From Limisphaerales bacterium (GTDB lineage Bacteria; Patescibacteriota; Microgenomatia; UBA1400; PJMF01): DNA of 47,889 nt. The stretch covers positions 1 to 47,889 of the forward strand of contig JBILGT010000006.1 of the NCBI GenBank assembly GCA_044350895.1, read 5' to 3'. Of this stretch, positions 1 through 47,889 are shown piece after piece. How positions within the stretch are numbered: the first letter of the stretch is position 1; each line of letters begins with the position of its first letter. The notes under the pieces were generated by a model, which had not been told where the DNA came from, did not search any database, and worked only from the letters and a program-made list of their open reading frames with translations. A program made the translations under genes and the position numbers.

Positions 1-90
1 GGTGCAAAAACATCTCACCAACACCCGAAACTTTTTGTCCGAAATGCGGCGCCGTTTTATTTCTCCGTATTCTGCTGGTTTATCAAACAT
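1..90 (-). CDS. IS1595-family transposase, N-terminal 30 aa (partial)
   Basis: ATG at 90; MFDKPAEYGEIKRRRISDKKFRVLVRCFCT matches the 'RISExKFRxLxRCF' start of IS1016-group transposases. Not in the ORF track. Confidence 0.7.
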   Translation of the reverse strand, partial: MFDKPAEYGEIKRRRISDKKFRVLVRCFCT

Positions 91-127
91 TATGCGTATT
101 GTACTACGCGTTATCTAGGCAAGCCCC
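1..127 (-). mobile_element. Left end of an IS1595-family (IS1016-like) insertion sequence; runs off the window
   Basis: Minus strand reads GGGGCTTGCCTAGATAAC (127->110), resembling IS1016-type terminal IRs (GGGGCT...TAGAT), followed by a transposase-like N-terminus. Confidence 0.75.
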
Positions 128-319
128 AAAGATATTAGAATGGATTTTTTCTTTGTAGTTACAAATTGGGAGGGTGAACCAATGATTTGTGAACAAGATA
201 AGTGTGACCACATTAGCTGGTTCCCACTCAGTAATCTTCCTGAGAATACGATTGGATATATTCAGCAAGCTCTCAAATCGATACAAGAAAATAAGAACTA
301 TTCGCAGTGGGGTTGGTAG
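128..319 (+). pseudogene. 3' remnant of a NUDIX hydrolase interrupted by the IS
   Basis: Frame 2 reads KDIRMDFFFVVTNWEGEPMICEQDKCDHISWFPLSNLPENTIGYIQQAL...SQWGW*, a typical NUDIX C-terminus. The upstream in-frame TAG (116-118) lies inside the IS end. Confidence 0.7.
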
Positions 320-682
320 TTACGCTGTCCGACACTTTTTGCAAACACCAAACAATGTAAGGTGGTGGTGATCAATTGAAAAACCAGGTACACGAACGGA
401 CTGGGTAAGTTTGCAGTTTACCGATTCAACTATTCCACAAGTTGTGCAGACCACATGATCATGATGATCACCATGGAGTTCATAACTTGCTTCACTCTCA
501 TTAAATTCGTGACGACAAATTGTGTCAGAACTGAGCAGCTTTTCTAAGCTGCGATAGACACTCGTTTTATTATAGGGAGTGCCTTTTTTTTCAAGCTGTG
601 CAAGTATCTCATGCGCAGTTAGGAGATGCTTCTTTTCAAGTAGTGCAATAATTTTTTCTGAAAGTATGTCTGGTTTTGCCAT
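320..682 (-). CDS. Fur-family (Zur-like) transcriptional regulator
   Basis: TSVYRSLEKL helix, HHDHVVCTTCG and C-terminal GVCKKC motifs. Confidence 0.9.
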   Translation of the reverse strand: MAKPDILSEKIIALLEKKHLLTAHEILAQLEKKGTPYNKTSVYRSLEKLLSSDTICRHEFNESEASYELHGDHHDHVVCTTCGIVESVNCKLTQSVRVPGFSIDHHHLTLFGVCKKCRTA

Positions 683-688
683 GAGTGT

Positions 689-697
689 ATTGTATCA
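689..697 (-). promoter_or_regulatory. Extended -10 promoter (TG-A-TACAAT) 6 nt before the fur-like ATG; probable leaderless transcript
   Basis: Minus strand TGATACAAT-acactc-ATG, with no SD. Confidence 0.55.
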
Positions 698-751
698 AAC
701 AATTGGATATACGATTTGATCTACTTGAAATTGCACAAAAGAAGCCTAAAC

Positions 752-774
752 TATATCCCTAGTGGGGGGATATA
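752..774 (+). promoter_or_regulatory. CsoR-type operator
   Basis: TATATCCC-tagtggg-GGGATATA: perfect 8-bp inverted repeat with C/G tracts, abutting the csoR ATG at 774. Confidence 0.75.
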
Positions 775-1046
775 TGGCATATAAACCAAAAGATCTACAA
801 GAGAGAATTCAGCATCGATTAAAAATTGCGCACGGTCACTTAAAAAAAGTAATGACCATGGTTGATGAAGATGCGTACTGCATTGATGTGATCAACCAGT
901 CACAAGCTGTGCAAAAAGCACTTAAGCAAATTGACGCTTTGATTTTAGAAAATCATTTAAAGGGTTGCGTTGCCACTGCAATGAATACTGGTAAAAGTGA
1001 AGAAGCCATTCAAGAAGTGATGCAAGTATTTAACAGGTCAAATTAA
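774..1046 (+). CDS. csoR: Copper-sensing repressor, CsoR/RcnR family
   Basis: RLKIAHGHL...YCIDVINQSQAV...ENHLKGC carries the Cys-His-Cys Cu(I) ligands. ATG 774 preferred over GTG 762. Confidence 0.9.
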   Translation: MAYKPKDLQERIQHRLKIAHGHLKKVMTMVDEDAYCIDVINQSQAVQKALKQIDALILENHLKGCVATAMNTGKSEEAIQEVMQVFNRSN

Positions 1047-1056
1047 TAGGTTTTTT

Positions 1057-1617
1057 ATGAAAAAAATATCAGTTACGCTCGCACTTTCACTAGCAATTGT
1101 CATATTCATTCTGGGAATGGGAACAGGGTACTACTTTACACCTGAATACAGTGCAATGAATACTCAGTCAAAAATGGATTTGGGTGCTGCTGACACACTG
1201 GTTGATCTGCGCTACTTAAATGCAATGATTTCTCATCATCGGGGAGCACTACTCCTCGCTGAACAAATTGCTACTCAAACCAGTCGCCCCGAACTCAAAC
1301 AACTTGCAACTGAGATTAGAACTAATGAGCCAAAGCTTATTGAAGAACTGTATGGCTGGAAGAAAGCCTGGTATGCAGATACTCGCTCAGTGAGAGACCC
1401 AATTGTAGCCAACCTTGGCACAACTGATGCCACAGTTGATTTGCGATTCTTGAATGCACTGATTGCACACCACGAGGCTGGTATTCGAATGACACAAGAA
1501 ATTAGAGCAAAAAGTAGTAGAACCGAAGTCCTCAACAATGCTGATGCAGTTGAGAACTTTTTACAAACCACATTGGTTAGTTTGAAACAAAATCGTGCTG
1601 AGTGGTTTTCAATTTAA
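1057..1617 (+). CDS. DUF305 (CopM-like) exported metal-binding protein
   Basis: N-terminal TM; two repeats D-L-R-[YF]-L-N-A-x-I-x-H-H. Confidence 0.8.
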   Translation: MKKISVTLALSLAIVIFILGMGTGYYFTPEYSAMNTQSKMDLGAADTLVDLRYLNAMISHHRGALLLAEQIATQTSRPELKQLATEIRTNEPKLIEELYGWKKAWYADTRSVRDPIVANLGTTDATVDLRFLNALIAHHEAGIRMTQEIRAKSSRTEVLNNADAVENFLQTTLVSLKQNRAEWFSI

Positions 1618-1627
1618 GGAAAAGCGA

Positions 1628-3904
1628 ATGCAGGAAAAGAAAACATTTGTAGTCTCAGGTATGCATTGCGCCAGTTGTAGTGCAGTAATTACCAAGCGAC
1701 TCAAAAAACTCCCCGGAGTCCAAGAGTGTGAAGTCAATTACGCAACTGAAAAAGCTGTAATAACTTTGGACAACGCCAAAAGCTCACTTTCTGAAATGAA
1801 CAAGGAAGTTGAGAAACTTGGATACAAACTCACTGATACTGTACCACCGGTAATGGAGCACACAAATTCAACGCACCTGGGTCTCGATCAAAGTAAAGCG
1901 GACAAACAAGAAGCACTTGAAAAACTTGAACAAAAAGTTCAATTTTCGCTTCCCATCACACTGCTTATTTTCTTGAGTATGGTCTGGGAAGTTCTTGCTC
2001 AGTTTGTGACAACTATCCCTCAAATTCCACTCCCGATGATGCTGGTAACTCCAACTATGCTTGTACTGGCTAGTGTGATGCTTTTTTGGATTGGAAAACC
2101 ATATCTAGATGGCGTCTCGAGATTTTTTCATCATCGAGTGGCCAACATGGATACACTTGTAGGCATAGGGACACTGACGGCTTATTTGTACAGTTCACTG
2201 ACCTTGTTACTGCCATCCCTCATGACACTTCTAGGTGTTCCAGAACACTACTATTTTGACGTGACAATTGTCGTCATTGGCTTTATTACTCTGGGCAAGT
2301 ACCTAGAAGCACGCTCAAAAATAAAAACTGGTGAGGCAATTGAAAAATTATTAGAACTACAAGCAAAAACTGCGACTGTGATTCGTGGCAAAAAGGAAGT
2401 TCAGATTCCCATTGAAGCAGTGATGATTGGTGACGAGATTGTTGTAAAACCAGGAGAGAAAATTCCTGTCGATGGAAAAATAATTGTCGGAGAAACTGCA
2501 ATCGATGAGTCACTGGTGACTGGTGAACCCATTCCACAAGATAAAAAAGTGGGGGACAAAGTAATAGGTTCCACAATCAACAAGCACGGAAGAATTATTT
2601 TTACCGCAACAAAGGTGGGTGCTGACACAATGCTGTCACAAATCATTGCGCTTGTTCAATCTGCACAAGGTTCTCGGGCCCCTATTCAAAATTTGGCAGA
2701 TAAAATTTCGGCAGTTTTTGTTCCTGTTGTTTTAGTTTTAGCAGTACTCACACTTGTAGCTTGGCTGACAGTAGGTGCTTACTTCATTGGGTTTTCCGCC
2801 GCCCTCACACTAGGACTGACTTCATTTGTGGGAATACTCGTTGTTGCATGTCCCTGTGCACTTGGGCTTGCTACACCAACAGCCATTATTGTGGGTGTCG
2901 GCAAAGGTGCTCAATCTGGGATTTTGGTGAAAAATGCGGAAAGTTTGGAAAGACTCTACAGCGTAGATTCAGTAATCTTTGATAAAACAGGAACGATCAC
3001 CAATGGTCGGCCGGTAGTGACCGACTGTGTTTCGCTTAATTCAAAACGCAGTGAAGACGAAGTTATACAACTCGCTGCAAGTGTAGAACGCAACTCAGCA
3101 CACCCGCTGGCTCAAGCAATTGTAAATAAAGCTGTTGAGCAGCAGCTTTCGTTGTGTGCTGTAACAGACTTTGTACAAACTGAAGGAATTGGAGTATCGG
3201 GAGAAGTTGCGGGAGAAAAAGTAACAGTTCGTCGTCCAGATACTGCTGAAACAGAACATCCAACAGTGAATACACTACTCCAGGCTGGTAAAACTGTAGT
3301 GGCAGTAGTACTGAGTAAAAAAACTGTCGGATTTATTGCCATGAGTGATACTGTTAAACCAGGTGCTCAAGCTGCAGTTCAACAACTACGGAAGCTTGGA
3401 ATAGCTGTGCAGATGATCACTGGTGACAATAAAAAGGCAGGTGAATATATTGCCCAACAAGTTGGCATTGATGAGGTACTTGCTGAAGTGCTTCCACATC
3501 AGAAATCAGAGGTAGTTGAGCGATTGCAAAAAGCTGGAAAGAAAGTGGCAATGGTGGGAGATGGTATTAATGATGCACCAGCATTGGCCAAAGCAGATGT
3601 TGGTATTGCAATGGGTGGTGGAACTGATGTTGCCATTGAGGCAGCGGGAATTACGCTGTTACGCAGTGATATTGAACTCGTCCCTCAGTCAATTAAACTG
3701 GCACGAGCGACTATGCACACAATTAAGCAAAACCTTTTTTGGGCATTTGCGTATAATATTGTGCTGATCCCCGTTGCGATGGGTGTACTCTACCCACTCT
3801 GGGGAATCACGCTCAGTCCTGCACTTGCTGGGGCAGCGATGGCCACTTCAAGTGTCACAGTCGTTTTGAATGCCTTGCGTTTAAAACAGAGCGTATTAAG
3901 ATGA
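1628..3904 (+). CDS. copA: Cu(I)-translocating P1B-type ATPase
   Basis: GMHCASC HMA domain, TGE, CPC, DKTGT, HP, GDGIND, YN and MxxSS motifs. ATG 1628 follows AAGGA. Confidence 0.95.
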   Translation: MQEKKTFVVSGMHCASCSAVITKRLKKLPGVQECEVNYATEKAVITLDNAKSSLSEMNKEVEKLGYKLTDTVPPVMEHTNSTHLGLDQSKADKQEALEKLEQKVQFSLPITLLIFLSMVWEVLAQFVTTIPQIPLPMMLVTPTMLVLASVMLFWIGKPYLDGVSRFFHHRVANMDTLVGIGTLTAYLYSSLTLLLPSLMTLLGVPEHYYFDVTIVVIGFITLGKYLEARSKIKTGEAIEKLLELQAKTATVIRGKKEVQIPIEAVMIGDEIVVKPGEKIPVDGKIIVGETAIDESLVTGEPIPQDKKVGDKVIGSTINKHGRIIFTATKVGADTMLSQIIALVQSAQGSRAPIQNLADKISAVFVPVVLVLAVLTLVAWLTVGAYFIGFSAALTLGLTSFVGILVVACPCALGLATPTAIIVGVGKGAQSGILVKNAESLERLYSVDSVIFDKTGTITNGRPVVTDCVSLNSKRSEDEVIQLAASVERNSAHPLAQAIVNKAVEQQLSLCAVTDFVQTEGIGVSGEVAGEKVTVRRPDTAETEHPTVNTLLQAGKTVVAVVLSKKTVGFIAMSDTVKPGAQAAVQQLRKLGIAVQMITGDNKKAGEYIAQQVGIDEVLAEVLPHQKSEVVERLQKAGKKVAMVGDGINDAPALAKADVGIAMGGGTDVAIEAAGITLLRSDIELVPQSIKLARATMHTIKQNLFWAFAYNIVLIPVAMGVLYPLWGITLSPALAGAAMATSSVTVVLNALRLKQSVLR

Positions 3905-3911
3905 AAGCTGT

Positions 3912-4925
3912 ATGAATATTTGGATAATTTTTTTGACAGGTTTAACGAGTGGTGGCATTAGCTGCGCTGCTGTCCAAGGTGGACTGTTGGCAAGTGTCAT
4001 TGCCAATCAACCAGATAAAGGTAAGCAGGTTGGTGCACGCGCCATAACCTTTTTTCTCATTGCCAAACTTGTATCACACACTGTGCTGGGCTTCTTTTTA
4101 GGTTGGATTGGATCAGCGATAACATTGAGCTTAGAAGCCCGACTTTTTTTCCAAGCTGTGGCTGCGCTTTTTATGTTTGCCACTGCGGCAAATTTACTAC
4201 AGTTACATCCTATTTTTAGATATGTTGCGTTTCAACCACCTAAGTTTTTACAAAAGCTTATCCGCTCAACAAGTAAAAATGGTGACATTTTTGCTCCAGC
4301 TTTATTGGGTTTGTTTACTATTTTTATTCCCTGTGGTGTTACGCAAGCGATGGAAGTTCTAGCAATAAGTACTGGTAGTCCACTGCAAGGTGCAGCTATC
4401 ATGGCGGCTTTTACAATTGGTACAATGCCAATATTTGCAGCACTGGGATATCTAGCTCAAGCATTGAAAGCAAGTTGGCAAGCTCGATTTACTAAAGTTG
4501 CGGCAGTCACTGTGGGAATATTGGCAGTAACGAGTCTGAATGGTGTATTAGTTGCCCTTGATGCTCCCATTACCCTCCAGCAAATTGCTCGGCCAGTTAC
4601 CTGGTTTTTTTCAGAGGAAAGATTCAAACCACGGTCAAATCTTCCCACCCTGGTGAACGGTACTCAACATGTCAAATTAGAAGTTACCAATCAGGGGTAT
4701 GCTCCAAATGTATTGACAGTACAGGCTGGAAAACCAGTTGAATTGACATTATCTAGTCATGAAACATATTCCTGCGCACTTTCCTTTGTGCTGCGTGAAT
4801 TTGGGATCTCAGTTGATCTCAAACCCACTGACACTCGCTCGATTTCATTTACCCCCAATAAAAAAGGTGACTTCACGTTTTCGTGTTCGATGGGCATGTA
4901 TTCTGGTACACTGCATGTGATTTAA
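3912..4925 (+). CDS. DsbD_2/TauE-SafE-like membrane protein with C-terminal cupredoxin-like domain
   Basis: GGISCAAVQGG and FIPCGVTQ membrane Cys pair; C-terminal CALS...FSCSMGMYSG. Confidence 0.8.
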   Translation: MNIWIIFLTGLTSGGISCAAVQGGLLASVIANQPDKGKQVGARAITFFLIAKLVSHTVLGFFLGWIGSAITLSLEARLFFQAVAALFMFATAANLLQLHPIFRYVAFQPPKFLQKLIRSTSKNGDIFAPALLGLFTIFIPCGVTQAMEVLAISTGSPLQGAAIMAAFTIGTMPIFAALGYLAQALKASWQARFTKVAAVTVGILAVTSLNGVLVALDAPITLQQIARPVTWFFSEERFKPRSNLPTLVNGTQHVKLEVTNQGYAPNVLTVQAGKPVELTLSSHETYSCALSFVLREFGISVDLKPTDTRSISFTPNKKGDFTFSCSMGMYSGTLHVI

Positions 4926-4928
4926 ACT

Positions 4929-5180
4929 ATGTTCAGCTTTTTTAAACCCAAAAATACTACTGCTACTCCAACAGAAACAACAATTTTTAAAATAAGTGGA
5001 CTGCACTGTACTAGTTGTAGTCTCAATATTGATGGGACATTGGAAGAGACGACTGGTGTTGTCAGTGCCGCAACCAGTTATGCACACTCAACTACACAAG
5101 TGACGTTTGATCCACAAAAGATTTCTTTGAAGGAAATTCAGGCAATTATTGAGGGGCTGGGGTATACTATACCTTCTTGA
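4929..5180 (+). CDS. copZ: HMA-domain copper chaperone (CopZ-like)
   Basis: ISGLHCTSC motif, 83 aa, located in the cop operon. Confidence 0.85.
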   Translation: MFSFFKPKNTTATPTETTIFKISGLHCTSCSLNIDGTLEETTGVVSAATSYAHSTTQVTFDPQKISLKEIQAIIEGLGYTIPS

Positions 5181-5203
5181 CGCGACTAAGGAGGTACGTA
5201 ACA

Positions 5204-5557
5204 ATGAGTACAGAGGAGCAGCAGAAAGAGCAACGAGCTTTTTCTCCATTTTCTATGCGAGGATTTCTTGAATTTATACGTGAACAGGGCGTTGTTGGAC
5301 TTGCCGTTGGTTTTATCATGGGTGGAGCCGTCTCAAAAGTTGTCAGTTCACTAGTCAGTGACATTATTAATCCAGTTCTGAGTATCATTCTTGGTGCAGC
5401 AGGCAATCTAAATGAGGCAACGCTCAAGGTGGGTGCTGTCGAAATGTACTGGGGCAAATTTGTCGCTGTTTTGATAGACTTTATGGTGATTGCAGCAGTT
5501 GTGTACTATAGCGTAAAACTGATGGGAATTGATAAAATAGATAAGAAAAAAAGTTAA
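5204..5557 (+). CDS. mscL: Large-conductance mechanosensitive channel
   Basis: FLEFIREQGVVGLAVGFIMGGAVSKVVSSLVSDIINP; SD AAGGAGG before ATG 5204. Confidence 0.9.
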   Translation: MSTEEQQKEQRAFSPFSMRGFLEFIREQGVVGLAVGFIMGGAVSKVVSSLVSDIINPVLSIILGAAGNLNEATLKVGAVEMYWGKFVAVLIDFMVIAAVVYYSVKLMGIDKIDKKKS

Positions 5558-5574
5558 GTAATAAGGAGTGATTT

Positions 5575-5976
5575 ATGCGTCGATTTGCAGCAATTATTAC
5601 ATTTTCTGCTTGTGCGGTTTTACTGGCAGGTTGTACTATGCCCGGTGCTCAAGCCCCGCAGCCTACTCCAACTGCAACTCCGCAAGCAACTCCAGTAGAG
5701 CAAGCACAAATGGAAAAAACAACAACTTCATATACGCTTGACCAAGTGGCTCAACACAAAACAAAAGATGATTGTTGGATGTCAATTGAAGGTAAAGTCT
5801 ATGATGTCACTCCTGTCACCAGTAGTGGAAAACACCCAGGTGGTCCTTCAATTTTACAAGGCTGTGGTACTGATGCTACCAAATTATTCATGAATCGTCC
5901 AAATGATAAAGGTCCACATCCAGAAGAGGTTAAAGCAGGACTGCAAAACTTCTTACTTGGAGATTTGGAACAATAA
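5575..5976 (+). CDS. Cytochrome b5-like heme-binding lipoprotein
   Basis: Lipobox LLAGC, P/T/Q linker, YTLDQVAQH...DCW...VYDVT...HPGG...GTDAT...H. Confidence 0.85.
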   Translation: MRRFAAIITFSACAVLLAGCTMPGAQAPQPTPTATPQATPVEQAQMEKTTTSYTLDQVAQHKTKDDCWMSIEGKVYDVTPVTSSGKHPGGPSILQGCGTDATKLFMNRPNDKGPHPEEVKAGLQNFLLGDLEQ

Positions 5977-5977
5977 A

Positions 5978-6445
5978 TTATCGACTGGCACAGGTGATAG
6001 TGATAACGTCACCTTCACGCAGTTTTGAAACAGAAGCGTAGCCATTATTTGCGGCAAGTGATTCTGCGAATGTGTGACTGCCACAGTATCGCTTGGCAAT
6101 TTCCCAAAATGTTTGGTCTTTTTTGACTTTAATTTTCATGGCTTGTGTTGGAATAGCAGCAGGTGTGGCAGATGGACTTGCTACAGCGGCTGAAGTGGCT
6201 GAACGAGCACTGTCTGCTGATACAGAAGCTTGCAAAGGAGTGAGTAACACAGTTTCTGGTTGTATACGTTGTTCAGTTGTCTGGCGTTCTGCTGGATAAG
6301 TTTTGAAAAAGATGGGTTTGAAGAATGTGTGCATCATAACCAGAACACACACTGCAGTCAGTACAGCTGCACCAACTACTGTTTCTGGACGTTTGATTAG
6401 TTCTGAATACGTATCTCGAGTAATTTTTTTTGTTTTCTTTTTCAT
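5978..6445 (-). CDS. Membrane-anchored LysM-domain protein
   Basis: Single TM, Ala/Ser linker, C-terminal IKVKKDQTFWEIAKRYCG...LREGDVITI. Confidence 0.75.
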   Translation of the reverse strand: MKKKTKKITRDTYSELIKRPETVVGAAVLTAVCVLVMMHTFFKPIFFKTYPAERQTTEQRIQPETVLLTPLQASVSADSARSATSAAVASPSATPAAIPTQAMKIKVKKDQTFWEIAKRYCGSHTFAESLAANNGYASVSKLREGDVITITCASR

Positions 6446-6454
6446 GACACTTCC

Positions 6455-6715
6455 TTATTTGGCTAAGTGAGCAATTTTGCGTGTACTTGTATGTTCAGTT
6501 TGAATAGTCTGTTTCATTCTTCCAATGAAAACTTCAACGACTGTCCAGAAAAATGTTACGACTAGTAACAGAGTCCAGACTAAAAATGCAAAGAGTCCGA
6601 TTGTGAGCCAATAAAAGCCTGAACCAACAATAAAGGTAATAAGAATTATGATTTTGCCAATAAAATTTGAAAGTATAATGGCTAATCTAGCTGGTACTGT
6701 AAGTATGTTTTTCAT
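6455..6715 (-). CDS. Hypothetical membrane protein (86 aa)
   Basis: Hydrophobic ORF; ATG 6715 lies downstream of a consensus promoter; co-oriented with the LysM gene. Confidence 0.6.
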   Translation of the reverse strand: MKNILTVPARLAIILSNFIGKIIILITFIVGSGFYWLTIGLFAFLVWTLLLVVTFFWTVVEVFIGRMKQTIQTEHTSTRKIAHLAK

Positions 6716-6734
6716 AATAATGTCAATATAATTT

Positions 6735-6763
6735 ATTATAAGATACTTTACTCGAGAAGTCAA
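6735..6763 (-). promoter_or_regulatory. Sigma70-type promoter TTGACT-N17-TATAAT
   Basis: Minus strand -35 at 6763-6758 and -10 at 6740-6735, with a 17-nt spacer. Confidence 0.75.
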
Positions 6764-6836
6764 GTCATGATGGGGAATTTACTCGAGGAAATTAAGAGAC
6801 TAGACAAGGCTAGGAGGGTATGTGTACCATACGCAT

Positions 6837-7706
6837 ATGCCTGATAAGTTTTCTGCAACCTGGGTTTCCCATACTTCTATGAGTGACTTCCTCAAGTGTC
6901 CTCGTGCCTATTTTTTAAATAATGTCTATCGTGACCCACAGAGCAATCATAAAATTCAATTGGTCAATCCATCTTTAGCGCTTGGTCAAACTGTGCATGA
7001 AGTCTTGGAATCCCTTTCTACGTTACCTACCACCGATCGTCTGAAAAAGTCACTGCTTGAGCGGTTTGAAGAGTCATGGAAAAAAGTCTCTGGCAAACGT
7101 GGTGGATTCACCAGTGAAGAGCAGGAAGCGCTCTACAAAGAGCGAGGAGCCGAGATGCTCCGACGAGTTATCGCCAATCCAGGCCCGGTGGTGCGTCTAG
7201 CGGTGAAGATCAAGGCAGACTTGCCACACTACTGGCTTTCAGAGGAAGAAAGTATCATTTTGTGTGGAAAAATTGACTGGCTTGAGTACTTACCAGAGCA
7301 AGACGCCGTCCATATTATTGACTTCAAGACAGGTAAGCGTGAAGAAGATCCCAATTCATTGCAGCTACCCATCTATCATCTGCTCGTTCATAACACACAA
7401 GCTCGAAAGGTTGCCAAAGTCAGTTACTGGTATCTAGCCAGTAGTGATGAGCCAGTTGAAAAAGAACTCCCTTCACTTGAGGTGGCTCATGATCTTGTAC
7501 TGCAAGTAGCTAAGCAAGTGCGCTTGGCACGCAAACTACAAAGATTTAAGTGCCCCAATGGTGACAAAGGCTGTTTTGCCTGTCGACCACTCGAGAAAAT
7601 CGTCAGAGGGGAAGCAGTTTTTATTGGTGAAAGTGAGTATCATCAAGATATGTACTACCTGCCAGAGGAAGATTCCGCCAAGAGCCAGGAAAGTTACTTA
7701 ATTTAG
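6837..7706 (+). CDS. PD-(D/E)XK nuclease, RecB/AddB/Cas4-like, with a probable Fe-S cluster
   Basis: LKCPRAY, GQTVHEVLE, GKIDWL...IIDFKTG, QLPIY and C-terminal C-x6-C-x2-C. Confidence 0.85.
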   Translation: MPDKFSATWVSHTSMSDFLKCPRAYFLNNVYRDPQSNHKIQLVNPSLALGQTVHEVLESLSTLPTTDRLKKSLLERFEESWKKVSGKRGGFTSEEQEALYKERGAEMLRRVIANPGPVVRLAVKIKADLPHYWLSEEESIILCGKIDWLEYLPEQDAVHIIDFKTGKREEDPNSLQLPIYHLLVHNTQARKVAKVSYWYLASSDEPVEKELPSLEVAHDLVLQVAKQVRLARKLQRFKCPNGDKGCFACRPLEKIVRGEAVFIGESEYHQDMYYLPEEDSAKSQESYLI

Positions 7707-7713
7707 GAACTCT

Positions 7714-8295
7714 ATGCCGAGTGAAACAACCACATTAAGTTTGCCAGTCCCAGATACTGCCACGCAGGTTTTCAAAGGAATAACCTTTTCAGTCTATCAG
7801 TGGCCACAAGAGTTGTATGATGGCTCAACTGCCACATTTGAGCGCATCAAACGTCCTGATTCAGCGGGTGTAATTGCTATTTCTCCAGATCACAAAATTA
7901 TTTTGACATATCAAGAACAACCGCTGCATAAACCTTTTTGGGGATTATTGGGTGGTGTGGTTGATCCAGGTGAACAGCCACTGGAAAGTGCCAAGCGGGA
8001 ACTGAAAGAAGAAGGTGGATTTGCAGCTCCAGTCTGGAAAGAATGGTTTTCATTCAGACCATCAGTGCGGATTGAGTGGACAATTCACTTGTTTATCGCC
8101 CAACAAGTTACCAAAGTAATCGAGCCACATCCTGAACCAGGTGAGAAAATTACCATTCATGAACTGACATTTGAAGAATTTTTGGAAGTGGTACAGCGGC
8201 CAGATTTTCGCGACAGTGAAGTCGCACTCGAAGTGCTAAAAGCAATGGTAAATCAACAGAAAATGACAGAACTCAAACAGCTATTTTTTGGCTAA
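7714..8295 (+). CDS. NUDIX hydrolase (ADP-ribose pyrophosphatase-like)
   Basis: Nudix box GGVVDPGEQPLESAKRELKEEGG. Confidence 0.9.
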   Translation: MPSETTTLSLPVPDTATQVFKGITFSVYQWPQELYDGSTATFERIKRPDSAGVIAISPDHKIILTYQEQPLHKPFWGLLGGVVDPGEQPLESAKRELKEEGGFAAPVWKEWFSFRPSVRIEWTIHLFIAQQVTKVIEPHPEPGEKITIHELTFEEFLEVVQRPDFRDSEVALEVLKAMVNQQKMTELKQLFFG

Positions 8296-9237
8296 TGCAG
8301 CCAGTTGTTGTGTGATCTGATCTCTAATTTCCAAAATGTGAAACCCGATGAAGACAATGGAACTGCCAGTGGCCACGAATGCCTCTGGGGGAGCTTCAAA
8401 CGTATGGCGCGTACCAACTTTGTTAACGAGCTGATACCCATCAGCAAACTGCACAAATCCCTTAACTCGATAGACTGATCCAGGCAGTGACTGGAGAAAT
8501 TGCGCAAAAGCGGCTTTGTCGTAAGTGTCTCCAGTGGTGATATGAAAGGTGGTGATGCCGTCTTCTGCCAGGTGATCCTCGTGATGCTCGTGTTCGTGGG
8601 TGTCGCTTGAGCGTTCAATAGCCAGCAAACTTTCAAGTTCTGTCGAGGAAATGCCAAAAGCAACTGCTGTGTTGAGCTGGCCATGTGGTGCTTCCACGAC
8701 TGGTGAGTGATTATTCAACTCGCGCACATAGCCCACCACTGCTTCTTTGCGCTGATCATCTACGAGTTCCACTTTGTTAAAGACCAAGAGATCAGTGAAT
8801 TTCGTCTGGTTTTGGGCGGTATGACTCAAATCTTTGTATCCTTCAAAGTTGACCACATCAATGACGCTAATTACGCCATCACGCAGCATCTTGGGGTGTG
8901 AATCAATCATTAAGGCAATAGCAGCGGGGTCAGCGGCACCAGAAGCTTCAATGATGATGCGGTCTGGCTGGAAGGTAGTAATTACTTCATCAATGGCCTG
9001 GATAAACGGTCCCACCAACGTACAGCAGATACAGCCATTGAGTAGTTCTTTGGTTTTGATGTGTTTGCCTTGCATGATCTGGCCGTCTACATTTTCATCA
9101 CCAATTTCGTTTTTGATGTAAATAACTTGCTTTCCTTGATTTTGGAGTTGTTCAACAAGATGTGAAATGATGGTGGTTTTTCCAGATCCGAGGAATCCTG
9201 AGAAAACGGTGGTGGGTATGGCGGTACTGCTTGGCAT
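8281..9237 (-). CDS. COG0523/CobW-family GTPase metallochaperone (zinc)
   Basis: GFLGSGKTT, NEIG, GCICC, EASG, NKVE, His-rich HEHEHHEDH and YRVKG. Confidence 0.92.
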   Translation of the reverse strand: MPSSTAIPTTVFSGFLGSGKTTIISHLVEQLQNQGKQVIYIKNEIGDENVDGQIMQGKHIKTKELLNGCICCTLVGPFIQAIDEVITTFQPDRIIIEASGAADPAAIALMIDSHPKMLRDGVISVIDVVNFEGYKDLSHTAQNQTKFTDLLVFNKVELVDDQRKEAVVGYVRELNNHSPVVEAPHGQLNTAVAFGISSTELESLLAIERSSDTHEHEHHEDHLAEDGITTFHITTGDTYDKAAFAQFLQSLPGSVYRVKGFVQFADGYQLVNKVGTRHTFEAPPEAFVATGSSIVFIGFHILEIRDQITQQLAALAKK

Positions 9238-9310
9238 GTATGCGCCTCAGTGTACTAAAGGTGTGTGCATTAGAAAAGGGGCGGGAGAGAGTGTGGGCTG
9301 GATTTAGAAA

Positions 9311-9333
9311 ATATGAAGCAAATTGCTTCATAT
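9311..9333. promoter_or_regulatory. Perfect 11-1-11 palindrome; candidate Fur/Zur-family operator
   Basis: ATATGAAGCAA-A-TTGCTTCATAT, between the divergent COG0523 and exported hydrolase genes. Confidence 0.5.
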
Positions 9334-9494
9334 ACACATTCAATACGTTTGTGCATAATTCCCATATTATTATTGTTGAGGTGTATTTTTTGACGCTGCA
9401 TCAATACGATGTTGGGTACTCACTGAGTACTGGGCGGAAGATACTCTCAAGTTCTTTAACAACTTACTACTAGATTTAAAAAATACCTAAATAA

Positions 9495-9606
9495 ACAAGG
9501 GTGGAATTTTCGAGATACACGACATGTGTTGGGTTTGACGAGTTGCAGTGTCTCGAGTGTTCCACCCTTGTGCAAGTTTCTCATGGTGGAGCGGTGTTCG
9601 TTCTAT
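9495..9606 (+). other. Structured 5' leader: two G-U-rich hairpins (9495-9571 and 9586-9606)
   Basis: ACAAGGGTGGAATTTTCGAGATAC pairs with GTGTCTCGAGTGTTCCACCCTTGT; most deviations are G-U pairs on the + strand. Confidence 0.55.
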
Positions 9607-9683
9607 AGTCGTTTTTCTTTATCGAGTTCAGTTTTTTAACAGTTCGTTTTAACCCATTTTCAGATTCTTAGGAGGTTTTTTGT

Positions 9684-12600
9684 ATGAACACGTACCAGAA
9701 GTGGTACCGATGGATTGGGATTTTTCTTGTGGCGGCAGGGCTTTTGAGCCTGCTCGTCATCTTCATGCCTTTCGGTGTTGCCGAGGCAGAAGATCAAATC
9801 GTGAGCAACACAAGTGTGTTTCCTGGCAGTGTAGAGTTAGTGACCAAGAGCGCAGATGGGAATGGCGTGTACGCCTACCATGCTGCGCAAGGCATGGCTG
9901 AGGATGGAAGCTTTGTCTTCACATCTAAAGCCACCAATTTGGTCTCTCCACCTACTACGCCAGGGGAGGAGCGGTTTTACTTTTTTGATAACACCGCCAA
10001 GACAGTAACAGTTTTGCCGTCGTTTGGGACGGATAGTTTTTTGACCGCCCAGATCACGCCAGATAAGCAGTGGATTTTGTTGGGGTCATTTGACTACACG
10101 TTGCAGATCCACAAGGTCTCACTCTACAACACATTCACGGCGGAACTCATCGCAGTGAAAAAAGGCGATGGTAAACCCGTTTCCGTGAAGAATTCAAGCA
10201 TGACGGCGGATGGTAGCATTGTGGCGTTTACAAGCCTGGAACAGCTTTCAACTGCTGATACCAACGGCAAATTTGACGTCTATGTCTGGCACCGTGACAC
10301 AAAGGCAATTGAACTTGCCTCGAAGAAAGGCGATGGCACGGCAGCAGGAATCGAGACTTTTGCCTCAATCTCTGCAGATGGTACGTACGTGTCGTACATC
10401 GCAAGTGGGAGTAACTTCCCAGCTTGTGGTGCAACACGCTATGACGTCTACCGCCAAAATCTGCTGACGAGCGAAGTATTGTGCGTAAGTGGTGCTGTTG
10501 ATGACAGCGACTATGAAGTGTTCCGCTATGTCGAGATGTCCAGTGATGGGAGTAAATTCTACTTCCTGGGCATCATTGACGGAATCCAGCCCAAAATCAC
10601 CAATGTATACCTGGTGGATTTGGGCAGTGGAACGACAAGCGTCGTGTTCGACAAGACCGCATATGCTAGTGTCGCGTTTAATCGCCTCACCGCCGATGGC
10701 ACAAAAGTCGTTTATGCAAAGGTCGATGACAGGCGCCAATTGAACGAGGCATGCACATATGAAGTTGTCTCAGCGGAACATTCCTGCCTTAGCAAACCAG
10801 AAGACGCTCAACAAGGCAGCCTGATGTCAATTTCACCGACTGGCCGATACTCCGTAATTTGGAGTTGGGACCACAGCTGGATCGGCAGCATTGCCGACAA
10901 TCTCAAGCCCAATGGCGATCGGTCTGAAGACCTCTTCATCTGGGACCGTGAAGGCGTGAACAACGCCATCAGCGGCAAAGTGACGGGTGACGATGGAGTG
11001 ACAGGGCTGGCCGATGTGGTTTTGACCAACGGCAGCCGTGAGAAATACAAGACTGATGCGAACGGGCAGTATACGATGCCATACCTCACTGGTGGGCAGA
11101 CGTATGTGATTACGCCCACTGTGACGATCTCTGAGTTTTATCCCGCGAGCAAGCTGGTAACGGTTCCGACAGCCGGGAGTGTGGATTTTAGTACGAAGAA
11201 TCCTGTTCAATCGGTTGTGGTGTTCATTCCGGGAGTTGCCGGTAGCACACAGCTTTCTGAGAATAAAGTTGATCTATGGCCTGGCTTGTCAACCATTGCT
11301 GGCTTGTTGTTTGGTGATACTTACAAACGGCTGTCACTTGAAGGTGGGGTAGTTGAAAGTGGCGTTATTGCTGGCGATGCGATCAGGGTAGCCAGTCTGC
11401 CGTTTGGTTTTGAAAGCAAGCCAATTGTCAAGAATTTAGTTGACTCTACAATTGTCTACAAGCCATTTCTGGACTACATGGTAAATGAGTTAGGGTATCG
11501 AGAATACCATGTCAATAATGACCCTGACAAACGAGCATCTACTTGCAAAACCAATGAACAAACAAATCAACCCAACCTCTTCATCTTTGCATATGACTGG
11601 AGGCTAGATATCACGGATAATGTTGGCCTTCTGGGAGATTACATTGATTGTATTCATAATTTCTACCCAGGTATGAAGGTCACATTGATTGGACACAGCA
11701 TGGGCGGGTTATTGGCGCGCAAGTATATCGTCAGTGGTGGTGAAAGCAACGTAAAAACGCTCATTACCATCAATACCCCATGGCTGGGTGCACCAAAAGT
11801 GCTTCAGACCATGCTTGATGGTACTTGGCAATGGCCATATTCACGACCTATTTTGAAGCAATTAGTGAAGTACTTCCCAGGTGCCTATCAACTCATCCCA
11901 TCTGCTCGATACCTCACATCAGTAGCGCTACCTCCGTTCCGCGAAGGTGATTTTGACCTTGATAATGATGGTATTCTTGATGAATCCTATCAAAATATGA
12001 GTGATTTTGACGGATTCTTTCAAGCGCTTGGCTACACCACAGTGCCTTACAGTGTAAACTCTACTTTCTATGACAGCATGTTCCTTGATCCCACTGCTGG
12101 AAGTAGTGTTCAACATTTCTCTTTGATCACTCAACAGGAAGAGAATACGACAACTGGACAGATTTACAACGAAACTGAGGTAGTTTGCAACACAAGCGCT
12201 AGTGGAACTGCGTTCTCCTGTAACACCCTCTCGCTCTACATGGTGCATGCGGTAAAAGGAGACGGCACTGTCCCACTTGATAGTCTACAAGGACTGTTGA
12301 AGGCCAAGATTGGCACCACAACTCGCTTTGTGAGTCCAGGATCGGAATCGGATCATCGGTATGGACACAAGGAAGCCACCAGCAATCCCAATATTCTTGC
12401 TGCTATTAGCAGCATTTTGAGTGGAAACACCGAAGTGCAAGCAGCAACTGTAGAAACTGAAGGTGACCACATCAGCAGGTATGTTCGGTTACACGGGGTG
12501 GAAGCATTAACTATCACACATCCTATCTCGGGGAGCATCAGCAGCACAGACCACACTCTTGACTTCTTCAGCTTTCCCGGAGTGTCGGTTAACCAAGAAG

Positions 12601-13139
12601 GTGAAAGCGGGTATCTGATTACAATGGCACCTGATGCCACTTACGACATTACCTACAAGGCTAGCAAACCTGTATTCTTACAAACCAACAGCAGTGATGG
12701 AGGAAGCAATGTACGGGTTTCACAGAACTTCAACAATCAACCTCAAGCTCAAAACGGTGAGTTAACATTGCACATTTCTGGGAATCCAGAAACTTCGTTA
12801 ACTTATCAGACAAGCCAAGGGGTGGTCGAAGTGCAGCCTACAGGTAGTTACACAGCTACGTCGCCATTGGACAAAACTCCTCCAGTTGTTACTATCAGAC
12901 CGACAGCAAATGGCCAAGTCGAAGTTGTGGCAGAAGATGATAGTGCTTTGGGTGGTATTTATGTCTCAACAGGCGGTGCCTTGTACCATGCTTATTCGCA
13001 GCCATTAATGGTACCAAGTGGGACTATTGTTACTGCATTTGCAGATGATGTTGTTGGTAATCGCAGCAGCGTGGTTAGTTACACTGTTCAAGTAACTAAT
13101 TCCACTAAGAATGTCTATCTGCCCTTGGTTCAACGGTAA
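9684..13139 (+). CDS. Large exported multidomain protein: TolB-like beta-propeller + carboxypeptidase-regulatory-like Ig domain + LCAT/PGAP1-like alpha/beta lipase + Ig-like C-terminus
   Basis: N-terminal hydrophobic signal; S-x-D-G propeller repeats; ISGKVT..GLADV; IPGVAGS, YDWR, GHSMGG, TPWLGA, GDGTVP and His; ends VYLPLVQR. SD AGGAGGT. Confidence 0.85.
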   Translation: MNTYQKWYRWIGIFLVAAGLLSLLVIFMPFGVAEAEDQIVSNTSVFPGSVELVTKSADGNGVYAYHAAQGMAEDGSFVFTSKATNLVSPPTTPGEERFYFFDNTAKTVTVLPSFGTDSFLTAQITPDKQWILLGSFDYTLQIHKVSLYNTFTAELIAVKKGDGKPVSVKNSSMTADGSIVAFTSLEQLSTADTNGKFDVYVWHRDTKAIELASKKGDGTAAGIETFASISADGTYVSYIASGSNFPACGATRYDVYRQNLLTSEVLCVSGAVDDSDYEVFRYVEMSSDGSKFYFLGIIDGIQPKITNVYLVDLGSGTTSVVFDKTAYASVAFNRLTADGTKVVYAKVDDRRQLNEACTYEVVSAEHSCLSKPEDAQQGSLMSISPTGRYSVIWSWDHSWIGSIADNLKPNGDRSEDLFIWDREGVNNAISGKVTGDDGVTGLADVVLTNGSREKYKTDANGQYTMPYLTGGQTYVITPTVTISEFYPASKLVTVPTAGSVDFSTKNPVQSVVVFIPGVAGSTQLSENKVDLWPGLSTIAGLLFGDTYKRLSLEGGVVESGVIAGDAIRVASLPFGFESKPIVKNLVDSTIVYKPFLDYMVNELGYREYHVNNDPDKRASTCKTNEQTNQPNLFIFAYDWRLDITDNVGLLGDYIDCIHNFYPGMKVTLIGHSMGGLLARKYIVSGGESNVKTLITINTPWLGAPKVLQTMLDGTWQWPYSRPILKQLVKYFPGAYQLIPSARYLTSVALPPFREGDFDLDNDGILDESYQNMSDFDGFFQALGYTTVPYSVNSTFYDSMFLDPTAGSSVQHFSLITQQEENTTTGQIYNETEVVCNTSASGTAFSCNTLSLYMVHAVKGDGTVPLDSLQGLLKAKIGTTTRFVSPGSESDHRYGHKEATSNPNILAAISSILSGNTEVQAATVETEGDHISRYVRLHGVEALTITHPISGSISSTDHTLDFFSFPGVSVNQEGESGYLITMAPDATYDITYKASKPVFLQTNSSDGGSNVRVSQNFNNQPQAQNGELTLHISGNPETSLTYQTSQGVVEVQPTGSYTATSPLDKTPPVVTIRPTANGQVEVVAEDDSALGGIYVSTGGALYHAYSQPLMVPSGTIVTAFADDVVGNRSSVVSYTVQVTNSTKNVYLPLVQR

Positions 13140-13152
13140 TCTAGTATGTAAG

Positions 13153-13211
13153 ACAAAGTTTTTTTGATTGTTTGCCAAATTTTTGCGGTGAATAGATCAG
13201 AAATACTTTGT
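13153..13211 (+). other. Long G-U-rich 3'-UTR hairpin
   Basis: ACAAAGTTTTTTTGATTGTTTGCC pairs with GGTGAATAGATCAGAAATACTTTGT (about 23 pairs, 4 G-U, 1 bulge, 1 mismatch). Confidence 0.5.
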
Positions 13212-13217
13212 AGTTCT

Positions 13218-13256
13218 AAAAAGCAGTCACTTTTTCAAAAAAGGTGACTGCTTTTT
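13218..13256. terminator. Bidirectional intrinsic terminator
   Basis: AAAAAGCAGTCAC...GTGACTGCTTTTT between convergent genes. Confidence 0.8.
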
Positions 13257-14122
13257 TATTTCTTCACATGTATAAATGGGGTTGTAACTTTCTCATTGAC
13301 GAAATCTTTTGCTGTACAATTTGCTGATTTTATTCCAAAACTCTTGTATATAAAATATACAGTACCAGGTTGTAAATCGATTTTCTTATCATAGTCATAT
13401 ACTGGTATTTGATGTTGGAATACATTTGTTAGTACATAATCATATGTTTTTTTATCTTTGTTATTTTGTAATTCCGGAAAATGCAGAAATTCTAAGTTCT
13501 TGAGTAATGGACCCGTGTTACTTTTGCTACTATAAATCTTTTCATTTCTGGTAATAAGTGATTGAATGAACTCCTCATTACATTGTTCCTTTGGGGAAAA
13601 CTGGTAGCCATCACTAACAGATACAAACTCAAAGAGATATGGTAATTCAAGTGATTTAATTTTTTGTGTCACTTCAAATGGGACTAAAAAACTGATGTAT
13701 ACAATATCATTACTCTCTTCAATACGTTGTATTCCATCATGCAACACCACAGCATTTGCATGCTCTGCAGCACGTTGAGGAAGCTGTCTCTTTTGATATT
13801 CTTTATATTCCGATGGCCCAATTAAAAGGACAGCAAAAATTATTATTGATAACACAATGGTTATAAATACCTTGTACCAGCGTAGTCCCCAGACCTGTAC
13901 TCCCACAAAACCGTCTGCCACCCATAGCATCAAGCAAATTACACTAGCCATTGAGAATGGTACTGCTGGTCTCGGACTACTGAGAAATGGAATACCTATA
14001 CTACTGACAAATGCATACAACAAGTAACAACAAATTATCCAAGAAATCACGACTAATGCAGAATATTTTCCAATTGTTTTAAGTGGGGATTGAGCTTTTA
14101 TTTTATCTTGCTTCTTGGCCAT
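13256..14122 (-). CDS. Hypothetical membrane protein (3 TM helices plus a soluble C-terminal domain), AT-rich
   Basis: 288-aa ORF with three hydrophobic segments; upstream TTGACA-N18-CATAGT, 5 nt before the ATG. Confidence 0.75.
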   Translation of the reverse strand: MAKKQDKIKAQSPLKTIGKYSALVVISWIICCYLLYAFVSSIGIPFLSSPRPAVPFSMASVICLMLWVADGFVGVQVWGLRWYKVFITIVLSIIIFAVLLIGPSEYKEYQKRQLPQRAAEHANAVVLHDGIQRIEESNDIVYISFLVPFEVTQKIKSLELPYLFEFVSVSDGYQFSPKEQCNEEFIQSLITRNEKIYSSKSNTGPLLKNLEFLHFPELQNNKDKKTYDYVLTNVFQHQIPVYDYDKKIDLQPGTVYFIYKSFGIKSANCTAKDFVNEKVTTPFIHVKK

Positions 14123-14171
14123 ACTGTACTATGGAGTTTAGGCCACATTACTGTCAAGATGTATAAATAAA

Positions 14172-14201
14172 GTTAAGCATCCAAATTTGAAGGTACTTAA
14201 C
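14172..14201 (-). terminator. Probable intrinsic terminator after array member A
   Basis: Minus strand GTTAAGTACC...GATGCTTAAC followed by TTTATTT. Confidence 0.4.
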
Positions 14202-14218
14202 AAATACTTAATTAATAA

Positions 14219-14482
14219 TTACTTTTTCTTGGCTGGCTTTTTTTTATTTGAAAGTTTTTTGTAGACAAAAAATGTGGTGAGTGCTGTTGGAATAAATGGG
14301 ACGTACAATTGCAAATAATCCATATTTTTGCAAAATTTTGATGGTGTCGGGGGTGGATAACTTTTACCCACTAAAAAGCAATGAAAAACTTTATCATTAT
14401 GCAATAATATGAAAGAGAATATGAGAGCAAAAGCCCACCAAGAAAAGAAAGCAGTTAGTAACGTTAAAATAATTTTCTTCAT
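14219..14482 (-). CDS. Array member A: small 2-TM protein, C-x15-C loop, KKPAKKK tail
   Basis: 87 aa; paralog of 15822..16085. Confidence 0.8.
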   Translation of the reverse strand: MKKIILTLLTAFFSWWAFALIFSFILLHNDKVFHCFLVGKSYPPPTPSKFCKNMDYLQLYVPFIPTALTTFFVYKKLSNKKKPAKKK

Positions 14483-14595
14483 AGAATGACTATAGCATAT
14501 TTCAAGATTAGAACCTAGTAATTCAAGTTTACATTTGAAATAAATGTATTTAGTTGTTTTTAAACTAACCCTCTCCCTTAAAAAGGAGGTGGCTT

Positions 14596-14736
14596 TTACT
14601 TTTTTATGACATTTTGTCTTGGTGGAAGACTTCCTTCTAAAGCTTGTTGATTCATCACAAAATTCAGCAATATATAACTAATTAATGCAAAGACAAAAAC
14701 TACTATTATAATTGAAATTTTTTTATTAATTTTCAT
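14596..14736 (-). CDS. Array member B: 46-aa single-TM peptide
   Basis: MKINKKISIIIVVFVFALISYILLNFVMNQQALEGSLPPRQNVIKK*; TAGAGT 8 nt upstream of the ATG; below the ORF-track cutoff. Confidence 0.55.
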   Translation of the reverse strand: MKINKKISIIIVVFVFALISYILLNFVMNQQALEGSLPPRQNVIKK

Positions 14737-14817
14737 ATACTTTTACTCTACCGCATCAGAAAGAAAAATAAATTCTTTTACAAAATTACTTTTGTTCCAA
14801 CACATTCCTAAAACTAA

Positions 14818-15078
14818 TCACTTCTTCTTGGCTGGCTTTTTACTCTTTTTAAATCTAATTATCAACGCAATAACTGCTGCAGTAAGTGCAATAGAAATAA
14901 TAAAGTGTAAGTAGCCCAAGTTACGACAATTCTGAAGAAATGATTCACTCATAAGTTCTAAGGCACCTGTAGCAGCACATGCAAAATACGGCTTATAAAA
15001 CAACAGCGCGAAGAAAAGTGAAAAATCAAAAAAAATAAACGTAATTACTGAATACAATAATAGTTTTAAAATGTGCAT
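14818..15078 (-). CDS. Array member C: small 2-TM protein, C-x16-C loop, KKPAKKK tail
   Basis: 86 aa; CRNLGY motif and the same tail as A and F. Confidence 0.8.
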   Translation of the reverse strand: MHILKLLLYSVITFIFFDFSLFFALLFYKPYFACAATGALELMSESFLQNCRNLGYLHFIISIALTAAVIALIIRFKKSKKPAKKK

Positions 15079-15112
15079 AAAATCATTCTACCTACTATAG
15101 GTAATTAAAACT

Positions 15113-15406
15113 TTATTTCTTTTTATGTGGACTTTTTTTTAGAAAAATTGACATAAAGATTCCTGAACTCAGAAGAGTTGCTGTTAAATATGGAACAGCA
15201 GTTATTGTCTTGCAAAGTAGACCTTCAGTTTTTTCATTATTTACAACTCCATTTTGATCTATTACAGTTCCAAACGAACAATTTAATCCAGGTGCTTTAA
15301 GTAAAATGGGAAATAGTAAATAGACTGTAAATAATACAGAAAGTAAAAAACAAATAAACCACAGCACCACAAAAGTCGGAAGCGCTAATATAGTTTTTAC
15401 ACTCAT
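15113..15406 (-). CDS. Array member D: small 2-TM protein, C-x21-C loop, KKSPHKKK tail
   Basis: 97 aa with the same architecture. Confidence 0.75.
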   Translation of the reverse strand: MSVKTILALPTFVVLWFICFLLSVLFTVYLLFPILLKAPGLNCSFGTVIDQNGVVNNEKTEGLLCKTITAVPYLTATLLSSGIFMSIFLKKSPHKKK

Positions 15407-15425
15407 ATAAATTTACTATACCATA

Positions 15426-15774
15426 TTAAGATAAGACTGTATTTGTGACTATGTAAGCGTACTTTCTTTGAAGTAGGCTTTTTTTAGTTTTTTCCAATAT
15501 TGTTGTTTTTGTCTTAGCTGATCGACTTAAAAAATATGTTGTAATTGCAGCAAAAATCAATGGTAAAACCTTTTCAACTATATCCAGATTTCTGCAAAGA
15601 CTTTGAAGTTCTTGTGTCGTGTGGAGATTAAAAAAAACTTTCATCCTTACGGAAAAGGCAGTTCGATACATCTTTATTTAATAGATAACTAAAACTTATT
15701 ATTAAAAAGGAAAAAGTAAACGAAAGAATAAAGAAAATAACAAAGTTCCTAAAGCTAAAAGCAAAATTTTTCAT
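15426..15774 (-). pseudogene. Array member E: frameshifted 2-TM Cys-loop paralog
   Basis: ATG 15774 gives a 48-aa ORF (...LLNKDVSNCLFRKDESFF*) that stops at the A8 run 15630-15637; the next frame continues NLHTTQELQSLCRNLDIVEKVLPLIFAAITTYFL. Confidence 0.7.
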
Positions 15775-15821
15775 ACGCTTACATTATTAGATATCAGCAA
15801 AAAATAAATAATAGTACAAAG

Positions 15822-16085
15822 CTACTTCTTCTTTGCTGGCTTTTTTTTATTTGAAAGTTTTTTGTATACGAAGTATGAAACTAATGAGCTAGGAATGAGC
15901 GGTCCAAATAGTAAAGAGTATCCAAGAATGTTACAAAACTTTGACATAGGTGTTGGAGGATATACTATTACTCTTGAAAAACAAGTTAAAACATCCTGAT
16001 TTAGCATTGAAACCAAAAAGAATATAACGGTAAAAACCCACCAAGAAAAGAAAGCTGTTAGCAACGTTACAAGAATTTTCTTCAT
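15822..16085 (-). CDS. Array member F: small 2-TM protein, C-x15-C loop, KKPAKKK tail
   Basis: 87 aa; 50/87 identical to member A without gaps. Confidence 0.8.
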   Translation of the reverse strand: MKKILVTLLTAFFSWWVFTVIFFLVSMLNQDVLTCFSRVIVYPPTPMSKFCNILGYSLLFGPLIPSSLVSYFVYKKLSNKKKPAKKK

Positions 16086-16112
16086 TGAATAACTATATAT
16101 CTTCCCACCTGC

Positions 16113-16871
16113 CTACTTCAACTCCAGCCGTGCAAACCGATTGCGCGTAAAACTATCTGTAAAGACATCCACTGCATACATATCAAAAAACTCACTAAAA
16201 TCTTGTGCAGTATGCGTATAGTCCACTTCCAGCAACACAATGCCATGTGGTTGCAATAGAGTTGCAGCTTGATGCAAAAACTTACCAATGAGTGTCAATC
16301 CTTCAGGTCCACCATCCAGCGCAATGAATGGCTCATGATCTTTGACTGATTCATCGAGGACGGCAATACGTGCGGTGGGAATATACGGAAGATTGCTCAC
16401 CAGAATATCAAACTTCACGTCTTTTGGAAAACTATCCAGCAAATCGCTGGTAAGAAATTTGACCTGAGGTTCTGCATCTCCCAGCAAGTTTTTGGCATTC
16501 TCGCGAGCCACACTCATAATATCTTCAGTAACATCAGAAGCATACATACGCACATTTTTATTATGCAGGTGTTTGGCGAGTGTGATGGCAATTGCTCCAG
16601 CCCCAGTCCCAATGTCACCAATCACGAGCGGTCGTTCATCTGAAATAAGCTGGAGCTTTTCAGTGGCTGCCTGCAGTGCCAAATCTACCAGTTCTTCTGT
16701 TTCAAGGCGGGGGATAAGTACCCGTTTATCAACATGGAACTGGAGCCCACAAAACTCAGCCACTTCAGTCACATATTCCACAGGCTGTGTGCCAATGTCA
16801 GCATCTGTATATGGTCCACTCTTGCCATGACGTGCAAGCTGCGTTTGTTCATACGGGGAAAGTTGTCTCAT
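16113..16871 (-). CDS. prmC: Release factor glutamine methyltransferase (HemK/PrmC)
   Basis: QPVEYV..EFCGL, VLIPRLETEELV, DIGTGAGAIA, SNLPY and ALDGG. Start placed at ATG 16871 (TATAAT 9 nt upstream). Confidence 0.88.
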   Translation of the reverse strand: MRQLSPYEQTQLARHGKSGPYTDADIGTQPVEYVTEVAEFCGLQFHVDKRVLIPRLETEELVDLALQAATEKLQLISDERPLVIGDIGTGAGAIAITLAKHLHNKNVRMYASDVTEDIMSVARENAKNLLGDAEPQVKFLTSDLLDSFPKDVKFDILVSNLPYIPTARIAVLDESVKDHEPFIALDGGPEGLTLIGKFLHQAATLLQPHGIVLLEVDYTHTAQDFSEFFDMYAVDVFTDSFTRNRFARLELK

Positions 16872-17002
16872 ATGCAGCAAATTATACTGTGAATTAGACA
16901 CTAAACTGATGGTAAATTTCTGCTTGCCAAGATGGACACTTTGCGTATACACTGTGACCCACAGTAAATTGCTCTTCACTCAATTTATATTAGAAAGGCT
17001 CT

Positions 17003-17785
17003 ATGAAGCAGGAATCTCCGTATTCGTACAACGCGTTTGTTGAATTTATTCAGGCAAACTTTGCGCTACTTGTTGTTGCCGCACTCTTTTTTGCCGGTGG
17101 TTTTTTCTTTGGTTCACTTTGGACTGAAAACAATCTTCGCAAAAATGGCGGTGTCGCCGCAGTCGCTGGTGCTCCAACAGCCGCAGCTCCTGATGCTGCC
17201 GCAGCAGGTCCAACAGGTCCTACTCCAGAACAGCTGAAGACCATGCCTGAGCTCACTAATAAAGATCATGCAATTGGTGCAAAAAATCCAACTATTACAC
17301 TGGTTGAGTATTCTGACTTTGAGTGTCCATTCTGTTCTCGTTTTCATCCTACTACCAAACAAGTTTTGGAAGAGTATGGTGACAAAGTACAGCTCGTCTA
17401 TCGACACTATCCATTACCATTCCATCCTAATGCTCAAAAAGCTGCTGAAGCTTCAGAGTGTGTGGCCAAACTGGGTGGCAATGATGCATTCTGGAAGTAT
17501 GCTGATGCAATATTTGCAAAGCAGACTGAACTTGGTGGTCAACTGAATCCAGCTGCCATTACTGATGCAGCTGCCGCAGCAGGTGTGAATGCCGCTAGTT
17601 TCAAAACCTGTCTTGACAGTGGTGAGATGGCCGCAGCCGTCAAAGAAGACATGGACGGTGGAGCCGCAGCAGGAATTAACGGTACTCCAGGCACAATGAT
17701 CGTTACAGACGATGGTGTCCAGGAACTCATTCCAGGCGCTTATCCATACGAGCAAGTGAAGACTATGATTGATAAATATCTCTAA
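17003..17785 (+). CDS. DsbA-family thioredoxin-fold protein, membrane anchored
   Basis: EYSDFECPFC, YRHYPL, GINGTPG; N-terminal TM. Confidence 0.9.
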   Translation: MKQESPYSYNAFVEFIQANFALLVVAALFFAGGFFFGSLWTENNLRKNGGVAAVAGAPTAAAPDAAAAGPTGPTPEQLKTMPELTNKDHAIGAKNPTITLVEYSDFECPFCSRFHPTTKQVLEEYGDKVQLVYRHYPLPFHPNAQKAAEASECVAKLGGNDAFWKYADAIFAKQTELGGQLNPAAITDAAAAAGVNAASFKTCLDSGEMAAAVKEDMDGGAAAGINGTPGTMIVTDDGVQELIPGAYPYEQVKTMIDKYL

Positions 17786-17808
17786 AAAGATAGTTTAAAA
17801 AGAAATTG

Positions 17809-17838
17809 AAAAGCCAGGCTGTGAAGCCTGGCTTTTTT
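17809..17838 (+). terminator. Intrinsic terminator
   Basis: AAAAGCCAGGCT-GTGA-AGCCTGGCTTTTTT. Confidence 0.85.
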
Positions 17839-17908
17839 GTCTAGCTTTTTGTGGCTTGTATCAAGTAGAATACGAACGTGTGCAGATGCACAAAGATAAA
17901 GGAGTTTT

Positions 17909-18343
17909 ATGCCATTACGAGATGATCTGATGCAAGATATGAAGGATGCAATGCGTGCTCATGATTCTTTGAGACTCGGCACGATTCGTTTCTTGCTCTC
18001 ACAAATTAAAAATGTAGAAATTGACAGTGGTGCACAAACAGATGCGCAAGTTCAGGATATTGTCCGCAAACAAATTAAGCAGATGAAAGAAGCCGTCGTT
18101 GAGTATGAAAAGGGTGGCCGCACTGATCTCACCGAAGAAGAAAACAAAAAAATTGCTGTGCTCCAAAAATACTTACCTCAGATGATGGCAAGAGAAGCAG
18201 TCGTAGCAATTGTTGAAAAAGTTATCGCCGCCAATCCTGGAATGCAAATGGGACAAGTAATTGGTGCTGTAAAGCAAGAAACTCAAGGTCTCGCTGATGG
18301 CAGTGAAATTGCAGCGATTGTTAAAGAAAAATTAACTGCGTAA
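17909..18343 (+). CDS. yqeY: GatB/YqeY domain protein
   Basis: DMKDAMRAHD..RLGTIR...YEKGGRTDL...E..VLQKYLP...MGQVIG...ADG. Confidence 0.9.
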   Translation: MPLRDDLMQDMKDAMRAHDSLRLGTIRFLLSQIKNVEIDSGAQTDAQVQDIVRKQIKQMKEAVVEYEKGGRTDLTEEENKKIAVLQKYLPQMMAREAVVAIVEKVIAANPGMQMGQVIGAVKQETQGLADGSEIAAIVKEKLTA

Positions 18344-18354
18344 TCTACATACAT

Positions 18355-18999
18355 ATGCGTCAAAAAACAGTTGGTGAGCTGCTCAAAGAAGAACGGCTGA
18401 AGCATGCGTTGAGTGTGCCTGAGCTTTCCAAAAAAACTCGCATACGTGTTGAGTATTTGGAGGCTTTAGAAGCCAATCAATTTGAAAAGCTTCCTGCTGC
18501 TACCTTTGTCAAAGCATATATAAAAATTTACGCCTCGCTCTTTGAGTTTGAATATCAACCGCTGTTGCGATTACTGCGCCGAGATTTTAAAGAAAGTGCT
18601 CGTGGTACGCTGGTGCCACAAGACTTTTTGACACCAGTCCTCAAAAAAAGACGCTTTGTCACGCCAGTTGCACTCACTGTGGCAATGCTTGGTGTTGTCT
18701 TTATTACGATTCTTGGGTACATCGGATACCAATGGTATCAACTCCAGCAGCCACCAGCGCTGTCAGTGACACAACCTGAAGAGTTTTCCTCAGTGGGGCC
18801 ACAAGTGCGCGTCACAGGGACAACAGAACCTGATGTAGTGGTAACTGTTGATGCGCAGCCAGTTTCACTACAGCCAGATGGCAGTTTTACTAGTGAAGTT
18901 TCCTTTGCCAAAGAGGGAATTACAACTATTATGGTGGAAGCAAAAGATCCACGAGGGAAAGTGACGCAGTTGGAGCGACACGTGCAGGTTCAGTTTTAG
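18355..18999 (+). CDS. RodZ-like HTH membrane protein with C-terminal Ig-like domain
   Basis: VGELLKEER...TRIRVEYLEALE.N.FEKLP..FVKAY; TM; Ig-like tail. Confidence 0.8.
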   Translation: MRQKTVGELLKEERLKHALSVPELSKKTRIRVEYLEALEANQFEKLPAATFVKAYIKIYASLFEFEYQPLLRLLRRDFKESARGTLVPQDFLTPVLKKRRFVTPVALTVAMLGVVFITILGYIGYQWYQLQQPPALSVTQPEEFSSVGPQVRVTGTTEPDVVVTVDAQPVSLQPDGSFTSEVSFAKEGITTIMVEAKDPRGKVTQLERHVQVQF

Positions 19000-19060
19000 A
19001 CGAATATTGGCTTTTAAAGAGAGAATTTCTAAGGTACAATTACGACAAGCGAGGTTTTCT

Positions 19061-19324
19061 ATGGAAGTACTACCCACAATTTTTGCAGTTGTTCTCATCA
19101 TCATCACTATTGTCCTGACAGTAGTTGGAATACAACTTGTTATGGTTCTGATTGAATTGAAGAAAACAATTCAAAAAGTTAATACTACAATTGATAATGT
19201 CGAATCACGATTTAATTCTGTTATTGTTCCATTGCAGAGTCTTGGTGGTGCCGCTTCGGGTCTTCGCACTGGAATGCGCGTTTTTGAAACATTCGTTGGT
19301 TGGTTAAATAGAGACAAAAAATAA
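19061..19324 (+). CDS. DUF948/YoxC-like membrane protein
   Basis: N-terminal TM plus coiled coil; adjacent to a YtxH-like gene. Confidence 0.6.
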   Translation: MEVLPTIFAVVLIIITIVLTVVGIQLVMVLIELKKTIQKVNTTIDNVESRFNSVIVPLQSLGGAASGLRTGMRVFETFVGWLNRDKK

Positions 19325-19325
19325 T

Positions 19326-19673
19326 ATGCAAGAAAATAAGGAATCAGGTTCCTTCATTACTGGTTTTGGCATGGGTCTTTTAGCTGGTACTGCAGCATAT
19401 TTTCTCTTTGGCACTGAGCAAGGTAAAGAATTACGCAAAAAAGCACTCAGTGAGTGGGAAGAAGCCCAGTCACACATTAGTGATAAATCAGGCATTGAAG
19501 TGCCCAAAAAGTTGCGACAAGTATTACAAGAAGTAGTTGGCTACTTTGCTTCCACACTCAAAGAAATGCAGGAGTTACAGGATTCAAGTGATTCCTACAA
19601 AAAAGGTTCACCCCCACGTGTCAAAAAGCCAGAAGTTAAAACCAAATCAAACTCTAGATTCAAAGGCCTGTAG
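19326..19673 (+). CDS. YtxH-domain protein
   Basis: FITGFGMGLLAGTAAYFLFGTEQGKELRKK. Confidence 0.75.
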   Translation: MQENKESGSFITGFGMGLLAGTAAYFLFGTEQGKELRKKALSEWEEAQSHISDKSGIEVPKKLRQVLQEVVGYFASTLKEMQELQDSSDSYKKGSPPRVKKPEVKTKSNSRFKGL

Positions 19674-19703
19674 ATCGAGAGTCATGATACAATTTCACCA
19701 CGT

Positions 19704-21614
19704 ATGATGACACCAACACAAATTCGCACTAGCTATTTATCTTTTTTAGAAAAACAGGGGCACGCCATTATTCCATCTTCTCCAATGGTGCCTGAAAATG
19801 ATCCCACTACACTGTTTACTGGCTCAGGTATGCAGCCAATGATCACCTATTTGCTCGGTGAACCACATCCAAAGGGCAAACGCATTGCAGATAGTCAAAA
19901 ATGTTTCCGTTCTCAAGATATTGAAGAAGTAGGTGACAATCGTCACACTACATTTTTTGAGATGCTTGGAAATTGGTCACTTGGAGACTACTTCAAAAAA
20001 GAACAACTGCGCTGGTTTTTTACTTTCCTGGTAGAAGAAGTTGGACTTGAACCTGAACGCCTCTTTGTCACGGTATTCCGCGGCAATGATACGTTGGGTA
20101 TTCCTCGTGATACAGAATCTGTTTCCATTTGGCAAGAACTTTTCAAAGAAAAAGGTATTGTAGCAAAAGACGTAGACTTTGCTGACCGCGATGGCATGCA
20201 AGGTGGACGGATCTTTTACTACGAAGAAAAGAAAAACTGGTGGTCACGCGCTGGCGAGCCCAAGAAAATGCCAGCTGGCGAACCAGGCGGTCCAGACAGT
20301 GAAACATTCTACGACTTTGGCGTAGAACTACAGCTCCATGAAAATTCACCATGGAAAGATGAACAGTGTCACGTCAACTGTGACTGTGGTCGTTTCCTCG
20401 AAATTGGTAACTCTGTCTTTATGCAGTATCAAAAGCAAGCTGATGGCTCTTTTACTGAACTGCCACAACGTAATGTAGATTTCGGTGGTGGACTTGAGAG
20501 AATTGCCGCAGCAGCCAATGGTGATGGCGATGTTTTCAAAACAGCCATCTTTACTCCAATTATCACAAAACTTGAAGAAATTTCTGGTTCATCATATGAA
20601 AAAAGTGAAGAAATCAAACGGTCGTTCCGCGTAATTGCCGACCATATGCGGGCAGCGGTTATGCTCGGTAGTGATGGTGTCTTTCCTTCAAATAAAGAAC
20701 AAGGTTATTTTGCTCGCCGCTTGGTGCGTCGCAGTATTCGCTATGGCAAGATGATCGGGATTGAACGAGCATTTTTGGCTGAATTAGTGCCAGTGATTGC
20801 TGAGCTCTACAAAGATGCCTATCCAGCTGTGGCAGAAAATCAAGAAAAGATTGCTCAAATTTTGTCACAAGAGGAGCAGAAGTTTGCCAAAAGTATCGAA
20901 AAGGGATTGAAGGAAATTGAGCGGATGCAGCAAATTATAGTAGGTCCGGAAAAGGCAGTTTTCACTGTTGATGCAGCATTTAATCTCTATGAAACCTACG
21001 GCTTCCCAGTAGAACTGAGTGTCGAAATTGCTCAAGAAAAGGGTATGCAACTCGTGCCTGCCACAGACTTTTTGGAAGAGTTCCAGAAGCGTCGTGATGC
21101 GCACTCAGCCAGTTCTCGCACTGCGTCTGCTGGTAAGTTCAAAGGTGGACTCCAAGATCAAAGTGCTGAAACTGTTAAGTTCCACACTGCCACCCATCTC
21201 TTGCATGCTGCACTGCGCAAAATTTTGGGTACGCACGTTCAGCAAAAAGGTTCCAACATCACTGCTGAGCGTCTTCGCTTCGACTTTTCACATCCACAGG
21301 CTGTGACGGAATCAGAATTACAGGCGGTACTTGCTCAAATTAATGATTGGATTGCTCAAGATCTACCAGTGACCCGACAAGTAATGCAAAAAGATGTTGC
21401 TTTACAATCAGGTGCTATAGCTTTTTTTGTGGAGAAATATCCTGATGAAGTGAGTGTCTACACAGTGGGCAAAAATCCTGAAACTGACTGGATCTCCAAA
21501 GAATTGTGTGGTGGCCCTCATGTAGAGCACACTGGCGAAATTGGTCAGCTCAAACTTAAAAAAGAAGAAGCTGTTAGCGCGGGAATTCGAAGAATTTATT
21601 TGCAGTTTGCGTAG
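19704..21614 (+). CDS. alaS: Alanine--tRNA ligase (lacking the C-Ala domain)
   Basis: DPTTLFTGSGMQP, HTTFFEMLGNWS, DFGGGLER, HTATHLLH and ELCGGPHV. Confidence 0.96.
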   Translation: MMTPTQIRTSYLSFLEKQGHAIIPSSPMVPENDPTTLFTGSGMQPMITYLLGEPHPKGKRIADSQKCFRSQDIEEVGDNRHTTFFEMLGNWSLGDYFKKEQLRWFFTFLVEEVGLEPERLFVTVFRGNDTLGIPRDTESVSIWQELFKEKGIVAKDVDFADRDGMQGGRIFYYEEKKNWWSRAGEPKKMPAGEPGGPDSETFYDFGVELQLHENSPWKDEQCHVNCDCGRFLEIGNSVFMQYQKQADGSFTELPQRNVDFGGGLERIAAAANGDGDVFKTAIFTPIITKLEEISGSSYEKSEEIKRSFRVIADHMRAAVMLGSDGVFPSNKEQGYFARRLVRRSIRYGKMIGIERAFLAELVPVIAELYKDAYPAVAENQEKIAQILSQEEQKFAKSIEKGLKEIERMQQIIVGPEKAVFTVDAAFNLYETYGFPVELSVEIAQEKGMQLVPATDFLEEFQKRRDAHSASSRTASAGKFKGGLQDQSAETVKFHTATHLLHAALRKILGTHVQQKGSNITAERLRFDFSHPQAVTESELQAVLAQINDWIAQDLPVTRQVMQKDVALQSGAIAFFVEKYPDEVSVYTVGKNPETDWISKELCGGPHVEHTGEIGQLKLKKEEAVSAGIRRIYLQFA

Positions 21615-21635
21615 TGAGTGTATACTACTCGTGCA

Positions 21636-22100
21636 ATGAGTGAAGAACTAGACATCCCTACAGACCCAACACAGGAAAACGCTATTCCATCTCCAGATGA
21701 AGAAGAAAATCTGCAGGAGGTGTTGACACTTCTTCAAGAAAAATGCCAACTGCTGGTCGATGAAGCTGCGTTTGGCTTTGTTTTACTTTGTCTTTTATTT
21801 GGTTTAACAGCACTGCATGGGGTACTTGTTGTAAACGGTGTCAACCGAGTGCTCGATGAGTTGGCAGAACATATTACCACCGAAACAATTGCTCTCAACG
21901 CAGCACTTTTGGTAGCTGCTGTTCCAATTATTTATTTGAGCAAGACAATTTTTGACCAATGGAGACAAGACATGCTCCAAATTGCTGACCGTGAAGAACT
22001 ACCAGCTCGAGTATCAAAGATTATCAAAACTGCGTTACGCGGTGACAAAGAAGTAACTGCTGATTCAACCGATAATTCCAGCATTGGTGGCGATGTGTAA
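21636..22100 (+). CDS. Hypothetical 2-TM membrane protein
   Basis: Acidic N-terminus and two hydrophobic helices; TATACT 9 nt upstream of ATG 21636. Confidence 0.6.
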   Translation: MSEELDIPTDPTQENAIPSPDEEENLQEVLTLLQEKCQLLVDEAAFGFVLLCLLFGLTALHGVLVVNGVNRVLDELAEHITTETIALNAALLVAAVPIIYLSKTIFDQWRQDMLQIADREELPARVSKIIKTALRGDKEVTADSTDNSSIGGDV

Positions 22101-22188
22101 TCTCCTTAGACTCTAGTCTTTTCAGCAAAAATTTGCTTTAATTGATGTGTACTGGGCTGACAGCCCACGCTATTTTACGTGGAAAACT

Positions 22189-24384
22189 ATGGACCTGCCA
22201 AATATATTTTCACAATCGACTGAAATGGACGTTAAGTTACTGATCTGTACGATCATGACTGACACAACCTTGCAGTCACTGCTTGTTAAAGTTTCTACTC
22301 AAGGTGCAAAAATTCTGCACAGATCTTCTGTGGTTGTTTACTCTGATGAGCTGACTGCAGTCGTGAAAATGGACGAAACACTCCAAGAACTGGGTGAAGA
22401 ATCTGAAAAAGTGACTGAAATCATTTTTGCACTTGATCCTTCTTGGCTCAAAAATGGTGACGTTGTATCTGCCAAAAAACCACTGCTCCACAAAATTGTT
22501 ACAGATTTGGCATTGCGACCCGTCGGTTTTGTAGTAATTTCCGAAGCATTAGTCCAACACTCAATCAACCATAATCCGCATTTTTCAGCTATTTTGTTAC
22601 TTTTGAATCAAAGCAACATCACCGTTACTGTTGCTACTCAAGGAAAAATTGTTTCTACACAAACAGTCGGAAGATCGAGTGACACAGTCGCAGACCTCAA
22701 AGAAGCATTTGCTCGGTATTTGCAAGAAAATGGAGAAGCACATCTTCCTGGAAAATTAATGTGTGCTTCGTTTGCTTTGACTGAAGAAGAATTGATCGGC
22801 TGTCAGCAAAAATTACTTGACGCCACCTGGGGAGATAAAATTCCATTTGTACAGACACCCACTATTGATGTCGTAAAACCAGATCTGGCAGTGAGCATTA
22901 TTGCACAACAAGCAGGCCAGGCTATTACCGCTATAGTGAATCCACAATCTGATGTGGTCCCGGCCGATAACTTTGACTTTGCAGCAGTTTCTACTGAGAA
23001 GCTCAAATCTACAAAATCAGAGGAACGAGCAGTTGAAGTAGATCATCAGACACTACCTACTTCATTTGGTATCCCAATCAAACACAGCATGCTAAAAGAT
23101 GCTACTCCAGAGGATGAAGAACGTCCTGAACTGGCTGTTGAAGTGGATGAACCTATCAGAAAACAAAAAAAATCATTCATGAGTAAGCTCTTTGGCAGTA
23201 GTAAGAACAGCGGTCACCACAAATATAATCCCAAAATATTTATTGGTGCAGGATTTGTGGCTGGACTACTGGTACTTGTTGTTAGTGGGTATGTTTGGTT
23301 GTTTTTCTTTAGTTCTGTAACAGTACGCTACAAACCTGTTGCAAAAGCTATTGCCAAAGAAGTCTCACTGACGCTTGATCCAAGCATTACTGAACCAGAT
23401 GCAGCTGCTCTTGTTATCCCAGGCAAAAAAGTTACTGTTGACCTTTCGCAGTCCACTGATGGCACAACAACCGGTATAAAAATCGTGGGTGATAAAGCAA
23501 AAGGTGAAGTTGTCGTATACAACAAAACAGATTCTCAAAAAACATTTGCAGCTGGCACAGTGTTTTCTTTCGATAAACTGCAGTTTACTTCTGACAAAGA
23601 TGTCACTGTTCCAGCCGCTATTACAAAAGAAGAAGGTAATCAAAAAACGACAACCTATGGCGAAACTAAAGTCCCAGTTACAGCGTATGTGATTGGTGTA
23701 GAAGGTAATATTCCCAAAGATTCTGAGCTCGGTGTCGCAAGCTTTGATAAAACGAGTTATACCTCCAAAGTTGTGGCAGATTTTACAGGAGGAACAAGCA
23801 GAGAAATTAGAGTTGTATCCAAAGAAGATCGAGAACTTCTCTTGAGTGAAGCCAAGAAAGCGATGCTAACTGAAGCAGAGAAGCAGTTTGAAGAAAAGTC
23901 GGGGAATGGTATCTACATTTTACCTACAACTGAACTGGTAATTTCCAAGGCAGTGTATTCGGCTGAGCTAGAAGCACCTACTGAGGAACTTGCCCTTAAA
24001 CTTGATGGAACAGTGACTGCGCTTTCGTATGATGTAGCAGATTTGAAGCCTATTTCACAGGCCGTTCTGAGTGACCAAGTTCCTGAGGGATACCAACTAT
24101 CAAGTGAAGATCCAGAAATTCTTTCAGCTCCAGCAACAACATCAAAAGACTCAAAAGCCGTTACGTTGCTTGCTAATATTAGCTCTCAAGCAGTACCTAA
24201 AGTTGAGAGTAGCGCAATTCAGTCTGAACTTGTGGGTATGTCAATAGAAAAAGCACAAGAGCACCTCCAAAATAAAAAAGTTGTAACCAACGTTGAGTTC
24301 ATTTTTAATCCGCCAATAGCACAAAAAATTGTGGGAAGACTACCTAAAAACGCCAGCAGGATTACTGTTGAAGAGAAAAAGTAG
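22189..24384 (+). CDS. Membrane protein with extracellular baseplate J/gp47-like domain
   Basis: Cytoplasmic N-terminal domain, central TM, then KAKGEVVVYN...GTVF...F...DVTVP...GNI...FTGG..R.V...D. Confidence 0.65.
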   Translation: MDLPNIFSQSTEMDVKLLICTIMTDTTLQSLLVKVSTQGAKILHRSSVVVYSDELTAVVKMDETLQELGEESEKVTEIIFALDPSWLKNGDVVSAKKPLLHKIVTDLALRPVGFVVISEALVQHSINHNPHFSAILLLLNQSNITVTVATQGKIVSTQTVGRSSDTVADLKEAFARYLQENGEAHLPGKLMCASFALTEEELIGCQQKLLDATWGDKIPFVQTPTIDVVKPDLAVSIIAQQAGQAITAIVNPQSDVVPADNFDFAAVSTEKLKSTKSEERAVEVDHQTLPTSFGIPIKHSMLKDATPEDEERPELAVEVDEPIRKQKKSFMSKLFGSSKNSGHHKYNPKIFIGAGFVAGLLVLVVSGYVWLFFFSSVTVRYKPVAKAIAKEVSLTLDPSITEPDAAALVIPGKKVTVDLSQSTDGTTTGIKIVGDKAKGEVVVYNKTDSQKTFAAGTVFSFDKLQFTSDKDVTVPAAITKEEGNQKTTTYGETKVPVTAYVIGVEGNIPKDSELGVASFDKTSYTSKVVADFTGGTSREIRVVSKEDRELLLSEAKKAMLTEAEKQFEEKSGNGIYILPTTELVISKAVYSAELEAPTEELALKLDGTVTALSYDVADLKPISQAVLSDQVPEGYQLSSEDPEILSAPATTSKDSKAVTLLANISSQAVPKVESSAIQSELVGMSIEKAQEHLQNKKVVTNVEFIFNPPIAQKIVGRLPKNASRITVEEKK

Positions 24385-24395
24385 CCTGAAGAGTC

Positions 24396-25346
24396 ATGAA
24401 AAAGAAACAGCACGCACCAGTATCTCGGGCAGAACTCGTTACATTGTATCGAAATGCAGTGGTGCATGGTGTCCCACTTGAAGAAGTTGAAGAAAAAATC
24501 TCCGAACAGTTTCAAAGAATTAGAGTCAGTGAACGTGTTACAGAAGAAGAAGATGCAGCTCGAGTAAAGAGCTGGCAGTTGCCGATTGCGATTCGGATGG
24601 GGGCATTACTCCTTCCGGTGGCATTCATAGTCTTTGGTATGTACCTGGTAGGAAGTGCCGTTATGCCAATTTTTGGACATTACCTCTGGGGTTTATCGGA
24701 AGTCCAGATCGGTCAACTAGTTTCTCCCATCCCAACTGAGCAGGTGATGGAAGTAACGCCGCTTGTTGTAACGCAAGTGCAAGCTCGAGAAGATGATGGC
24801 TATGGAAGCACTCCCAAAATAATCGATGTTGAATTAGATTACACCAATCTTTCTAACTGGTTTGACTCACAAATGGCCGAACAACTCTCATTTGCTGGAG
24901 AGAAATCTGATGCTTCGCAAGAATTTACAATCGATATTCCAAAACTCAATCTCAAAAATGCCGTTGTTAAAATTGGAGGAACAGATCTCAATAAAAGTCT
25001 GATTGCCTATCCAGGCACTGCCAAGCCTGGTGAGTTTGGTGCACCCGTTGTGTTTGGTCACTCAGTATTGCGACAGTTCTATAACCCAAGTGAAAAAAAT
25101 CCACGCAGATATACTTCAATTTTTAGTACCATCATGACACTGCAAAAAGGCGATGAAATTTTTATTACGTATGATGGCGTAAAATATACCTACATTGTCC
25201 AAGAGAAAAGTGAAGTCAAACCTTCAGATGTATACATTTTGGCACAACAGTATGATACGCAGCGGCTGAAGCTGGTTACCTGTACCCCTGAAGGCACCTA
25301 CCTGCGCCGTGGTGTAATCACCGCTCAACTAATCTCGACACAGTAA
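24396..25346 (+). CDS. Sortase
   Basis: IDIPKL, YPGTAKPGE.G..VVFGHS and LKLVTCTPEGTYLRR (His-Cys-Arg triad). Confidence 0.88.
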   Translation: MKKKQHAPVSRAELVTLYRNAVVHGVPLEEVEEKISEQFQRIRVSERVTEEEDAARVKSWQLPIAIRMGALLLPVAFIVFGMYLVGSAVMPIFGHYLWGLSEVQIGQLVSPIPTEQVMEVTPLVVTQVQAREDDGYGSTPKIIDVELDYTNLSNWFDSQMAEQLSFAGEKSDASQEFTIDIPKLNLKNAVVKIGGTDLNKSLIAYPGTAKPGEFGAPVVFGHSVLRQFYNPSEKNPRRYTSIFSTIMTLQKGDEIFITYDGVKYTYIVQEKSEVKPSDVYILAQQYDTQRLKLVTCTPEGTYLRRGVITAQLISTQ

Positions 25347-25360
25347 GTACAATACCGTAC

Positions 25361-25759
25361 ATGAACACAACAGCATTTCCTAAAATACTAGCGCTTGATT
25401 TTGGCACTGAACGAATCGGTGTAGCACTTTCATATGGGACTTTGGCGGAACCATTGAAGATCATCCCCAATGATCCAACTACGATGCAACAGATTCAAGA
25501 ACTCATCACTGAGCATGGCGTTACGCAACTGGTGGTGGGTATTTCAGAGAGTAAAACTGCACAACGTACGATTGCCTTTGTAGCAGAGCTTAAAAAACAA
25601 TTCTCACTTGATATTCAATTGATAGATGAGACGTTAAGCACCCAAGTAGTTCGCAAAAAACTTCGTGAAACAGGTAAAACTGCCTATGAAGTCAGTAAAG
25701 CCAAAGTTGACCACTTAGCTGCGGCAGAGTTATTACAAGATTGGATTGACTCAAATTAA
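25361..25759 (+). CDS. ruvX: YqgF/RuvX nuclease
   Basis: ILALDFGTERIGVA, DETLST and VDHLAAAELLQ. Confidence 0.9.
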   Translation: MNTTAFPKILALDFGTERIGVALSYGTLAEPLKIIPNDPTTMQQIQELITEHGVTQLVVGISESKTAQRTIAFVAELKKQFSLDIQLIDETLSTQVVRKKLRETGKTAYEVSKAKVDHLAAAELLQDWIDSN

Positions 25760-25782
25760 ACAAGTATTACAGGAGTGTGTGT

Positions 25783-26199
25783 ATGCAAACCCGACAAGCT
25801 CAACTGACAGATTTTGACGAGTTATATGCCATGTGGCAACAAGTCTGTGATCAACTGTATCCAGTTGCTGAGGAAAAGGCTCGTTTTGTGGCAATGATGC
25901 AACTTAATCCTGATCTATGTCTAGTTGTCACTGATGAGGTAGGTGCCATTATTGGAAGTATTTTAGGGGCGTTTGATGGCAGGAATGGCTCAATTCATAG
26001 ATTGATTATTGCATCGCAGCATCAGCAAAAAGGTTTGGGCAAAATGCTTATCAGTGAGCTTGAAAAACTACTCAAAGCCAGAGGAATTAAGAAGTTTACC
26101 GCTCAAATTCATGCGCAGAATACCATAGTTGCCCCATTCTATGAAAAACTGGGATTTTCAGAAATGAACTACGTGAAGACCTTTTATAAAGATCTGTAA
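25783..26199 (+). CDS. GNAT N-acetyltransferase
   Basis: FDGRNGSIHRL...HQQKGLGKML...FYEKLGF; SD AGGAG. Confidence 0.85.
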   Translation: MQTRQAQLTDFDELYAMWQQVCDQLYPVAEEKARFVAMMQLNPDLCLVVTDEVGAIIGSILGAFDGRNGSIHRLIIASQHQQKGLGKMLISELEKLLKARGIKKFTAQIHAQNTIVAPFYEKLGFSEMNYVKTFYKDL

Positions 26200-26228
26200 T
26201 CGAATTTGGTATACTTGAACCGCACTCT

Positions 26229-27212
26229 ATGTCAAAAAAAACTATTAAAATTATTGGTATCGGTCTGGGGCTTGGGTTACTCTTTATTATTGGAGTTGCC
26301 ACCTGGGTTTGGTTCCAATTTCAGTCGGTGAACACTTCAGATACCACAAAAAAGCGATTTGTCATCAATAAGGGGCAATCAGTGATAAAGACAGGGCAAA
26401 CACTGAAAGACGCTGGTTTAATCAAAAATGCCACCGTTTTTCGGATTTATGCCCGGTACAAGCAGCTTGATACCAAGATGCAGGCAGGTTCGTACGAAAT
26501 TTCACCCAATATGTCACTTGCTGCTATTTCAGAACGACTTACTCAAGGCAGTGAAGATATCTGGGTTACATTGCTCGAAGGGTGGCGCGTTGAAGAAGTG
26601 GCTGAATACTTAGCCACGCAAGATCTCCAAGAGTTTGATGCAAAGGCATTTATTGAACTCGCAAGTGATAGTGAGGGAATGATTTTCCCTGACACCTACC
26701 TTGTGCCCAAAGAAAGTACCTCAGAGCAGCTGTATAACCTATTTATCAATACATTTACTAAGAAAGTCGAACGTGGTCTCGAAAAAGAAATCACTGCAGA
26801 TGGTCGCGACCTCAAGAAAATCATTATTTTTGCTTCATTAGTCGAGCGAGAAGCGCGCTCATATGATGATAAGCGCAGAGTTGCAGGAATCCTACAAAAT
26901 CGTATTGATGCGGGGATGCCGTTGCAAGTTGATGCAACACTGCAATATATGCGTGGCTACGACAAGCAGGGCAAAGGCTGGTGGACACCACCCACCATAA
27001 ACCTCAAGGACAGCACTTCACCGTACAACACCTATAAATTTGCTGGACTTCCGCCTGGACCGATCTCAAATCCAGGCCTGCAAGCTATCAAAGCAGTACT
27101 TGACCCTCTAGAGAGTGATGATTTATTCTATATACATTCACCTTCTGGTGAGATGTTTTATTCAAGAACACTAGAAGAACACAACGCATACGTCAATAGA
27201 TACTTGCGATAG
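26229..27212 (+). CDS. mltG: Endolytic transglycosylase MltG
   Basis: EGMIFPDTY, ASLVEREA, LQVDAT, SPYNTY..GLPPGPISNPG. Confidence 0.95.
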   Translation: MSKKTIKIIGIGLGLGLLFIIGVATWVWFQFQSVNTSDTTKKRFVINKGQSVIKTGQTLKDAGLIKNATVFRIYARYKQLDTKMQAGSYEISPNMSLAAISERLTQGSEDIWVTLLEGWRVEEVAEYLATQDLQEFDAKAFIELASDSEGMIFPDTYLVPKESTSEQLYNLFINTFTKKVERGLEKEITADGRDLKKIIIFASLVEREARSYDDKRRVAGILQNRIDAGMPLQVDATLQYMRGYDKQGKGWWTPPTINLKDSTSPYNTYKFAGLPPGPISNPGLQAIKAVLDPLESDDLFYIHSPSGEMFYSRTLEEHNAYVNRYLR

Positions 27213-27445
27213 CTTTTTAGTTGTGTTAGAATTCATTGCTTATACAGCAAGACAAAAAAATATTGAGGCGAAGCGGAGTTCTCTTGATCACCAGATCACT
27301 TTATCTTTTGAACTACAGAGAATAAATATAACACAGAGCTATGGTTGTAGCCTGTGTTTTCTGCGTGGCCACAATAGTCTTGCAGTACTAGAGAGTAACA
27401 AATCGAAGTAGATTGCTTGCCATAGCACGTAAAAAGGAGTCCTTC

Positions 27446-30400
27446 ATGTCACAAAGCACACGCCAAAACTGGGGTAAAACACACACTGTTCTTCCAAAAC
27501 TTGACCTTGTTGGATTGCAGCTCGAAAGTTATCAAGCATTCCTCGATCATGGGATTAAGGATACTCTTGAAGAAGTTTACCAAGATGGCATTGAAGACTA
27601 CACCGGAAAAAACTGGCGTTTAAGTTTCGGTGAATATCGCTTTGGACAATCAAAATACACAATTTCTCAAGCAAAACAAAAAGGTGTGACTTTCGATATG
27701 CCTCTCTATGTGATGGCAACTCTCACCAACAAAAAAACTGGTGATGAACAAACTCAAGAAGTGTTTTTAGGTGATATTCCACGCATGACTCCAATTGGTA
27801 CCTTTGTGATCAATGGTATTGAGCGTGCAGTCGTAACTCAGCTCGTTCGTTCTCCAGGTGTCTTTTTCTCTGGTGACCGAGATTCAGCAACAGGTCGTGA
27901 CCTTTATCAAGCTGAACTTCGTCCAAAACGCGGTTCTTGGTTGGAAATTGCTGTTGGTAAGAAAAATGTCTTGACTGTTAAGATTGACCGCCGCCGCAAA
28001 ATGCCAGTTACTGTATTACTCCGCGCAATGGGATTCAGTACTGATGAAGATTTACTTGCACTTTTCAAAGATGTCAGCGATGGTGACGCTTTTGAACTTT
28101 TCAAGAACACACTTGAAAAAGATACAACAAAATCAAAAGAAGAAGCTTTAATTGAAATCTATGAAAAGATGCGCCCTGGTGAGCCAGCTACATTAGATGG
28201 TGCTCAAGACTATATTAAGCAAATGTTCTTTGATGCACGACGCTATGACTTAGGTACAGTCGGTCGCTACAAATTGAACCGCCGCTTAAAAATTACCGTT
28301 AATCAAGAAACAGTTACTTTAACTCCTGACGACGTTGTCGCAGCAGTTAAATACCTTATCAACTTACAAAATGGTAAAGGTAAGACTGACGATATTGACC
28401 ACTTAAGTAACCGTCGCGTTCGCCAAATTGGTGAACTCGTTCAAGAATCAGCATTCCGTATTGGTTTAATTCGCTTAGAGCGATCAATCCGTGAAAAAAT
28501 GTCTCTCACAAAAACAGATGAAGCATTAAGTCCAGGTGCGCTTGTAAATGCTCGCCCATTAATTGCTACAATCTCAGAGTTCTTCCGCCGCAATCGTTTG
28601 TCAACAATTCTTGATCAAACCAACCCACTTTCTGAAATCGACAACTTACGTCGTTTGTCAGTGATGGGATCTGGTGGTGTGACTCGTGAGCGCGCTTCAT
28701 TCTCTATGCGTGACATTAACGCTTCACAATACTCTCGTATTGACCCAGTTCGTTCTCCAGAAGGTCCAAACATCGGTTTGGTAACATATCTTTCTCTCTA
28801 CACTCGGGTAAATGACTTCGGTTTCTTAGAAGCTCCATACAACCCAGTTTTGAGTCAAGATGGCAAGATGAAAATCTCTGATGAGATCATCTATTTGGCA
28901 GCTGACGATGAGGAAGATTACAGAATTACTCACAGAAGTATCGCAATTGATAAAGATAAGTTTATTGATCAGGAATGGGTTCCTATTCGTGTCATGAATA
29001 AATTTATTGAAGGTCCTGTAACTGATGTTCAGTACATTGACGTGGTTCCACGCCAAGTGATCGGTACTTCAGCTTCATTAATTCCATTTATTGCTCATGA
29101 CGAAGCAAACCGTGCTTTGATGGGTACTCACATGCAATGTCAAGCTGTTCCATTAATCCGCCCACAATCACCAGTTGTCGGTACCGGTATGGAAGGCCCA
29201 GTTGCCAGTGCTATGAATCGCACAGTACTTGCTCAAAATGACGGTGTCATTGAGTATGTAGATGCAAAGCGAGTTGTTATCAAACTCGACAAAGCTGTCG
29301 CTGAAAAACTTAAGAAATCAAACTATATTAGTGACGTTTCTTACTTAGATGGTCAAAACGAAGTCTATCCAATTAGTAAGTTCATCCGTACTTCACAAAG
29401 TACCTGTTACTCACAACGTCCAATTGTCAAAATTGGCGAAAAAGTGGAAGCAGGCAGTGTTTTAATTGATGGACCTTCAGCAGATGAAGGTGAATTAGCA
29501 CTTGGTGCAAACTTAGTCATCGCGTACACCTCATTTGACGGTTTAGGCTATGAAGACGCTATCGTTATCTCAGATCGCTTAGTCAAAGATGACACACTCA
29601 CTTCTATTCAAATCAATGAATACAAGGCAAAAGTGATGGATACAAAGCTTGGCGCTGAAGAGTTAACCAACGATATTCCAAATGTTTCTGAAACATACTT
29701 AAGTAACCTCACTCCAGACGGTATCATCCGCATTGGAAGTGTCGTTTCTTCAGGTGATATCTTGGTCGGAAAAATTGCTCCAAAGGGTGAAACAGAACTT
29801 TCACCAGAAGAGCGCTTGCTCCGTGCTATCTTTGGTGAGAAGTCACGCGAAGTTCGTGATACATCACTGCGAATGCCACATGGTGAAGCTGGAACTGTCA
29901 TTGATGTTCAAATTCTTGATAGCGACTTGGGCGATGAACTTGACCCAGGTACTCTTAAAGAAGTGATTGTCAAAGTTGCACAAACACGCAAAATCACTGT
30001 CGGTGACAAGTTGGCAGGACGCCATGGTAACAAAGGTGTTATTTCAAAGATCGTTCCTTCAGCTGACATGCCACATTTAGAAGATGGTACTCCAGTTGAC
30101 ATCATTATTTCACCACTTTCCGTCCTTGCTCGTATGAACATGGGACAGTTGTTTGAAGCACACGCCGGTTGGGCAGCTCAGAAATTGGGTTACAAGATCG
30201 CTGTGCCAGCATTCGAACACTTTGAAGAAAGTAAGATTTGGTCAGAACTTGAGCGCGCAGGTTTACCAGCATCTGGTAAAGTGCAACTCTTTGATGGCCG
30301 AACCGGTGAAAAATACGGTGAAGCAACAACTGTTGGTGTAGGATATATCTTGAAGCTGACACACATGGTGGAAGACAAGATGCATGCTCGCTCTACAGGT

Positions 30401-30910
30401 CCATACTCACTCGTCACACAACAACCACTCGGAGGTAAAGCTCAAATGGGTGGACAGCGTTTGGGAGAAATGGAAGTCTGGGCACTTGAAGCACATCGCG
30501 CAGCTCATACACTCCAAGAAATGCTTACTATCAAGTCAGACGACGTGATGGGACGTGCAAAAGCATTTGAAGCAATCGTTAAGGGAACAGATATTCCAGC
30601 ACCAACAGTGCCTGAATCTTTCAAAGTCTTAATGCGAGAGCTTAACTCACTGGCAATCGACGTAGTTCCATATGAACTAGAAGAGGTTGAAGAAGTGGAT
30701 GCTACACCACCTCCAGGCATAGCTGATGATGTGATCACTGATGATCAAGCAGCTGTAGTAGCAGACGACACACAAGTTGCTGGCGATGACGACGATGTCG
30801 CTGTAGATGACACAGATGATGTAGACGAAGATTTCGATGAAGCTGAGGCAGAAGCAGCAGCTGCGGCAGAAGCCGAAAGTAATGAAGACGACGAAAGTAG
30901 CGCTAAATAA
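27446..30910 (+). CDS. rpoB: RNA polymerase beta subunit
   Basis: GDKLAGRHGNKG, HMVEDKMHARS and GGQRLGEME; ATG 27446 follows AAGGAG. Confidence 0.98.
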   Translation: MSQSTRQNWGKTHTVLPKLDLVGLQLESYQAFLDHGIKDTLEEVYQDGIEDYTGKNWRLSFGEYRFGQSKYTISQAKQKGVTFDMPLYVMATLTNKKTGDEQTQEVFLGDIPRMTPIGTFVINGIERAVVTQLVRSPGVFFSGDRDSATGRDLYQAELRPKRGSWLEIAVGKKNVLTVKIDRRRKMPVTVLLRAMGFSTDEDLLALFKDVSDGDAFELFKNTLEKDTTKSKEEALIEIYEKMRPGEPATLDGAQDYIKQMFFDARRYDLGTVGRYKLNRRLKITVNQETVTLTPDDVVAAVKYLINLQNGKGKTDDIDHLSNRRVRQIGELVQESAFRIGLIRLERSIREKMSLTKTDEALSPGALVNARPLIATISEFFRRNRLSTILDQTNPLSEIDNLRRLSVMGSGGVTRERASFSMRDINASQYSRIDPVRSPEGPNIGLVTYLSLYTRVNDFGFLEAPYNPVLSQDGKMKISDEIIYLAADDEEDYRITHRSIAIDKDKFIDQEWVPIRVMNKFIEGPVTDVQYIDVVPRQVIGTSASLIPFIAHDEANRALMGTHMQCQAVPLIRPQSPVVGTGMEGPVASAMNRTVLAQNDGVIEYVDAKRVVIKLDKAVAEKLKKSNYISDVSYLDGQNEVYPISKFIRTSQSTCYSQRPIVKIGEKVEAGSVLIDGPSADEGELALGANLVIAYTSFDGLGYEDAIVISDRLVKDDTLTSIQINEYKAKVMDTKLGAEELTNDIPNVSETYLSNLTPDGIIRIGSVVSSGDILVGKIAPKGETELSPEERLLRAIFGEKSREVRDTSLRMPHGEAGTVIDVQILDSDLGDELDPGTLKEVIVKVAQTRKITVGDKLAGRHGNKGVISKIVPSADMPHLEDGTPVDIIISPLSVLARMNMGQLFEAHAGWAAQKLGYKIAVPAFEHFEESKIWSELERAGLPASGKVQLFDGRTGEKYGEATTVGVGYILKLTHMVEDKMHARSTGPYSLVTQQPLGGKAQMGGQRLGEMEVWALEAHRAAHTLQEMLTIKSDDVMGRAKAFEAIVKGTDIPAPTVPESFKVLMRELNSLAIDVVPYELEEVEEVDATPPPGIADDVITDDQAAVVADDTQVAGDDDDVAVDDTDDVDEDFDEAEAEAAAAAEAESNEDDESSAK

Positions 30911-30919
30911 AGGAAACCC

Positions 30920-33900
30920 ATGAAAAATATCGTAGACTTCTCAGCTCTTGGTATCAGAATCGCTTCTCCCGAAGTGATTAAATCATGGTCACATGGTGAG
31001 GTCAAAAAGCCAGAAACCATCAACTACCGTTCTCTGCGTGCAGAAAAAGACGGTTTGTTTGATGAAAAAATCTTTGGACCTACTAAAGACTATGAATGTT
31101 TCTGTGGAAAGTACAAAAGAATCAGATACAAGGGAATCATTTGTGATAAGTGTGGTGTTGAGGTAACTCAATCCAAAGTTCGTCGTGAACGCATGGGACA
31201 CATCTCACTTGCTGCTTCTGTAGCACACATTTGGTACTTTAAAGGTGCTCCTTCAAAGTTGTCACTTTTACTTGATATTTCGCCAAGAAACATCAATTCC
31301 ATCATCTACTTCTCAAAGTACCTCGTACTTGCTGTAGAGCATGATGAAAAGATTAAAAATATCGAGAAACTCGACATCAATCTCGTTGCTGCACGTGATG
31401 AACTCAAAGAAAACATGCAGAAACAGATGGAAGGTGTTAAAGAGCAGCTCGATAAAGATAAAGTTGCCCTCAAAGAAAAAGTCAGTAACAAAGAAACTTT
31501 ACAATTGAAGCTCACAGAGCTTGATCTTAAAGCCAAAAACAAACTGATTGCCCTCAAGAAACAACTTGAAACACAACTTGAGCAAACAGAAGAAATCTTC
31601 AAAGCTTTGAAGGGATTACTCAAAAAAATTAGTAAGAGAACAATCCTTACTGAAGATGAGTATCTCAAGCTTGATGAGTACGATGTTGCTTCTCACCTGC
31701 GAGTCGGCATGGGTGCTGAGAGTTTAATGGAACTCGTGAATGAGCTCGATCTCGACACCGTTGTCGCTTCATTACGCAAAGAAATGACTGAGAGCAAAGG
31801 TGCAAAACGCCTGAAAGCTACCAAACGTCTCCGTGTTGTTGAAGGTGTTCGCAAAGCACAAATCAATCCAAGCTGGATGTTCTTAACAGTGCTTCCAGTT
31901 ATCCCTCCAGATCTTCGCCCAATGGTGCAGCTTTCTGGTGGCCGATTTGCTACTTCAGACTTAAATGACTTATATCGCCGTGTGATCAACCGTAATAACC
32001 GGTTACGTCACCTGATTGAGCTCGGTGCTCCTGAAATTATCTTACGCAACGAAAAGCGTATGTTACAGGAAGCTGTCGACTCATTAATCGATGGTTCACA
32101 AGCAAGTACTGCACGTCGCCGTGTAGCTCGCCGCCCACTCAAATCTCTCTCTGAGATGTTGAAGGGTAAGCAAGGTCGTTTCCGTCAAAACCTGCTCGGT
32201 AAACGTGTCGACTATTCTGGTCGTTCAGTTATCGTCGTTGGTCCAGAACTAAAACTTAACGAGTGTGGTATTCCAAAAGACATGGCGCTTGAAATGTTCA
32301 AGCCATATGTCCTCCGTGAATTAATTGTTCAGGGAATCGCTCCAAACGTTAAAAGTGCTCGTCAACAAATTGAGCGCCGTGAACCAGTTGTCTACGGTAT
32401 TCTCGAGCAAGTTACAACCAATCATCCAGTGATTTTGAACCGTGCACCAACCCTTCATAAGCTTGGTATGCAGTCCTTCTTCCCAATTTTGATTGAAGGA
32501 AATGCTATCCGCTTACACCCTTGTGTTTGTGCTGGTTACAACGCTGACTTTGACGGTGACCAGATGGCTGTGCACGTACCTTTGACCAAAGAAGCACAAG
32601 AAGAGGCTCGTACATTAATGATGTCAAGTCATAACTTACTCAAGCCAGCTAACGGTGAACCTATCACTGTTCCAAATAAAGAGATGGCAATGGGTATTTA
32701 TTACTTAACCTCAATTGATGAGACATTACCTGAAATGACAAGTGTGTTCTCTGATATCTCAGAGGCATACCACGCCTACCAAATTGGTAGAATTTCACAC
32801 CGCCAAGCAATTACGCTTCGCTTCAATGGTGAGAGATTAAAAACTACTATTGGTCGTCTTGAGTTTAACGCTGTCTTACAAGGTAAGAAGTTCATTAACG
32901 AACCAGTCAACGCCAAGAAAATCAAAGAGATCGTCACATTAGCAATCGAAAACTCTACACAAGAAGAGGTCGCTCGCTTAATTGACGCTATCAAAAACTT
33001 AGGTTTCTCAGGTGCTACAGAATCTGGTCTTTCAGTATCAGTTACTGACTGTGCCATGATTCCTGAAAAAGCTGGCTTAGTTGATACAGCAAACAAAAAA
33101 GCCGAAGCAATTCAAGATCAATATCAACGTGGATTTATCTCTGAAGAAGAGCGCAAACGTATGACATTCGATCTCTGGATGAAGACCACTGACGAAGTCG
33201 CAGAAGCAACATGGGATTCTTACCCATCTAACAATGCGGTGAAGGTTCTGATCAGTTCTGGAGGTACTCGTGCTTCTAAAGATCAGGTCAAACAGTTGGC
33301 TGCTATGCGTGGACTCGTTGTTGACCCACTCGGTAACATCGTCGAAATGCCTACCAAGTCAAACTTCCGTGAAGGTCTTACAATTTTCGAATATGTGACT
33401 TCAGCTCGTGGATCACGTAAAGGTTTGACTGACTCAGCTATTAAAACAGCTGACGCAGGATACCTGACACGTCGTCTCTGTGACGTTGCTCATGACTTGA
33501 TCATCAGAATGATGGACTGTGGTAGTGAAGGTGGCATCGATATCGTCAAAGGACATCGCGGCGACGTATTCGCTATCCGTATTACAGGTCGCTATTCAGC
33601 TCAAGATGTGGTCATCGGTGGCAAAACATACATCGAAAAAGGTGGCTTAATCACTCCAGAAATTGCACAAGAAATTGCTGCAGCTGGTGCTGAAACAGTC
33701 CATGTCTGTTCACCACTTACCTGTGAGTCTCCAAAGGGCTTATGTGCCAAGTGTTATGGCTGGGACTTTGCTACTCGCGCTCCAATTGAAATTGGTGTGC
33801 CAGTCGGTATCGTTGCTGCTCAATCAATTGGTGAACCAGGTACACAGCTCACTATGCGTGTGAAGCACTCTGGAGGTATCGTCGGTCTCGACGTGACTCA

Positions 33901-34600
33901 AGGTTTGCCACGTGTTGAGGAACTGTTTGAAGCTCGTAATCCAAAAAATCCAGCAGTCATTGCTGAGATCGGTGGAAAAGTTACACTGCAAGAAGATGGT
34001 ATCGAAATGAATATCATCATCAAAAATGCATCACAACCAGGTGAAGATGTGAAATACACTGTTCACGCTCAAACACCATTAACAGTTGCTGATGGTGACT
34101 TAATCCACGCTGGTCAACAATTAACTGTTGGTTCAGTAAACGTTCGTGAGCTTCTCCAGATCAAAGGCTTGCTCTATGTGCAACAATATGTTGTAGATCA
34201 GATTCAACAAGTTTATGAGTCTCAAGGTATCCAAATCCACGACAAACACTTTGAAGTGATTGTTCGTAAGATGAGTGATAAATTGCAGATCGAAGGAGTA
34301 GGCGACACTGACTTCTTAACCGGTGAAGTAACTGAACGTGGTAAGTTCATGGAACAGAATGATGAAACAATTGCTGCTGGTGGTGAACCTGCTACAGCTA
34401 AAGTTCTCTTCTTGGGAATTACTCGCTCATCACTCTTTACCAGTTCATGGTTATCAGCTGCTTCATTCCAGCACACGAAGAACATCTTAACTGATGCTGC
34501 TTCATCTGGTGCAGTCGATAAGCTTGAAGGTTTGAAGGAAAACGTTATCATTGGACGGTTGATCCCAACTACCAAGGAGCGCGCAGAAATCATAGCCTAA
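30920..34600 (+). CDS. rpoC: RNA polymerase beta' subunit
   Basis: N-terminal Zn finger, NADFDGD and GLKENVIIG. Confidence 0.98.
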
Positions 34601-34665
34601 AAAAGGCTATGCAAAAAAGTAGGGGGTATGGTACAATCATACCCTTGTAGAAGGAGAAAATTTGA

Positions 34666-35076
34666 ATGCCAACAATTAATCAATTAATCCGTAAGGGTGG
34701 ACGCCACAGCAATGCTAAGCGTATCAAAGCTACAGCACTCCGCCGTAGTTTCAACTCCATTACGGGTCGGCCAGTAAAAACGATCAATCCACAAAAACGT
34801 GGCGTTTGTACTGTTGTTAAAACAATGACTCCTAAGAAACCTAACTCTGCGTTACGTAAAGTTGCTCGTGTCAGACTTTCCAATAAAATGGAAGTCACTG
34901 CCTACATCATGGGTGAAGGACACTCTCTTGCAGAACACAGTATCGTACTTGTCCGCGGTGGAAGAGTAAAAGACCTTCCAGGTGTGAAGTATCATATTGT
35001 TCGCGGTAAGTTTGACGCAACTGGAGTAGATGGTAGAAAGACAAGTCGTAGTAAATACGGTGTAAAAGCAAAGTAA
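34666..35076 (+). CDS. rpsL: 30S ribosomal protein S12
   Basis: [10 protein letters not shown] and [10 protein letters not shown]. Confidence 0.98.
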
Positions 35077-35093
35077 TTTAAAGATTAAATTTT

Positions 35094-35570
35094 ATGCGAT
35101 CAAAACGTGCACAAATCAGAGATATTAAACCAGATCCAGTATACGGATCTACAAAAGTAAGTAAGTTAATCAACTACGTCATGTACGATGGAAAACGTAC
35201 CGTTGCTGAAAAACAAGTTTACAATGCACTTGAAGAAGTCTCAAAGGTACTCAACAAAAAACCATTAGAAGTGTTTGACGAGGTTGTTAACACCGTCATG
35301 CCATTAATGGAAGTGCGTTCACGCCGTGTTGGTGGAGCTGCATATCAAGTTCCAATGCCAGTGCGTTCACGCCGTGGATTTTCACTTGCTATTAGATGGA
35401 TTATCCAAGAAGCACGCAAACGATCAAGTAAACAATATCATTCCTTCGCTGAAAAATTGAGTGCTGAAATGTTAGATGCCTTACAAAATCAAGGTGGAGC
35501 AATGCAACGCAAAGCTACCTCACACCGCATGGCTGACGCAAATAAGGCATTTGCCCATTTCCGCTGGTAA
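35094..35570 (+). CDS. rpsG: 30S ribosomal protein S7
   Basis: EVRSRRVGGAAYQVP and ANKAFAHFRW. Confidence 0.98.
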   Translation: MRSKRAQIRDIKPDPVYGSTKVSKLINYVMYDGKRTVAEKQVYNALEEVSKVLNKKPLEVFDEVVNTVMPLMEVRSRRVGGAAYQVPMPVRSRRGFSLAIRWIIQEARKRSSKQYHSFAEKLSAEMLDALQNQGGAMQRKATSHRMADANKAFAHFRW

Positions 35571-35621
35571 AACTTAGTACGATAATATAGTAAATAGCTG
35601 CATATCTGCAGTAAGGTTGTT

Positions 35622-37766
35622 ATGGCACAACAAGTTGTTAAATCCACAGACAGAAATAAAGATCCGCTCACTCGGATTCGTAATATTGGTATTATCGCTC
35701 ATATTGATGCTGGTAAGACTACAACCTCAGAACGTATCTTATTTTTCACTGGAAAAACATACAAAATCGGTGAAGTTCATGAGGGTGCTGCCACAATGGA
35801 CTGGATGGCTCAAGAGCAAGAGCGTGGTATTACCATCGTATCAGCTGCTACAACAACATTTTGGACACCATATTTTGAAGGTCACTTAGACAAATCTCCA
35901 TATCGTTTCAACATTATTGATACTCCAGGACACGTCGACTTTACTGCAGAAGTAGAGCGTTCACTTCGTGTGCTTGACGGTGGTGTAACGGTGCTTGATG
36001 CAAGTGAAGGTGTTCAGTCACAGTCTGAAACTGTATGGCGCCAAGCTGACAAGTACCATGTACCTCGCATTTGTTTTGTCAATAAAATGGATAAACTTGG
36101 GGCAGATTTCAACGCCACAATTGAAGATATCCGTACAAAGTTTGGTGTAAAGCCAGCTGTCATGGTGCTCCCAATGGGTGCTGAAAATGATTTTAAAGGT
36201 GTTATTCAACTACTCGATAGACGCGCACTTATTTGGGAAAATGGTGAAAAAGTCATCGAACCAACAATCTCAGAAATTCCTGATGAATACAAAGAGTTGG
36301 CTGAAGCACAACGTATGGCATTAGTTGAGCAAATTGCTGAAACTGATGACACGATGCTTGAAAAGTTCTTTAGTGGAGAAGAAATTCCTGTTAATGAACT
36401 TAAAGCAGCACTGCGTAAGGCTGTTATTGCCTACAAGCTGGTCCCAATCTTTGCAGGTTCTTCATTAAATAACATGGGTATCCAACCACTGCTCGACGCA
36501 GTTGTTGAATACTTGCCATCTCCAGTAGATATTAATCATATAACTGGTACCAACCCAAAGACTGATGCCGAAGAAGTTCGCCAGCTCGTTCCAGAAGAAA
36601 AACTCAGTATTTTGTCATTCAAAATTCAAACAGACCCACACGTTGGTAAATTGACATACTGTCGCGTGTATTCAGGTGTTCTTTCATCGGGAACATACGT
36701 TTACAACTCTACACGAGATGTCAAAGAACGCGTCGGACGGTTACTGCTCATGCATGCCAATCAGCGTGAAGAAATTGCTGAAGCACGTGCTGGAGAAATC
36801 GTTGCTGTTGTCGGATTAAAAGATACAAAAACAGGTGACACTCTCTGTGACGAAGCCACTCCAATTATTTTGGAAGGTATTAGTTTTGCAGAACCAGTTA
36901 TCTCATTAGCAATTGAACCAAAAACAAAGTCAGACCAAGAAAAGATGGGCGTAGCTTTGCAGAAACTTTCTGAAGAAGATCCTACATTCCGTATCAGCTC
37001 TGATCCAGACACTGGACAGACTATTATTGGAGGTATGGGTGAACTACATCTCGAAATTTTGGTTGATCGTATGAAGCGCGAATTTAGAGTTGATGCAAAC
37101 GTCGGTAAACCTCAAGTTGCTTACCGTGAAACAATTACCAAAGCTGCTGAAGGTGAAGGTAAATATATCAAGCAAAGTGGTGGACGCGGTCAATATGGTC
37201 ATGCTCTCATTAGAGTTGAACCAAAAGATCGAGGTACTGGCTACGAATTTGAAGATGCCGTTAAAGGTGGATCAATTCCACGCGAGTATATTGAGCCTGT
37301 CAATAAAGGTATTAAAGAATCATTGGACCGAGGTTTCTTTGCTGGTTACCCAATGGTTGACGTCAAAGTTACACTGTATGATGGTTCTTACCATGAAGTT
37401 GACTCTAACGAGTTGGCATTCAAAATGGCTGGTTCATTCGCAATGCGTGAAGCAACCAAAGTAGCTGGAATGGTTCTTCTTGAACCAATCATGAAGGTCG
37501 AAGTTTCTACACCTGAACAGTTTATGGGCGATGTCATCGGAGATTTAGGTTCACGACGCGCACAAATTCAGGGTACAACAAGTCGTGGCGCAGCTACTAT
37601 CATTACTGCACTTGTCCCATTGGCAGAGATGCAGGGCTATGTTACAATCTTGAGAAGCATGACCCAAGGACGGGCATCATCTGTGATGTTGCCAAGTCAC
37701 TATGACATTGTTCCACAGAATATCGCTGAAAAGATAAAACTTGAGCGAAAACCTAATGGAGTATAG
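35622..37766 (+). CDS. fusA: Elongation factor G
   Basis: [17 protein letters not shown] and GMGELHL. Confidence 0.98.
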
Positions 37767-37840
37767 TTTCATGGGTAAATGGGTTAGTACAAAGTAGTAA
37801 AGAAATAAAGAAAACTGTCCAAAGTTTATAAGGAGGAAAA

Positions 37841-39037
37841 ATGGCAGACGCACAAAAATTTGTTCGTAACAAGCAACACGTAAATATTGGTACTATCGGT
37901 CACGTTGACCACGGTAAGACCACTCTTTCCGCTGCAATTACAACAACACTTTCAGTAAGATTACCATCACCATTAAACAAAGCTATGGGTTACGGTGATA
38001 TCGATAATGCTCCTGAAGAGGCAGCTCGTGGTGTTACTATTAACATTTCACACTTAGAGTATGAAACAGAAAAGCGTCACTATGCACATATCGACGCTCC
38101 AGGACACGCTGACTATATTAAAAACATGATCACTGGTGCAGCTCAAATGGACGGTGCAATTCTCGTCGTTGCTGCAACTGATGGTCCTATGCCACAAACT
38201 CGTGAGCATATCCTTTTGGCAAAGCAAGTTAACGTTCCTAAGATCGTTGTTGCACTGAACAAGTGTGACATGGTTGATGACGCAGAACTTTTAGATCTCG
38301 TCGAAATGGAAGTCCGTGAGTTGTTAACCAAATATGGTTACAACGGTGACGAAACACCAATTATTCGTGTTTCAGCACTTAAAGCTCTTGAAGGCGATTC
38401 CGCATATCAAGATAAAATCATGGAATTAATGAAGACTGTTGATGCATATATTCCAGATCCAGTTCGTGATCTCGATAAGCCATTCTTAATGCCAGTTGAA
38501 GACGTCTTCTCTATCAAAGGACGTGGAACTGTCGTTACCGGTCGTATCGAATCAGGTGTTGTCAAAGTTGGTGACGAAATTGAAATCGTCGGCTTACATG
38601 ATTCAAAGAAAACAACAGTTACTGGTGTCGAAATGTTCCGTAAAATGCTTGACAGGGGTGAAGCTGGCGATAACGTCGGTATTCTCTTGCGCGGTGTTGA
38701 AAAGGATGACGTTGAGCGTGGACAGGTCTTGGCAAAAACAGGATCAACCACTCCTCATATGGAATTCGAAGCTGAAGTCTATATCTTAACCAAAGAAGAA
38801 GGTGGCCGTCATAAGCCATTCTTCACAGGATACAGACCTCAATTCTATATCCGCACCACTGACGTGACAGGTGAAATCACCTTGCCACAGGGTGTCGAAA
38901 TGGTAATGCCTGGAGACAACGCTAAAATGAGTGTTAAACTCATTCAGCCAGTCGCTATGCATGAGGGATTACGCTTTGCTATCCGTGAAGGTGGACACAC
39001 CATCGGAGCAGGTGCAATTACTAAAGTTATTAAATAA
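37841..39037 (+). CDS. tuf: Elongation factor Tu
   Basis: [22 protein letters not shown] and NKCD. Confidence 0.98.
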
Positions 39038-39047
39038 TTGAAATTGG

Positions 39048-39094
39048 GAGAATCGCGCCGAGTAGGTACAGAGCCACCGGCGCGATTTTCTTCT
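39048..39094 (+). terminator. Stem-loop after tuf (terminator or processing site)
   Basis: GAGAATCGCGCCG-N17-CGGCGCGATTTTC followed by TTCT. Confidence 0.5.
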
Positions 39095-39210
39095 GTCAGA
39101 TGACAGATTGATACAAAAGAAACTTGCCCCCCGTTTCTTGAGAAGACGGTGTTTACTTTTAGGGGTGAAGTAGGGTATAATTCGAATCTTGAAATTCAAA
39201 AAAGAATCAG

Positions 39211-39543
39211 ATGGCAAAACCAAGTACTAAAACACAAAATTCTTACAAAATCAGAGTCAGACTCAAGTCTTATGACCATAGAGTTATAGACGAAGCTAGT
39301 AAGAAGATTTTGGAAACAACACTTTCTACGGGAGCTCAAGTAATTGGTCCAGTACCATTACCAACCCATATTAAGTCCTTTACAGTGCTTGCATCACCTC
39401 ATTCTGATAAGAACGCTCAAGAGCGATACGAAATTAGAACACACAAACGCGTGTTGGATATTATTAATCCAACAAGCAAAACAATTGATTCACTCATGCA
39501 TCTGGAGTTGCCAGCTGGTGTTTCAATTCAGATTAAAATGTAG
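39211..39543 (+). CDS. rpsJ: 30S ribosomal protein S10
   Basis: [17 protein letters not shown] and YEIRTHKR. Confidence 0.97.
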
Positions 39544-39645
39544 AGGAGTACAAAAACAATTGATAGCAAAAGGGAGAAAGTAGCGTGGACGTAAAAAGCC
39601 ACTCGAAATACAAACTAGTGCTAGAAAATAGAAGAAAACAGAAGT

Positions 39646-40446
39646 ATGTTAATAGATTTTTTTGCGACCAAAATTGGCATGACGCAAGCCTGGACAAAAA
39701 CCGGCAAACGTTTGGCTGTAACTCGTTGCAAGGCCAATGACTTGTTAGTTGTTACTAGTAACGTGGTTTCTGTTATTGATAAAAATTCCTTGGATCATTC
39801 CTCTGTATCTACTCAAATTCTTGAAGTTGGATATGGTAAGAAAAAATTAAAGAACATGTCAAAGCCATTGCGCGCTAAGCTTGAGAAGAGTGGCGTAACA
39901 ACTGGAGTTAAAAACATGAGAGGCGTACGTATCGGTACAGCTGCTGAACAGACAGAAACATATACTCCTGGACAAACAGTTACTGTTGATACCGTTCTCG
40001 CGATAGGTGATGTTGTTCAAGTCCAAGGTCAAACAAAGGGCCGTGGATTTGCAGGTGCTATGAAGCGTCATGGTTTCCACGGTGGACCTGCTACCCATGG
40101 TCAATCTGACCGTGCTCGTGCTGTAGGTTCTATTGGACAGCGTACAACACCAGGACGTGTCTGGGTTGGTAAAAAGATGCCAGGACACTACGGTGATGTC
40201 TTACAAACAGTTAAGAATCTCGTAGTAGTGCATATTGAACCAACAACCAAAGAAGTCTGGTTGAGTGGTCCAGTTCCAGGAGCAATCTCTGGACAAGTTA
40301 AAATCCGTAAAACAGGTGGTACAAAACAAATCGAGCTTGATTTACAAGCATCTGGAATTAAGCCAGTTGCTGAAGTAACAGTAGCGGCAACAGATGAAGC
40401 AGCTCCAGTAGCTGAAGAATCAGCTGTAACACAGGAACAGGCATAA
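39646..40446 (+). CDS. rplC: 50S ribosomal protein L3
   Basis: KIGMTQ, KGRGFAGAMKRHGF and GKKMPGHYG. Confidence 0.96.
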   Translation: MLIDFFATKIGMTQAWTKTGKRLAVTRCKANDLLVVTSNVVSVIDKNSLDHSSVSTQILEVGYGKKKLKNMSKPLRAKLEKSGVTTGVKNMRGVRIGTAAEQTETYTPGQTVTVDTVLAIGDVVQVQGQTKGRGFAGAMKRHGFHGGPATHGQSDRARAVGSIGQRTTPGRVWVGKKMPGHYGDVLQTVKNLVVVHIEPTTKEVWLSGPVPGAISGQVKIRKTGGTKQIELDLQASGIKPVAEVTVAATDEAAPVAEESAVTQEQA

Positions 40447-40451
40447 TTATC

Positions 40452-41171
40452 ATGCAATTACAAACATTAACTGCAACCGGCAAACAAGGCAAACTCACTG
40501 TAAGTGATGCTATCTTTGCTGCATCTGAAAATGATGCATTAATCGGACAAGCTGTTCGCGTGTACTTATCAAATGAACGCCAAGGTACAGCTAAAGTTAA
40601 AACACGTGCTGAAGTTGAGAGAACAAAAAAGAAAATGTACAAACAAAAAGGAACTGGTGGAGCTCGTCATGGTGCTCGCAGTGCTCCAATTTTTGTTGGT
40701 GGTGGTGTAACTCATGGACCTACAGGTGGACAAAATTGGTCACTTACCATGCCAGTTAAACAAAAGAAAAAAGCTCTTATTGTTGCATTGAGTTGGCAAG
40801 CTGAACAAATCAGAGTTGTTGATGAGGTTGAAGAAACATCTGGTAAAACAAAAGTTGTTTTTGATCTCCTAGAAAAAGTTGCTCCTGCAGCTAAGAAAGT
40901 CTTAATAGTTGTTTCTAAGAAAACCATTGAAGTTGAGCGAGCTATCAAAAACTTGCAAGGTGTCACAATGATCCAAGCTTCAGATGTTACAGCCTTAGAT
41001 ATCGTTCGATCAAATATGATTGTTGCTACAACTGCTGCTATCAAAGTCCTTGAAACACGCTTAAGTGGTTTTAAAGATGTTAATAAGGCAGAAGTAAACA
41101 TCCACTCAAAAGCCATTGTAAAACCAGCTAAAACTAAACGACAACCAAGAAAAGTAGCAGCTAAGAAGTAA
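40452..41171 (+). CDS. rplD: 50S ribosomal protein L4
   Basis: KQKGTGGARHG and GGGVTHGP. Confidence 0.96.
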   Translation: MQLQTLTATGKQGKLTVSDAIFAASENDALIGQAVRVYLSNERQGTAKVKTRAEVERTKKKMYKQKGTGGARHGARSAPIFVGGGVTHGPTGGQNWSLTMPVKQKKKALIVALSWQAEQIRVVDEVEETSGKTKVVFDLLEKVAPAAKKVLIVVSKKTIEVERAIKNLQGVTMIQASDVTALDIVRSNMIVATTAAIKVLETRLSGFKDVNKAEVNIHSKAIVKPAKTKRQPRKVAAKK

Positions 41172-41174
41172 TAT

Positions 41175-41480
41175 ATGAATCCGTACACAATTAAAAGACC
41201 AGTTATAACTGAAAAATCAATGCGTTTGGCTACAACAGTCAATGCATATACTTTTGAAGTTGAGCGTGACGCTAATAAAAAACAGATTGCTGAAGCAATT
41301 GAAACTTTATATGGTGTATCTGTCAAAAAAGTAACCATGATTATGTACGCTCCACAAACACGCAAAACAGGTAAAAAGAGAATGGCAGCAACAATTGGTA
41401 AAGTCAAAAAAGCAGTGGTAACTTTGCAAAAAGGTCAAACTCTTGATGTTTTTGATATCAACCCAACTGAAACAAAATAA
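41175..41480 (+). CDS. rplW: 50S ribosomal protein L23
   Basis: RPVITEKS, ANKKQI and KKAVVTL. Confidence 0.95.
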   Translation: MNPYTIKRPVITEKSMRLATTVNAYTFEVERDANKKQIAEAIETLYGVSVKKVTMIMYAPQTRKTGKKRMAATIGKVKKAVVTLQKGQTLDVFDINPTETK

Positions 41481-41489
41481 AGAAATTAT

Positions 41490-42323
41490 ATGTTAACAAA
41501 GAGAAAACCAACAACCAGCGGACAAAGAAATCGAGTTGATCTTGATCGATCAGGGCTGCACTCTGGTGGACCAGAAAAGTCATTGTTACTTTCTGGACAC
41601 GTAAAGCGCCAGGGTCGTGGTTTTAAAGGACGCGTCACTGTCCGTCATCGCGGTGGTGGTGTTAAGAAAAAAGTCCGCATGATCGATTGGAAACGCTCTA
41701 AGTTTGGTATTCCAGCAAAAGTCATGCATTTTGAATATGATCCATTACGCGGTGCGTATTTGGCTCTAGTTAACTATGCTGATGGTGAGAAAGCATATAT
41801 TCTTGCTCCTGAAAATTTGAAAATTGGTGATACTATTACATCTGGAGATGAAGCTGATATTAAAGTCGGCAATGCACTCCCACTTAAGAAGATTCCAGTA
41901 GGTGTCGCAATTCACAACATTGAACTGCGAGCTGGTAAAGGTGCTCAGATGGTTCGTGGCGCTGGTGTTAGTGCCATGATTCAATCAAAAGAAGGTAACA
42001 TGGTTACCGTCCAGCTACCATCTAAAGAAGTTAGATTGATAAATGGTGATTGTTTCGCTACAATTGGCCAGGTCGGAAATCAGGAGTGGAAGAACCGCAA
42101 GATTGGTAAAGCCGGTCGAAGTCGCCTTATGGGTATTCGTCCAACCAACCGTGGTACAGCTCAACATCCTGGCTCACATCCACATGGTGGAGGTGAAGGT
42201 CGTTCTGGTGTCGGTTTGAAGTATCCAAAGACTCCATGGGGTAAACATGCACATGGTACTAAGACACGAAATAGACGAAAAAATAGTACTCGCTTAATCA
42301 TAAAAGATCGTCGAGTCAAATAA
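41490..42323 (+). CDS. rplB: 50S ribosomal protein L2
   Basis: RHRGGG, EYDP and HPHGGGEG. Confidence 0.97.
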
Positions 42324-42330
42324 GGAAATT

Positions 42331-42615
42331 ATGAGTAGAAGTTCAAAAAAAGGTCCATACGTTGATCCAAAACTCACTAAAAAAGTTTTGGCTCAAAAAG
42401 TGGCTGGTAGCAAAACCCCAATTAAAACTTGGGCTCGAGCGTCAGTAATTAGTCCTGACTTTGTTGGACACACCTTTATGGTTCATCAGGGTAAGAATTT
42501 TGTTGAAGTATTCGTTTCTGAAACTATGGTTGGTCACAAACTCGGTGAGTTTGCTCCAACTCGTACGTTCAGAGGCCACGGTAAAATCGTAAAACGTTTG
42601 ATGACTAAGACATAA
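42331..42615 (+). CDS. rpsS: 30S ribosomal protein S19
   Basis: SRSSKKGP and [13 protein letters not shown]. Confidence 0.97.
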
Positions 42616-42627
42616 AAATAAGATTAT

Positions 42628-43098
42628 ATGACAATAACAGCATCACAAATTTATGCTCGCCAAACACCACGTAAGGTGCGTTTGGTTGCTAATACAGTTA
42701 AAAAATTGCCATTACCAGCTGCTTTCCAGCAATTGGGTGTGATGGATAGAAATGCAAGTATTTTGGTAATGAAAGTATTACGACAAGCTGTCGCTAATGC
42801 CACTCATAACCATGGATTAGCTATTGATGACCTAGTAATTAAAAGTATTCAGGTCGATCAAGGTGCCACATACAAGCGGTTTCGTGCTGTAAGTCGTGGT
42901 AGAGCTCATTCAATCCAAAAGAAGACCTGTCATGTGATGGTTCAACTAATGGAAAAGACAGATGTAGTTTCTAAATCAGCTGCTACTCCAGTAGTTCCAG
43001 CTGTAGTTGAAACACCAGAAAAGGTTGCTGTAGAGAAGAAAACTGCACCAACTAAAAAAACAGTAAAAACAAAAGCGGACAAATCAGTAAAAATATAG
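42628..43098 (+). CDS. rplV: 50S ribosomal protein L22 with Lys-rich C-terminal extension
   Basis: PRKVRLVA, AVANA and RGRAHSIQK. Confidence 0.95.
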   Translation: MTITASQIYARQTPRKVRLVANTVKKLPLPAAFQQLGVMDRNASILVMKVLRQAVANATHNHGLAIDDLVIKSIQVDQGATYKRFRAVSRGRAHSIQKKTCHVMVQLMEKTDVVSKSAATPVVPAVVETPEKVAVEKKTAPTKKTVKTKADKSVKI

Positions 43099-43122
43099 TA
43101 AAATATACGTTTTGAAAAAAAT

Positions 43123-43776
43123 ATGGGACAAAAAGTAAATCCAATTGGTTTTCGTATCGGATCTTTCTTTACATGGAAGTCCAAATGGTTTGCAACAAGA
43201 GCAGACTATTCCGATCGTGTTTTAGAAGACTATAAGCTTCGTGAATATTTGGAAAAGAAGCTTGGTAGTGCTGGTTTAGTTCGTGTTGAAATTGAGAGAT
43301 CATTAACAATTATCAAAGTTATCTTGCACGTTGCACGACCTGGTGTCGTCATCGGCAAGGGTGGTGTTAACTTAGAAGACATCAAAAAACAAATTGAGAG
43401 AATTTTGAACGTATCTAAATTAAAGAAAGATAAAGTCAAAATTGATTTGCGCGTTGAAGAAGTTACACAGCCTGACTTAAGTGCTAAACTGGTCGCTGAA
43501 AGAATTTCTGGTCAACTCATAAAGCGTTTCCCACATCGCCGTGCAGTAATGCAAGCGATTGAGCGCGTTATGCAAGCTGGTGCTAAAGGCGTCAAGATAT
43601 CTTTAGCTGGTCGTATTGGCGGCGCAGAAATTGGACGCACTGAGAAGTATTTTGAAGGTAGTATCCCTACTCAGACACTTCGTGCCAACATCGACTACTT
43701 CCATGAGCCAGCTTTGACTCGTTCTGGATATGTTGGTATTAAAGTCTGGATTTATCGCGGAGAGATGACAAATTAA
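43123..43776 (+). CDS. rpsC: 30S ribosomal protein S3
   Basis: MGQKVNPIGFR and GRIGGAEIGR. Confidence 0.97.
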   Translation: MGQKVNPIGFRIGSFFTWKSKWFATRADYSDRVLEDYKLREYLEKKLGSAGLVRVEIERSLTIIKVILHVARPGVVIGKGGVNLEDIKKQIERILNVSKLKKDKVKIDLRVEEVTQPDLSAKLVAERISGQLIKRFPHRRAVMQAIERVMQAGAKGVKISLAGRIGGAEIGRTEKYFEGSIPTQTLRANIDYFHEPALTRSGYVGIKVWIYRGEMTN

Positions 43777-43784
43777 AGGTATTT

Positions 43785-44195
43785 ATGTCAATGATGCAGC
43801 CAAAAAAAGAAAAGTTCCGCAAGCAGTTTAGAGGCAAGCGTGGTGGAGTTGCTACCCGCGGTGCAACAGTTGCTTTCGGTGATTTTGGTATGAAGGCTAC
43901 AACAGGTGGTTGGATTACTTCAAGAGAAATTGAAGCTGCTCGCAAAAAAATTACGTTTATGACAAAACGTGCTGGTAAGTATTGGCTCCGGATTTTCCCA
44001 CACAAGCCAATCACTAAGAAACCAGTCGGTGTGAAAATGGGATCAGGAAAAGGTCCAGTAGAAGAACACGTAGCAGTCGTAAAACCTGGTATGATAATCT
44101 TCGAGCTTGGCGGCGTTACGAAAGATGTCGCACAACTAGCTTTCGATAAAGCTGGTCACAAGCTTTCAGTACGAACAACAATTGTGAGTAAATAA
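43785..44195 (+). CDS. rplP: 50S ribosomal protein L16
   Basis: KFRKQFRG, RIFPHKP and KMGSGKG. Confidence 0.97.
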   Translation: MSMMQPKKEKFRKQFRGKRGGVATRGATVAFGDFGMKATTGGWITSREIEAARKKITFMTKRAGKYWLRIFPHKPITKKPVGVKMGSGKGPVEEHVAVVKPGMIIFELGGVTKDVAQLAFDKAGHKLSVRTTIVSK

Positions 44196-44196
44196 T

Positions 44197-44412
44197 ATGA
44201 AACGAAATGACATTACAGCACTACATGAAAAAAGCCGAGCAGAATTGCTGAAACAGTTGAACGAAGTTCAAACAAAAGTTGCAGCAGCTCGCTTACAAAA
44301 GACGGTTGGAAAGTTAGCAAATCCAGCTTCGATTCAAGTTTTGCGTAATGATATTGCTCGCATAAAAACTGTGTTGCGCCAACAAGAAATCTCAGCAGCA
44401 CAAAAGGCATAA
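44197..44412 (+). CDS. rpmC: 50S ribosomal protein L29
   Basis: RNDIARIKTV; expected position in the cluster. Confidence 0.93.
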   Translation: MKRNDITALHEKSRAELLKQLNEVQTKVAAARLQKTVGKLANPASIQVLRNDIARIKTVLRQQEISAAQKA

Positions 44413-44421
44413 AGAGGAAAT

Positions 44422-44658
44422 ATGAAAACAATACAAGGTACAGTAGTCGCACTCAACACAGCTCAAACAGTCAAGGTGAGTGTCGAGCGTCATTGGACTC
44501 ATCCAATGTACAAAAAGCAAGTTTTGAGAACAAAAAACTATGCATGCCACTACACAGGTGAACCAAAAGTTGCTGTGGGTGACCAAGTACTTATTAAAGA
44601 GACAAAACCAATTAGTAAAACAAAACATTTTGTAATAGTAGAAAAAATAGCAGAGTAA
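44422..44658 (+). CDS. rpsQ: 30S ribosomal protein S17
   Basis: HPMYKK and GDQVLIKETKPISKTK. Confidence 0.95.
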   Translation: MKTIQGTVVALNTAQTVKVSVERHWTHPMYKKQVLRTKNYACHYTGEPKVAVGDQVLIKETKPISKTKHFVIVEKIAE

Positions 44659-44659
44659 C

Positions 44660-45034
44660 ATGATACAACTAAGAACAGTCGTACGAGTCGCAGATAATAG
44701 TGGAGCCAGAGAACTTCGGGTCATCCAAGTCTATGGTGGATCCAGACGTCGCTTTGGATACGTCGGAGATATGATCTCAGCATCAGTTATCTCTGCAGAT
44801 CCACAAGGCAATATTAAAAAGGGTGACAAAGTTACTGCCATTGTCGTCAGAACTCGCAAAGAGCAACGACGCACCAATGGTGAGTACATCCGATTTGATG
44901 ATAACGCAGCAGTGATCGTGGAGTCACGAACAAACCCAGAGCCAGTAGGTACTCGTGTGTTTGGTCCAATTGCTCGTGAAGTAAAGAACAGTGGATTTAA
45001 TAAAATTGCAAGTTTAGCACCAGAGGTCTGGTAA
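44660..45034 (+). CDS. rplN: 50S ribosomal protein L14
   Basis: VADNSGA, FDDNAAV and SLAPEV. Confidence 0.97.
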   Translation: MIQLRTVVRVADNSGARELRVIQVYGGSRRRFGYVGDMISASVISADPQGNIKKGDKVTAIVVRTRKEQRRTNGEYIRFDDNAAVIVESRTNPEPVGTRVFGPIAREVKNSGFNKIASLAPEVW

Positions 45035-45038
45035 ATAT

Positions 45039-45365
45039 ATGAAATTTAAAGTTGGCGATACAGTACTAGTAACAGGTGGAAAAGATAAAGGCAAAAAAGG
45101 CGAGATTACTCGTGTAGTGCCAAGTCTTAATCGTGTAGTGGTTAAAGGTGTTAACATGTACGTTAAACACACTAAGCCAATGCAAGGTCGCGCTGGTAGC
45201 AAGGCAAGTGTAGAACGTGCACTGCCAACTGCAAAAGTTGCAATCTTAAATGACAAAGGTCAACAAGACAGAATCGGTTACAGTATTGCTAAAGATGGAA
45301 CTAAAACTCGCGTCTTTAAAAAATCTGGTGCAGTTGTACCAGAACCAAAGAAAGCAAGTAAGTAA
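45039..45365 (+). CDS. rplX: 50S ribosomal protein L24
   Basis: GDTVLVTGGKDKGK. Confidence 0.95.
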   Translation: MKFKVGDTVLVTGGKDKGKKGEITRVVPSLNRVVVKGVNMYVKHTKPMQGRAGSKASVERALPTAKVAILNDKGQQDRIGYSIAKDGTKTRVFKKSGAVVPEPKKASK

Positions 45366-45370
45366 TTTTT

Positions 45371-45931
45371 ATGACGATATTACAACAGAAATACCAGCAA
45401 GAAGTCGCACCTGCTCTTACAAAAGAGTTCAAGATTAAAAACGTCTTTGCGATTCCTAAAATCAAAAAAGTCGTGATTAACATTGGTGTTACACAACCAC
45501 AAGACCCACGCGCTCGTAAGGCAGTTGTTGAAAATATTGCTGAGCAGTTTAAACTACTCAGTGGTCAAAAACCTGTCATTACAGTTGCCAAAAAATCAAT
45601 TTCAGGATTCAAACTCCGTGAAGGTGATCCAATGGGCGTTAAAGTTACACTCCGTGGTGAAAGAATGTGGCAGTTTTTAATTAAGTTGCTCAATGTTGCT
45701 TTGCCACGTGTTAAAGACTTCCGTGGAGTATCACGCACAGCATTTGATGCAAACGGTAACTACAGTTTGGGAATTGAAGAACAGATTATTTTCCCAGAAA
45801 TTGAATATGATAAGATCGAAAGTATTCGGCCACTCCAGGTAGTCATCGGCACAACAGCCAAGTCTACTGATGAAGCTCGTCGGTTGTTAGAGCTTTTAGG
45901 AATGCCGTTTAGTAAAGAAGCAACCAAGTAA
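45371..45931 (+). CDS. rplE: 50S ribosomal protein L5
   Basis: GQKP, FKLREG and LPRVKDFRG. Confidence 0.97.
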
Positions 45932-45947
45932 TTGGAACAATGTATAT

Positions 45948-46178
45948 ATGGCAAGCAAATCTGAAGTAGCAAAATCTAATAAACAACTCGCACGTCGGGC
46001 TGCTTATTTTAAAAAGGGTGTACGAAAACCAAATCGGGTGTCGACTCGAGGCGTAAACCGTTGTAAAATAACTGGTCGAGTTCGTGGCTACTTACGATAT
46101 TTTGGATTAAGTAGATTGACATTCCGTGAATTAGCAGCCAAAGGAGAATTGCCAGGCGTAGTGAGGGCAAGCAAATAA
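45948..46178 (+). CDS. rpsN: 30S ribosomal protein S14 (Zn-ribbon-lacking form)
   Basis: [25 protein letters not shown]...GELPGV. Confidence 0.95.
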
Positions 46179-46179
46179 T

Positions 46180-46569
46180 ATGACCGATCCGATTAGTGAT
46201 TTTATCATTAGCATTAAAAATGCACTCATGGCTCATAAAGAGTCTATAGTGATTCCGTACTCAAAACTAAAAGAGTCTATGGCTCACATTTTAGTTCGAG
46301 AAGGATATATTGCAGAAGTTGCTGTTGATGATTCATCAGCATTCAAGCAATTGATTGTAACCTTAAAGTATGTGGGAAAATTGCCAGCAGTAACTGATGT
46401 CCGCCGCTTGTCGAAACCAGGCCGCAGACTCTATATGCCAGCAACCCAAATTCCTAAGGCATTAGGTGGCTATGGTATTACCATCGTCTCTACTAACAAG
46501 GGAATCTTAACAGATAAAGAGGCACGCCAACAACATGTCGGTGGAGAATTAATCTGCCAAGTTTGGTAA
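46180..46569 (+). CDS. rpsH: 30S ribosomal protein S8
   Basis: MTDPISD, SKPGRRLY and GGELIC. Confidence 0.97.
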   Translation: MTDPISDFIISIKNALMAHKESIVIPYSKLKESMAHILVREGYIAEVAVDDSSAFKQLIVTLKYVGKLPAVTDVRRLSKPGRRLYMPATQIPKALGGYGITIVSTNKGILTDKEARQQHVGGELICQVW

Positions 46570-46575
46570 AAAAAT

Positions 46576-47112
46576 ATGTCAAGAATTGGTAAAAAATCTA
46601 TAGCAATCCCTTCTGGAGTCACTGTCACAGTGAATCCAGATTCAGTGATTGTTAAGGGCCCAAAGGGCGAACTAAAAACTTTATTATTCCGCGGCATTTC
46701 AGTGGCTGTAGTTGATAATGAAGTTCAAGTAAAACGATCAAACGATCAAATCCAGCTTAAAGCATGGCATGGATTGGTAAGAAGTTTAATTGAAAACAAC
46801 ATTCAAGGTGTTAACGAAGGCTATAGTAAGACACTCAAAATGATTGGTACCGGATACCGCGCGCAAGCAAAAGGTAAAGGTTTGTCACTCGCTGTGGGAT
46901 ATTCTCACCCAGTTGATGTTGATGCTGTAGCAGGTATTACATTTACCTTAAAGGGAAATGACACCATCGTTGTTGAAGGTCCTGATAAACATTTAGTTGG
47001 CCAAGTTTCTGCAAATATTCGCAAAATTAGACCACCTGAACCATATCAAGGCAAAGGTATTCGCTATGTTGATGAGGTTGTGAGACGTAAACAAGGTAAA
47101 GCTGCCGCCTAA
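46576..47112 (+). CDS. rplF: 50S ribosomal protein L6
   Basis: MSRIGK and PEPYQGKGIRY. Confidence 0.97.
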   Translation: MSRIGKKSIAIPSGVTVTVNPDSVIVKGPKGELKTLLFRGISVAVVDNEVQVKRSNDQIQLKAWHGLVRSLIENNIQGVNEGYSKTLKMIGTGYRAQAKGKGLSLAVGYSHPVDVDAVAGITFTLKGNDTIVVEGPDKHLVGQVSANIRKIRPPEPYQGKGIRYVDEVVRRKQGKAAA

Positions 47113-47128
47113 AGGGTAGTATCTATTT

Positions 47129-47476
47129 ATGACAAATCAAAAAAAAGTACTAGCACTTCGAGTAGCACGAAAAACCAGAGTTCGCCAGCATATGGAAGGA
47201 ACTGCTCAAAAGCCACGCGTGAGTATTTATCGTTCAAATCGATATATTCTTATGCAAGCTATTGATGATGTAAATGGTGTCACTATCACTGGTTTACGAG
47301 ATTCAGCTAGCAAAGCTACAAAAACTGAGCGAGCTACAGCTACAGCAAAAGCATTTGCTGAAGTTTTGAAGAAAAATAAAATCATTGAAGTTATTTTTGA
47401 TCGAGGACCATATAAGTATCATGGTCGTATTAAAGCAATAGCAGAAGCACTGCGTGAAGCAGGCATCAAGGTATAA
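47129..47476 (+). CDS. rplR: 50S ribosomal protein L18
   Basis: FDRGPYKYHGRIKA. Confidence 0.95.
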   Translation: MTNQKKVLALRVARKTRVRQHMEGTAQKPRVSIYRSNRYILMQAIDDVNGVTITGLRDSASKATKTERATATAKAFAEVLKKNKIIEVIFDRGPYKYHGRIKAIAEALREAGIKV

Positions 47477-47485
47477 TAGGAAACT

Positions 47486-47889
47486 ATGAGAACTGAATCA
47501 CAAAAAAATCGAGAACCATCAGAATTTGAAGAGAAAGTCATTCAAGTTTCCCGTGTTTCTAAGAAAACAAAGGGTGGAAATAAGATGGGTTTTTCAGTGT
47601 TGATGGTTGTTGGTGATAAAAAAGGTCGTGTTGGTGTAGGTTTAGGCAAAGCTAAAGATGTTCAAGCAGCAGTTAAAAAGGGAATTAAGAAGGCTAAAAA
47701 ACGCTTAATCATGGTCCCAATGAATGGTACGACTATTCCATTCCGCATCCAAGTTAAAAATGGTGCTGGTGTCGTTATGTTGAAACCTGCTCCTAAGGGT
47801 TCTGGAGTTATCGCTGGTGGTCCAGTCCGTGCTGTTGTTGAAGCTGCTGGTATCCGAGATATCTCAAGTAAAATCTTGGGCAGTAGCAA
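47486..47889 (+). CDS. rpsE: 30S ribosomal protein S5 (partial, runs off the window)
   Basis: ATG 47486: MRTESQ...RVSKKTKGG...[12 protein letters not shown]...[14 protein letters not shown]; absent from the ORF track because no stop codon lies in the window. Confidence 0.96.

Follow-up and report, generated by a model that had tools for sequence, protein, structure and literature searches.

The six short genes at positions 14219-16085 of the 47,889-nt stretch of DNA analysed here (the window) stand downstream of, and convergent to, a gene for a large secreted protein that combines a conserved N-terminal half with an exchangeable C-terminal enzyme domain. Examination of this locus, of a second array in the same genome and of related genomes established the gene structure of the array, the paralogy of its members, purifying selection on them, a conserved Cys pair, the mosaic nature of the large proteins, the co-location of large and small genes in cassettes, and the insertion that carries them in the window. 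Our preferred, tentative reading, to which we assign a probability of roughly 35%, is that the small membrane proteins serve in self-protection, in the manner of immunity proteins, at a polymorphic effector locus.

All six ORFs lie on the minus strand, so the co-oriented block reported in the first-pass annotation of this DNA was confirmed. Gene A (14219-14482) encodes 87 aa with a first transmembrane segment (TM1), a C-x15-C loop, a weak second segment (TM2) and the tail KKPAKKK, and gene F (15822-16085), also 87 aa, is an A-type paralogue with 57% amino acid identity to A, the same Cys spacing and the same tail. Gene C (14818-15078; 86 aa) has two transmembrane segments, a C-x16-C loop and again KKPAKKK, and gene D (15113-15406; 97 aa) has the architecture of the A and C types with C-x21-C and the tail KKSPHKKK. 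These spacings and tails, together with the sequences around the second Cys (CKNMDY in A, CRNLGY in C, CKTITA in D and CNILGY in F), read exactly as annotated. ORF B (14596-14736; 46 aa) has a single transmembrane segment and no Cys. Gene E (15426-15774) is a broken member with a decayed tail, whose two frames (15628-15774 and 15426-15671) meet at a T8 run (15630-15637) and are joined only when that run is read as T7; the annotated spacing of x20 for E, and its status as an intact gene, depend on that reading and were not upheld. Contigs of runs X2 and X3 carry the identical sequence at this frameshift site, with no variation at the T8 run. The block is AT-rich, as had been noted (GC 0.28-0.30 in the 14-16 kb region vs 0.41 for the genome). 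For A, C and F the low GC reflects amino acid composition (GC12 0.31-0.33), and since their GC3 (0.31-0.32) is regarded as equal to the genome median of 0.336, a foreign origin inferred from composition was rejected for these three; GC3 is atypical in B and D only (0.16-0.17).

The first-pass annotation had assigned A, C, D, E and F to one plan. Their shared architecture was borne out, and homology of all five was not. Strong similarity defines an A-type group (A, F and A') and a C-type group (C and C'), where A' and C' belong to the second array, described below. The model of each type picked up the other type, a weak match in both directions (E 0.005-0.007; rank 3-4 among 27,737 six-frame segments), and the halves of E gave weak HMM matches (E 0.009-0.02 and 0.4-1). 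D was undetected at E <= 50 by every model built without it, had an hhalign probability of 1.3% and gave no BLASTP match. ORF B had no detectable membership (HMM E 2.8-13), and the second locus has no counterpart of it between A' and C'. D carries the C-terminal motif KK.?P.[KRQ][KS][KR]$ as the other intact members do. The motif was derived post hoc; of 12,973 six-frame segments it picks out six, exactly the six intact members. A six-frame HMM search of the genome returned six strong hits (E 1e-21 to 1e-36), the next best having an E of 0.01. One candidate on contig C20 (3703-3951, E 0.012) has no start codon, is missing the first Cys and was discarded as spurious.

Three metagenome variants (P0004, P0006 and P0010) complete the family, which among the searched data is otherwise confined to the source species. 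In an alignment of nine sequences no column is invariant except those of the initiator methionine and the two Cys, and the Cys pair is thus conserved in every homologue found (9/9), as the annotation required. Whole-gene pN/pS values for three pairs were 0.19/0.63, 0.24/0.61 and 0.13/0.36; pN was well below pS in all four pairs and in every region for which it could be computed, which argues for purifying selection. These sequence comparisons identify A/F and C as genuine paralogues subject to purifying selection. The paralogues, and the relatives from other samples, retain the reading frame, the Cys pair and the tail, P0010 having a basic tail that differs from the KK.P..KK type.

The loops had been called hypervariable, and this description fits the strong differences between subtypes but not the sequences within subfamilies. 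C and C' share 81% nucleotide identity, and the identity of their loops (0.75) equals that of the remaining protein; F and its ortholog-like relative P0004 are 78% identical overall; and between C and the distant P0010 (37% amino acid identity) the loop is the best-conserved part. Genes A and F are themselves uneven, with 5' and 3' ends far more alike than the middle. At synonymous sites they differ by about 0.3 in the 5' end and the tail vs 0.7-1.0 in the loop and TM2, nucleotide identity in the tail is 0.95, and a 55-nt repeat at the 3' end is 89% identical; TM2 has diverged as much as the loop. A single 512-nt contig of run X4 joins 14231 to 15835 and so represents an A/F recombinant, with the qualification that the two sides have 32 letters in common at the joint, which may therefore be an artefact of assembly with 31-letter words. 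The remaining joints in the run contigs derive from the paralogous locus on contig C27.

The charge pattern fits the positive-inside prediction made in the annotation, with both termini in the cytoplasm: K/R residues number 1-2 at the N-terminus and 5-8 at the C-terminus, which has no acidic residue, and the loop is roughly neutral. TM2 of the A type falls under the Kyte-Doolittle cut-off of 1.6, and the AF2 model of A is a helical hairpin with a pLDDT of only 68. From this pattern A, C, F and the broken E would be very small inner-membrane hairpins with cytoplasmic termini, an outer loop and a Lys-rich tail inside, and D is probably a hairpin of the same kind. A disulfide is predicted to close the outer Cys loop, in a genome that encodes the nearby membrane-anchored DsbA-like thioredoxin-fold protein already pointed out in the annotation (17003-17785, plus strand; Thioredoxin_4, E 1.3e-24) and, elsewhere, a VKOR homologue.

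The annotation recognised no named family, and searches of Pfam, NCBIfam, PHROGs, PADLOC, the PDB (with Foldseek) and the ESM Atlas agreed, yielding nothing credible. A and F had no Pfam match with E below 0.1, and the best sub-cut-off matches for C and D were DUF2231 (16 vs 26.4 bits) and MYPE2350 (15 vs 50 bits). PADLOC returned none, Foldseek of the A model against the PDB gave nothing at E <= 0.001, and all ESM Atlas scores were at chance level (<= 0.83). The small family was found in none of 400 other genomes of the class, and pattern matches were confirmed neither in JGI metagenome contigs (0/586, alignment A5) nor in viral contigs (0/543); phage records searched with A and plasmid records searched with C gave no match. 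Neither the family nor this type of locus is described in the titles and abstracts searched or in the passages of PMC12419801 that were covered.

The array lies within a 6.9-kb insertion, flanked on the right by prmC (release-factor glutamine methyltransferase; 16113-16979, minus strand; TIGR03534, E 6e-57) and on the left by a COG0523-type GTPase gene (8281-9237, minus strand) that is 67% identical to the gene directly after prmC in the congener G004. In all four congeners with an intact contig (G001-G004), prmC is followed directly by the GTPase gene, so the adjacency of prmC and the DsbA-like gene to the array is incidental. As the DsbA-like gene is a conserved neighbour of prmC in congeners, it has no specific link to the array, and the second array is not near prmC. 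The insertion also carries the gene for the large secreted protein (9684-13139, plus strand; 1151 aa), which has a signal-like N-terminus and a C-terminal lipase and ends in VYLPLVQR; a hairpin with an 18-bp stem (13218-13256), placed between two convergent transcription units and resembling a bidirectional terminator; and a gene for a 288-aa membrane protein (13256-14122, minus strand) with three hydrophobic segments and a C-terminal domain of about 180 aa.

The conserved N-terminal half of the 1151-aa protein contains a weak PD40 match and CarboxypepD_reg, and after about residue 505 it is followed by a swappable LCAT/PGAP1-type lipase domain with the motif GHSMGG (Pfam LCAT, E 1e-12). The N-terminal half is common to four large paralogues from two species, whose sequences separate immediately behind ...VDF[ST]T[KH] and continue into one of three C-terminal types: the lipase, a C92-like amidase and a third type. 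The N-terminal halves cluster by genome, the G004 pair being 0.69-1.00 identical per 50-column window. The lipase domains cluster by type, with identities of 0.64-0.90 between species vs 0.38-0.78 for their N-terminal halves. Relatives of the C92-like domain are attached to different N-terminal architectures, among them LamG and a short form. This domain is of the papain-like amidase type with a sub-threshold Pfam C92 score (25.1 vs a cut-off of 27 bits), and among the genomes searched it was found in the source species only (0/285 other genomes of the order). No candidate was confirmed in GTDB contigs (0/107) or JGI contigs (0/203, alignment A7), a PDB sequence search gave no hits at E <= 1, and the AF2 model (pLDDT 48.5) was of insufficient quality for fold searching. 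At their C-terminus the large proteins carry a conserved motif, [FY]LPLVxR, and five further proteins of the genome have the same motif there, none of them with Cys-loop neighbours.

The two large-protein paralogues of this genome, the only ones it has, each have an array directly downstream in convergent orientation, and arrays occur nowhere else in the genome. The paralogue on contig C27 carries the C92-like domain and is followed by the mini-array A' and C'; the array in the window stands beside the lipase domain, not the C92-like one. The lipase type is followed by a 288- or 284-aa protein in both cases, at two different chromosomal sites: the 288-aa protein is 51% identical to a 284-aa protein of G004 that holds the same convergent position after the lipase paralogue there. 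The third C-terminal type is followed by a 101-aa ORF with three transmembrane segments and a 55-aa ORF. Different C-terminal types carry different convergent membrane-protein genes at all four loci known, an apparent co-variation that comes from two related genomes and is not independent. By blastn the locus in the window is a composite, its N-terminal part resembling the C27 locus and its lipase domain and 288-aa gene resembling G004, and A and C are collinear with A' and C'; the two loci of this genome share a segmental duplication that comprises upstream DNA, the N-terminal half, A and C. The large-protein homologues of G004 and G005 were found without the small family. Genes F, D, C, A and A', and likewise the 288- and 284-aa genes, have a TATAGT or CATAGT box 5-15 nt 5' of the start codon, from which promoters of the small genes and the 288-aa gene, and possibly leaderless mRNAs, are predicted. 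In gene A the box (TATAGT, 14489-14494) is 6 nt ahead of the ATG, gene F has a promoter-like TTGAAG-N18-TATAGT at 16121-16092, and the 288-aa gene has a conserved promoter-like TTGACA-N18-CATAGT that ends 5 nt before the ATG.

Under the immunity-like reading, the small genes would belong to a variable cassette region behind the gene of a polymorphic, effector-like secreted protein, which retains its N-terminal half and swaps its C-terminal enzyme domain at one fixed junction. Behind each version come one or more membrane-protein genes particular to it, encoded on the other strand. The small proteins, made from their own promoters independently of the enzyme gene, would guard the membrane or wall interface of the producer against enzymes of this kind. 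The C92-like enzyme would have A' and C' as its set, and the array in the window may be an accumulated or orphaned set left behind when the cassette of lipase domain and 288-aa gene recombined in. Toxicity of the large enzymes and protection by the small proteins are both presumed in this reading, and the locus context points to the toxin-immunity option among those that the annotation had listed. The large enzymes could instead be feeding or host-attack enzymes. A complex prediction for 205 residues of the C92-like domain (A7) with A' (A8) scored 0.00 in both runs, with no controls folded, and is neutral on binding.

Two known kinds of locus resemble this one in part. Colicin immunity proteins have 3-4 helices and block the pore-forming domain inside the membrane. 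As with the pore-forming colicin type (cai/cia), the small inner-membrane proteins here are encoded on the opposite strand immediately after the large gene, each from a gene with its own promoter-like box; they differ in having two helices, a conserved outer Cys pair, a Lys tail, enzyme domains as neighbours and no Pfam similarity. The array locus is, moreover, chromosomal and belongs to a monoderm-like ultra-small bacterium, a CPR-like lake organism with a 1.27-Mb genome in which a sortase is present and Omp85, LpxC and ribosomal protein L30 gave no hit. In the excerpts of PMC4436062 considered here, pore-forming colicins have their immunity genes on the opposite strand, some colicin loci have more than one such gene, and this is the only convergent immunity layout known there. 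By the definition in the same excerpts (PMC4436062), CdiA, Rhs and MafB polymorphic toxins have a constant N-terminal part and C-terminal domains exchanged at a fixed junction, as seen here in the four large paralogues of two species. The same C-terminal domain on different N-terminal architectures, and small genes clustered downstream like orphan immunity genes displaced by incoming cassettes, are further points of likeness. The classical immunity genes of such toxins are immediately downstream and co-directional (excerpts of PMC4436062), whereas all of ours are convergent with a hairpin between. Orphan C-terminal fragments, usual in those systems, were not seen here, and in place of a type V, VI or VII trafficking domain the large proteins have only a signal-like N-terminus and [FY]LPLVxR; their toxicity is putative.

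The convergent layout is one of several observations that run against the immunity-like reading. With the array beside the lipase and not the C92-like domain, any cognate pairing is indirect; a loop of 15-21 residues would be small for an enzyme inhibitor; and D has no detectable homology, orphan C-terminal fragments are absent and the C92 match lies below its cut-off. A distant relative of the 288-aa protein (E 1e-10) in G018 lies by rplJ/rplL with no large protein nearby, and the lipase-type homologue of G005 has no 288-aa-type gene downstream. A more specific version appears rather unlikely. In it, secreted enzymes that swap C-terminal domains by recombination, each with convergent membrane immunity genes transcribed separately, would form a colicin-style system; the Cys-loop hairpins would be a new immunity family maintained as a recombining repertoire, partly switched off at the T8 run, that sets which neighbours' enzymes a cell survives.

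Among the other explanations, it is conceivable, though on balance unlikely, that these are lineage-private small membrane proteins with an unrelated housekeeping or structural role, which happen to occupy a place behind the large genes that is prone to recombination and tolerant of insertions. The family is very small and restricted to one species, the relative of the 288-aa protein in G018 manages without a large gene, and the linkage comes from two loci of one genome that share a segmental duplication, so that co-location could be inherited rather than selected. What speaks for a functional connection is that the convergent membrane genes differ with the C-terminal type at all four loci, that the pair of lipase domain and 288-aa gene recurs at two chromosomal sites, and that the paralogues are retained under purifying selection. 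That they are chance ORFs in AT-rich spacer DNA is highly improbable and, for A, C and F, largely refuted, though B may be one: low GC does favour long ORFs rich in Lys, Phe and Ile, and B and D are atypical in GC3, but pN is well below pS in all pairs, relatives and paralogues keep the frame, Cys pair and tail, and the HMM values of 1e-21 to 1e-36 compare with 0.01 or more elsewhere in the genome.

The main idea of the first-pass annotation, a recombining and possibly phase-variable repertoire of exposed disulfide loops for host recognition, as phage-receptor decoys or as exclusion factors, is weakly supported and appears improbable. Paralogues in tandem whose ends are similar and whose centres diverge, and a copy inactivated at a homopolymer, do recall the Mycoplasma Vlp-like and Neisseria pilS/Opa-like repertoires, and the X4 recombinant and the loop differences between subtypes also count for the idea. 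Members of those repertoires are lipoproteins, pilins or outer-membrane proteins that expose large parts and are subject to diversifying selection; here a predicted 15-21 residues are exposed, probably under the wall of a monoderm-like cell, where a membrane-adjacent loop would make a poor adhesin. Purifying selection wherever computable, loops conserved between C and C' and between C and P0010, equal divergence of TM2 in A and F, the possibly artefactual X4 joint and the lack of variation at the T8 run in the X2 and X3 contigs also count against it. A holin-like or membrane-active role, permeabilising the membrane to release the large enzymes or acting as toxic peptides, seems similarly improbable. 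Class II holins are proteins of about 70-100 aa with two helices, cytoplasmic termini and a basic C-terminal tail, and the small proteins (86-97 aa, two predicted helices with A-type TM2 below the cut-off, N-in/C-in, strongly basic tail), some next to a papain-like amidase-type domain, share that description. They have no PHROG or Pfam holin match and no place in a phage lysis cassette with an endolysin; phage genes are absent nearby, phage and viral collections gave no match, the large proteins own signal-like N-termini, and conserved extracytoplasmic Cys pairs and tandem multi-copy arrays are not known as holin traits. Slightly less probable again is that they serve as accessory membrane partners that anchor, mature or retain the large secreted proteins. 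Their invariable position next to the two paralogues fits such a role, and the conserved C-terminal motif may need a partner; five other proteins with the same motif do without such neighbours, the G004 and G005 homologues lack the family, and convergent transcription from separate promoters would argue against co-regulated assembly.

If the immunity-like reading is true, this locus would provide a case study of cassettes for effectors and self-protection in an organism whose genome measures 1.27 Mb, from a group for which little is known on how cells spare themselves when attacking others. A further family of membrane immunity proteins, new and very small, would be added, and the locus would show the convergent, own-promoter layout of the colicin type in use outside enterobacterial plasmids. 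Because the family comprises one species and three metagenome variants, the general value would lie less in the small proteins by themselves than in the logic of the locus and in the C-terminal [FY]LPLVxR signal.

Encoded on the minus strand, the six short open reading frames of the array (14219-16085) are flanked by prmC (16113-16979) and a gene for a 288-aa membrane protein (13256-14122, minus strand) and lie in DNA with a GC content of 0.28-0.30 compared with 0.41 genome-wide. In four congeners (G001-G004), prmC is directly followed by a COG0523 GTPase gene, and as this gene (67% identity) is located at 8281-9237 in the window, 9238-16112 is read as a 6.9-kb insertion. Its plus strand encodes a secreted protein of 1151 aa (9684-13139), its minus strand carries the 288-aa gene and the array, and a hairpin is located at 13218-13256. 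The first-pass annotation had pointed to prmC and to a gene for a DsbA-like protein (17003-17785) as neighbors of the array; the DsbA-prmC pairing is conserved synteny and not linked to the array. Other AT-rich islands occur in this genome, in which 36 of 2419 1-kb windows have a GC content below 0.32, on contigs C32 (about 17-29 kb), C16 (0.5-4.5 kb), C10 (18-19.5 kb) and C20 (1.5-5.5 kb).

In the genome (1.27 Mb, 97% complete), a sortase is present and searches for Omp85, LpxC and ribosomal protein L30 gave no match, a picture consistent with an ultra-small, monoderm-like bacterium of the CPR type. Loss of ribosomal protein L30 is a mark of the CPR group. The public label of the congener G004, which places it in a methanotroph family, disagrees with this reading, and with genus genomes of 1.0-1.2 Mb and the gene content described here, that label looks doubtful.

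Four of the array genes are intact two-cysteine members, namely A (87 aa), C (86 aa), D (97 aa) and F (87 aa), and in these the cysteine spacings, the residues after the second cysteine and the tails are as first described. B (46 aa) has one predicted helix, no cysteine and no similarity to the other array frames. E, also counted as a member originally, is broken into two frames that become one only when a T8 run (15630-15637) is read as T7, and the tail is likewise decayed; covering contigs from two other lake-water sequencing runs show no difference in this run. From the genome's 27,737 six-frame segments, an HMM of the members picked out six (E 1e-21 to 1e-36), with the best match beyond these at E 0.012, and two of the six, A' and C', reside in a second mini-array on contig C27. 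Nei-Gojobori pN/pS counts of 0.19/0.63 (A/A'), 0.24/0.61 (A/F), 0.26/0.65 (A'/F) and 0.13/0.36 (C/C') indicate that these five genes are under purifying selection. For the array as a whole, a reading as non-genes is highly improbable.

Homology across the array is uneven. In models built from subsets of members, A-type and C-type proteins matched each other only at E 0.005-0.007, yet these were the best non-self matches, and the second half of E matched at E 0.009-0.2. D had no match to the subset models at E <= 50, an hhalign probability of 1.3% and no BLASTP match, so that it has in common with the others only its plan, a C-terminal motif and its position within the array. This motif, which was defined post hoc, is found in the six intact genes and in no other of 12,973 segments. 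The one plan proposed for five proteins is thus an architecture, with sequence similarity that is weak but reciprocal between the A and C types and undetected in D. Both cysteines are conserved, being, with the start methionine, the only invariant columns in a nine-sequence alignment.

The proposed topology has two helices with both termini in the cytoplasm. Charge distribution predicts both ends inside the cell and AF2 models A as a helical hairpin (pLDDT 68); hydropathy gives two helices in C, C', D and the metagenome members P0004 and P0010, but the second hydrophobic segment falls under the cut-off in A, F, A' and the metagenome member P0006. With the DsbA-like protein and a VKOR homologue in the genome, it is plausible that the predicted outer loop is closed by a disulfide.

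Loops differ strongly, as claimed, but only between subtypes. A-type loops are 0.29-0.54 identical and TM2 is equally low (0.44 for A/F, 0.39 for A'/F), the C/C' loop identity of 0.75 equals that of the remainder, F and P0004 (78% identity) differ at dispersed positions, and in P0010, the sole distant relative, the loop is the best-conserved stretch. A repertoire of variable surface loops is accordingly unlikely. A and F form a mosaic, with a synonymous difference of roughly 0.3 in the 5' end and the tail and of 0.7-1.0 in between, a pattern consistent with recombination or conversion acting on the ends. A single 512-nt contig from run X4 links the 3' end of A (14231) to that of F (15835), omitting 1603 nt, the spacing of the A/F repeat; the joint reflects a true deletion variant or else, with 32 letters shared there, an artefact of assembly.

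No curated family was matched, in agreement with the first-pass annotation. Seven matches came from a word-indexed search of 5.8 billion proteins (five from this genome, P0004 and P0006), and an exhaustive profile search against 1.84 billion representatives also gave seven at E <= 0.001, of which four were members and one, P0010, was new; two long repeat proteins in the latter search were regarded as spurious. Six-frame searches yielded no family match in five congeners, which are distant (prmC identity only 46-51%), and no credible member in 60 relatives, where three weak matches (E 3e-4 to 0.01) were rejected, two containing stops and one lying within a 354-aa frame. Searches of 400 further genomes in the class likewise yielded no member.

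Two large-protein paralogues are encoded in this genome, each adjoining an array, and with two from G004 they share an N-terminal half and split just past "...VDF[ST]T[KH]". Past this point, the window protein and that on G004 contig C35 run into an LCAT/PGAP1-type lipase, that on C27 into a C92-like permuted papain domain (25.1 against 27 bits, under the cut-off; its His and Cys do not vary among four relatives), and that on G004 contig C42 into an unassigned domain. N-terminal halves cluster by genome and lipase domains by type, and metagenome C92-like relatives are carried on other N-terminal architectures. Scans of metagenome contigs confirmed no member of the small family, and scans of metagenome and genome contigs confirmed no C92-like domain. 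GC3 is 0.58 in the N-terminal half of the large gene in the window (9684-11198) and 0.336 in the median ORF of at least 250 aa in the genome, an atypical value in the direction opposite to the array. A motif, [FY]LP[LIV][LIV]x[RK], closes seven large ORFs of this genome (window 13119-13139, C2, C14, C27, two on C35, and C36); of its 10 occurrences in six-frame segments of at least 80 aa, seven are at the very C-terminus against 0.05 expected by chance. It also closes homologues in G004, G005 and the metagenome proteins P0012-P0014, and probably represents a signal, so far undescribed, by which secreted proteins are sorted or processed. The 1140-aa C36 protein (3763-7185, minus strand) ends in FLPLVQR, showed no paralogy to the window protein in the search for large-protein paralogues, and is followed by AT-rich DNA (GC 0.31-0.37) with 181-aa and 292-aa ORFs.

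All four large-protein loci are followed by convergent membrane-protein genes. Behind the lipase type comes a 288-aa protein in this species and a 284-aa protein in G004 (51% identity), the two loci occupying different chromosomal sites; the C92-like type is followed by A' and C', and the third type by a three-helix protein of 101 aa and an ORF of 55 aa. Comparison by blastn shows the window locus to be composite: 9314-11154 resembles C27, 10828-13369 and 13731-14133 resemble the G004 lipase C-terminus plus 284-aa gene, and A' and C' correspond to A and C in the same order, with B, D, E and F as extras. TATAGT or CATAGT lies 5-15 nt upstream of the ATG of the 288-aa gene, A, C, D and F, and a box of this type likewise precedes A' and the 284-aa gene, which suggests separate putative promoters and possibly leaderless mRNAs. 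These boxes are at 14128-14133, 14489-14494, 15094-15099, 15415-15420 and 16092-16097; 6 of the 23 TATAGT sites in the window (both strands) are on the minus strand of the 3.1-kb stretch with the array. The lipase-type homologue in G005 (C43, L024 4753-8478) has no such membrane-protein neighbor; it adjoins a prepilin-peptidase-like gene and several pilin-like genes bearing N-terminal GFTLIELLV-type segments. A distant relative of the 288-aa protein (E 1e-10; L037 6643-7470, G018 contig C22) lies beside rplJ/rplL and a 395-aa ORF with no large secreted protein nearby.

Several functions could be considered for the small membrane proteins. Given so few matches, a passive membrane family private to this lineage is possible, if doubtful; holin-like proteins, for which the predicted hairpin could be invoked, are improbable, and a role as accessory partners of the adjoining large secreted proteins is quite improbable. 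Self-protection against those proteins is favored, but the toxicity of the large enzymes is presumed, co-variation rests on only four non-independent loci, the big array adjoins a lipase rather than a C92-like domain, and the G005 homologue and the distant 288-aa relative each occur without the other partner. In polymorphic effector loci, C-terminal domains and adjacent small genes travel as cassettes that displace resident genes, and pore-forming colicins have their immunity genes on the opposite strand, with several in some colicin loci (PMC4436062). The swapped C-terminal domains and adjacent small genes resemble the former, and the convergent orientation and separate promoter-like boxes resemble the latter. 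The small Cys-loop membrane proteins are therefore tentatively read as putative self-protection proteins, a reading to which we assign a probability of roughly 0.35.
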